Origin: Auanema rhodensis
Taxonomy: Eukaryota > Animalia > Nematoda
DNA: 64,000 nucleotides
Direction: 5' to 3'
Assembly: GCA_964057225.1 (NCBI GenBank)
Contig: OZ059896.1
Location: 7,874,001-7,938,000, forward strand
Shown here: positions 1-64,000 of the stretch, in pieces
Layout: every line of letters begins with the position of its first letter
How positions within the stretch are numbered: the stretch's first letter is position 1
The notes under the pieces: model-generated
The model's database searches: none
Told to the model about the DNA's origin: nothing
Seen by the model: only the letters and a program-made list of their open reading frames with translations
Translations under genes and position numbers: made by a program

Positions 1-3000
1 TATTTTTATTTGATCAAAGTTGACGATCTTGGAGTAAAGCGGACATTCACCAGGCACAACATGACTACAGCCTGAACTTTTTTGTGAACAAATCTGCTGG
101 ATAGGGTCGAGATAAACCATTTTTCCGGAAAACAGAGAGGTCCTCGTCAATTCTCACTAAGAAATTCAGAATCTACACATCTAAATACTCCACCTTTTGA
201 TATTTTTATTCGATCAAAGTTGATGATCTTGGAGTAATGCGGACATTCACCAGGCACAACATGACTACAGCCTGAACTTTTTTGTGAACAAATCTGCTGG
301 ATAGGGTCGAGATAAACCTTTTTTCCGGAAAATAGAGAGGTCCTGGTCAATTCTCACTCAGAATTTCAGAATCTACACATCTAAATACCCAACCTTTTGA
401 TATTTTTATTTGATCAAAAATGATGATCTTGGAGTAAAGCGAACTTTCACGAGACACAACATGACTACAGCCTGAACTTTTTTGTGAACAAATCTGCTGG
501 ATAGGGTCGAGATAAACCCTTTCTCCGGAAAATAGAGAGGTCCTGGTCAATTCTCACTCAGAATTTCAGAATCTACACATCTAAATACCCAACCTTTTGA
601 TATTTTTATTTGATCAAAGTTGATCATCTTGGAATAAACCGAACATTCACCAGGCACAACATGACTACAGCCTGAACTTTTTTGTGAACAAATCTGCTGG
701 ATAGGGTCGAGATAAACCCTTTTTCCGGAAAACAGAAAGGTCCTCGTCAATTCTCACTAAGAATTTCAGAATCTACACATCTGAATACCCAACCTTTTGA
801 TATTTTTATTTGATCAAAGTTGATCATCTTGTAATAAACCGAACTTTCACGAGACACAACATGACTACAGCCTGAACTTTTTTGTGAACAAATCTGCTGG
901 ATAGGGTCGAGATAAACCCTTTTTCCGGAAAACAGAGAGGTCCTGGTCAATTCTCACTAAGAATTTCAGAATCTACACATCTGAATACCCAACCTTTTGA
1001 TTTTTTTATTTGATCAAAAATGATGATCTTGGAGTAAAGCGAACTTTCACGAGACACAACATGACTACAGCCTGAACTTTTTTGTGAACAAATCTGCTGG
1101 ATAGGGTCGAGATAAACCCTTTTTCCGGAAAACAGAGAGGTCCTGGTCAATTCTCACTAAGAATTTCAGAATCTACACATCTGAATACCCAACCTTTTGA
1201 TTTTTTTATTTGATCAAAAATGATGATCTTGGAGTAAAGCGAACTTTCACGAGACACAACATGACTACAGCCTGAACTTTTTTGTGAACAAATCTGCTGG
1301 ATAGGGTCGAGATAAACCTTTTTTCCGGAAAATAGAGAGGTCCTGGTCAATTCTCACTAAGAATTTCAGAATCTACACATCTAAATACCCAACCTTTTGA
1401 TATTTTTATTTGATCAAAGTTGATGATCTTGGAGTAAAGCGGACATTCACCAGGCACAACATGACTACAGCCTGAACTTTTTTGTGAACAAATCTGCTGG
1501 ATAGGGTCGAGATAAACCCTTTTTCCGGAAAACAGAAAGGTCCTCGTCAATTCTCACTAAGAAATTTAGAATCTACACATCTAAATACCCAACCTTTTGA
1601 TTTTTTTATTTGATCAAAAATGATGATCTTGGAGTAAAGCGAACTTTCACGAGACACAACATGACTACAGTCTGAACTTTTTTGTGAACAAACCTGCTGG
1701 ATAGGGTCGAGATAAACCCTTTTTCCGGAAAATAGAGAGGTCCTGGTCAATTCTCACTAAGAATTTCAGAATCTACACATCTGAATACCCAACCTTTTGA
1801 TATTTTTATTTGATCAAAGTTGATCATCTTGGAATAAACCGAACATTCACCAGGCACAATATGACTACAGCCTGAACTTTTTTGTGAACAAATCTGCTGG
1901 ATAGGGTCAAGATAAACCCTTTGTCCGGAAAATAGAGAGGTCCTGGTCAATTTTCACTAAGAAATTCAGAATCTACACATCTGAATACCCAACCTTTTGA
2001 TATTTATATTTGATCAAAGTTGATGATCTTGGAGTAAAGCGAACATTCACCAGGCACAACATGACTACAGCCTCAACTTTTTTGTGAACAAATCTGCTGG
2101 ACAGGGTCGAGATAAACCCTTTTTCCGGAATAGAGAGAGGTCCTGGTCAATTTTCACTAAGAAATTCAGAATCTACACATCTGAATACCCAACCTTTTGA
2201 TATTTTTATTTGATCAAAGTTGATCATCTTGGAATAAACCGAACATTCACCAGGCACAACATGACTACAGCCTGAACTTTTTTGTGAACAAATCTGCTGG
2301 ATAGGGTCGAGATAAACCCTTTTTCCGGAAAATAGAGAGGTCCTGGTCAATTCTCACTAAGAATTTCAGAATCTACACATCTAAATACTCCACCTTTTGA
2401 TATTTTTATTCGATCAAAGTTGATGATCTTGGAGTAATGCGGACATTCACCAGGCACAACATGACTACAGCCTGAACTTTTTTGTGAACAAATCTGCTGG
2501 ATAGGGTCGAGATAAACCATTTTTCCGGAAAACAGAGAGGTCCTCGTCAATTCTCACTAAGAAATTCAGAATCTACACATCTAAATACTCCACCTTTTGA
2601 TATTTTTATTCGATCAAAGTTGATGATCTTGGAGTAATGCGGACATTCACCAGGCACAACATGACTACAGCCTGAACTTTTTTGTGAACAAATCTGCTGG
2701 ATAGGGTCGAGATAAACCTTTTTTCCGGAAAATAGAGAGGTCCTGGTCAATTCTCACTCAGAATTTCAGAATCTACACATCTAAATACTCCACCTTTTGA
2801 TATTTTTATTCGATCAAAGTTGATGATCTTGGAGTAATGCGGACATTCACCAGGCACAACATGACTACAGCCTGAACTTTTTTGTGAACAAATCTGCTGG
2901 ATAGGGTCGAGATAAACCTTTTTTCCGGAAAATAGAGAGGTCCTGGTCAATTCTCACTCAGAATTTCAGAATCTACACATCTAAATACCCAACCTTTTGA

Positions 3001-6000
3001 TATTTTTATTTGATCAAAAATGATGATCTTGGAGTAAAGCGAACTTTCACGAGACACAACATGACTACAGCCTGAACTTTTTTGTGAACAAATCTGCTGG
3101 ATAGGGTCGAGATAAACCCTTTCTCCGGAAAATAGAGAGGTCCTGGTCAATTCTCACTCAGAATTTCAGAATCTACACATCTAAATACCCAACCTTTTGA
3201 TATTTTTATTTGATCAAAGTTGATCATCTTGGAATAAACCGAACATTCACCAGGCACAACATGACTACAGCCTGAACTTTTTTGTGAACAAATCTGCTGG
3301 ATAGGGTCGAGATAAACCCTTTTTCCGGAAAACAGAAAGGTCCTCGTCAATTCTCACTAAGAATTTCAGAATCTACACATCTGAATACCCAACCTTTTGA
3401 TATTTTTATTTGATCAAAGTTGATCATCTTGTAATAAACCGAACATTCACCAGGCACAATATGACTACAGCCTGAACTTTTTTGTGAACAAATCTGCTGG
3501 ATAGGGTCAAGATAAACCCTTTGTCCGGAAAATAGAGAGGTCCTGGTCAATTCTCACTAAGAATTTCAGAATCTACACATCTGAATACCCAACCTTTTGA
3601 TATTTTTATTTGATCAAAAATGATGATCTTGGAGTAAAGCGAACTTTCACGAGACACAACATGACTACAGCCTGAACTTTTTTGTGAACAAATCTGCTGG
3701 ATAGGGTCGAGATAAACCCTTTTTCCGGAAAACAGAGAGGTCCTGGTCAATTCTCACTAAGAATTTCAGAATCTACACATCTGAATACCCAACCTTTTGA
3801 TTTTTTTATTTGATCAAAAATGATGATCTTGGAGTAAAGCGAACTTTCACGAGACACAACATGACTACAGCCTGAACTTTTTTGTGAACAAATCTGCTGG
3901 ATAGGGTCGAGATAAACCTTTTTTCCGGAAAATAGAGAGGTCCTGGTCAATTCTCACTAAGAATTTCAGAATCTACACATCTAAATACCCAACCTTTTGA
4001 TATTTTTATTTGATCAAAGTTGATGATCTTGGAGTAAAGCGGACATTCACCAGGCACAACATGACTACAGCCTGAACTTTTTTGTGAACAAATCTGCTGG
4101 ATAGGGTCGAGATAAACCCTTTTTCCGGAAAACAGAAAGGTCCTCGTCAATTCTCACTAAGAAATTTAGAATCTACACATCTAAATACCCAACCTTTTGA
4201 TTTTTTTATTTGATCAAAAATGATGATCTTGGAGTAAAGCGAACTTTCACGAGACACAACATGACTACAGTCTGAACTTTTTTGTGAACAAACCTGCTGG
4301 ATAGGGTCGAGATAAACCCTTTTTCCGGAAAATAGAGAGGTCCTGGTCAATTCTCACTAAGAATTTCAGAATCTACACATCTGAATACCCAACCTTTTGA
4401 TATTTTTATTTGATCAAAGTTGATCATCTTGGAATAAACCGAACATTCACCAGGCACAATATGACTACAGCCTGAACTTTTTTGTGAACAAATCTGCTGG
4501 ATAGGGTCAAGATAAACCCTTTGTCCGGAAAATAGAGAGGTCCTGGTCAATTTTCACTAAGAAATTCAGAATCTACACATCTGAATACCCAACCTTTTGA
4601 TATTTATATTTGATCAAAGTTGATGATCTTGGAGTAAAGCGAACATTCACCAGGCACAACATGACTACAGCCTCAACTTTTTTGTGAACAAATCTGCTGG
4701 ACAGGGTCGAGATAAACCCTTTTTCCGGAATAGAGAGAGGTCCTGGTCAATTTTCACTAAGAAATTCAGAATCTACACATCTGAATACCCAACCTTTTGA
4801 TATTTTTATTTGATCAAAGTTGATCATCTTGGAATAAACCGAACATTCACCAGGCACAACATGACTACAGCCTGAACTTTTTTGTGAACAAATCTGCTGG
4901 ATAGGGTCGAGATAAACCCTTTTTCCGGAAAATAGAGAGGTCCTGGTCAATTCTCACTAAGAATTTCAGAATCTACACATCTAAATACTCCACCTTTTGA
5001 TATTTTTATTCGATCAAAGTTGATGATCTTGGAGTAATGCGGACATTCACCAGGCACAACATGACTACAGCCTGAACTTTTTTGTGAACAAATCTGCTGG
5101 ATAGGGTCGAGATAAACCATTTTTCCGGAAAACAGAGAGGTCCTCGTCAATTCTCACTAAGAAATTCAGAATCTACACATCTAAATACTCCACCTTTTGA
5201 TATTTTTATTCGATCAAAGTTGATGATCTTGGAGTAATGCGGACATTCACCAGGCACAACATGACTACAGCCTGAACTTTTTTGTGAACAAATCTGCTGG
5301 ATAGGGTCGAGATAAACCTTTTTTCCGGAAAATAGAGAGGTCCTGGTCAATTCTCACTCAGAATTTCAGAATCTACACATCTAAATACCCAACCTTTTGA
5401 TATTTTTATTTGATCAAAAATGATGATCTTGGAGTAAAGCGAACTTTCACGAGACACAACATGACTACAGCCTGAACTTTTTTGTGAACAAATCTGCTGG
5501 ATAGGGTCGAGATAAACCCTTTCTCCGGAAAATAGAGAGGTCCTGGTCAATTCTCACTCAGAATTTCAGAATCTACACATCTAAATACCCAACCTTTTGA
5601 TATTTTTATTTGATCAAAGTTGATCATCTTGGAATAAACCGAACATTCACCAGGCACAACATGACTACAGCCTGAACTTTTTTGTGAACAAATCTGCTGG
5701 ATAGGGTCGAGATAAACCCTTTTTCCGGAAAACAGAAAGGTCCTCGTCAATTCTCACTAAGAATTTCAGAATCTACACATCTGAATACCCAACCTTTTGA
5801 TATTTTTATTTGATCAAAGTTGATCATCTTGGAATAAACCGAACATTCACCAGGCACAATATGACTACAGCCTGAACTTTTTTGTGAACAAATCTGCTGG
5901 ATAGGGTCAAGATAAACCCTTTGTCCGGAAAATAGAGAGGTCCTGGTCAATTCTCACTAAGAATTTCAGAATCTACACATCTGAATACCCAACCTTTTGA

Positions 6001-9000
6001 TATTTTTATTTGATCAAAAATGATGATCTTGGAGTAAAGCGAACTTTCACGAGACACAACATGACTACAGCCTGAACTTTTTTGTGAACAAATCTGCTGG
6101 ATAGGGTCGAGATAAACCCTTTTTCCGGAAAACAGAGAGGTCTCGGTCAATTCTCACTAAGAATTTCAGAATCTACACATCTGAATACCCAACCTTTTGA
6201 TTTTTTTATTTGATCAAAAATGATGATCTTGGAGTAAAGCGAACTTTCACGAGACACAACATGACTACAGCCTGAACTTTTTTGTGAACAAATCTGCTGG
6301 ATAGGGTCGAGATAAACCTTTTTTCCGGAAAATAGAGAGGTCCTGGTCAATTCTCACTAAGAATTTCAGAATCTACACATCTAAATACCCAACCTTTTGA
6401 TATTTTTATTTGATCAAAGTTGATGATCTTGGAGTAAAGCGGACATTCACCAGGCACAACATGACTACAGCCTGAACTTTTTTGTGAACAAATCTGCTGG
6501 ATAGGGTCGAGATAAACCCTTTTTCCGGAAAACAGAAAGGTCCTCGTCAATTCTCACTAAGAAATTTAGAATCTACACATCTAAATACCCAACCTTTTGA
6601 TTTTTTTATTTGATCAAAAATGATGATCTTGGAGTAAAGCGAACTTTCACGAGACACAACATGACTACAGTCTGAACTTTTTTGTGAACAAACCTGCTGG
6701 ATAGGGTCGAGATAAACCCTTTTTCCGGAAAATAGAGAGGTCCTGGTCAATTCTCACTAAGAATTTCAGAATCTACACATCTGAATACCCAACCTTTTGA
6801 TATTTTTATTTGATCAAAGTTGATCATCTTGGAATAAACCGAACATTCACCAGGCACAATATGACTACAGCCTGAACTTTTTTGTGAACAAATCTGCTGG
6901 ATAGGGTCAAGATAAACCCTTTGTCCGGAAAATAGAGAGGTCCTGGTCAATTTTCACTAAGAAATTCAGAATCTACACATCTGAATACCCAACCTTTTGA
7001 TATTTATATTTGATCAAAGTTGATGATCTTGGAGTAAAGCGAACATTCACCAGGCACAACATGACTACAGCCTCAACTTTTTTGTGAACAAATCTGCTGG
7101 ATAGGGTCGAGATAAACCCTTTTTCCGGAATAGAGAGAGGTCCTGGTCAATTTTCACTAAGAAATTCAGAATCTACACATCTGAATACCCAACCTTTTGA
7201 TATTTTTATTTGATCAAAGTTGATCATCTTGGAATAAACCGAACATTCACCAGGCACAACATGACTACAGCCTGAACTTTTTTGTGAACAAATCTGCTGG
7301 ATAGGGTCGAGATAAACCCTTTTTCCGGAAAATAGAGAGGTCCTGGTCAATTCTCACTAAGAATTTCAGAATCTACACATCTGAATACCCAACCTTTTGA
7401 TATTTTTATTTGATCAAAAATGATGATCTTGGAGTAAAGCGAACTTTCACGAGACACAACATGACTACAGCCTGAACTTTTTTGTGAACAAATCTGCTGG
7501 ATAGGGTCGAGATAAACCTTTTTTCCGGAAAATAGAGAGGTCCTGGTCAATTCTCACTAAGAATTTCAGAATCTACACATCTAAATACCCAACCTTTTGA
7601 TATTTTTATTTGATCAAAGTTGATGATCTTGGAGTAAAGCGGACATTCACCAGGCACAACATGACTACAGCCTGAACTTTTTTGTGAACAAATCTGCTGG
7701 ATAGGGTCGAGATAAACCCTTTTTCCGGAAAACAGAAAGGTCCTCGTCAATTCTCACTAAGAAATTTAGAATCTACACATCTAAATACCCAACCTTTTGA
7801 TTTTTTTATTTGATCAAAAATGATGATCTTGGAGTAAAGCGAACTTTCACGAGACACAACATGACTACAGCCTCAACTTTTTTGTGAACAAATCTGCTGG
7901 ATAGGGTCGAGATAAACCTTTTTTCCGGAAAACAGAGAGGTCCTGGTCAATTCTCACTAAGAATTTCAGAATCTACACATCTGAATACCCAACCTTTTGA
8001 TATTTTTATTTGATCAAAAATGATGATCTTGGAGTAAAGCGAACTTTCACGAGACACAACATGACTACAGTCTGAACTTTTTTGTGAACAAACCTGCTGG
8101 ATAGGGTCGAGATAAACCCTTTTTCCGGAAAATAGAGAGGTCCTGGTCAATTCTCACTAAGAATTTCAGAATCTACACATCTGAATACCCAACCTTTTCA
8201 TATTTTTATTTGATCAAAGTTGATCATCTTGGAATAAACCGAACATTCACCAGGCACAATATGACTACAGCCTGAACTTTTTTGTGAACAAATCTGCTGG
8301 ATAGGGTCAAGATAAACCCTTTGTCCGGAAAATAGAGAGGTCCTGGTCAATTTTCACTAAGAAATTCAGAATCTACACATCTGAATACCCAACCTTTTGA
8401 TATTTATATTTGATCAAAGTTGATGATCTTGGAGTAAAGCGAACATTCACCAGGCACAACATGACTACAGCCTCAACTTTTTTGTGAACAAATCTGCTGG
8501 ATAGGGTCGAGATAAACCCTTTTTCCGGAATAGAGAGAGGTCCTGGTCAATTTTCACTAAGAAATTCAGAATCTACACATCTGAATACCCAACCTTTTGA
8601 TATTTTTATTTGATCAAAGTTGATCATCTTGGAATAAACCGAACATTCACCAGGCACAACATGACTACAGCCTGAACTTTTTTGTGAACAAATCTGCTGG
8701 ATAGGGTCGAGATAAACCCTTTTTCCGGAAAATAGAGAGGTCCTGGTCAATTCTCACTAAGAATTTCAGAATCTACACATCTGAATACCCAACCTTTTGA
8801 TATTTTTATTTGATCAAAGTTGATCATCTTGGAATAAACCGAACATTCACCAGGCACAATATGACTACAGCCTGAACTTTTTTGTGAACAAATCTGCTGG
8901 ATAGGGTCGAGATAAACCCTTTTTCCGGAAAACAGAAAGGTCCTCGTCAATTCTCACTAAGAAATTTAGAATCTACACATCTGAATACCCAACCTTTTGA

Positions 9001-12000
9001 TATTTTTATTTGATCAAAAATGATGATCTTGGAGTAAAGCGAACTTTCACGAGACACAACATGACTACAGTCTGAACTTTTTTGTGAACAAACCTGCTGG
9101 ATAGGGTCGAGATAAACCCTTTTTCCGGAAAATAGAGAGGTCCTGGTCAATTCTCACTAAGAATTTCAGAATCTACACATCTGAATACCCAACCTTTTGA
9201 TATTTTTATTTGATCAAAGTTGATCATCTTGGAATAAACCGAACATTCACCAGGCACAATCTGACTACAGCCTGAACTTTTTTGTGAACAAATCTGCTGG
9301 ATAGGGTCAAGATAAACCCTTTGTCCGGAAAATAGAAAGGTCCTCGTCAATTCTCACTAAGAATTTCAGAATCTACACATCTAAATACCCAACCTTTTGA
9401 TATTTTTATTTGATCAAAGTTGATGATCTTGGAGTAAAGCGGACATTCACCAGGCACAACATGACTACAGCCTGAACTTTTTTGTGAACAAATCTGCTGG
9501 ATAGGGTCGAGATAAACCCTTTTTCCGGAAAACAGAAAGGTCCTGGTCAATTCTCACTAAGAATTTCAGAATCTACACATCTGAATACCCAACCTTTTGA
9601 TATTTTTATTTGATCAAAAATGATGATCTTGGAGTAAAGCGAACTTTCACGAGACACAACATGACTACAGCCTCAACTTTTTTGTGAACAAATCTGCTGG
9701 ATAGGGTCGAGATAAACCCTTTTTCCGGAAAACAGAAAGGTCCTCGTCAATTCTCACTAAGAAATTTAGAATCTACACATCTAAATACCCAACCTTTTGA
9801 TTTTTTTATTTGATCAAAAATGATGATCTTGGAGTAAAGCGAACTTTCACGAGACACAACATGACTACAGCCTCAACTTTTTTGTGAACAAATCTGCTGG
9901 ATAGGGTCGAGATAAACCCTTTTTCCGGAAAACAGAGAGGTCCTGGTCAATTCTCACTAAGAATTTCAGAATCTACACATCTGAATACCCAACCTTTTGA
10001 TATTTTTATTTGATCAAAAATGATGATCTTGGAGTAAAGCGAACTTTCACGAGACACAACATGACTACAGTCTGAACTTTTTTGTGAACAAACCTGCTGG
10101 ATAGGGTCGAGATAAACCCTTTTTCCGGAAAATAGAGAGGTCCTGGTCAATTCTCACTAAGAATTTCAGAATCTACACATCTGAATACCCAACCTTTTGA
10201 TATTTTTATTTGATCAAAGTTGATCATCTTGGAATAAACCGAACATTCACCAGGCACAATATGACTACAGCCTGAACTTTTTTGTGAACAAATCTGCTGG
10301 ATAGGGTCAAGATAAACCCTTTGTCCGGAAAATAGAGAGGTCCTGGTCAATTTTCACTAAGAAATTCAGAATCTACACATCTGAATACCCAACCTTTTGA
10401 TATTTATATTTGATCAAAGTTGATGATCTTGGAGTAAAGCGAACATTCACCAGGCACAACATGACTACAGCCTCAACTTTTTTGTGAACAAATCTGCTGG
10501 ATAGGGTCGAGATAAACCCTTTTTCCGGAAAATAGAGAGGTCCTGGTCAATTCTCACTAAGAATTTCAGAATCTACACATCTGAATACCCAACCTTTTGA
10601 TATTTTTATTTGATCAAAGTTGATCATCTTGGAATAAACCGAACATTCACCAGGCACAATATGACTACAGCCTGAACTTTTTTGTGAACAAATCTGCTGG
10701 ATAGGGTCAAGATAAACCCTTTGTCCGGAAAATAGAGAGGTCCTGGTCAATTTTCACTAAGAAATTCAGAATCTACACATCTGAATACCCAACCTTTTGA
10801 TATTTTTATTTGATCAAAAATGATGATCTTGGAGTAAAGCGAACTTTCACGAGACACAACATGACTACAGCCTGAACTTTTTTGTGAACAAACCTGCTGG
10901 ATAGGGTCGAGATAAACCCTTTTTCCGGAAAATAGAGAGGTCCTGGTCAATTTTCACTAAGAATTTCAGAATCTACACATCTGAATACCCAACCTTTTGA
11001 TATTTTTATTTGATCAAAGTTGATCATCTTGGAGTAATGCGGACATTCACCAGGCACAACATGACTACAGCCTGAACTTTTTTGTGAACAAATCTGCTGG
11101 ATAGGGTCGAGATAAACCTTTTTTCCGGAAAATAGAGAGGTCCTGGTCAATTTTCACTAAGAAATTCAGAATCTACACATCTGAATACCCAACCTTTTGA
11201 TATTTTTATTTGATCAAAAATGATGATCTTGGAGTAAAGCGAACTTTCACGAGACACAACATGACTACAGCCTGAACTTTTTTGTGAACAAACCTGCTGG
11301 ATAGGGTCGAGATAAACCCTTTTTCCGGAAAATAGAGAGGTCCTGGTCAATTTTCACTAAGAATTTCAGAATCTACACATCTGAATACCTAACCTTTTGA
11401 TATTTTTATTTGATCAAAGTTGATCATCTTGGAATAAACCGAACATTCACCAGGCACAACATGACTACAGCCTGAACTTTTTTGTGAACAAATCTGCTGG
11501 ATAGGGTCGAGATAAACCCTTTTTCCGGAAAAGAGAGAGGTCCTGGTCAATTTTCACTAAGAAATTCAGAATCTACACATCTGAATACCCAACCTTTTGA
11601 TATTTTTATTTGATCAAAGTTGACGATCTTGGAGTAAAGCGGACATTCACCAGGCACAACATGACTACAGTCTGAACTTTTTTGTGAACAAATCTGCTGG
11701 ATAGGGTCGAGATAAACCTTTTTTCCGGAAAAGAGAGAGGTCCTGGTCAATTTTCACTAAGAAATTCAGAATCTACACATCTGAATACCCAACCTTTTGA
11801 TATTTTTATTTGATCAAAGTTGATGATCTTGGAGTAATGCGGACATTCACCAGGCACAACATGACTACAGCCTGAACTTTTTTGTGAACAAATCTGCTGG
11901 ATAGGGTCGAGATAAACCTTTTTTCCGGAAAATAGAGAGGTCCTGGTCAATTCTCACTAAGAAATTCAGAAACTACACATCTAAATACCCAACCTTTTGA

Positions 12001-12566
12001 TATTTATATTTGATCAAAGTTGATGATCTTGGAGTAAAGCGAACATTCACCAGGCACAACATGACTACAGCCTCAACTTTTTTGTGAACAAATCTGCTGG
12101 ATAGGGTCGAGATAAACCCTTTTTCCGGAATAGAGAGAGGTCCTGGTCAATTTTCACTAAGAAATTCAGAATCTACACATCTGAATACCCAACCTTTTGA
12201 TATTTTTATTTGATCAAAGTTGACGATCTTGGAGTAAAGCGGACATTCACCAGGCACAACATGACTACAGCCTGAACTTTTTTGTGAACAAACCTGCTGG
12301 ATAGGGTCGAGATAAACCCTTTTTCCGGAAAATAGAGAGGTCCTGGTCAATTCTCACTAAGAATTTCAGAATCTACACATCTGAATACCCAACCTTTTGA
12401 TATTTTTATTTGATCAAAGTTGATCATCTTGGAATAAACCGAACATTCACCAGGCACAATATGACTACAGCCTGAACTTTTTTGTGAACAAATCTGCTGG
12501 ATAGGGTCAAGATAAACCCTTTGTCCGGAAAATAGAGAGGTCCTGGTCAATTTTCACTAAGAAATT
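1..12566. repeat. 200-bp tandem satellite, ~63 monomers (continues beyond left window edge)
   Basis: Exact 200-bp register throughout (ORF-track artefacts every 200 bp); monomers differ only by substitutions; no rRNA/tRNA/SL RNA recognised in the unit. Confidence 0.98.
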
Positions 12567-12778
12567 TTCTTAAATTTTCCTATTTTATGAAGTAAAATTT
12601 TAATTATATCCCATGTCTTAAGCTATTTATTTTCCAAATAACATATCTTCTCGGTAATCAATAAAACAAAAATTAACAGAAATCAACAGTATTTCGTAAC
12701 ACATTGTAAAATGAGCGTATCATTACCCGTGGTGCTAACCAGTAATGACACGCCCCCTAACTAACACATAAACATCAG
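12567..12778 (-). repeat. DIRS 3' ITR (12603-12778) plus 36-nt terminal extension (12567-12602)
   Basis: 12603-12778 is the reverse complement of 16840-17015; the extension is present only at this end and in the ICR. Confidence 0.93.
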
Positions 12779-12996
12779 AGTCAAAAAAATATAAACTTCA
12801 CAATGTAACAAGGTATAATACATCAAAACAAAAGAAACAATAAAATCACTTCTTCATTTTACTGTTGTTTCTATTAAAAGGTTTTACAGGTATTGAGTTC
12901 GAAGACGACCATCTACTGCAATAACATAAACATTTTTTTCAAGCTGAATATAAAAGAGGGATGGTGAACACACACAGGGGATGGTGGAGGGAAGTC

Positions 12997-13072
12997 AGAC
13001 ATGGGATATAATTAAAATTTTACTTCATAAAATAGGAAAATTTAAGAAATTATATCCCATGTCTTAAGCTAT
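12997..13072 (-). repeat. DIRS internal complementary region (ICR)
   Basis: 12997-13048 = reverse complement of 12567-12618; 13049-13072 = reverse complement of 16992-17015; together they reproduce the circle junction; lies 3 nt past the YR stop. Confidence 0.93.
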
Positions 13073-13075
13073 CTT

Positions 13076-14287
13076 TCAAAAAATTGCAGCTTGAAAGGAT
13101 CTGGTTCTGCAGTAGTGTTTGAAAAATGAAGTGTCGGATTTCCAATTTGCGGCACTCATTATAGTTTTCAATGGAACCCCTTTTTTAAAAGCTGACGAAG
13201 TAGAAGCGTGACGGGTAGAGTGCGCAGAAAATCTATGCGGTATTTTTGCCAACGATAAAATATCCCTTATCCACCGAGCTACTGTTGTACTTGTAATACT
13301 CGTTCCTTGTGAGATGGATATCAGTAAATTATTTGAAAGCCGTTTAGACTCAGTTTTGTCTAAATATGCTTTGATACATGCTACCGGACAGAGTAACGGT
13401 CTGTCTAAAGAAATCTCATAGGTAGCTTTATGAGGTATTCCCGCTTTTCTATTTTTATTTCTATAATTTATGAAAAACGTAACACCGTTATCATTGAATT
13501 GAACATGGTCTATAGAGAACTGCGCTATTTCTGACACTCGTTTTGGGGAGCATAAAGCTAATAGCATTGCTAATTTTTTGGTTAGTAGTTCCAACGATAA
13601 TTCGTTGTTGGGCCCCAGACTTTCTAAATATGAAAGAACAATGGAAGGTTCCCAAGAATCTATATATTTAGGTTGTGGAGGTTTTAATCTGAACGCTCCC
13701 CTAGATATTCTACTAAGTAAAGGGTTATCCCGAAGAGGGGGACTAATTTTCAGAAAGTCAGCTAAAGCACAAAGTGCGGATTTATAGCCCAAAACTGTTG
13801 AAACGGCTTTGTCGTTAAACATAGATGACAAAAAATCTGCAGCGGTTGAAGGAGAGGGAGTAATAGAGATTTTGTGAGAAGCACAATAAATTTCCCACTT
13901 TTTAAGAGCTGTATTATATTGCTTACGAGTTCCTGCAGCCCAGGAGTTTAAGAATAGAGACATGGTATCATTAGATATATCAGGAATTAGGCCAGTCAAA
14001 TTCTCCATGCTAAGAGCTGGAAGTTGTGGCTCTTCAACAGTGGGTGAACTTCTCCCACTGGGTTCCGTAAGAGGTAAGGGTGTTGTAATACCCGTACTTC
14101 CTTGTGAATTTTCTTTAATGTAGGGAACCAATATTGACTTGTCCAGTTCGGAGCTATTAAGATTGCTTTGCATCGATCTCGAACAATCTTTGCTATTGCT
14201 TTCCCCACCATTGAAAATGGAGGGAAAATGTAAGCGTATCCTTGTGATACTTCTGCCCAATTTACGGCAAAGGAGTTGATAAAGCAA
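13076..14287 (-). CDS. Tyrosine recombinase (YR) of DIRS element; true start probably internal (e.g. MENLTG near 14008)
   Basis: Catalytic R (KRVSE), H-x-x-R (HSTRHAS), W (ANW), Y (FKHY); N-terminal SAM-like region (SWAAGTRKQY); overlaps RT ORF in another frame. Confidence 0.93.
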   Translation of the reverse strand: MLYQLLCRKLGRSITRIRLHFPSIFNGGESNSKDCSRSMQSNLNSSELDKSILVPYIKENSQGSTGITTPLPLTEPSGRSSPTVEEPQLPALSMENLTGLIPDISNDTMSLFLNSWAAGTRKQYNTALKKWEIYCASHKISITPSPSTAADFLSSMFNDKAVSTVLGYKSALCALADFLKISPPLRDNPLLSRISRGAFRLKPPQPKYIDSWEPSIVLSYLESLGPNNELSLELLTKKLAMLLALCSPKRVSEIAQFSIDHVQFNDNGVTFFINYRNKNRKAGIPHKATYEISLDRPLLCPVACIKAYLDKTESKRLSNNLLISISQGTSITSTTVARWIRDILSLAKIPHRFSAHSTRHASTSSAFKKGVPLKTIMSAANWKSDTSFFKHYCRTRSFQAAIF

Positions 14288-16050
14288 GCTCCCGGGTCTG
14301 GAAGGTATGAAATATATCTATCTAATTTGAAATTATTTGAAGAAGCAAATAGATCAATGTTAGGTGTTCCCCATTCAAGGAATATTTCTTTAATGATTTC
14401 ATCATGTAAGGACCACTCCTCACTATCTAAGAACTGTCCTCTCGATAACTTGTCGGCGGAAATATTTTGTCGTCCCGGAATATGAGAAGCTTTTATTCTG
14501 ATACCGCGGACAGTGCAAAATTCCCATAACTTTAAGGCTATATCTGAGCCTTCAGCCGAACGAGTGCCTCCTCGTTTGTTAATATAAGCAATAGCCGACA
14601 TGTTATCAAGAAGTAAGGTCACGTCTACGTAACTTTTAGATTTGAGGAAGAAGGAAACCGCTTTATAAGCAGCGCTCAGTTCTCTCCAGTTAATATGAAG
14701 TTTCTTTTCTTCAATAGACCAGATTCCGGAAATTTGTTGACCGTCCATACAACCTCCATATCCTCGCAAGGAAGCGTCGGATGTTATAGTTATCGAAGGT
14801 GAAAACGGACAAAACGAAACAGGCAGATGCATTACAGTTTCCAAGATAAATTTAACTTGAGGAAATATTATGTCCAAATCTCGCGATCTATTTAACTTTT
14901 CGTTAATGTGTAAAGAAGAAGAGAGAGCTTTCAAGGATACCACACCTAGCGCACGTTGGAGAGAGTGAACGAAAAAACTGATTTCGGGATGAACAATAGC
15001 AGTAAAGTTCAATAAGCCCAACAGGGATGCAAAACATCTTAATGTGGCGTCTGGTTTATTTACCCGATCTAATGCATTTTGAATGCGATCTAACTTTGAT
15101 ACTGGTATTGACCATGTACCTTCCTGGGCATTTAGATTGATTCCCAGAAATTCTATTCTTTGAGTAGGGATTAAAATGGACTTAGTGTGGTTAACTGAGA
15201 AACCAGATTGCTTGAATAAACACAAGGCTAACTGAATATGCTCTTGTACTTGAGTGACAGATGACCCAATAAACAGCCAATCGTCTAGATAGTTAATAAT
15301 GCGAACTCCTTTACTTCGTAAATACGAAGCAAGGACTCTAACGATCTTATGAAAAGTGAATGGAGCTGAACTAAGGCCAAATGGCATGGCTTGAAAAACA
15401 TAACCAGAACCTCCAGCTCGAAAAGCTAGGAAAGGTTGATGTTCTGGATCAATAGGAACAGCATGATATGCAGACGAAAAATCTATTTTAGCTAACCAAT
15501 CCGATGGTTGTATCAATAGTGATACATCTTTAATTGATTCTAGCTTGAAGGGAAGGTCCTGCAGATATGAATTGAGTCGTCTCAGATTCAAAATAAAGCG
15601 AAACTCTCCATCTTTCTTGGGCACAACAAAAGCAGGGGATAAGAATACCTTTTCATTTTTTTGAATAGGTCTAATGGTGCCTTCTGACAGCATATCCACT
15701 ATCAATAAGTCAAGGTTTCTTGAAGAGACCGAGTTATTAAGCGAGGAATCAAAATTACTCAAAGGAGGTAGAGAACCGTTAAATGGTAAACGATAATTAA
15801 TAACTGATTGCAAAATGAACAAATCAGACGAAATAGAAAACCAAAATGAACAATGATTGGCTAATGAACGTGCAGAAAAGGAGGGAACTAACTTCGTACG
15901 TTGAGCAACAGAGCGGGAAGTAGTTTTCCTATTAACAGTGTGTCTACGGTCCGATGGTACCACACGACGTTGAGATTGCTCCGAGCGGTGTTTCATAACC
16001 TCGTTAGGTTTTCTCAGTTCGGCTCGCAGTGCTCGCCCAAACAGTTCCAC
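13996..16050 (-). CDS. DIRS reverse transcriptase - RNase H - DNA adenine methyltransferase-like protein (predicted exon 2 of a Gag-RT fusion)
   Basis: RT motifs FVVPKKDG, AKIDFSSAY, MPFGLSSAP, YLDD; RNase H TSDAS/INWREL/LDN/ADKLSR; MT-like DLFAS and YIFPPF; the ORF-track start is GTG, not ATG. Confidence 0.94.
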   Translation of the reverse strand: MELFGRALRAELRKPNEVMKHRSEQSQRRVVPSDRRHTVNRKTTSRSVAQRTKLVPSFSARSLANHCSFWFSISSDLFILQSVINYRLPFNGSLPPLSNFDSSLNNSVSSRNLDLLIVDMLSEGTIRPIQKNEKVFLSPAFVVPKKDGEFRFILNLRRLNSYLQDLPFKLESIKDVSLLIQPSDWLAKIDFSSAYHAVPIDPEHQPFLAFRAGGSGYVFQAMPFGLSSAPFTFHKIVRVLASYLRSKGVRIINYLDDWLFIGSSVTQVQEHIQLALCLFKQSGFSVNHTKSILIPTQRIEFLGINLNAQEGTWSIPVSKLDRIQNALDRVNKPDATLRCFASLLGLLNFTAIVHPEISFFVHSLQRALGVVSLKALSSSLHINEKLNRSRDLDIIFPQVKFILETVMHLPVSFCPFSPSITITSDASLRGYGGCMDGQQISGIWSIEEKKLHINWRELSAAYKAVSFFLKSKSYVDVTLLLDNMSAIAYINKRGGTRSAEGSDIALKLWEFCTVRGIRIKASHIPGRQNISADKLSRGQFLDSEEWSLHDEIIKEIFLEWGTPNIDLFASSNNFKLDRYISYLPDPGACFINSFAVNWAEVSQGYAYIFPPFSMVGKAIAKIVRDRCKAILIAPNWTSQYWFPTLKKIHKEVRVLQHPYLLRNPVGEVHPLLKSHNFQLLAWRI

Positions 16051-16059
16051 GGCCTGAGC

Positions 16060-16102
16060 CTGTAAAACAAATAATATAAGGTTAAAAGGCGGAGTGACTT
16101 AC
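16060..16102 (-). other. Predicted 43-nt spliceosomal intron joining gag in frame to RT ORF
   Basis: GTAAGT...TTATTTGTTTTACAG; phase 0 after gag codon 235; contains the gag TAA; spliced frame ...DTVLG/AQAVELFGRAL... Confidence 0.75.
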
Positions 16103-16807
16103 TCCTAGTACCGTATCAAAGGAGGAAGACGAACTAAGGCCAACTTTACGATAGTTCGGCATGCTCTGTGAAGGGCGAGAGAATCCCATTCTGAGAAGGG
16201 CAAGCTCTCGAGTTGCTCCTAAGAAAGTGCGCAGATTTGCACTGACAAAGCGTTCCAGAATTGAGAGATAACCAGCAACTTTCGGAGAAAGTGGGCCACC
16301 TTCATCATTGGATCCGAGAAAACGGATAATAGTAACGATATTCAAAACTTGTAACTCGTTTTCGTAAAGTCCTCGTAACTCCTGTTCTGATACTTTATGA
16401 AATGATCTCGTTGAGCCATCCAAAAGATTTTGAAGTTTAGAGTCCAACACCGGGAGATCTGCTAAGATGGATTCCGGGCGAGGGAGTTCTTGAATTAGTG
16501 ATGAGCGGTCCGAAGGAAGGAGAGTAATACCAGCTGCGAGATGTTCAAAGTTAGTAAGAAGATCTTCCGCAAGCGAGATAACCGGTCGTTCCTTGGAGGC
16601 TGGAGTTGAAGGAGGTAGAGGAACAGAGCTAGGTTGAGGACAAGGCCTCTGGCGCTTGACAGGCCTGAGAGATAGTGAACAGGATCTAGATGACGAAACG
16701 GATCTAGAACGTGAACGTCGAATATCTTGCTCTCGCGAAGGCGAACGCGAATAATGAGACGAAGAATCCAAATCACGGGGAGTTGAAGGTTCCCGTGAAG
16801 ACGGCAT
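16082..16807 (-). CDS. DIRS Gag-like ORF (exon 1)
   Basis: First ATG ORF after the 5' ITR; Ser/Arg/Pro-rich N-terminus followed by a helical-looking region; assigned mainly by position. Confidence 0.75.
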   Translation of the reverse strand: MPSSREPSTPRDLDSSSHYSRSPSREQDIRRSRSRSVSSSRSCSLSLRPVKRQRPCPQPSSVPLPPSTPASKERPVISLAEDLLTNFEHLAAGITLLPSDRSSLIQELPRPESILADLPVLDSKLQNLLDGSTRSFHKVSEQELRGLYENELQVLNIVTIIRFLGSNDEGGPLSPKVAGYLSILERFVSANLRTFLGATRELALLRMGFSRPSQSMPNYRKVGLSSSSSFDTVLGVSHSAF

Positions 16808-16839
16808 AGCGACCGATCAGCGTATGTCGGAAAATAAAA

Positions 16840-17015
16840 CTGATGTTTATGTGTTAGTTAGGGGGCGTGTCATTACTGGTTAGCACCACGGGTAATGATA
16901 CGCTCATTTTACAATGTGTTACGAAATACTGTTGATTTCTGTTAATTTTTGTTTTATTGATTACCGAGAAGATATGTTATTTGGAAAATAAATAGCTTAA
17001 GACATGGGATATAAT
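16840..17015 (-). repeat. DIRS 5' ITR (176 bp)
   Basis: Reverse complement of 12603-12778, no differences seen. Confidence 0.93.
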
Positions 17016-20000
17016 CAGAATCTACACATCTGAATACCCAACCTTTTGATATTTTTATTTGATCAAAGTTGATCATCTTGGAATAAACCGAACATTCACC
17101 AGGCACAACATGACTACAGCCTGAACTTTTTTGTGAACAAACCTGCTGGATAGGGTCGAGATAAACCCTTTTTCCGGAAAATAGAGAGGTCCTGGTCAAT
17201 TTTCACTAAGAATTTCAGAATCTACACATCTGAATACCCAACCTTTTGATATTTTTATTTGATCAAAGTTGATCATCTTGGAATAAACCGAACATTCACC
17301 AGGCACAACATGACTACAGTCTGAACTTTTTTGTGAACAAATCTGCTGGATAGGGTCGAGATAAACCTTTTTTCCGGAAAAGAGAGAGGTCCTGGTCAAT
17401 TTTCACTAAGAAATTCAGAATCTACACATCTGAATACCCAACCTTTTGATATTTTTATTTGATCAAAGTTGATGATCTTGGAGTAATGCGGACATTCACC
17501 AGGCACAACATGACTACAGCCTGAACTTTTTTGTGAACAAATCTGCTGGATAGGGTCGAGATAAACCTTTTTTCCGGAAAATAGAGAGGTCCTGGTCAAT
17601 TCTCACTAAGAAATTCAGAAACTACACATCTAAATACCCAACCTTTTGATATTTATATTTGATCAAAGTTGATGATCTTGGAGTAAAGCGAACATTCACC
17701 AGGCACAACATGACTACAGCCTCAACTTTTTTGTGAACAAATCTGCTGGATAGGGTCGAGATAAACCCTTTTTCCGGAATAGAGAGAGGTCCTGGTCAAT
17801 TTTCACTAAGAAATTCAGAATCTACACATCTGAATACCCAACCTTTTGATATTTTTATTTGATCAAAGTTGACGATCTTGGAGTAAAGCGGACATTCACC
17901 AGGCACAACATGACTACAGCCTGAACTTTTTTGTGAACAAACCTGCTGGATAGGGTCGAGATAAACCCTTTTTCCGGAAAATAGAGAGGTCCTGGTCAAT
18001 TCTCACTAAGAATTTCAGAATCTACACATCTGAATACCCAACCTTTTGATATTTTTATTTGATCAAAGTTGTTCATCTTGGAATAAACCGAACATTCACC
18101 AGGCACAATATGACTACAGCCTGAACTTTTTTGTGAACAAATCTGCTGGATAGGGTCAAGATAAACCCTTTGTCCGGAAAATAGAGAGGTCCTGGTCAAT
18201 TTTCACTAAGAAATTCAGAATCTACACATCTGAATACCCAACCTTTTGATATTTTTATTTGATCAAAGTTGATCATCTTGGAATAAACCGAACATTCACC
18301 AGGCACAACATGACTACAGCCTGAACTTTTTTGTGAACAAACCTGCTGGATAGGGTCGAGATAAACCCTTTTTCCGGAAAATAGAGAGGTCCTGGTCAAT
18401 TTTCACTAAGAATTTCAGAATCTACACATCTGAATACCCAACCTTTTGATATTTTTATTTGATCAAAGTTGATCATCTTGGAATAAACCGAACATTCACC
18501 AGGCACAACATGACTACAGCCTGAACTTTTTTGTGAACAAATCTGCTGGATAGGGTCGAGATAAACCCTTTTTCCCGAAAAGAGAGAGGTCCTGGTCAAT
18601 TTTCACTAAGAAATTCAGAATCTACACATCTGAATACCCAACCTTTTGATATTTTTATTTGATCAAAGTTGATCATCTTGGAATAAACCGAACATTCACC
18701 AGGCACAACATGACTACAGCCTGAACTTTTTTGTGAACAAATCTGCTGGATAGGGTCGAGATAAACCCTTTTTCCGGAAAATAGAGAGGTCCTGGTCAAT
18801 TCTCACTAAATATTTCAGAATCTACACATCTGAATACCCAACCTTTTGATATTTATATTTGATCAAAGTTGATCATCTTGGAATAAACCGAACATTCACC
18901 AGGCACAACATGACTACAGCCTGAACTTTTTTGTGAACAAACCTGCTGGATAGGGTCGAGATAAACCCTTTTTCCGGAAAATAGAGAGGTCCTGGTCAAT
19001 TCTCACTAAATATTTCAGAATCTACACATCTGAATACCCAACCTTTTGATATTTATATTTGATCAAAGTTGATGATCTTGGAGTAAAGCGAACATTCACC
19101 AGGCACAACATGACTACAGCCTGAACTTTTTTGTGAACAAATCTGCTGGATAGGGTCGAGATAAACCCTTTTTCCGGAAAAGAGAGAGGTCCTGGTCAAT
19201 TTTCACTAAGAAATTCAGAATCTACACATCTGAATACCCAACCTTTTGATATTTTTATTTGATCAAAGTTGATCATCTTGGAATAAACCGAACATTCACC
19301 AGGCACAACATGACTACAGCCTGAACTTTTTTGTGAACAAATCTGCTGGATAGGGTCGAGATAAACCCTTTTTCCGGAAAATAGAGAGGTCCTGGTCAAT
19401 TCTCACTAAATATTTCAGAATCTACACATCTGAATACCCAACCTTTTGATATTTATATTTGATCAAAGTTGATCATCTTGGAATAAACCGAACATTCACC
19501 AGGCACAACATGACTACAGCCTGAACTTTTTTGTGAACAAACCTGCTGGATAGGGTCGAGATAAACCCTTTTTCCGGAAAATAGAGAGGTCCTGGTCAAT
19601 TCTCACTAAATATTTCAGAATCTACACATCTGAATACCCAACCTTTTGATATTTATATTTGATCAAAGTTGATGATCTTGGAGTAAAGCGAACATTCACC
19701 AGGCACAACATGACTACAGCCTGAACTTTTTTGTGAACAAATCTGCTGGATAGGGTCGAGATAAACCCTTTTTCCGGAAAAGAGAGAGGTCCTGGTCAAT
19801 TTTCACTAAGAAATTCAGAATCTACACATCTGAATACCCAACCTTTTGATATTTTTATTTGATCAAAGTTGATCATCTTGGAATAAACCGAACATTCACC
19901 AGGCACAACATGACTACAGCCTGAACTTTTTTGTGAACAAACCTGCTGGATAGGGTCGAGATAAACCCTTTTTCCGGAAAATAGAGAGGTCCTGGTCAAT

Positions 20001-22905
20001 TTTCACTAAGAATTTCAGAATCTACACATCTGAATACCTAACCTTTTGATATTTTTATTTGATCAAAGTTGATCATCTTGGAATAAACCGAACATTCACC
20101 AGGCACAACATGACTACAGCCTGAACTTTTTTGTGAACAAATCTGCTGGATAGGGTCGAGATAAACCCTTTTTCCGGAAAAGAGAGAGGTCCTGGTCAAT
20201 TTTCACTAAGAAATTCAGAATCTACACATCTGAATACCCAACCTTTTGATATTTTTATTTGATTAAAGTTGACGATCTTGCAGTAAAGCGGACATTCACC
20301 AGGCACAACATGACTACAGCCTGAACTTTTTTGTGAACAAACCTGCTGGATAGGGTCGAGATAAACCCTTTTTCCGGAAAATAGAGAGGTCCTGGTCAAT
20401 TTTCACTAAGAAATTCAGAATCTACACATCTGAATACCCAACCTTTTGATATTTTTATTTGATCAAAGTTGATCATCTTGGAATAAACCGAACATTCACC
20501 AGGCACAATATGACTACAGCCTGAACTTTTTTGTGAACAAATCTGCTGGATAGGGTCAAGATAAACCCTTTGTCCGGAAAATAGAGAGGTCCTGGTCAAT
20601 TTTCACTAAGAAATTCAGAATCTACACATCTGAATACCCAACCTTTTGATATTTTTATTTGATCAAAGTTGATCATCTTGGAATAAACCGAACATTCACC
20701 AGGCACAACATGACTACAGCCTGAACTTTTTTGTGAACAAACCTGCTGGATAGGGTCGAGATAAACCCTTTTTCCGGAAAATAGAGAGGTCCTGGTCAAT
20801 TTTCACTAAGAATTTCAGAATCTACACATCTGAATACCCAACCTTTTGATATTTTTATTTGATCAAAGTTGATCATCTTGGAATAAACCGAACATTCACC
20901 AGGCACAACATGACTACAGCCTGAACTTTTTTGTGAACAAACCTGCTGGATAGGGTCGAGATAAACCCTTTTTCCGGAAAATAGAGAGGTCCTGGTCAAT
21001 TCTCACTAAGAAATTCAGAATCTACACATCTGAATACCCAACCTTTAAATATTTTTATTTGATCAAAGTTGACGATCTTGGAGTAAAGCGGACATTCACC
21101 AGGCACAACATGACTACAGCCTGAACTTTTTTGTGAACAAACCTGCTGGATAGGGTCGAGATAAACCCTTTTTCCGGAAAATAGAGAGGTCCTGGTCAAT
21201 TCTCACTAAGAATTTCAGAATCTACACATCTGAATACCCAACCTTTTGATATTTTTATTTGATCAAAGTTGATCATCTTGGAATAAACCGAACATTCACC
21301 AGGCACAACATGACTACAGCCTGAACTTTTTTGTGAACAAATCTGCTGGATAGGGTCGAGATAAACCCTTTTTCCGGAAAAGAGAGAGGTCCTGGTCAAT
21401 TTTCACTAAGAAATTCAGAATCTACACATCTGAATACCCAACCTTTTGATATTTTTATTTGATTAAAGTTGACGATCTTGCAGTAAAGCGGACATTCACC
21501 AGGCACAACATGACTACAGCCTGAACATTTTTGTGAACAAACCTGCTGGATAGGGTCGAGATAAACCCTTTTTCCGGAAAATAGAGAGGTCCTGGTCAAT
21601 TCTCACTAAGAATTTCAGAATCTACACATCTGAATACCCAACCTTTTGATATTTTTATTTGATCAAAGTTGATCATCTTGGAATAAACCGAACATTCACC
21701 AGGCACAACATGACTACAGCCTGAACTTTTTTGTGAACAAATCTGCTGGATAGGGTCGAGATAAACCCTTTTTCCGGAAAAGAGAGAGGTCCTGGTCAAT
21801 TTTCACTAAGAAATTCAGAATCTACACATCTGAATACCCAACCTTTTGATATTTTTATTTGATTAAAGTTGACGATCTTGCAGTAAAGCGGACATTCACC
21901 AGGCACAACATGACTACAGCCTGAACTTTTTTGTGAACAAACCTGCTGGATAGGGTCGAGATAAACCCTTTTTCCGGAAAATAGAGAGGTCCTGGTCAAT
22001 TTTCACTAAGAAATTCAGAATCTACACATCTGAATACCCAACCTTTTGATATTTTTATTTGATCAAAGTTGATCATCTTGGAATAAACCGAACATTCACC
22101 AGGCACAATATGACTACAGCCTGAACTTTTTTGTGAACAAATCTGCTGGATAGGGTCAAGATAAACCCTTTGTCCGGAAAATAGAGAGGTCCTGGTCAAT
22201 TTTCACTAAGAAATTCAGAATCTACACATCTGAATACCCAACCTTTTGATATTTTTATTTGATCAAAGTTGATCATCTTGGAATAAACCGAACATTCACC
22301 AGGCACAACATGACTACAGCCTGAACTTTTTTGTGAACAAACCTGCTGGATAGGGTCGAGATAAACCCTTTTTCCGGAAAATAGAGAGGTCCTGGTCAAT
22401 TTTCACTAAGAATTTCAGAATCTACACATCTGAATACCCAACCTTTTGATATTTTTATTTGATCAAAGTTGATCATCTTGGAATAAACCGAACATTCACC
22501 AGGCACAACATGACTACAGCCTGAACTTTTTTGTGAACAAATCTGCTGGATAGGGTCGAGATAAACCCTTTTTCCCGAAAAGAGAGAGGTCCTGGTCAAT
22601 TTTCACTAAGAAATTCAGAATCTACACATCTGAATACCCAACCTTTTGATATTTTTATTTGATCAAAGTTGACGATCTTGGAGTAAAGCGGACATTCACC
22701 AGGCACAACATGACTACAGCCTGAACTTTTTTGTGAACAAACCTGCTGGATAGGGTCGAGATAAACCCTTTTTCCGGAAAATAGAGAGGTCCTGGTCAAT
22801 TCTCACTAAGAAATTCAGAATCTACACATCTGAATACCCAACCTTTTGATATTTTTATTTGATCAAAGTTGATCATCTTGGAATAAACCGAACATTCACC
22901 AGGCA
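17016..22905. repeat. 200-bp satellite, continued (~29.5 monomers)
   Basis: Same monomer, register shifted by exactly 4449 bp; ends mid-monomer at ...ttcaccaggca. Confidence 0.98.
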
Positions 22906-23053
22906 TCTGAAATTCTGCCTCCAGCCTACTACGCTACGGAAGCTACGAATATATCGTATTCGCATATTTCTTAGTAGCTACGAACATACAATGACAACCA
23001 AAACTATAAAAATGAAAGAATATCTTTTGTATCAGAATAAATCGAGGAAAACG

Positions 23054-23058
23054 AAAAA
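23054..23058 (-). terminator. Pol III oligo-dT terminator (representative; present in each unit)
   Basis: ATC-TTTTT-CGTTTT immediately 3' of the tRNA. Confidence 0.8.
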
Positions 23059-23061
23059 GAT

Positions 23062-23134
23062 TGCTCCCGGTGAGGCTCGAACTCACGACCTTCAGATTAT
23101 GAGACTGACGCGCTGCCTACTGCGCTACGGAAGC
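23062..23134 (-). tRNA. tRNA-Met(CAT): Representative tRNA-Met(CAT), elongator type (first complete copy)
   Basis: 73-nt cloverleaf: acceptor GCTTCCG/CGGGAGC, D stem GCGC/GCGC, anticodon loop CTCATAA, T arm GTGAG-TTCGAGC-CTCAC; G1-C72 and T54 indicate elongator, not initiator; no encoded CCA (eukaryotic). Confidence 0.97.
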
Positions 23135-26100
23135 TACGAATATATCGTATTCGCATATTTCTTAGTAGCTACGAACATACAATGACAACCAAAACTATAA
23201 AAATGAAAGAATATCTTTTGTATCAGAATAAATCGAGGAAAACGAAAAAGATTGCTCCCGGTGAGGCTCGAACTCACGACCTTCAGATTATGAGACTGAC
23301 GCGCTGCCTACTGCGCTACGGAAGCTACGAATATATCGTATTCGCATATTTCTTAGTAGCTACGAACATACAATGACAACCAAAACTATAAAAATGAAAG
23401 AATATCTTTTGTATCAGAATAAATCGAGGAAAACGAAAAAGATTGCTCCCGGTGAGGCTCGAACTCACGACCTTCAGATTATGAGACTGACGCGCTGCCT
23501 ACTGCGCTACGGAAGCTACGAATATATCGTATTCGCATATTTCTTAGTAGCTACGAACATACAATGACAACCAAAACTATAAAAATGAAAGAATATCTTT
23601 TGTATCAGAATAAATCGAGGAAAACGAAAAAGATTGCTCCCGGTGAGGCTCGAACTCACGACCTTCAGATTATGAGACTGACGCGCTGCCTACTGCGCTA
23701 CGGAAGCTACGAATATATCGTATTCGCATATTTCTTAGTAGCTACGAACATACAATGACAACCAAAACTATAAAAATGAAAGAATATCTTTTGTATCAGA
23801 ATAAATCGAGGAAAACGAAAAAGATTGCTCACGGTGAGGCTCGAACTCACGACCTTCAGATTATGAGACTGACGCGCTGCCTACTGCGCTACGGAAGCTA
23901 CGAATATATCGTATTCGCATATTTCTTAGTAGCTACGAACATACAATGACAACCAAAACTATAAAAATGAAAGAATATCTTTTGTATCAGAATAAATCGA
24001 GGAAAACGAAAAAGATTGCTCCCGGTGAGGCTCGAACTCACGACCTTCAGATTATGAGACTGACGCGCTGCCTACTGCGCTACGGAAGCTACGAATATAG
24101 CGTGTGCGCAAATTTCTTAGTAGCTACGAACATACAATGACAACCAAAACTATAAAAATGAAAGAATATCTTTTGTATCAGAATAAATCGAGGAAAACGA
24201 AAAAGATTGCTCCCGGTGAGGCTCGAACTCACGACCTTCAGATTATGAGACTGACGCGCTGCCTACTGCGCTACGGAAGCTACGAATATATCGTATTCGC
24301 ATATTTCTTAGTAGCTACGAACATACAATGACAACCAAAACTATAAAAATGAAAGAATATCTTTTGTATCAGAATAAATCGAGGAAAACGAAAAAGATTG
24401 CTCCCGGTGAGGCTCGAACTCACGACCTTCAGATTATGAGACTGACGCGCTGCCTACTGCGCTACGGAAGCTACGAATATATCGTATTCGCATATTTCTT
24501 AGTAGCTACGAACATACAATGACAACCAAAACTATAAAAATGAAAGAATATCTTTTGTATCAGAATAAATCGAGGAAAACGAAAAAGATTGCTCCCGGTG
24601 AGGCTCGAACTCACGACCTTCAGATTATGAGACTGACGCGCTGCCTACTGCGCTACGGAAGCTACGAATATATCGTATTCGCATATTTCTTAGTAGCTAC
24701 GAACATACAATGACAACCAAAACTATAAAAATGAAAGAATATCTTTTGTATCAGAATAAATCGAGGAAAACGAAAAAGATTGCTCACGGTGAGGCTCGAA
24801 CTCACGACCTTCAGATTATGAGACTGACGCGCTGCCTACTGCGCTACGGAAGCTACGAATATATCGTATTCGCATATTTCTTAGTAGCTACGAACATACA
24901 ATGACAACCAAAACTATAAAAATGAAAGAATATCTTTTGTATCAGAATAAATCGAGGAAAACGAAAAAGATTGCTCCCGGTGAGGCTCGAACTCACGACC
25001 TTCAGATTATGAGACTGACGCGCTGCCTACTGCGCTACGGAAGCTACGAATATAGCGTGTGCGCAAATTTCTTAGTAGCTACGAACATACAATGACAACC
25101 AAAACTATAAAAATGAAAGAATATCTTTTGTATCAGAATAAATCGAGGAAAACGAAAAAGATTGCTCCCGGTGAGGCTCGAACTCACGACCTTCAGATTA
25201 TGAGACTGACGCGCTGCCTACTGCGCTACGGAAGCTACGAATATAGCGTGTGCGCAAATTTCTTAGTAGCTACGAACATACAATGACAACCAAAACTATA
25301 AAAATGAAAGAATATCTTTTGTATCAGAATAAATCGAGGAAAACGAAAAAGATTGCTCCCGGTGAGGCTCGAACTCACGACCTTCAGATTATGAGACTGA
25401 CGCGCTGCCTACTGCGCTACGGAAGCTACGAATATATCGTATTCGCATATTTCTTAGTAGCTACGAACATACAATGACAACCAAAACTATAAAAATGAAA
25501 GAATATCTTTTGTATCAGAATAAATCGAGGAAAACGAAAAAGATTGCTCCCGGTGAGGCTCGAACTCACGACCTTCAGATTATGAGACTGACGCGCTGCC
25601 TACTGCGCTACGGAAGCTACGAATATATCGTATTCGCATATTTCTTAGTAGCTACGAACATACAATGACAACCAAAACTATAAAAATGAAAGAATATCTT
25701 TTGTATCAGAATAAATCGAGGAAAACGAAAAAGATTGCTCCCGGTGAGGCTCGAACTCACGACCTTCAGATTATGAGACTGACGCGCTGCCTACTGCGCT
25801 ACGGAAGCTACGAATATATCGTATTCGCATATTTCTTAGTAGCTACGAACATACAATGACAACCAAAACTATAAAAATGAAAGAATATCTTTTGTATCAG
25901 AATAAATCGAGGAAAACGAAAAAGATTGCTCACGGTGAGGCTCGAACTCACGACCTTCAGATTATGAGACTGACGCGCTGCCTACTGCGCTACGGAAGCT
26001 ACGAATATATCGTATTCGCATATTTCTTAGTAGCTACGAACATACAATGACAACCAAAACTATAAAAATGAAAGAATATCTTTTGTATCAGAATAAATCG

Positions 26101-26312
26101 AGGAAAACGAAAAAGATTGCTCCCGGTGAGGCTCGAACTCACGACCTTCAGATTATGAGACTGACGCGCTGCCTACTGCGCTACGGAAGCTACGAATATA
26201 GCGTGTGCGCAAATTTCTTAGTAGCTACGAACATACAAGAGACAACCATAACTACAAAAATGAAATAACATCTTTTGTATCGGAATAAATCGAGGAAAAC
26301 GAAAACGATTGC

Positions 26313-27508
26313 CGTTCTTTTTCCGTATCTAGGGCTTTGGGGGGGAGGGGTCTCTTTCTATTAAGGAATAATATTTCATTACATTCACAATGAATTATGA
26401 AAGCGAATATTACTTTGTAAATGTCTGTAATAAGTATAATAAAACTTGATTATATTATGATATAAAAATTGAATCATTATTGGTTATTGCTTCTGCATTA
26501 TTAACCATACTTCGTCTAAATGTTCGCTCCAAAAAAGAGACTTCGTACTGAAGCTGATGCCATCCAATTCCTGCAAGAGAAGGAAATAATCTCTCAAACT
26601 AACGAAGGTGACCGATGAACACGACAAATGAGTCTTTCTGCTGCTCGAAATAAGTGAAGGTATATTAGAAAAGACTGTAGAAGAGAAATTTTGATAAAAA
26701 ATGGAACATTTCATCAATTCATAAAGTTAAAATCTAAATATAATCAACACAAACATTTTAGGCTCAAAATAAGGTTATACCAAGTTCATTTTTTTCGTAC
26801 ACGGCTGGAGCAAGGAATACACTACTGTAAAGTTCTGTCAATATGAGTTAGGAATAAGCTCTTGCAGAATAGCCGTGGATTATAATAAATATATAAGAAA
26901 AGTTTGTGCATTTAACCTCTTGAAGCATTCTCCAAAGATTGGAGATCCCAGTTTGACTGTTGAATTTGATGAAACGTTAGTTTCTAGCAGAAAGTTTAAT
27001 GCGGGTAGTATTAGGCCAGCGCAATGGGTTTTCTGCTGTTCCTGATAGAAGTGCAGAAACCTTAAACAGCTGCGTTATTAATTGTATTGAGCGTGAAGTT
27101 AATATACTGAGTGATTGTTGGAGAGCATATGGGAGTATTAATAGTCTTTCACAAAATTATAGGCATTTAACAGTTAATCATACGTATAACTTCACGGATC
27201 CCGAGACCGGAGCTAATACCAAAATAATTGAAGGTCTTTGAGATTTAGCTAAAACTAAAAGCAAGCGCATGCACAGGGTACAGCAAAATATGTTGGATGG
27301 TTACCTCTCTGAGTATATTTGGAGTAGATGAAATGGTAACAGCTACCTTTTTGAATGTATTTTTATTGATATTGTTGAATGTACCCAGGAAGAAACTCAA
27401 ATATGTGAACTAAGAGCTAACACAACGAGATAGGATTAGATTTATAGATGATAACGTTATAAAAAGTTCAGCTTATGTACTAGGCAATCAACACCAACAC
27501 TTTCTTCA
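26313..27508 (+). pseudogene. Merlin/ISXO2 (IS1595-like) DDE transposase remnant, copy 1
   Basis: Motifs TVEFDET..RKFNAG..QWVF, VPDRSAETL, ILSDCWRAY, HLTVNHTYNFTDPETGANTKIIEGL*, YLSEYIW; frameshift and stops; no TIRs seen. Confidence 0.88.
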
Positions 27509-29247
27509 AGGAAAACGAAAAAGATTGCTCCCGGTGAGGCTCGAACTCACGACCTTCAGATTATGAGACTGACGCGCTGCCTACTGCGCTACGGAAGCTA
27601 CGAATATATCGTATTCGCATATTTCTTAGTAGCTACGAACATACAATGACAACCAAAACTATAAAAATGAAAGAATATCTTTTGTATCAGAATAAATCGA
27701 GGAAAACGAAAAAGATTGCTCCCGGTGAGGCTCGAACTCACGACCTTCAGATTATGAGACTGACGCGCTGCCTACTGCGCTACGGAAGCTACGAATATAT
27801 CGTATTCGCATATTTCTTAGTAGCTACGAACATACAATGACAACCAAAACTATAAAAATGAAAGAATATCTTTTGTATCAGAATAAATCGAGGAAAACGA
27901 AAAAGATTGCTCCCGGTGAGGCTCGAACTCACGACCTTCAGATTATGAGACTGACGCGCTGCCTACTGCGCTACGGAAGCTACGAATATATCGTATTCGC
28001 ATATTTCTTAGTAGCTACGAACATACAATGACAACCAAAACTATAAAAATGAAAGAATATCTTTTGTATCAGAATAAATCGAGGAAAACGAAAAAGATTG
28101 CTCCCGGTGAGGCTCGAACTCACGACCTTCAGATTATGAGACTGACGCGCTGCCTACTGCGCTACGGAAGCTACGAATATATCGTATTCGCATATTTCTT
28201 AGTAGCTACGAACATACAATGACAACCAAAACTATAAAAATGAAAGAATATCTTTTGTATCAGAATAAATCGAGGAAAACGAAAAAGATTGCTCCCGGTG
28301 AGGCTCGAACTCACGACCTTCAGATTATGAGACTGACGCGCTGCCTACTGCGCTACGGAAGCTACGAATATATCGTATTCGCATATTTCTTAGTAGCTAC
28401 GAACATACAATGACAACCAAAACTATAAAAATGAAAGAATATCTTTTGTATCAGAATAAATCGAGGAAAACGAAAAAGATTGCTCCCGGTGAGGCTCGAA
28501 CTCACGACCTTCAGATTATGAGACTGACGCGCTGCCTACTGCGCTACGGAAGCTACGAATATATCGTATTCGCATATTTCTTAGTAGCTACGAACATACA
28601 ATGACAACCAAAACTATAAAAATGAAAGAATATCTTTTGTATCAGAATAAATCGAGGAAAACGAAAAAGATTGCTCCCGGTGAGGCTCGAACTCACGACC
28701 TTCAGATTATGAGACTGACGCGCTGCCTACTGCGCTACGGAAGCTACGAATATATCGTATTCGCATATTTCTTAGTAGCTACGAACATACAATGACAACC
28801 AAAACTATAAAAATGAAAGAATATCTTTTGTATCAGAATAAATCGAGGAAAACGAAAAAGATTGCTCCCGGTGAGGCTCGAACTCACGACCTTCAGATTA
28901 TGAGACTGACGCGCTGCCTACTGCGCTACGGAAGCTACGAATATATCGTATTCGCATATTTCTTAGTAGCTACGAACATACAATGACAACCAAAACTATA
29001 AAAATGAAAGAATATCTTTTGTATCAGAATAAATCGAGGAAAACGAAAAAGATTGCTCCCGGTGAGGCTCGAACTCACGACCTTCAGATTATGAGACTGA
29101 CGCGCTGCCTACTGCGCTACGGAAGCTACGAATATATCGTATTCGCATATTTCTTAGTAGCTACGAACATACAATGACAACCATAACTACAAAAATGAAA
29201 TAACATCTTTTGTATCGGAATAAATCGAGGAAAACGAAAACGATTGC

Positions 29248-30443
29248 GGTTCTTTTTCCGTATCTAGGGCTTTGGGGGGGAGGGGTCTCTTTCTATTAAG
29301 GAATAATATTTCATTACATTCACAATGAATTATGAAAGCGAATATTACTTTGTAAATGTCTGTAATAAGTATAATAAAACTTGATTATATTATGATATAA
29401 AAATTGAATCATTATTGGTTATTGCTTCTGCATTATTAACCATACTTCGTCTAAATGTTCGCTCCAAAAAAGAGACTTCGTACTGAAGCTGATGCCATCC
29501 AATTCCTGCAAGAGAAGGAAATAATCTCTCAAACTAACGAAGGTGACCGATGAACACGACAAATGAGTCTTTCTGCTGCTCGAAATAAGTGAAGGTATAT
29601 TAGAAAAGACTGTAGAAAAGAAATTTTGATAAAAAATGGAACATTTCATCAATTCATAAAGTTAAAATCTAAATATAATCAACACAAACATTTTAGGCTC
29701 AAAATAAGGTTATACCAAGTTCATTTTTTTCGTACACGGCTGGAGCAAGGAATACACTACTGTAAAGTTCTGTCAATATGAGTTAGGAATGAGCTCTTGC
29801 AGAATAGCCGTGGATTATAATAAATATATAAGAAAAGTTTGTGCATTTAACCTCTTGAAGCATTCTCCAAAGATTGGAGATCCCAGTTTGACTGTTGAAT
29901 TTGATGAAACGTTAGTTTCTAGCAGAAAGTTTAATGCGGGTAGTATTAGGCCAGCGCAATGGGTTTTCTGCTGTTCCTGATAGAAGTGCAGAAACCTTAA
30001 ACAGCTGCGTTATTAATTGTATTGAGCGTGAAGTTAATATACTGAGTGATTGTTGGAGAGCATATGGGAGTATTAATAGTCTTTCACAAAATTATAGGCA
30101 TTTAACAGTTAATCATACGTATAACTTCACGGATCCCGAGACCGGAGCTAATACCAAAATAATTGAAGGTCTTTGAGATTTAGCTAAAACTAAAAGCAAG
30201 CGCATGCACAGGGTACAGCAAAATATGTTGGATGGTTACCTCTCTGAGTATATTTGGAGTAGATGAAATGGTAACAGCTACCTTTTTGAATGTATTTTTA
30301 TTGATATTGTTGAATGTACCCAGGAAGAAACTCAAATATGTGAACTAAGAGCTAACACAACGAGATAGGATTAGATTTATAGATGATAACGTTATAAAAA
30401 GTTCAGCTTATGTACTAGGCAATCAACACCAACACTTTCTTCA
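29248..30443 (+). pseudogene. Merlin/ISXO2 remnant, copy 2
   Basis: Near-identical to copy 1 with the same junctions. Confidence 0.88.
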
Positions 30444-31037
30444 AGGAAAACGAAAAAGATTGCTCCCGGTGAGGCTCGAACTCACGACCTTCAGATTATG
30501 AGACTGACGCGCTGCCTACTGCGCTACGGAAGCTACGAATATATCGTATTCGCATATTTCTTAGTAGCTACGAACATACAATGACAACCAAAACTATAAA
30601 AATGAAAGAATATCTTTTGTATCAGAATAAATCGAGGAAAACGAAAAAGATTGCTCCCGGTGAGGCTCGAACTCACGACCTTCAGATTATGAGACTGACG
30701 CGCTGCCTACTGCGCTACGGAAGCTACGAATATATCGTATTCGCATATTTCTTAGTAGCTACGAACATACAATGACAACCAAAACTATAAAAATGAAAGA
30801 ATATCTTTTGTATCAGAATAAATCGAGGAAAACGAAAAAGATTGCTCCCGGTGAGGCTCGAACTCACGACCTTCAGATTATGAGACTGACGCGCTGCCTA
30901 CTGCGCTACGGAAGCTACGAATATAGCGTGTGCGCAAATTTCTTAGTAGCTACGAACATACAAGAGACAACCATAACTACAAAAATGAAATAACATCTTT
31001 TGTATCGGAATAAATCGAGGAAAACGAAAACGATTGC

Positions 31038-32233
31038 GGTTCTTTTTCCGTATCTAGGGCTTTGGGGGGGAGGGGTCTCTTTCTATTAAGGAATAATATT
31101 TCATTACATTCACAATGAATTATGAAAGCGAATATTACTTTGTAAATGTCTGTAATAAGTATAATAAAACTTGATTATATTATGATATAAAAATTGAATC
31201 ATTATTGGTTATTGCTTCTGCATTATTAACCATACTTCGTCTAAATGTTCGCTCCAAAAAAGAGACTTCGTACTGAAGCTGATGCCATCCAATTCCTGCA
31301 AGAGAAGGAAATAATCTCTCAAACTAACGAAGGTGACCGATGAACACGACAAATGAGTCTTTCTGCTGCTCGAAATAAGTGAAGGTATATTAGAAAAGAC
31401 TGTAGAAGAGAAATTTTGATAAAAAATGGAACATTTCATCAATTCATAAAGTTAAAATCTAAATATAATCAACACAAACATTTTAGGCTCAAAATAAGGT
31501 TATACCAAGTTCATTTTCTTCGTACACGGCTGGAGCAAGGAATACACTACTGTAAAGTTCTGTCAATATGAGTTAGGAATAAGCTCTTGCAGAACAGCCG
31601 TGGATTATAATAAATATATAAGAAAAGTTTGTGCATTTAACCTCTTGAAGCATTCTCCAAAGATTGGAGATCCCAGTTTGACTGTTGAATTTGATGAAAC
31701 GTTAGTTTCTAGCAGAAAGTTTAATGCGGGTAGTATTAGGCCAGCGCAATGGGTTTTCTGCTGTTCCTGATAGAAGTGCAGAAACCTTAAACAGCTGCGT
31801 TATTAATTGTATTGAGCGTGAAGTTAATATACTGAGTGATTGTTGGAGAGCATATGGGAGTATTAATAGTCTTTCACAAAATTATAGGCATTTAACAGTT
31901 AATCATACGTATAACTTCACGGATCCCGAGACCGGAGCTAATACCAAAATAATTGAAGGTCTTTGAGATTTAGCTAAAACTAAAAGCAAGCGCATGCACA
32001 GGGTACAGCAAAATATGTTGGATGGTTACCTCTCTGAGTATATTTGGAGTAGATGAAATGGTAACAGCTACCTTTTTGAATGTATTTTTATTGATATTGT
32101 TGAATGTACCCAGGAAGAAACTCAAATATGTGAACTAAGAGCTAACACAACGAGATAGGATTAGATTTATAGATGATAACGTTAAAAAAAGTTCAGCTTA
32201 TGTACTAGGCAATCAACACCAACACTTTCTTCA
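31038..32233 (+). pseudogene. Merlin/ISXO2 remnant, copy 3
   Basis: Near-identical to copy 1. Confidence 0.88.
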
Positions 32234-32636
32234 AGGAAAACGAAAAAGATTGCTCCCGGTGAGGCTCGAACTCACGACCTTCAGATTATGAGACTGACGC
32301 GCTGCCTACTGCGCTACGGAAGCTACGAATATATCGTATTCGCATATTTCTTAGTAGCTACGAACATACAATGACAACCAAAACTATAAAAATGAAAGAA
32401 TATCTTTTGTTTCAGAATAAATCGAGGAAAACGAAAAAGATTGCTCCCGGTGAGGCTCGAACTCACGACCTTCAGATTATGAGACTGACGCGCTGCCTAC
32501 TGCGCTACGGAAGCTACGAATATAGCGTGTGCGCAAATTTCTTAGTAGCTACGAACATACAAGAGACAACCATAACTACAAAAATGAAATAACATCTTTT
32601 GTATCGGAATAAATCGAGGAAAACGAAAACGATTGC

Positions 32637-33832
32637 CGTTCTTTTTCCGTATCTAGGGCTTTGGGGGGGAGGGGTCTCTTTCTATTAAGGAATAATATTT
32701 CATTACATTCACAATGAATTATGAAAGCGAATATTACTTTGTAAATGTCTGTAATAAGTATAATAAAACTTGATTATATTATGATATAAAAATTGAATCA
32801 TTATTGGTTATTGCTTCTGCATTATTAACCATACTTCGTCTAAATGTTCGCTCCAAAAAAGAGACTTCGTACTGAAGCTGATGCCATCCAATTCCTGCAA
32901 GAGAAGGAAATAATCTCTCAAACTAACGAAGGTGACCGATGAACACGACAAATGAGTCTTTCTGCTGCTCGAAATAAGTGAAGGTATATTAGAAAAGACT
33001 GTAGAAGAGAAATTTTGATAAAAAATGGAACATTTCATCAATTCATAAAGTTAAAATCTAAATATAATCAACACAAACATTTTAGGCTCAAAATAAGGTT
33101 ATACCAAGTTCATTTTTTTCGTACACGGCTGGAGCAAGGAATACACTACTGTAAAGTTCTGTCAATATGAGTTAGGAATAAGCTCTTGCAGAATAGCCGT
33201 GGATTATAATAAATATATAAGAAAAGTTTGTGCATTTAACCTCTTGAAGCATTCTCCAAAGATTGGAGATCCCAGTTTGACTGTTGAATTTGATGAAACG
33301 TTAGTTTCTAGCAGAAAGTTTAATGCGGGTAGTATTAGGCCAGCGCAATGGGTTTTCTGCTGTTCCTGATAGAAGTGCAGAAACCTTAAACAGCTGCGTT
33401 ATTAATTGTATTGAGCGTGAAGTTAATATACTGAGTGATTGTTGGAGAGCATATGGGAGTATTAATAGTCTTTCACAAAATTATAGGCATTTAACAGTTA
33501 ATCATACGTATAACTTCACGGATCCCGAGACCGGAGCTAATACCAAAATAATTGAAGGTCTTTGAGATTTAGCTAAAACTAAAAGCAAGCGCATGCACAG
33601 GGTACAGCAAAATATGTTGGATGGTTACCTCTCTGAGTATATTTGGAGTAGATGAAATGGTAACAGCTACCTTTTTGAATGTATTTTTATTGATATTGTT
33701 GAATGTACCCAGGAAGAAACTCAAATATGTGAACTAAGAGCTAACACAACGAGATAGGATTAGATTTATAGATGATAACGTTATAAAAAGTTCAGCTTAT
33801 GTACTAGGCAATCAACACCAACACTTTCTTCA
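32637..33832 (+). pseudogene. Merlin/ISXO2 remnant, copy 4
   Basis: Near-identical to copy 1. Confidence 0.88.
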
Positions 33833-36146
33833 AGGAAAACGAAAAAGATTGCTCCCGGTGAGGCTCGAACTCACGACCTTCAGATTATGAGACTGACGCG
33901 CTGCCTACTGCGCTACGGAAGCTACGAATATATCGTATTCGCATATTTCTTAGTAGCTACGAACATACAATGACAACCAAAACTATAAAAATGAAAGAAT
34001 ATCTTTTGTATCAGAATAAATCGAGGAAAACGAAAAAGATTGCTCCCGGTGAGGCTCGAACTCACGACCTTCAGATTATGAGACTGACGCGCTGCCTACT
34101 GCGCTACGGAAGCTACAAATATATCGTATTCGCATATTTCTTAGTAGCTACGAACATACAATGACAACCAAAACTATAAAAATGAAAGAATATCTTTTGT
34201 ATCAGAATAAATCGAGGAAAACGAAAAAGATTGCTCCCGGTGAGGCTCGAACTCACGACCTTCAGATTATGAGACTGACGCGCTGCCTACTGCGCTACGG
34301 AAGCTACGAATATATCGTATTCGCATATTTCTTAGTAGCTACGAACATACAATGACAACCAAAACTATAAAAATGAAAGAATATCTTTTGTATCAGAATA
34401 AATCGAGGAAAACGAAAAAGATTGCTCCCGGTGAGGCTCGAACTCACGACCTTCAGATTATGAGACTGACGCGCTGCCTACTGCGCTACGGAAGCTACGA
34501 ATATATCGTATTCGCATATTTCTTAGTAGCTACGAACATACAATGACAACCAAAACTATAAAAATGAAAGAATATCTTTTGTATCAGAATAAATCGAGGA
34601 AAACGAAAAAGATTGCTCCCGGTGAGGCTCGAACTCACGACCTTCAGATTATGAGACTGACGCGCTGCCTACTGCGCTACGGAAGCTACGAATATAGAGT
34701 GTGCGCAAATTTCTTAGTAGCTACAAACATACAAGAAACAACCAAAATTACAAAAATGAAATAACATATTTTGTATCAGAATAAATCTCGGAAAACGGAA
34801 AAGATTGCTCCCGGTGAGGCTCGAACTCACGACCTTCAGATTATGAGACTGACGCGCTGCCTACTGCGCTACGGAAGCTACGAATATATCGTATTCGCAT
34901 ATTTCTTAGTAGCTACGAACATACAATGACAACCAAAACTATAAAAATGAAAGAATATCTTTTGTATCAGAATAAATCGAGGAAAACGAAAAAGATTGCT
35001 CCCGGTGAGGCTCGAACTCACGACCTTCAGATTATGAGACTGACGCGCTGCCTACTGCGCTACGGAAGCTACGAATATATCGTATTCGCATATTTCTTAG
35101 TAGCTACGAACATACAATGACAACCAAAACTATAAAAATGAAAGAATATCTTTTGTATCAGAATAAATCGAGGAAAACGAAAAAGATTGCTCCCGGTGAG
35201 GCTCGAACTCACGACCTTCAGATTATGAGACTGACGCGCTGCCTACTGCGCTACGGAAGCTACGAATATATCGTATTCGCATATTTCTTAGTAGCTACGA
35301 ACATACAATGACAACCAAAACTATAAAAATGAAAGAATATCTTTTGTATCAGAATAAATCGAGGAAAACGAAAAAGATTGCTCCCGGTGAGGCTCGAACT
35401 CACGACCTTCAGATTATGAGACTGACGCGCTGCCTACTGCGCTACGGAAGCTACGAATATATCGTATTCGCATATTTCTTAGTAGCTACGAACATACAAT
35501 GACAACCAAAACTATAAAAATGAAAGAATATCTTTTGTATCAGAATAAATCGAGGAAAACGAAAAAGATTGCTCCCGGTGAGGCTCGAACTCACGACCTT
35601 CAGATTATGAGACTGACGCGCTGCCTACTGCGCTACGGAAGCTACGAATATATCGTATTCGCATATTTCTTAGTAGCTACGAACATACAATGACAACCAA
35701 AACTATAAAAATGAAAGAATATCTTTTGTATCAGAATAAATCGAGGAAAACGAAAAAGATTGCTCCCGGTGAGGCTCGAACTCACGACCTTCAGATTATG
35801 AGACTGACGCGCTGCCTACTGCGCTACGGAAGCTACGAATATATCGTATTCGCATATTTCTTAGTAGCTACGAACATACAATGACAACCAAAACTATAAA
35901 AATGAAAGAATATCTTTTGTATCAGAATAAATCGAGGAAAACGAAAAAGATTGCTCCCGGTGAGGCTCGAACTCACGACCTTCAGATTATGAGACTGACG
36001 CGCTGCCTACTGCGCTACGGAAGCTACGAATATAGCGTGTGCGCAAATTTCTTAGTAGCTACGAACATACAAGAGACAACCATAACTACAAAAATGAAAT
36101 AACATCTTTTGTATCGGAATAAATCGAGGAAAACGAAAACGATTGC

Positions 36147-37342
36147 GGTTCTTTTTCCGTATCTAGGGCTTTGGGGGGGAGGGGTCTCTTTCTATTAAGG
36201 AATAATATTTCATTACATTCACAATGAATTATGAAAGCGAATATTACTTTGTAAATGTCTGTAATAAGTATAATAAAACTTGATTATATTATGATATAAA
36301 AATTGAATCATTATTGGTTATTGCTTCTGCATTATTAACCATACTTCGTCTAAATGTTCGCTCCAAAAAAGAGACTTCGTACTGAAGCTGATGCCATCCA
36401 ATTCCTGCAAGAGAAGGAAATAATCTCTCAAACTAACGAAGGTGACCGATGAACACGACAAATGAGTCTTTCTGCTGCTCGAAATAAGTGAAGGTATATT
36501 AGAAAAGACTGTAGAAGAGAAATTTTGATAAAAAATGGAACATTTCATCAATTCATAAAGTTAAAATCTAAATATAATCAACACAAACATTTTAGGCTCA
36601 AAATAAGGTTATACCAAGTTCATTTTTTTCGTACACGGCTGGAGCAAGGAATACACTACTGTAAAGTTCTGTCAATATGAGTTAGGAATAAGCTCTTGCA
36701 AAACAGCCGTGGATTATAATAAATATATAAGAAAAGTTTGTGCATTTAACCTCTTGAAGCATTCTCCAAAGATTGGAGATCCCAGTTTGACTGTTGAATT
36801 TGATGAAACGTTAGTTTCTAGCAGAAAGTTTAATGCGGGTAGTATTAGGCCAGCGCAATGGGTTTTCTGCTGTTCCTGATAGAAGTGCAGAAACCTTAAA
36901 CAGCTGCGTTATTAATTGTATTGAGCGTGAAGTTAATATACTGAGTGATTGTTGCAGAGCATATGGGAGTATTAATAGTCTTTCACAAAATTATAGGCAT
37001 TTAACAGTCAATCATACGTATAACTTCACGGATCCCGAGACCGGAGCTAATACCAAAATAATTGAAGGTCTTTGAGATTTAGCTAAAACTAAAAGCAAGC
37101 GCATGCACAGGGTACAGCAAAATATGTTGGATGGTTACCTCTCTGAGTATATTTGGAGTAGATGAAATGGTAACAGCTACCTTTTTGAATGTATTTTTAT
37201 TGATATTGTTGAATGTACCCAGGAAGAAACTCAAATATGTGAACTATGAGCTAACACAACGAGATAGGATTAGGTTTATAGATGATAACGTTATAAAAAG
37301 TTCAGCTTATGTACTAGGCAATCAACACCAACACTTTCTTCA
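36147..37342 (+). pseudogene. Merlin/ISXO2 remnant, copy 5
   Basis: SDCCRAY variant. Confidence 0.88.
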
Positions 37343-38318
37343 AGGAAAACGAAAAAGATTGCTCCCGGTGAGGCTCGAACTCACGACCTTCAGATTATGA
37401 GACTGACGCGCTGCCTACTGCGCTACGGAAGCTACGAATATATCGTATTCGCATATTTCTTAGTAGCTACGAACATACAATGACAACCAAAACTATAAAA
37501 ATGAAAGAATATCTTTTGTATCAGAATAAATCGAGGAAAACGAAAAAGATTGCTCCCGGTGAGGCTCGAACTCACGACCTTCAGATTATGAGACTGACGC
37601 GCTGCCTACTGCGCTACGGAAGCTACGAATATATCGTATTCGCATATTTCTTAGTAGCTACGAACATAGAATGACAACCAAAACTATAAAAATGAAAGAA
37701 TATCTTTTGTATCAGAATAAATCGAGGAAAACAAAAAAGATTGCTCCCGGTGAGGCTCGAACTCACGACCTTCAGATTATGAGACTGACGCGCTGCCTAC
37801 TGCGCTACGGAAGCTACGAATATATCGTATTCGCATATTTCTTAGTAGCTACAAACATACAATGACAACCAAAACTATAAAAATGAAAGAATATCTTTTG
37901 TATCAGAATAAATCGAGGAAAACGAAAAAGATTGCTCCCGGTGAGGCTCGAACTCACGACCTTCAGATTATGAGACTGACGCGCTGCCTACTGCGCTACG
38001 GAAGCTACGAATATATCGTATTCGCATATTTCTTAGTAGCTACGAACATACAATGACAACCAAAACTATAAAAATGAAAGAATATCTTTTGTATCAGAAT
38101 AAATCGAGGAAAACGAAAAAGATTGCTCCCGGTGAGGCTCGAACTCACGACCTTCAGATTATGAGACTGACGCGCTGCCTACTGCGCTACGGAAGCTACG
38201 AATATAGCGTGTGCGCAAATTTCTTAGTAGCTACGAACATACAATAGACAACCATAACTACAAAAATGAAATAACATCTTTTGTATCGGAATAAATCGAG
38301 GAAAACGAAAACGATTGC

Positions 38319-39514
38319 GGTTCTTTTTCCGTATCTAGGGCTTTGGGGGGGAGGGGTCTCTTTCTATTAAGGAATAATATTTCATTACATTCACAATGAA
38401 TTATGAAAGCGAATATTACTTTGTAAATGTCTGTAATAAGTATAATAAAACTTGATTATATTATGATATAAAAATTGAATCATTATTGGTTATTGCTTCT
38501 GCATTATTAACCATACTTCGTCTAAATGTTCGCTCCAAAAAAGAGACTTCGTACTGAAGCTGATGCCATCCAATTCCTGCAAGAGAAGGAAATAATCTCT
38601 CAAACTAACGAAGGTGACCGATGAACACGACAAATGAGTCTTTCTGCTGCTCGAAATAAGTGAAGGTATATTAGAAAAGACTGTAGAAGAGAAATTTTGA
38701 TAAAAAATGGAACATTTCATCAATTCATAAAGTTAAAATCTAAATATAATCAACACAAACATTTTAGGCTCAAAATAAGGTTATACCAAGTTCATTTTTT
38801 TCGTACACGGCTGGAGCAAGGAATACACTACTGTAAAGTTCTGTCAATATGAGTTAGGAATAAGCTCTTGCAAAACAGCCGTGGATTATAATAAATATAT
38901 AAGAAAAGTTTGTGCATTTAACCTCTTGAAGCATTCTCCAAAGATTGGAGATCCCAGTTTGACTGTTGAATTTGATGAAACGTTAGTTTCTAGCAGAAAG
39001 TTTAATGCGGGTAGTATTAGGCCAGCGCAATGGGTTTTCTGCTGTTCCTGATAGAAGTGCAGAAACCTTAAACAGCTGCGTTATTAATTGTATTGAGCGT
39101 GAAGTTAATATACTGAGTGATTGTTGCAGAGCATATGGGAGTATTAATAGTCTTTCACAAAATTATAGGCATTTAACAGTCAATCATACGTATAACTTCA
39201 CGGATCCCGAGACCGGAGCTAATACCAAAATAATTGAAGGTCTTTGAGATTTAGCTAAAACTAAAAGCAAGCGCATGCACAGGGTACAGCAAAATATGTT
39301 GGATGGTTACCTCTCTGAGTATATTTGGAGTAGATGAAATGGTAACAGCTACCTTTTTGAATGTATTTTTATTGATATTGTTGAATGTACCCAGGAAGAA
39401 ACTCAAATATGTGAACTATGAGCTAACACAACGAGATAGGATTAGGTTTATAGATGATAACGTTATAAAAAGTTCAGCTTATGTACTAGGCAATCAACAC
39501 CAACACTTTCTTCA
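38319..39514 (+). pseudogene. Merlin/ISXO2 remnant, copy 6
   Basis: SDCCRAY variant. Confidence 0.88.
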
Positions 39515-40490
39515 AGGAAAACGAAAAAGATTGCTTCCGGTGAGGCTCGAACTCACGACCTTCAGATTATGAGACTGACGCGCTGCCTACTGCGCTACGG
39601 AAGCTACGAATATATCGTATTCGCATATTTCTTAGTAGCTACGAACATACAATGACAACCAAAACTATAAAAATGAAAGAATATCTTTTGTATCAGAATA
39701 AATCGAGGAAAACGAAAAAGATTGCTCCCGGTGAGGCTCGAACTCACGACCTTCAGATTATGAGACTGACGCGCTGCCTACTGCGCTACGGAAGCTACGA
39801 ATATATCGTATTCGCATATTTCTTAGTAGCTACGAACATAGAATGACAACCAAAACTATAAAAATGAAAGAATATCTTTTGTATCAGAATAAATCGAGGA
39901 AAACAAAAAAGATTGCTCCCGGTGAGGCTCGAACTCACGACCTTCAGATTATGAGACTGACGCGCTGCCTACTGCGCTACGGAAGCTACGAATATATCGT
40001 ATTCGCATATTTCTTAGTAGCTACAAACATACAATGACAACCAAAACTATAAAAATGAAAGAATATCTTTTGTATCAGAATAAATCGAGGAAAACGAAAA
40101 AGATTGCTCCCGGTGAGGCTCGAACTCACGACCTTCAGATTATGAGACTGACGCGCTGCCTACTGCGCTACGGAAGCTACGAATATATCGTATTCGCATA
40201 TTTCTTAGTAGCTACGAACATACAATGACAACCAAAACTATAAAAATGAAAGAATATCTTTTGTATCAGAATAAATCGAGGAAAACGAAAAAGATTGCTC
40301 CCGGTGAGGCTCGAACTCACGACCTTCAGATTATGAGACTGACGCGCTGCCTACTGCGCTACGGAAGCTACGAATATAGCGTGTGCGCAAATTTCTTAGT
40401 AGCTACGAACATACAATAGACAACCATAACTACAAAAATGAAATAACATCTTTTGTATCGGAATAAATCGAGGAAAACGAAAACGATTGC

Positions 40491-41687
40491 GGTTCTTTTT
40501 CCGTATCTAGGGCTTTGGGGGGGAGGGGTCTCTTTCTATTAAGGAATAATATTTCATTACATTCACAATGAATTATGAAAGCGAATATTACTTTGTAAAT
40601 GTCTGTAATAAGTATAATAAAACTTGATTATATTATGATACAAAAATTGAATCATTATTGGTCATTGCTTCTGCATTATCAACCATACTTCGTTTAAATG
40701 TTCGCTCCAAAAAAGAGACTTCGTACTGAAGCTGATGCCATCCAATTCCTGCAAGAGAAGGAAATAATCTCTCAAACTAACGAAGGTGACCGATGAACAC
40801 GACAAATGAGTCTTTCTGCTGCTCGAAATAAGTGAAAGGTATATTAGAAAAGACTGTAGAAGAGAAATTTTAATAAAAAATGGAACATTTCATCAATTCA
40901 TAAAGTTAAAATCTAAATATAATCAACACAAACATTTTAGGCTCAAAATTAGGTTATACCAAGTTCATTTTTTTCGTACACGGCTGGAGCAAGGAATACA
41001 CTACTGTAAAGTTCTGTCAATATGAGTTAGGAATAAGCTCTTGCAAAACAGCCGTGGATTATAATAAATATATAAGAAAAGTTTGTGCATTTAACCTCTT
41101 GAAGCATTCTCCAAAGATTGGAGATCCCAGTTTGACTGTTGAATTTGATGAAACGTTAGTTTCTAGCAGAAAGTTTAATGCGGGTAGTATTAGGCCAGCG
41201 CAATGGGTTTTCTGCTGTTCCTGATAGAAGTGCAGAAACCTTAAACAGCTGCGTTATTAATTGTATTGAGCGTGAAGTTAATATACTGAGTGATTGTTGG
41301 AGAGCATATGGGAGTATTAATAGTCTTTCACAAAATTATAGGCATTTAACAGTTAATCATACGTATAACTTCACGGATCCCGAGACCGGAGCTAATACCA
41401 AAATAATTGAAGGTCTTTGAGATTTAGCTAAAACTAAAAGCAAGCGCATGCACAGGGTACAGCAAAATATGTTGGATGGTTACCTCTCTGAGTATATTTG
41501 GAGTAGATGAAATGGTAACAGCTACCTTTTTGAATGTATTTTTATTGATATTGTTGAATGTACCCAGGAAGAAACTCAAATATGTGAACTAAGAGCTAAC
41601 ACAACGAGATAGGATTAGGTTTATAGATGATAACGTTATAAAAAGTTCAGCTTATGTACTAGGCAATCAACACCAACACTTTCTTCA
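40491..41687 (+). pseudogene. Merlin/ISXO2 remnant, copy 7
   Basis: +1 A variant (agtgaaaggt). Confidence 0.88.
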
Positions 41688-42663
41688 AGGAAAACGAAAA
41701 AGATTGCTCCCGGTGAGGCTCGAACTCACGACCTTCAGATTATGAGACTGACGCGCTGCCTACTGCGCTACGGAAGCTACGAATATATCGTATTCGCATA
41801 TTTCTTAGTAGCTACGAACATACAATGACAACCAAAACTATAAAAATGAAAGAATATCTTTTGTATCAGAATAAATCGAGGAAAACGAAAAAGATTGCTC
41901 CCGGTGAGGCTCGAACTCACGACCTTCAGATTATGAGACTGACGCGCTGCCTACTGCGCTACGGAAGCTACGAATATATCGTATTCGCATATTTCTTAGT
42001 AGCTACGAACATAGAATGACAACCAAAACTATAAAAATGAAAGAATATCTTTTGTATCAGAATAAATCGAGGAAAACAAAAAAGATTGCTCCCGGTGAGG
42101 CTCGAACTCACGACCTTCAGATTATGAGACTGACGCGCTGCCTACTGCGCTACGGAAGCTACGAATATATCGTATTCGCATATTTCTTAGTAGCTACAAA
42201 CATACAATGACAACCAAAACTATAAAAATGAAAGAATATCTTTTGTATCAGAATAAATCGAGGAAAACGAAAAAGATTGCTCCCGGTGAGGCTCGAACTC
42301 ACGACCTTCAGATTATGAGACTGACGCGCTGCCTACTGCGCTACGGAAGCTACGAATATATCGTATTCGCATATTTCTTAGTAGCTACGAACATACAATG
42401 ACAACCAAAACTATAAAAATGAAAGAATATCTTTTGTATCAGAATAAATCGAGGAAAACGAAAAAGATTGCTCCCGGTGAGGCTCGAACTCACGACCTTC
42501 AGATTATGAGACTGACGCGCTGCCTACTGCGCTACGGAAGCTACGAATATAGCGTGTGCGCAAATTTCTTAGTAGCTACGAACATACAATAGACAACCAT
42601 AACTACAAAAATGAAATAACATCTTTTGTATCGGAATAAATCGAGGAAAACGAAAACGATTGC

Positions 42664-43859
42664 GGTTCTTTTTCCGTATCTAGGGCTTTGGGGGGGAGGG
42701 GTCTCTTTCTATTAAGGAATAATATTTCATTACATTCACAATGAATTATGAAAGCGAATATTACTTTGTAAATGTCTGTAATAAGTATAATAAAACTTGA
42801 TTATATTATGATATAAAAATTGAATCATTATTGGTTATTGCTTCTGCATTATTAACCATACTTCGTCTAAATGTTCGCTCCAAAAAAGAGACTTCGTACT
42901 GAAGCTGATGCCATCCAATTCCTGCAAGAGAAGGAAATAATCTCTCAAACTAACGAAGGTGACCGATGAACACGACAAATGAGTCTTTCTGCTGCTCGAA
43001 ATAAGTGAAGGTATATTAGAAAAGACTGTAGAAGAGAAATTTTGATAAAAAATGGAACATTTCATCAATTCATAAAGTTAAAATCTAAATATAATCAACA
43101 CAAACATTTTAGGCTCAAAATAAGGTTATACCAAGTTCATTTTTTTCGTACACGGCTGGAGCAAGGAATACACTACTGTAAAGTTCTGTCAATATGAGTT
43201 AGGAATAAGCTCTTGCAAAACAGCCGTGGATTATAATAAATATATAAGAAAAGTTTGTGCATTTAACCTCTTGAAGCATTCTCCAAAGATTGGAGATCCC
43301 AGTTTGACTGTTGAATTTGATGAAACGTTAGTTTCTAGCAGAAAGTTTAATGCGGGTAGTATTAGGCCAGCGCAATGGGTTTTCTGCTGTTCCTGATAGA
43401 AGTGCAGAAACCTTAAACAGCTGCGTTATTAATTGTATTGAGCGTGAAGTTAATATACTGAGTGATTGTTGCAGAGCATATGGGAGTATTAATAGTCTTT
43501 CACAAAATTATAGGCATTTAACAGTCAATCATACGTATAACTTCACGGATCCCGAGACCGGAGCTAATACCAAAATAATTGAAGGTCTTTGAGATTTAGC
43601 TAAAACTAAAAGCAAGCGCATGCACAGGGTACAGCAAAATATGTTGGATGGTTACCTCTCTGAGTATATTTGGAGTAGATGAAATGGTAACAGCTACCTT
43701 TTTGAATGTATTTTTATTGATATTGTTGAATGTACCCAGGAAGAAACTCAAATATGTGAACTATGAGCTAACACAACGAGATAGGATTAGGTTTATAGAT
43801 GATAACGTTATAAAAAGTTCAGCTTATGTACTAGGCAATCAACACCAACACTTTCTTCA
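42664..43859 (+). pseudogene. Merlin/ISXO2 remnant, copy 8
   Basis: Same variant as copy 6. Confidence 0.88.
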
Positions 43860-44835
43860 AGGAAAACGAAAAAGATTGCTTCCGGTGAGGCTCGAACTCA
43901 CGACCTTCAGATTATGAGACTGACGCGCTGCCTACTGCGCTACGGAAGCTACGAATATATCGTATTCGCATATTTCTTAGTAGCTACGAACATACAATGA
44001 CAACCAAAACTATAAAAATGAAAGAATATCTTTTGTATCAGAATAAATCGAGGAAAACGAAAAAGATTGCTCCCGGTGAGGCTCGAACTCACGACCTTCA
44101 GATTATGAGACTGACGCGCTGCCTACTGCGCTACGGAAGCTACGAATATATCGTATTCGCATATTTCTTAGTAGCTACGAACATAGAATGACAACCAAAA
44201 CTATAAAAATGAAAGAATATCTTTTGTATCAGAATAAATCGAGGAAAACAAAAAAGATTGCTCCCGGTGAGGCTCGAACTCACGACCTTCAGATTATGAG
44301 ACTGACGCGCTGCCTACTGCGCTACGGAAGCTACGAATATATCGTATTCGCATATTTCTTAGTAGCTACAAACATACAATGACAACCAAAACTATAAAAA
44401 TGAAAGAATATCTTTTGTATCAGAATAAATCGAGGAAAACGAAAAAGATTGCTCCCGGTGAGGCTCGAACTCACGACCTTCAGATTATGAGACTGACGCG
44501 CTGCCTACTGCGCTACGGAAGCTACGAATATATCGTATTCGCATATTTCTTAGTAGCTACGAACATACAATGACAACCAAAACTATAAAAATGAAAGAAT
44601 ATCTTTTGTATCAGAATAAATCGAGGAAAACGAAAAAGATTGCTCCCGGTGAGGCTCGAACTCACGACCTTCAGATTATGAGACTGACGCGCTGCCTACT
44701 GCGCTACGGAAGCTACGAATATAGCGTGTGCGCAAATTTCTTAGTAGCTACGAACATACAATAGACAACCATAACTACAAAAATGAAATAACATCTTTTG
44801 TATCGGAATAAATCGAGGAAAACGAAAACGATTGC

Positions 44836-46032
44836 GGTTCTTTTTCCGTATCTAGGGCTTTGGGGGGGAGGGGTCTCTTTCTATTAAGGAATAATATTTC
44901 ATTACATTCACAATGAATTATGAAAGCGAATATTACTTTGTAAATGTCTGTAATAAGTATAATAAAACTTGATTATATTATGATACAAAAATTGAATCAT
45001 TATTGGTCATTGCTTCTGCATTATCAACCATACTTCGTTTAAATGTTCGCTCCAAAAAAGAGACTTCGTACTGAAGCTGATGCCATCCAATTCCTGCAAG
45101 AGAAGGAAATAATCTCTCAAACTAACGAAGGTGACCGATGAACACGACAAATGAGTCTTTCTGCTGCTCGAAATAAGTGAAAGGTATATTAGAAAAGACT
45201 GTAGAAGAGAAATTTTAATAAAAAATGGAACATTTCATCAATTCATAAAGTTAAAATCTAAATATAATCAACACAAACATTTTAGGCTCAAAATTAGGTT
45301 ATACCAAGTTCATTTTTTTCGTACACGGCTGGAGCAAGGAATACACTACTGTAAAGTTCTGTCAATATGAGTTAGGAATAAGCTCTTGCAAAACAGCCGT
45401 GGATTATAATAAATATATAAGAAAAGTTTGTGCATTTAACCTCTTGAAGCATTCTCCAAAGATTGGAGATCCCAGTTTGACTGTTGAATTTGATGAAACG
45501 TTAGTTTCTAGCAGAAAGTTTAATGCGGGTAGTATTAGGCCAGCGCAATGGGTTTTCTGCTGTTCCTGATAGAAGTGCAGAAACCTTAAACAGCTGCGTT
45601 ATTAATTGTATTGAGCGTGAAGTTAATATACTGAGTGATTGTTGGAGAGCATATGGGAGTATTAATAGTCTTTCACAAAATTATAGGCATTTAACAGTTA
45701 ATCATACGTATAACTTCACGGATCCCGAGACCGGAGCTAATACCAAAATAATTGAAGGTCTTTGAGATTTAGCTAAAACTAAAAGCAAGCGCATGCACAG
45801 GGTACAGCAAAATATGTTGGATGGTTACCTCTCTGAGTATATTTGGAGTAGATGAAATGGTAACAGCTACCTTTTTGAATGTATTTTTATTGATATTGTT
45901 GAATGTACCCAGGAAGAAACTCAAATATGTGAACTAAGAGCTAACACAACGAGATAGGATTAGATTTATAGATGATAACGTTATAAAAAGTTCAGCTTAT
46001 GTACTAGGCAATCAACACCAACACTTTCTTCA
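44836..46032 (+). pseudogene. Merlin/ISXO2 remnant, copy 9
   Basis: Same +1 A variant as copy 7. Confidence 0.88.
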
Positions 46033-48107
46033 AGGAAAACGAAAAAGATTGCTCCCGGTGAGGCTCGAACTCACGACCTTCAGATTATGAGACTGACGCG
46101 CTGCCTACTGCGCTACGGAAGCTACAAATATATCGTATTCGCATATTTCTTAGTAGCTACGAACATACAATGACAACCAAAACTATAAAAATGAAAGAAT
46201 ATCTTTTGTATCAGAATAAATCGAGGAAAACGAAAAAGATTGCTCCCGGTGAGGCTCGAACTCACGACCTTCAGATTATGAGACTGACGCGCTGCCTACT
46301 ACGCTACGGAAGCTACGAATATATCGTATTCGCATATTTCTTAGTAGCTACGAACATACAATGACAACCAAAACTATAAAAATGAAAGAATATCTTTTGT
46401 ATCAGAATAAATCGAGGAAAACGAAAAAGATTGCTCCCGGTGAGGCTCGAACTCACGACCTTCAGATTATGAGACTGACGCGCTGCCTACTGCGCTACGG
46501 AAGCTACGAATATATCGTATTCGCATATTTCTTAGTAGCTACGAACATACAATGACAACCAAAACTATAAAAATGAAAGAATATCTTTTGTATCAGAATA
46601 AATCGAGGAAAACGAAAAAGATTGCTCCCGGTGAGGCTCGAACTCACGACCTTCAGATTATGAGACTGACGCGCTGCCTACTGCGCTACGGAAGCTACGA
46701 ATATAGAGTGTGCGCAAATTTCTTAGTAGCTACAAACATACAAGAAACAACCAAAATTACAAAAATGAAATAACATATTTTGTATCAGAATAAATCTCGG
46801 AAAACGGAAAAGATTGCTCCCGGTGAGGCTCGAACTCACGACCTTCAGATTATGAGACTGACGCGCTGCCTACTGCGCTACGGAAGCTACGAATATAGAG
46901 TGTGCGCAAATTTCTTAGTAGCTACAAACATACAAGAAACAACCAAAATTACAAAAATGAAATAACATATTTTGTATCAGAATAAATCTCGGAAAACGGA
47001 AAAGATTGCTCCCGGTGAGGCTCGAACTCACGACCTTCAGATTATGAGACTGACGCGCTGCCTACTGCGCTACGGAAGCTACGAATATATCGTATTCGCA
47101 TATTTCTTAGTAGCTACGAACATACAATGACAACCAAAACTATAAAAATGAAAGAATATCTTTTGTATCAGAATAAATCGAGGAAAACGAAAAAGATTGC
47201 TCCCGGTGAGGCTCGAACTCACGACCTTCAGATTATGAGACTGACGCGCTGCCTACTGCGCTACGGAAGCTACGAATATATCGTATTCGCATATTTCTTA
47301 GTAGCTACGAACATACAATGACAACCAAAACTATAAAAATGAAAGAATATCTTTTGTATCAGAATAAATCGAGGAAAACGAAAAAGATTGCTCCCGGTGA
47401 GGCTCGAACTCACGACCTTCAGATTATGAGACTGACGCGCTGCCTACTGCGCTACGGAAGCTACGAATATATCGTATTCGCATATTTCTTAGTAGCTACG
47501 AACATACAATGACAACCAAAACTATAAAAATGAAAGAATATCTTTTGTATCAGAATAAATCGAGGAAAACGAAAAAGATTGCTCCCGGTGAGGCTCGAAC
47601 TCACGACCTTCAGATTATGAGACTGACGCGCTGCCTACTGCGCTACGGAAGCTACGAATATATCGTATTCGCATATTTCATAGTAGAAACTAACATACAA
47701 GAGACAACCAAAACTACAAAAATGAAATAACATCTTTTATATCAGAATAAATCTGGGAAAACGGAAAAGATTGCTCCCGGTGAGGCTCGAACTCACGACC
47801 TTCAGATTATGAGACTGACGCGCTGCCTACTGCGCTACGGAAGCTACGAATATAGCGTGTGCGCAAATTTCTTAGTAGCTACGAACATACAATAGACAAC
47901 CATAACTACAAAAATGAAATAACATCTTTTGTATCGGAATAAATCGAGGAAAAGAAAAAAGATTGCTCCCGGTGAGGCTCGAACTCACGACCTTCAGATT
48001 ATGAGACTGACGCGCTGCCTACTGCGCTACGGAAGCTACGAATACAGCGTGTGCGCAAATTTCTTAGTAGCTACGAACATACAAGAGACAACCAAAACTA
48101 CAAAAAT

Positions 48108-49363
48108 TCCTTTTCCTATTTTTATATCTCGTCTTTTTCATTTCTTTTTTCACTATGTCCTCTTCCCAATCTGTTTCAAAATCCGATTTTACCGCACTTT
48201 CTGATTCTCTCGAAGAATCTTTCTCCCAATTTTCTTCTGAATTACGTGGCATTATTTTCTCTATTCAAACTACCGTTAATTCTAATTGTACCCGTATTGC
48301 GGAATTAGAATCAAAGGTTGCCTCACTGTGTAGCTCGCTCAAAAATGGTACTTCTCAAGAGGTTGTATCTAATTTAGTTAACATAAGTTCAGAGAAGTCA
48401 AAATTTCCTGACCGTGCTACAAAACTCCTTTGGTTCAATGTTCCATTGAGCAGTACGGACTTTTCTTCCGATCCCACTTCTCTTGTGTCGGATGTTCTTA
48501 ATCTGTCCAAGAACACTGAAATATGTAGTTTATTAAGCTCTCGTGCAATTGTTGTTACCCGCTACAATTCTAAGACCAAACTCCCTGGCCCTATTGCTAT
48601 AAATTGCCCTAGTGAACAAATTCGTGATACTTGCATATAACTAATCCGCAATCACAAAGAAGTTCTTTCCGCTTCACTCAAAAAAACTTTTGTGAGAAGA
48701 GACTATTCGAAATAGAATTTGAACGTGAATTGAAGGAAAAGTGCAAGGTTATGAATTCTACTGGGACTAACAGCCTTCATATTGTTCGTAATTTCAAAAT
48801 TGTTAAGATCATCAAAAAAATATCCTCAATTAGTTCTCCTACTCCAGCTCCTACCTGTACTCATCTTATTTCTCCTGTTTCCCCTTCTTCCCCAAATATT
48901 GTACAAATCGCTCCTCCGCCTTCCAAAGCAAGCCGTACTTCTCTTGAGGTCGACAGGTCTCCTTGTCAATTTCCTTCACCCTCAAGACGAAAATCACGAC
49001 ATGCTCCTTATGCTCTGAGATCACTCTCCTGTCCCAGAGTTAAAAACCCAACAATACCTCTTACCGCACCTTCCCTATCTGACCCTACCTCAAGTCTCCC
49101 CCTAGTTCCTAATCATACTCCCTTCACCAAATCACTTCCACCTCCAAAACATAGCTTTCGTTTATCATACTTCTTTCCCTGCCCCCCTCTCGGTCTATTT
49201 CTCTAACGCTCGTTCTGTTTTGAAAAAATTCCCCCATTTCAATTTTGTTTCCACTGCTTATAACCCTGACATTATTTGTTTCAATGAAAGTTGGCTAAAT
49301 AGTGATATCTGTAGCTCAACTTTACCACTTTCTGATTTATATTATGTTATCCGTAGTGATAGG
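48108..49363 (+). mobile_element. 3'-truncated non-LTR retrotransposon (CR1/Jockey-like LINE): 5'UTR, frameshifted ORF1, start of AP endonuclease
   Basis: Pyrimidine-rich leader; coiled-coil-like ORF1 (48155-48640, continued in 48631-49206); APE motifs SNARSVLKK, PDIICFNESWL, YVIRSDR, then an abrupt switch to tRNA repeat. Confidence 0.82.
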
Positions 49364-52300
49364 CACCGCGAGCCATCTTTTCCGTTTTCCCAGATTTATT
49401 CTGATACAAAAGATATTCTTTCATTTTTGTAGTTTTGGTTGTCTCTTGTATGTTCGTAGCTACTAAGAATTTTGCGCACACGCTGTACTCGTAGCTTCCG
49501 TAGCGCAGTAGGCAGCGCGTCAGTCTCATAATCTGAAAGTCGTGAGTTCGAGCCTCAACGGAAGCAATCTTTTCCGTTTTCCGAGACTTATTCTGATACA
49601 ATATATGTTATTTCATTTTTGTAATTTTGGTTGTCTCTTGTATGTTTGTAGCTACTAAGAAATATGCGAATACGATATATTCGTAGCTTCCGTAGCGCAG
49701 TAGGCAGCGCGTCAGTCTCATAATCTGAAGGTCGTGAGTTCGAGCCTCACCGGGAGCAATCTTTTTCGTTTTCCTCGATTTATTCTGATACAAAAGATAT
49801 TCTTTCATTTTTATAGTTTTGGTTGTCATTGTATGTTAGTTTCTACTATGAAATATGCGAATACGATATATTCGTAGCTTCCGTAGCGCAGTTCCAGCCT
49901 CAACGGAAGCAATCTTTTCCGTTTTCCCAAATTTATTCTGATACAAAAGATTTTTTTTCATTTTTGTAGTTTTGGTTGTCTCTTGTATGTTCGTAGCTAC
50001 TAAGAAATTTGCGCACACGCTTAATTCGTAGCTTAGTTTCTTTCATGAAATATGCGAATACGATATATTCGTACTAAGAAATTTGCGCACACGCTTAATT
50101 CGTAGCTTAGTTTCTTTCATGAAATATGCGAATACGATATATTCGTAGCTTCCGTAGCGCAGTAGGCAGCGCGTCAGTCTCATAATCTGAAGGTCGTGAG
50201 TTCGAGCCTCACCGGGAGCAATCTTTTCTGTTTTCCCAGATTTATTCTGATACAAAAGATGTTATTTCATTTTTGTAGTTTTGGTTGTCTCTTGTATGTT
50301 CGTAGCTACTAAGAATTTTGCGCACACGCTGTATTCGTAGCTTCCGTAGCGCACTAAGCAGCGCGTCAGTCTCATAATCTGAAAGTCGTGAGTTCGAGCC
50401 TCAACGGAAGCAATCTTTTCCGTTTTCCCAAATTTATTCTGATACAAAAGATTTTTTTTCATTTTTGTAGTTTTGGTTGTCTCTTGTATGTTAGTTTCTA
50501 CTAAGAAATTTGCGCACACGCTTTATTCGGAGCTTCCGTAGCGCAGTAGGCAGCGCGTCAGTCTCATAATCTGAAGGTCGTGAGTTCGAGCCTCACCGGG
50601 AGCAATTTTTTCCGTTTTCCCAGATTTATTCTGATACAAAAGATGTTATTTCATTTTTGTAGTTTTGGTTGTCTCTTGTATGTTAGTTTCTACTATGAAA
50701 TATGCGAATACGATATATTCGTAGCTTCCGTAGCGCAGTAGGCAGCGCGTCAGTCTCATAATCTGAAGGTCGTTACTTCTAGCGTCAGCGGGAGCAATCT
50801 TTTCCGTTTTCCCTATATTTATTCTGATACAAAAGATGTTATTTCATTTTTGTAGTTTTGGTTGTCTCTTGTATGTTAGTTTCTACTATGAAATATGCGA
50901 ATACGATATATTCGTAGCTTCCGTAGCGCAGTAGGCAGCGCGTCAGTCTCATAATCTGAAGGTCGTGAGTTCGAGCCTCACCGGGAGCAATCTTTTCCGT
51001 TTTCCGAGATTTATTCTGATACAAAATATGTTATTTCATTTTTGTAATTTTGGTTGTTTCTTGTATGTTTGTAGCTACTAAGAAATTTGCGCACACTCTA
51101 TATTCGTAGCTTCCGTAGCGCAGTAGGCAGCGCGTCAGTCTCATAATCTGAAGGTCGTGAGTTCGAGCCTCACCGGGAGCAATCTTTTCCGTTTTCCCAG
51201 ATTTTTTCTGATACAAAAGATGTTATTTCATTTTTGTAGTTTTGGTTGTCTCTTGTATGTTAGTTTCTACTATGAAATATGCGAATACGATTTATTCGTA
51301 GCTTCCGTAGCGCAGTAGGCAGCGCGTCAGTCTCATAATCTGAAGGTCGTGAGTTCGAGCCTCACCGGGAGCAATCTTTTCCGTTTTCCGAGATTTATTC
51401 TGATACAAAATATGTTATTTCATTTTTGTAATTTTGGTTGTTTCTTGTATGTTTGTAGCTACTAAGAAATTTGCGCACACGATATATTCGTAGCTTCCGT
51501 AGCGCAGTAGGCAGCGCGTCAGTCTCATAATCTGAAGGTCGTTACTTCTAGCCTCACCGGGAGCAATCTTTTCCGTTTTCCCTATATTTATTCTGATACA
51601 AAAGATATTCTTCCATTTTTATAGTTTTGGTTGTCATTGTATGTTCGTAGCTACTAAGAAATATGCGAATACGATTTATTCGTAGCTTCCGTAGCGCAGT
51701 AGGCAGCGCGTCAGTCTCATAATCTGAAGGTCGTGAGTTCGAGCCTCACCGGGAGCAATCTTTTCCGTTTTCCTCGATTTATTCTGATACAAAAGATATT
51801 CTTTCATTTTTGTAATTTTGGTTGTCTCTTGTATGTTCGTAGCTACTAAGAAATATGCGAATACGATTTATTCGCAGCTTCCGTAGCGCAGTAGGCAGCG
51901 CGTCAGTCTCATAATCTGAAGATCGTGAGTTCGAGCCTCACCGGGAGCAATCTTTTCCGTTTTCCTCGATTTATTCTGATACAAAATATGTTATTTCATT
52001 TTTGTAATTTTGGTTGTCTCTTGTATGTTTGTAGCTACTAAGAAATTTGCGCACACGCTATATTCGTAGCTTCCGTAGCGCAGTAGGCAGCGCGTCAGTC
52101 TCATAATCTGAAGGTCGTGAGTTCGAGCCTCACCGGGAGCAATCTTTTCGTTTTCCCAGATTTATTCTGATACAAAAGATGTTATTTCATTTTTGTAGTT
52201 TTGGTTGTCTCTTGTATGTTAGTTTCTACTAAGAAATATGCGAATACGATATATTCGTAGCTTCCGTAGCGCAGTAGGCAGCGCGTCAGTCTCATAATCT

Positions 52301-55300
52301 GAAGGTCGTGAGTTCGAGCCTCACCGGGAGCAATCGTTTTCGTTTTCCTCGATTTATTCTGATACAAAAGATATTCTTTCATTTTTATAGTTTTGGTTGT
52401 CATTGTATGTTCGTAGCTACTAAGAAATATGCGAATACGATATATTCGTAGCTTCCGTAGCGCAGTAGGCAGCGCGTCAGTCTCATAATCTGAAGGTCGT
52501 GAGTTCGAGCCTCACCGGGAGCAATCTTTTCCGTTTTCCCAGATTTATTCTGATACAAAAGATGTTATTTCATTTTTGTAGTTTTGGTTGTCTCTTGTAT
52601 GTTAGTTTCTACTATGAAATATGCGAATACGATATATTCGTAGCTTCCGTAGCGCAGTAGGCAGCGCGTCAGTCTCATAATCTGAAGGTCGTGAGTTCGA
52701 GCCTCACCGGGAGCAATCTTTTTCGTTTTCCTCGATTTATTCTGATACAAAAGATATTCTTTCATTTTTATAGTTTTGGTTGTCATTGTATGTTCGTAGC
52801 TACTAAGAAATATGCGAATACGATATATTCGTAGCTTCCGTAGCGCAGTAGGCAGCGCGTCAGTCTCATAATCTGAAGGTCGTGAGTTCGAGCCTCACCG
52901 GGAGCAATCTTTTCCGTTTTCCCAGATTTATTCTGATACAAAAGATGTTATATCATTTTTGTAGTTTTAGTTGTCTCTTGTATGTTAGTTTCTACTATGA
53001 AATATGCGAATACGATATATTCGTAGCTTCCGTAGCGCAGTAGGCAGCGCGTCAGTCTCATAATCTGAAGGTCGTGAGTTCGAGCCTCACCGGGAGCAAT
53101 CTTTTCCGTTTTCCGAGATTTATTCTGATACAAAAGATGTTATTTCATTTTTGTAGTTTTGGTTGTCTCTTGTATGTTAGTTTCTACTAAGAAATATGCG
53201 AATACGATATATTCGTAGCTTCCGTAGCGCAGTAGGCAGCGCGTCAGTCTCATAATCTGAAGGTCGTGAGTTCGAGCCTCACCGGGAGCAATCGTTTTCG
53301 TTTTCCTCGATTTATTCTGATACAAAAGATATTCTTTCATTTTTATAGTTTTGGTTGTCATTGTATGTTCGTAGCTACTAAGAAATATGCGAATACGATA
53401 TATTCGTAGCTTCCGTAGCGCAGTAGGCAGCGCGTCAGTCTCATAATCTGAAGGTCGTGAGTTCGAGCCTCACCGGGAGCAATCTTTTCCGTTTTCCCAG
53501 ATTTATTCTGATACAAAAGATGTTATTTCATTTTTGTAGTTTTGGTTGTCTCTTGTATGTTAGTTTCTACTATGAAATATGCGAATACGATATATTCGTA
53601 GCTTCCGTAGCGCAGTAGGCATCGCGTCAGTCTCATAATCTGAAGGTCGTGAGTTCGAGCCTCACCGGGAGCAATCTTTTTCGTTTTCCTCGATTTATTT
53701 TGATACAAAAGATATTCTTTCATTTTTATAGTTTTGGTTGTCATTGTATGTTCGTAGCTACTAAGAAATATGCGAATACGATATATTCGTAGCTTCCGTA
53801 GCGCAGTAGGCAGCGCGTCAGTCTCATAATCTGAAGGTCGTGAGTTCGAGCCTCACCGGGAGCAATCTTTTCCGTTTTCCCAGATTTATTCTGATACAAA
53901 AGATGTTATATCATTTTTGTAGTTTTAGTTGTCTCTTGTATGTTAGTTTCTACTATGAAATATGCGAATACGATATATTCGTAGCTTCCGTAGCGCAGTA
54001 GGCAGCGCGTCAGTCTCATAATCTGAAGGTCGTGAGTTCGAGCCTCACCGGGAGCAATCTTTTCCGTTTTCCGAGATTTATTCTGATACAAAATATGTTA
54101 TTTCATTTTTGTAATTTTGGTTGTTTCTTGTATGTTTGTAGCTACTAAGAAATTTGCGCACACTCTATATTCGTAGCTTCCGTAGCGCAGTAGGCAGCGC
54201 GTCAGTCTCATAATCTGAAGGTCGTGAGTTCGAGCCTCACCGGGAGCAATCTTTTCCGTTTTCCCAGATTTTTTCTGATACAAAAGATGTTATTTCATTT
54301 TTGTAGTTTTGGTTGTCTCTTGTATGTTAGTTTCTACTATGAAATATGCGAATACGATATATTCGTAGCTTCCGTAGCGCAGTAGGCAGCGCGTCAGTCT
54401 CATAATCTGAAGGTCGTTACTTCTAGCCTCACCGGGAGCAATCTTTTCCGTTTTCCCTATATTTATTCTGATACAAAAGATATTCTTCCATTTTTATAGT
54501 TTTGGTTGTCATTGTATGTTCGTAGCTACTAAGAAATATGCGAATACGATTTATTCGTAGCTTCCGTAGCGCAGTAGGCAGCGCGTCAGTCTCATAATCT
54601 GAAGGCCGTGAGTTCGAGCCTCACCGGGAGCAATCTTTTCCGTTTTCCTCGATTTATTCTGATACAAAAGATATTCTTTCATTTTTGTAATTTTGGTTGT
54701 CTCTTGTATGTTCGTAGCTACTAAGAAATATGCGAATACGATATATTCGTAGCTTCCGTAGCGCAGTAGGCAGCGCGTCAGTCTCATAATCTGAAGATCG
54801 TGAGTTCGAGCCTCACCGGGAGCAATCTTTTCCGTTTTCCTCGATTTATTCTGATACAAAATATGTTATTTCATTTTTGTAATTTTGGTTGTCTCTTGTA
54901 TGTTTGTAGCTACTAAGAAATTTGCGAATACGATATATTCGTAGCTTCCGTAGCGCAGTAGGCAGCGCGTCAGTCTCATAATCTGAAGGTCGTGAGTTCG
55001 AGCCTCACCGGGAGCAATCTTTTCCGTTTTCCTCGATTTATTCTGATACAAAAGATATTCTTTCATTTTTGTAATTTTGGTTGTCTCTTGTATGTTCGTA
55101 GCTACTAAGAAATATGCGAATACGATATATTCGTAGCTTCCGTAGCGCAGTAGGCAGCGCGTCAGTCTCATAATCTGAAGGCCGTGAGTTCGAGCCTCAC
55201 CGGGAGCAATCTTTTCCGTTTTCCTCGATTTATTCTGATACAAAAGATATTCTTTCATTTTTGTAATTTTGGTTGTCTCTTGTATGTTCGTAGCTACTAA

Positions 55301-56028
55301 GAAATTTGCGCACACGCTATATTCGTAGCTTCCGTAGCGCAGTAGGCAGCGCGTCAGTCTCATAATCTGAAGGTCGTGAGTTCGAGCCTCACCGGGAGCA
55401 ATCTTTTCCGTTTTCCCAGATTTATTCTGATACAAAAGATGTTATTTCATTTTTGTAGTTTTGGTTGTCTCTTGTATGTTAGTTTCTACTAAGAAATATG
55501 CGAATACGATATATTCGTAGCTTCCGTAGCGCAGTAGGCAGCGCGTCAGTCTCATAATCTGAAGGTCGTGAGTTCGAGCCTCACCGGGAGCAATCGTTTT
55601 CGTTTTCCTCGATTTATTCTGATACAAAAGATATTCTTTCATTTTTATAGTTTTGGTTGTCATTGTATGTTCGTAGCTACTAAGAAATATGCGAATACGA
55701 TATATTCGTAGCTTCCGTAGCGCAGTAGGCAGCGCGTCAGTCTCATAATCTGAAGGTCGTGAGTTCGAGCCTCACCGGGAGCAATCTTTTCCGTTTTCCC
55801 AGATTTATTCTGATACAAAAGATGTTATTTCATTTTTGTAGTTTTGGTTGTCTCTTGTATGTTAGTTTCTACTATGAAATATGCGAATACGATATATTCG
55901 TAGCTTCCGTAGCGCAGTAGGCAGCGCGTCAGTCTCATAATCTGAAGGTCGTGAGTTCGAGCCTCACCGGGAGCAATCTTTTCCGTTTTCCCAGATTTAT
56001 TCTGATACAAAAGATGTTATATCATTTT
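49364..56028 (+). tRNA. tRNA-Met(CAT): Inverted, more heterogeneous tRNA-Met(CAT) array, ~34 units (33 full length, several degenerate; one internally deleted)
   Basis: Same tRNA read directly on the plus strand; 191/192-bp units with mixed spacer variants. Confidence 0.95.
55903..55975 (+). tRNA. tRNA-Met(CAT): Representative plus-strand tRNA-Met(CAT) (last copy before LTR)
   Basis: Identical to the consensus 73-mer. Confidence 0.96.
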
Positions 56029-56948
56029 TGTAGCGTTCCATTATGCTCCTACGTATATTGAACAGACCATTGTAGTCTGCTCAACTACGCGTATAGTATT
56101 CCATAAGTGTAGCGGTATGGAAACAGAGCATAAGGATTACATAAGATAAGGAAATATATAGGTTTATTATACACAATACAATATCATTACAATACAATAA
56201 CACAAGGATAAAGTAAACTACACTTACAAGACAAAGACTAATATATAAGATTAACTAAGTTAGATGCAAACCGTCCATGGGCTTGCAAAGGGGCGAACTC
56301 CCGAATAGGGGCATGAGGGAAGGCGGTGCCATTCCTCATTCCTCTAGTCGGTCTGGCTCTAACCCTGCAGTTACATATATAGAGTCTCCGAATGGAACGT
56401 GCCCTTTTTCAAAGATTGTCGCGACCTCGCGATATTTTAAACAAAAATTTGGGCTTATATGTAACTGAGTTTTAGAGTTCAATTGTTTTAGCTTCACAAT
56501 AACTATAGTATGATAGAGTTTTAATTAGTATAAAAACAAAATTACAATAATTTATAAGAAGGGTTCGATATAATATAAAGTAACGATGAATTAGAATATT
56601 ATTAATTTCATAAATTAATTCTCTTAATATTGAAGCATTTCCTAATAGAGATTGTAGAATAAGGGTCTAGTAATGAATGGGAATATGTTATTATTTTGAC
56701 TAATGGTCTCAAGAAGTACTCATTTCTAAATTGAACCGAGATTATGATTTAATAATGTGTCTCCATATGTCTCCCAGAGTGAATCCTTGATTACTAGTGG
56801 AGACTACCACTTAAGATGAAATTGTGGTTTATACGCCTACCAGTGTTTATCTCATCTTATTTGAGGAGGCACATGGAGCTCTGATGGTTGTCAAAATGTC
56901 CTCTAGTCCGCATAGGATTACGGTAACTTGGAACCATTAGTCATAACA
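56029..56948 (-). repeat. Putative 3' LTR (~920 bp)
   Basis: Minus strand starts TGTTATG right after a purine tract and ends CGCTACA at the junction with the tRNA spacer; second LTR not in window so boundaries are unverified. Confidence 0.65.
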
Positions 56949-56959
56949 TCTCCTCGTTT
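56949..56959 (-). promoter_or_regulatory. Putative polypurine tract
   Basis: AAACGAGGAGA immediately before TGTTA on the minus strand. Confidence 0.55.
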
Positions 56960-57096
56960 AGAATTTGCCTTATTTTTCCTTTTTCAATCTCTATTAAATG
57001 CTATTTTTATTTTGAATGTTATTTAGCATAAATTTTTTTTTCTAATTCATCGTTACTTTGTTACAATAATTTGAATAACGTAGCATTATCTTGTTG

Positions 57097-60000
57097 TTAT
57101 TCTTCTTCATTCCTCGGAAGCCATATTTCGTCTTCATTTTCATCTTCTGGCTCTGTATCTATGCTATCCTTGTTGTTCCTGTTGATCACTTTTATTATTT
57201 CGATGTCGCTATCTTCTTCTGCTTGACTTTCTCGAAGTCTTGCGCGAGTGTTGTAAGAGATGTTTTGTGAAGCAGGAGAGAAGATTTTCAAGTTATCTTT
57301 GTGGATATCTTGTAGTTTTCCTGATGAATTTCTGATTTGAACTTTTGATCCTTCTACGTTGATGACTTCGTATGGTCCATCATAGCTTTTCCGAAGCTTT
57401 TGGCCGATTTGGTGTGATTTTATGGTCGTCATCACCATGTCGCCCGGTTGAATGTCTCTATGGTGTGCTCTTTGCGTTCTATCTTTCTTCTTTTTCGCAT
57501 TTTCTTGATTTTTAGCTATGCGGTTCTTTATTATTTCGTCTCTCTTGTCCATATCTGGTCTTCTTTGGAGTAATTCTTCAGAAATTTCTTGAATTTTGGT
57601 GATCGTTTCTGGTAATTCAGCGTCCATTGACATTCTGCATTCTTTACCGAATAATGCAATGTATGGCGCAATCCCTGTAGTCGCGTGCTGAATATTGTTA
57701 ATAGCAAAAGTGATTTTTGGTAATACAGTATCCCAGTCACTAAGGTCCTCTTTTAAGTAGTGGGTTAATCCTTCTTCGAGGGTTCTGTGAAGTCTTTCCA
57801 CTTGTCCATTTGAGTTCTTTTGGTGTGGTAGTGTTGGTTCATGTTTGATTCCAAGTTTAGTACACATTTCTTCGAACTTTTTAGATACAAAGTTCGAACC
57901 TCTATCGGTGATCAAGCGATGGGGTGGTCCAAAAATGTAAACGAAATGTCTTAGAAATCGGTCAATTGTGATTTCCGTTGTTATTTGTGGTACAGCAATT
58001 GTTGTTGACCATTTTGTAAATGCGTCTTGCATGGTAATGACGTAGGTACAGTTTCTTTTTGAAGGGGGAAATGGTCCCATTACGTCCATGTGGACTCGTT
58101 CAAATGGCTTGCTTGGTATCTCAAAATGACCTATTGGTTGTACCGTCATGGAATGTGGATCTTTTTTTCTTTGAGCACATTTAATGCAATTCTTGATGAA
58201 TATAGTAATGTCGTTCTGCATATTTGTCCAATAGAATCTTCTTAGAATTGCTTCTTTTGTTTTAATAATTCCTTGATGTGCTGCAATTGTAGGATCCTCA
58301 TGAAAAACTTTGATTATTTCCTTAATTATGGGGTGTTCTTGTGGTATTACGATAGCGGGTTGTGGCTTTTTGTCTGTTGGTTTTGTATAGAGCAAGTCAT
58401 TTATGACACAATATCTGTCATTAGCTGTCATGTTCTTTTGTGCTCTATATTCAATCTCCGCTATCGTCCGTTTAATCCAAGGGGTGTTTAGTTGAATTTC
58501 CTTTATTGTTGGTGTATTTATGGCGTTAATGTGAATTTCTTCTATTTTCTTCTTCTTTGTTTCCGGCTTAGCATCGTTAGCTTCTTCACCTATATATCGA
58601 GATAGAGCATCGCATACTTTATTTAATTGGCCTGCGCGATATTTTATTTCAATATCATATTCTTGGATGACCAGCTGGAACTTCGCAAGACGACCAAATA
58701 AGTCTCTGCGTGTCATTAAGCTGGTAAGGGGTCGATGGTCCGTAATACATATAGTATGAGTTCCAAGAATGTATGTACGGAATTGATTTAATGCATATAC
58801 AAGGCCTAATGCTTCTATCTCGATTGGTGCGTAGTTACGTTCGGCTTTAACTAGTTTTCTGCTTGCAAATGCGATAGGGTGTAGATTTTTCAGAGGTTGT
58901 TTTGGATCTTCCGGTTGTAATAATACAGCACCTATGGCGATGTTACTACCGTCGCTTTCAACTATAAACAAGCGGTCCGATTTAGGTGGGCTTAAAACGG
59001 GTGCCTGTATTAAACTTCTTTTAAGGAGGTCTAAAGCTTCTTTATGTTTGTTTTCCCATTTGAATTCAGTATCTGCCTTTGTCAGATCGTATAAAGGGCT
59101 TGCGATACGTGCAAAATCTTTCATGAATTTGCGAAAGAATCCAACCATTCCCAAGAATGCTCGTACACCTGTTGCATTCTTTGGTGCCGGATAATCTTGT
59201 ATGGCGGCGACTTTTTGAGGGTCAGGTTTTATACCTTGACGTCCTACAATAAGTCCTAGAAACTTCACTTCTGGTTGAGCAAAAGCGCATTTCTTAAGCT
59301 TTATCTTCATTCCCAATTCTTCTACTGCTTGCAGTAAATCATCGATATCTTTGAGATGTTGTTCTCTTGTATCAGATATAACTAATAGATCGTCCAAATA
59401 AACAAATAGTTTACAAGAACATTTACTTTGCAAATACCTTACTGCTGTTTGAAAGGTATGAGGGGCTCCACAAAGGCCCATCGGCATCCGTTTGTACTGG
59501 TATGTGCCGGATGTGGTCGTAAATGCTGTTAGTGGTCGATCTGATTTTCTCAAGGATATTTGAAAAAATCCTGACACTAAATCGAAGTTTGAGAAAAATT
59601 GGGCGCCTGCTGCCAAATCAACTATGTCAGAAATGCTTGGAATGACATAAGTTTGCTTGCGTGTGACATTATTTAAAGCTCGAAAATCTGTCACAAACCT
59701 ATACGTGTCATCTTTCTTCTTAACTAGTACTACAGGGCTATTAAATAGAGATGTAGAAGGCTCTATTATGCCTTGCTCAAGCATTTCTTTGACTTGTTTT
59801 TCAATTTCTTCCTGTTTTCCTAAGGGAATACGTGTTATTCTCGGCTTTGGCATATCCATATCTGTTCTCAATGGTATGGTATGCTCTATAGGACCTTTAA
59901 ATAAGCCTATTTTCCTGTCCTCGTTAAGAAATGCCTCACGATAGCTTTCAATTATTTTTGTAAGCTCATGTTTTTCTTCTTTCGTGAGATCAGCATTCTC

Positions 60001-63000
60001 TAGATCAAGATCTTTTATGAAGTCTCTTGGAAAATATGGTAGTTTACTCTCCCAATCGGCTTCTGGCGGAACATATGGTAGAATTGGCTTATGCTTAAAG
60101 GGTTCACAAGCCGGAATTTCTCCAATTATTGCCTGTCCAATGACTGAATTAGCTTCCATAGCTATTGTTTCATCGGTATCGTTACGGAACATAACATATA
60201 CTCCACTGGTATCACGAAACGCAGTTGGATATAATGATTTTAATGCGCTTCCACTATCCCCTAAGACAACCACTTCGTTAGATTCTAGTGGTTTATCTGT
60301 CTTTATTGGGATAGGTGCCTCTTCATCAGGCTTTAATGTTTTTGTTCTTAAATTAATGATATTCACAGTTATCTCCGTATGCTTAATAGATTCGTTTCCT
60401 ATTAATGGGATGGCATTGTTTCCAATCTCCAACCTCTTCTTGGATGGTTTAAGGCTGACGTCGATGTTTTCGCTGTCAAGCGCTTTCATGAAATCTAGTC
60501 CAATTAAAGCGGGAGCAGGACAGTCATGATCGTTTGAGACCAAAAAGGTGTGTTCGATCTCGTAGCCGGCAATTTCAATTACAAGATTTATCTTTCCATA
60601 AAATGTGAAAGTGGACTTGTTGGCTGCCATCGCTACTAAATGTCTCTTCTTGACATTTTCGGCCATGTTCAGATATTTGAGGGTGGAGAGCCTAACATAT
60701 GACACTGATGAGCCTGAATCCCATAAAGCTAAAATCAGTTTATCTTCAACTGATATATATATTAATGGTAACTTTGTTTCCGCTGATGCAATAGAAGCAA
60801 CAAATGGTATTGCGATTGGAATAAATGTTACTAAAGCAGGATAGTATTGCTTCATGATGTTATCTGGCATCTGTTGGTCTGGGCGGCTTACAAGTTCCAA
60901 TGTTTCTTCATAGCTTGGGGGCTCATTATCTATTTCGTGGACATGCATTACGGTTAGTGGAGTGGCTCTGAAGAACCAAAATTTAGCAACAACGAAAAGA
61001 ATTATTAATACTGCGGCAATCGTGACTATTGATCCTATGAAGATGAGTGTTCTCTCAATTGAACCTATTAGAAATTGTTTTACGCTAGTCCAGGCGGAAG
61101 TTGTGAACTCAGCTGCTTTAGAGATATAGTCACTGCCCTTTTTCAAAAGATTAAAGGCTGACGTAATCTTTGGATCGTTGTGAATAGTATGTAAAACATG
61201 GTTCTGTCGTATGGATGCTAAACTTGCTCCATATGCAATAGCTGTTGACATTGAGTAAACTCTCAATGATAAATTGGTGTATAAGTTAGCGCCTGTGAAC
61301 TTTAAAGGTGTTAATTGGTGGTATTGCGCTTTATCAAAGAGTGATATTGGTTTTACTTCAACCGATCCATTTATATTTATCCATTCTCCATTTTGATAGT
61401 ACACATCTGTTGGTACATGTTCGCAATCTATCTCTTTTCCATGTGTTAATAAGTCTCTTGATCCTGGAGCAGCAAAATATAATCTCTCATCTTCTGTTAT
61501 TACTGGTGTTTCCAAATAGCATGTATCATTGATCTTATGATTATGATAAACAGCTTTAGGTTGAAGAGGTAAGCATATATGAACATGAACTATATCGCTG
61601 CCTACGAAACGGGCTGCAATATCCTCTCTTCCTAAAATAGTCCTCATTGCTATTGTGGGTTCTATGTGTAAAATAGAACGCCATAGCTCGAGGTATCTAT
61701 TTTGAATCTCACATATGGATTCATAAGATTCCATAAAATGTTTCTGTAGCTCTTCTTGTATGAGTGTTGTTGTATATTGTAGATGATCTTGAGCTATTCT
61801 GCGAGATACGTTGAGGTTGAATTGTATTTCGTTGTTCACTTTTGACGCTGTATACGTTGCCTGAGCCTGAATTTCTCTGGTTTCTACGGGTGGAGATGAT
61901 GTTCTTTGTTTCCTTAAGGTTCGTGACGCCGTGTCAGTGACTGTTGCTAATGTTGTTGGCGAGAGAGTCGTAGTTATCACGGCTGTTGTCGTGTCAACTA
62001 TGGTTGTCGTCGGAATCCGAGTCGTATAGCTTATAGTTGTCTCCTGAACTAGTGAAGCGGGTTTGTCCGTTGTTGTCGTTAATGACAGTCTTCTAGTCAG
62101 ATAAGGCGGTGTTTCAATATCCTCTAACAGTGGTAAAAATGTTTTTATAAGTAGCTGGCGTGTATCCGCGCTTGGGGTTTGAATGCGAGGGTGGGGGCCC
62201 ATCGATATACCGTAGTTAGAATCTTTATCTCGATATAGTTTGTTGGTATCTGGCACATTGATTGTTAATTGTCGGAACTTTTCATCATCTACGGCTGCTG
62301 CTGTTTTATTTGGCCTTATTACTCGCAATGTCATCAAGTTATGGTATAAGTAAAGTGTATTTCTAAGTACTATACGCTCATCAGCATTGTCAGTTGTTAA
62401 AGTTGGTCGGATAGGCGGCATGTTCACAAAGGATTTTAAAACCTCTTGCCTTGATGGTACCGACAGATTGTTTTCAAATATTACCGGTGTATAAGCTAGC
62501 TCCATCGCTATGCTTTCGGCTCTTTCGCGGTAGGATCCGTCCTTTTCTAGTAGTTTTTCGTCAAATTCGTGTGCTGTTAATCTGTCACCTATCTGTTCTA
62601 ATAATTGTTTTGAGGTTAAATACCGTATAGCGCCGCGAGTGGTTGCTGCCAGTTCCTTTTGCGCAAGAAAATAAAGTATTGCTTCCTCAGGGTCGTGTAT
62701 TTCGTATGTTTGAAGGAAACGTTGTATGGATTTATCAGATACGGGACTTCTTAAGAAGAAATAAAACTTCTCGGGATGTGCTGAAACCCAATCAATAATT
62801 GAATATGAAGGGTTGACAGCTCGTCTGGCCTTTATAAGCGGTATTATCTGATAAATACCAGGATTACTCATCACCGGTCGTAAGAAAGGATAAGGACAAA
62901 TATTTAATATTAAAGTTTCAAAATCTTCCTGTTTTTGTATCCACTCCTTGTTTAATTCAACCGTGCATTCCGCAATTGCTCTTTTATCTCTTTTCGCCGG

Positions 63001-63999
63001 AAGTTTCTTATATTCTCTCTCTATTAAAACATGGATATTGGTGTCATTTGGGTACTGTGGTAAGAGAATGTAATTGCCAGTTGTGGTGTGGAAGATTGGC
63101 TGTTTAAAACAAGAAGATATTTGCTTCGGTATCTCTTTTTGATCGATTACAAGGGCTGATTGAGTGGTTGGTAACAGAATAATGCCGTCTCCAATTATCA
63201 CATCATATTCACTCATGTCGATATAGTTGCATCGATATTCATAAGGCTGTTTCTCCCATATGATGATTGAGGTATCTGATGCACATTCTCCATGATGCGC
63301 TAAGCATCCTTCAGTATTTAGTATTAAATTGGAGATTATAGTTTCATCTGGCATCCGTGTCATAACCCCTTTTTCGATAACCAATCTGGCTTTCTCTTCA
63401 CATAGTTCATTATTAAAAGATCGGCCTGGCGAGAAGGAAGGCTCGTCAGTTGCATATGTTATGCTGTCGATCTTCTTTAATTCACTCCAATTCCATCTTC
63501 TATCTCTCACTGCCAGTCTGCATTCTGCAGCTGGTATCTTTTCAATTCTCGCTATCGTTGTATTGGTATCTCTAAGGAACAAAAGGTCTCTGATACACAT
63601 TTTATGAATTTCTTTGGAGCATCTCCATGCATCCCATTCATGTGCCGTTTGATTCCTTGTATAAAGATGAACTTTTGTTCGTAAGATATGCTTTATTGGT
63701 GGTAATAAGCATTTTCGGAGAGATGGGGGACGGAGAAGGGCTCCTCCAGTAGCTTTAGTACATAGCTGGTATGCTTCAGCTGTTGTAACCAGTGATAAGA
63801 TTACTGATAAAGCTACGGCTAAAGTCAAAGGAGATATCAGAGTCAAATTATTGACTCTTGAGCCTCTACCTCTGCCTCTATTGTTGTTATTTCCCCTAAA
63901 GGTACTGTTATTTCTCTGTCTATTATTGCTCATTTCTTGATTTTGTGATGCATTATGGCTTCTTTGATACCCATTTTGATTTTGATTCTGATAATTTCG
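57097..63999 (-). CDS. Single polyprotein: (gag tail)-signal peptide-gB-like envelope-TM-protease-RT-RNase H-integrase; 5' incomplete
   Basis: Frame stays open upstream of ATG 63933 to the window edge (RNYQNQNQNGYQRSHNASQNQEM); protease LWDSGS (~60712), RT YLDD (59389-59400), RNase H ESDGS/EIEALG/TDHRPL, integrase HHCC plus D-D-E (HMDVMG, TDRGSNF, VERLH) and GPY. Confidence 0.95.
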   Translation of the reverse strand, partial: RNYQNQNQNGYQRSHNASQNQEMSNNRQRNNSTFRGNNNNRGRGRGSRVNNLTLISPLTLAVALSVILSLVTTAEAYQLCTKATGGALLRPPSLRKCLLPPIKHILRTKVHLYTRNQTAHEWDAWRCSKEIHKMCIRDLLFLRDTNTTIARIEKIPAAECRLAVRDRRWNWSELKKIDSITYATDEPSFSPGRSFNNELCEEKARLVIEKGVMTRMPDETIISNLILNTEGCLAHHGECASDTSIIIWEKQPYEYRCNYIDMSEYDVIIGDGIILLPTTQSALVIDQKEIPKQISSCFKQPIFHTTTGNYILLPQYPNDTNIHVLIEREYKKLPAKRDKRAIAECTVELNKEWIQKQEDFETLILNICPYPFLRPVMSNPGIYQIIPLIKARRAVNPSYSIIDWVSAHPEKFYFFLRSPVSDKSIQRFLQTYEIHDPEEAILYFLAQKELAATTRGAIRYLTSKQLLEQIGDRLTAHEFDEKLLEKDGSYRERAESIAMELAYTPVIFENNLSVPSRQEVLKSFVNMPPIRPTLTTDNADERIVLRNTLYLYHNLMTLRVIRPNKTAAAVDDEKFRQLTINVPDTNKLYRDKDSNYGISMGPHPRIQTPSADTRQLLIKTFLPLLEDIETPPYLTRRLSLTTTTDKPASLVQETTISYTTRIPTTTIVDTTTAVITTTLSPTTLATVTDTASRTLRKQRTSSPPVETREIQAQATYTASKVNNEIQFNLNVSRRIAQDHLQYTTTLIQEELQKHFMESYESICEIQNRYLELWRSILHIEPTIAMRTILGREDIAARFVGSDIVHVHICLPLQPKAVYHNHKINDTCYLETPVITEDERLYFAAPGSRDLLTHGKEIDCEHVPTDVYYQNGEWININGSVEVKPISLFDKAQYHQLTPLKFTGANLYTNLSLRVYSMSTAIAYGASLASIRQNHVLHTIHNDPKITSAFNLLKKGSDYISKAAEFTTSAWTSVKQFLIGSIERTLIFIGSIVTIAAVLIILFVVAKFWFFRATPLTVMHVHEIDNEPPSYEETLELVSRPDQQMPDNIMKQYYPALVTFIPIAIPFVASIASAETKLPLIYISVEDKLILALWDSGSSVSYVRLSTLKYLNMAENVKKRHLVAMAANKSTFTFYGKINLVIEIAGYEIEHTFLVSNDHDCPAPALIGLDFMKALDSENIDVSLKPSKKRLEIGNNAIPLIGNESIKHTEITVNIINLRTKTLKPDEEAPIPIKTDKPLESNEVVVLGDSGSALKSLYPTAFRDTSGVYVMFRNDTDETIAMEANSVIGQAIIGEIPACEPFKHKPILPYVPPEADWESKLPYFPRDFIKDLDLENADLTKEEKHELTKIIESYREAFLNEDRKIGLFKGPIEHTIPLRTDMDMPKPRITRIPLGKQEEIEKQVKEMLEQGIIEPSTSLFNSPVVLVKKKDDTYRFVTDFRALNNVTRKQTYVIPSISDIVDLAAGAQFFSNFDLVSGFFQISLRKSDRPLTAFTTTSGTYQYKRMPMGLCGAPHTFQTAVRYLQSKCSCKLFVYLDDLLVISDTREQHLKDIDDLLQAVEELGMKIKLKKCAFAQPEVKFLGLIVGRQGIKPDPQKVAAIQDYPAPKNATGVRAFLGMVGFFRKFMKDFARIASPLYDLTKADTEFKWENKHKEALDLLKRSLIQAPVLSPPKSDRLFIVESDGSNIAIGAVLLQPEDPKQPLKNLHPIAFASRKLVKAERNYAPIEIEALGLVYALNQFRTYILGTHTICITDHRPLTSLMTRRDLFGRLAKFQLVIQEYDIEIKYRAGQLNKVCDALSRYIGEEANDAKPETKKKKIEEIHINAINTPTIKEIQLNTPWIKRTIAEIEYRAQKNMTANDRYCVINDLLYTKPTDKKPQPAIVIPQEHPIIKEIIKVFHEDPTIAAHQGIIKTKEAILRRFYWTNMQNDITIFIKNCIKCAQRKKDPHSMTVQPIGHFEIPSKPFERVHMDVMGPFPPSKRNCTYVITMQDAFTKWSTTIAVPQITTEITIDRFLRHFVYIFGPPHRLITDRGSNFVSKKFEEMCTKLGIKHEPTLPHQKNSNGQVERLHRTLEEGLTHYLKEDLSDWDTVLPKITFAINNIQHATTGIAPYIALFGKECRMSMDAELPETITKIQEISEELLQRRPDMDKRDEIIKNRIAKNQENAKKKKDRTQRAHHRDIQPGDMVMTTIKSHQIGQKLRKSYDGPYEVINVEGSKVQIRNSSGKLQDIHKDNLKIFSPASQNISYNTRARLRESQAEEDSDIEIIKVINRNNKDSIDTEPEDENEDEIWLPRNEEE
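60970..63837 (-). other. Envelope domain inside the polyprotein: class III (herpesvirus gB-like) fusion glycoprotein
   Basis: Signal peptide ISPLTLAVALSVILSLVTTAEA; Cys-rich ectodomain with N-glycosylation sequons; motif ICEIQNRYLELW..IEP..ILGR..ARFVGSD..C..CY; TM LIFIGSIVTIAAVLIILFVVA. Confidence 0.8.
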
Positions 64000-64000
64000 A

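What the first reader, a model, noticed from the sequence alone, without database searches (positions are those of the whole stretch)
57097..64000. Ty3/gypsy element with a gB-like fusogen embedded between Gag and protease in one open reading frame
Seen: one stop-free frame of >2290 codons, open to the window edge, with an N/Q/R-rich tail (likely Gag C-terminus), then a signal peptide, a ~900-aa ectodomain, a TM helix, and only then PR-RT-RH-IN. The segment CEIQNRYLELWRSILHIEPTIAMRTILGREDIAARFVGSDIVHVHICLPL...CY parallels, from memory, the herpesvirus gB core motif CELQN..LW....NP......GR..SAR.LGD..V..C....CY. Established: retroviruses and errantiviruses place env after pol as a separate ORF; nematode LTR elements are known to have captured viral fusogens, and C. 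elegans Cer1 has a similarly long single ORF. Inference: an intact, possibly infectious endogenous retrovirus whose polyprotein threads the ER membrane (Gag cytosolic, Env luminal, Pol cytosolic), more like an RNA-virus polyprotein. How new the lineage is cannot be judged without a search.
Basis: partly seen in the sequence, partly recalled or inferred. Interest (0 to 1): 0.88.

Follow-up and report, generated by a model that had tools for sequence, protein, structure and literature searches.

The report
Nematode gag-env-pol retrovirus-like element
A retrovirus-like jumping gene, probably of a roundworm, encodes a herpes-gB-like membrane-fusion protein and its copying enzymes in one unbroken reading frame that likely starts with the capsid protein; the layout is real but already published for nematodes, so this is a new member of a known group.

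Summary
57097-63999 (minus) is one stop-free 2300-codon frame: Gag-like tail, signal-like segment, 908-aa ectodomain, TM helix, then PR-RT-RH-IN. The ectodomain is a class III fusogen: 45 of 45 PDB sequence hits are herpes gB, and the model matches prefusion gB (Z 14.3).

The layout is not new. Chary & Hayashi (PMC13524379) describe GAG-ENV-POL with gB-type Env in nematodes, bryozoans and flatworms, list 36 nematode elements and credit Sacco 2022. The nearest RT relatives are rhabditid elements with the same order (10 of 11). This scan noted the layout earlier on flatworm DNA.

Added here, all predicted: a Ty1-like protease motif ([VI]N-x-[VILM]) recurs before the signal segment and in the Env tail across relatives; some tails carry PTAP/PSAP/PPxY budding motifs; a ~250-aa helical insert in Env has no fold match. 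The gag start, PBS and 5' LTR lie outside the window. Expression and infectivity are untested. New member of a known kind.

The parts
63856..63999 (-). Likely Gag C-terminal (nucleocapsid-like) N/Q/R/G-rich tail, aa 1-48; the gene continues past the window edge
   Evidence: Composition. The closest Env relative P0002 has the same junction, and its N-terminus aligns to the Gag region of complete relatives (E 2e-9, partly from biased composition). P0157 and P0159 carry Retrotrans_gag/Ty3_capsid upstream of Env.
63844..63855 (-). VNNL, predicted viral-protease site between Gag and Env (aa 49-52)
   Evidence: The motif occurs in 15 of 30 junctions against a shuffle mean of 0.6. Ty1 PR cuts VPTIN*NVHTS. 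Cleavage is inferred.
63772..63843 (-). Internal signal sequence (aa 53-76), predicted cut after AEA
   Evidence: Hydropathy 2.24. A hydrophobic segment precedes Env in 23 of 27 env-before-pol chains. The A-X-A rule is recalled.
62992..63771 (-). Class III fusogen N-terminal beta-rich region (gB domain I/II-like); candidate fusion loops near aa 139-142 and 188-194
   Evidence: pLDDT 85-98; aligned to gB. The loop assignment is inferred from hairpin tips.
62980..62991 (-). RDKR, furin-like site (aa 337-340)
   Evidence: P0002 has RTKR and several relatives have a basic site here.
62110..62979 (-). Helical insert domain (aa 341-630, about 250 aa ordered), so far seen only in Auanema sp. JU1783 relatives
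   Evidence: AF2 pTM 0.79 alone. Homologues are P0002, P0005, P0006, P0057, P0077, P0100 and P0156, all named Auanema. No Pfam family.
61900..62082 (-). Thr-rich mucin-like stalk (aa 640-700) ending in RTLRKQR, a second basic site
   Evidence: 24 Thr in 61 aa; low pLDDT.
61360..61887 (-). gB core: long central helix (aa 705-779) and the following beta domain
60985..61047 (-). Transmembrane anchor (aa 985-1005)
   Evidence: Hydropathy about 3; additive insertion score -4.5 on a recalled scale.
60769..60984 (-). Env cytoplasmic tail and linker to PR (aa 1006-1077), with PPSY at 60910-60921 and a Pro-containing hydrophobic stretch
60484..60753 (-). Aspartic protease (DSG)
   Evidence: Pfam E 5e-4, below cut-off; motif at aa 1092.
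58657..59724 (-). Reverse transcriptase (YLDD) and RNase H
   Evidence: Pfam E 4e-32 and 2e-28.
57097..58530 (-). INAI junction motif, integrase (H2C2, DDE core, GPY motif), acidic tail and stop
56401..57096 (-). 3' untranslated region ending in a polypurine-tract-like AAAAAGGGC; no sense-strand ORF of 40 codons or more
56034..56400 (-). Likely 3' LTR (367 bp) with 9-bp inverted ends, not TG...CA, inserted in a tRNA-Met array unit
   Evidence: The array unit breaks after 56033. One contig's numbering begins at 56034, contigs in two runs diverge after 56400, and depth is about double in X1 and X3 but not in X5. The second LTR was not seen.

Best explanation
This is a nematode-type Ty3/gypsy provirus of the published GAG-ENV-POL group, with a gB-like class III fusogen, protease, RT, RNase H and integrase in one frame behind a likely Gag tail; it is likely made as one ER-threaded polyprotein that is predicted to be cut apart by signal peptidase, furin and its own protease. 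Shown: the single frame, domain order, class III fold, one strong TM and placement among env-before-pol nematode elements. Inferred steps: (1) Gag is made in the cytosol. (2) The internal signal at aa 53-76 opens translocation and signal peptidase frees Env at Tyr77. (3) The TM at 985-1005 stops transfer, so PR-RT-RH-IN stay cytosolic and membrane-tethered. (4) The viral protease cuts at VN|NL to free Gag from the signal stub, within the Env tail to free Pol, and at IN|AI between RNase H and integrase. (5) Furin cuts at RDKR and perhaps RKQR, which would separate the helical insert and mucin stalk from the fusion core. (6) Particles bud with Env and fuse with neighbouring cells, likely germline, helped in some members by late-domain motifs in the Env tail. 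Odds: group membership about 0.93; steps 1-3 about 0.8; step 4 about 0.65; steps 5-6 about 0.4.
For: Fold; one search gives Z 14.3, rmsd 5.2 over 367 residues to prefusion EBV gB. Layout in relatives: 41 of 67 proteins of 1000 aa or more (P0001 and P0002 included) have Env then Pol in one chain. P0002 is 1666 aa on a 5045-bp contig, which leaves no room for an ordinary intron. 10 of the 11 RT-RH hits at 55% identity or more, all rhabditid nematodes, have Env before PR. Internal signal: only 6 of 30 junctions have a Met within 25 aa of the hydrophobic segment. Protease motif: 15 of 30 junctions, 27 of 42 tails and 8 of 29 RH-IN junctions, against shuffle means of 0.6, 2.1 and 1.0; RT-core control 1 of 48. 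Ty1 sites have V/I at P2 and P2'. Constraint: 22 listed differences in other runs are 12 silent, 10 missense and 0 stop (p 0.03), and the three listed indels lie outside the ORF.
Against: The gag start, PBS and 5' LTR were not seen, and no genome is held. The motif was chosen after reading, the sequences are related, and it is not enriched at RH-IN junctions of env-less outgroups (3 of 86). The window's own tail has only near matches (VHEI, VASI). Late-domain motifs are absent from 33 of 42 tails, and the PPxY class that the window carries is only weakly enriched (3 of 42; 45 of 2000 shuffles reach it). A third hydrophobic stretch (aa 1055-1073, hydropathy 2.07) would put Pol in the lumen if it crossed the membrane; its insertion score is unfavourable (+3.0, recalled scale) and it is weaker in relatives. 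A 1:1:1 Gag:Env:Pol ratio is odd for a capsid and suggests splicing that I could not test. Only 40 of 93 differences were shown. Foldseek TM-scores are low (0.15-0.30) and the model's pTM is 0.52.
Confidence: 0.78

Rival explanations
1. Same element, but the single frame is handled at the RNA level: splicing or trans-splicing gives separate Gag(-Pol) and Env messages, so the full ER-threaded polyprotein is rare or never made.
For: Cer1, another single-ORF nematode gypsy element, makes CERV from a spliced mRNA. Capsids need excess Gag (general knowledge). The window has a Met at aa 23, 30 residues before the signal segment.
Against: 24 of 30 junctions lack a nearby Met, and P0002 has none for 164 aa. 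The frame is kept across both junctions in many species, and protease-like motifs flank Env. This rival can coexist with the best explanation.
Confidence: 0.15
2. Env folds but no longer mediates cell entry; the element moves inside cells, and Env is kept because it carries Pol in frame or anchors assembly on membranes.
For: No infectivity is shown for any gB-type element; Chary & Hayashi call the entry mechanism unknown. Inserts between the Env halves vary from none to about 460 aa. Three members of the 26-member clade show no Env hit.
Against: Signal, TM, cysteines, basic cleavage site and core helix are kept across relatives at 20-50% identity. An in-frame deletion could remove Env if it were dispensable.
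Confidence: 0.06
3. A chance fusion or assembly chimera: a viral glycoprotein fragment landed in a gypsy element in this one genome.
For: The element sits in tandem arrays that are hard to assemble, and no listed contig spans the whole stretch.
Against: The same order occurs in dozens of proteins from many species. Contigs in other runs cross the Gag/Env junction, and the pieces on the Env and PR sides overlap at 60885-60919, in the Env tail.
Confidence: 0.01

Closest known systems
GAG-ENV-POL, HSV/gB-type Ty3/gypsy 'errantiviruses' of Nematoda (Chary & Hayashi, eLife 2026, PMC13524379; 36 Chromadorea elements)
   Same: Gene order, gB-type Env with signal and TM, Ty3/gypsy Pol, nematode relatives, LTR of similar size (published 141-470 bp), and RT-RH in the same broad clade as a published member (49% identity to P0273).
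   Different: No Auanema element is among the 36 rows, though the paper's genome table lists ENV-POL hits for two Auanema assemblies. The main text has no hit for polyprotein, frameshift, splic or fused. This lineage has a larger Env insert (370 aa between the halves, third largest of 86).
Nematode endogenous retroviruses of Sacco et al. 2022 (J Gen Virol, doi 10.1099/jgv.0.001739)
   Same: Flipped ENV/POL order in nematodes, as cited in PMC13524379. From recall, its abstract describes a continuous gag-env-pro-pol ORF with a Nyamiviridae-like glycoprotein; my BFVD hits include Nyavirus and other Mononegavirales/chuvirus G.
   Different: The paper was not held. The extra ORFs I recall from it (small protein, Upf1-like helicase) were not found in this 3' UTR.
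Herpesvirus glycoprotein B and Monjiviricetes G (class III fusogens)
   Same: Fold, core helix motif, furin-like loop, membrane-proximal helices and TM.
   Different: 8-15% structural identity; embedded in a retroelement polyprotein; a helical insert of unmatched fold; no gH/gL-like partner in the part seen.
C. elegans Cer1
   Same: Nematode Ty3/gypsy element with one long ORF.
   Different: Its extra ORF follows pol, encodes the CERV export factor and does not resemble Env; its Gag has three CCHC fingers, whereas 0 of 9 relatives checked here have a CCHC knuckle.
Bel/Pao elements with chuvirus-like or phlebovirus-like Env (mosquito elements; Atlas virus)
   Same: Fusogen associated with an LTR element; P0050 and P0115 carry the same Pfam fusogen after a Pao-type Pol in one chain.
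   Different: A different LTR family, with Env after integrase. Atlas Env is class II.

Membership tests
Nematode GAG-ENV-POL gB-type Ty3/gypsy ERVs | Ty3/gypsy Pol in the order PR-RT-RH-IN with catalytic motifs | tested here: met
Nematode GAG-ENV-POL gB-type Ty3/gypsy ERVs | HSV/gB-type Env ectodomain flanked by a signal (or TM) and a TM | tested here: met
Nematode GAG-ENV-POL gB-type Ty3/gypsy ERVs | Env upstream of Pol | tested here: met
Nematode GAG-ENV-POL gB-type Ty3/gypsy ERVs | Gag upstream of Env | tested here: inconclusive
   Only a low-complexity tail is in the window. Relatives P0157, P0159 and P0273 have Pfam Gag there, and P0002 bridges to it.
Nematode GAG-ENV-POL gB-type Ty3/gypsy ERVs | RT groups with described nematode members | tested here: met
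   26-member clade with P0273, FastTree support 0.86; the inner clade has 0.99. Only one published member was in the tree.
Nematode GAG-ENV-POL gB-type Ty3/gypsy ERVs | Chromadorean nematode host | tested here: inconclusive
   All 11 RT-RH hits at 55% identity or more are rhabditid; the window's host is not given.
Nematode GAG-ENV-POL gB-type Ty3/gypsy ERVs | Paired LTRs and a tRNA primer site | not testable with these tools
   One likely 3' LTR and PPT; the 5' end lies outside the window and no genome is held.
Nematode GAG-ENV-POL gB-type Ty3/gypsy ERVs | Cysteine-bridge type (C1a/d or C2a/c) | not tested
Cer1 clade | Accessory CERV ORF after pol; CCHC nucleocapsid | tested here: not met
   The ORF ends after integrase and the 3' UTR has no sense ORF. 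Cer1 itself was not placed in the tree.
Insect errantiviruses (Drosophila gypsy type) | F-type env as a separate ORF after pol | tested here: not met
   Env is gB-type and precedes PR.
Infectious endogenous retrovirus | Enveloped particles that enter new cells | not testable with these tools
   Needs bench work.

The most novel reading that the evidence does not exclude
These elements process a retroviral polyprotein the way flaviviruses do: duplicated Ty1-like protease sites on both sides of the env cassette free Gag from an internal signal and Pol from the Env tail; budding motifs sit in the Env tail rather than in Gag; and this Auanema-type lineage adds a furin-released helical domain of unmatched fold as a built-in receptor-binding or shielding subunit that stands in for herpes gH/gL.
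Probability: 0.25. Interest if true: 0.6.

Novelty: new member of a known kind. Interest (0 to 1): 0.27.

Why it matters
The layout is published, so the locus adds one more apparently intact member. Its value is as a test case. How a gB-type fusogen works without gH/gL, and how one frame yields cytosolic Gag and Pol around a luminal Env, are open points: Chary & Hayashi call the entry mechanism unknown. The junction motifs give specific, testable cut sites and hint that env was inserted at the ancestral Gag/PR cleavage site. A search for errantivirus plus late domain/ESCRT terms found 0 papers, but Sacco 2022 could not be read and may already cover processing.

Tried and rejected
Genome context: no genome is held, so gag, PBS, 5' LTR, target-site duplication and copy number could not be read.

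Expression: no RNA holder listed. X12 is only guessed to be RNA and was not used as evidence.

Sacco 2022: not held; searches found only the citing paper.

Insert domain: no Pfam family. Best VIA Z was 4.0 among 48,161 chains, none at 5 or above; no BFVD hit at E 0.001 or better. The death-domain and SAP/LEM-like rows are weak partial matches and were not accepted. A missing match does not show a new fold. The ESM Atlas did not answer. A search of longer proteins found only P0002.

Tree: the IQ-TREE run did not execute, so supports are FastTree values. The tree used 29 of 104 env-less proteins and no Cer1 sequence.

A second TM at aa 1055-1073 was considered and judged unlikely. Cer1-clade and insect-errantivirus membership were rejected. 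A sequence look-up among earlier findings returned nothing. No complex prediction was run.
Full report
Observation. The minus strand 57097-63999 is a single frame of 2300 codons, open at the window edge; chance of this is about 1e-68. The order is: N/Q/R-rich tail (aa 1-48), hydrophobic segment (53-71), 908-aa ectodomain, TM (987-1005), then protease, RT, RNase H and integrase with their catalytic motifs. After the stop come a 696-bp UTR, a polypurine-tract-like run and a likely 367-bp LTR (56034-56400) that interrupts a tRNA-Met array unit. No genome is held, so the 5' end was not seen.

The fusogen. All 45 PDB sequence hits are herpes gB, best E 3e-4. A 66-sequence profile (66 of the 96 first tried) gives 58 hits, gB down to 1.5e-16 and four rows named only 'Glycoprotein' at about 4e-5 to 8e-5. 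Pfam Monjiviricetes_fusion passes its cut-off and Glycoprotein_B does not. The AF2 model has mean pLDDT 75.5 and pTM 0.52, with a beta-rich N-terminal region, a 75-residue central helix, a beta domain and membrane-proximal helices. Foldseek returns gB in the PDB and Mononegavirales, chuvirus and herpes glycoproteins in BFVD, with low TM-scores of 0.11-0.30. VIA-align gives Z 14.3, rmsd 5.2 over 367 residues to prefusion EBV gB. The class III call is secure; the domain packing in the model is not.

Relatives. The Env search found 299 representatives and listed 150. Of 67 proteins of 1000 aa or more, P0001 and P0002 included, 41 have Env then Pol in one chain, 23 show Env only and 3 show Pol then Env; some 'Env only' rows are Bel/Pao chains that my Ty3 queries missed. 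Named ones come from Caenorhabditis, Aphelenchus and Acrobeloides. The closest Env is Auanema sp. JU1783 P0002 (48%), 1666 aa on a 5045-bp contig, so its Gag-end/Env/PR/RT continuity is not a splicing artefact. For RT-RH, all 11 hits at 55% identity or more are rhabditid, and 10 have Env before PR. P0157 and P0159 carry Pfam Gag in front. In a 61-sequence FastTree tree (32 env-pol chains, 29 of 104 env-less proteins), the element sits in a 12-member clade (0.99) within a 26-member clade (0.86); nine env-pol chains fall outside it.

What is known. Chary & Hayashi (PMC13524379): I read the abstract, sections 5 (part 1 of 2), 6, 9 (part 1 of 2), 14 and 22, passages, and rows of supplements 1, 2 and 6. 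They state that elements of Nematoda, Bryozoa and Platyhelminthes carry only gB-type Env, arranged GAG-ENV-POL, not monophyletic, and they credit Sacco 2022 for the nematode order. Supplement 1 lists 36 nematode elements, all ENV_HSV, none from Auanema; supplement 6 lists ENV-POL hits in two Auanema assemblies. Sacco 2022 was not held; that it reports a continuous gag-env-pro-pol ORF is my recall of its abstract. For Cer1 I saw passages only: its extra ORF follows pol and is not Env-like (PMC10309623, PMC3315495). Two earlier AI notes on flatworm DNA reached the same filing; I saw them after finding the paper.

Mechanism. A hydrophobic segment precedes Env in 23 of 27 env-before-pol chains. 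Only 6 of 30 junctions have a Met within 25 aa (3 junctions dropped), so it is most likely an internal signal. One strong TM returns the chain to the cytosol. The third hydrophobic stretch (aa 1055-1073) has two prolines, scores +3.0 against -4.5 for the TM on a recalled scale, and is weaker in relatives. The motif [VI]N[ANSTYHQ][VILM] occurs in 15 of 30 Gag/Env junctions, 27 of 42 Env tails (6 tails dropped) and 8 of 29 RH-IN junctions, against shuffle means of 0.6, 2.1 and 1.0 (maxima 4, 9, 6). It is in 1 of 48 RT-core controls and 3 of 86 outgroup RH-IN junctions. Ty1 protease cuts VPTIN*NVHTS and favours V/I at P2 and P2' (PMC6952103, passages); Ty1 is a different family, so this is analogy. 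The window has VNNL at aa 49 and INAI at 1824, but no exact match in its tail. The motif was chosen after seeing the sequences, and they are related, so the shuffles overstate significance. P[TS]AP or PPxY occurs in 9 of 42 tails (shuffle mean 0.8, max 5). P[TS]AP carries the signal (6 of 42); PPxY, the window's class, is weak (3 of 42). Their role as ESCRT late domains is recalled from retroviruses. Basic sites at 337-340 and 693-699 bracket a helical domain (pTM 0.79 alone) and a Thr-rich stalk. The domain's seven homologues are all from Auanema sp. JU1783, while relatives have inserts from none to about 460 aa.

State of this copy. Fifteen runs from four studies hold the stretch or part of it. 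In four laid runs, 40 of 93 differences were shown; the 22 inside the ORF are 12 silent, 10 missense and 0 stop, against 33% silent expected for transitions (p 0.03). The three listed indels are outside the ORF. This fits a young or maintained element but does not show activity.

Verdict. The predicted processing sites, tail motifs and lineage-specific insert are modest additions. A search for late-domain terms with errantivirus found 0 papers and the eLife text does not discuss polyprotein processing, but the unread Sacco paper and the eLife figures may bear on this. Interest 0.27.

Noticed in passing
window 23062-55975: 104 tRNA-Met(CAT) genes in a ~191-bp tandem unit: 74 on the minus strand (23062-48036) and 30 on the plus strand (49494-55975) (Rfam confirms tRNA in 20000-28000). 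The element is inserted in the last unit.
   Followed up: partly
window 26231-46004: Nine copies, 99% or more identical, of a ~1.25-kb spacer amplified within the tRNA array. Its peptide looks like a broken Merlin/IS1595-type DDE transposase (motif recalled, not searched).
   Followed up: partly
window 1-22900: About 91 copies of a 200-bp satellite, 92-100% alike; no Rfam match in the part scanned.
   Followed up: partly
window 48071-49432: A single-copy fragment where the tRNA array changes orientation; its ORFs look like LINE ORF1 and endonuclease remnants (recalled motifs; Pfam gave nothing relevant).
   Followed up: partly
window 56034-56400: The likely LTR has inverted ends CGTTCCATT...AATGGAACG rather than TG...CA. 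The boundary is uncertain by a few bases because the adjoining array letters could supply a CA end.
   Followed up: partly
window 56400: Two runs (X1, X5) share a sequence beyond the LTR that differs from the window; possibly another insertion site or an LTR variant.
   Followed up: no
proteins P0050, P0115: Bel/Pao polyproteins with the same fusogen family fused in frame after integrase.
   Followed up: no
proteins P0039, P0045, P0120: Env-before-pol chains of 2800-3500 aa with long extra N-terminal regions; P0045 has an RRM between Gag and Env.
   Followed up: no
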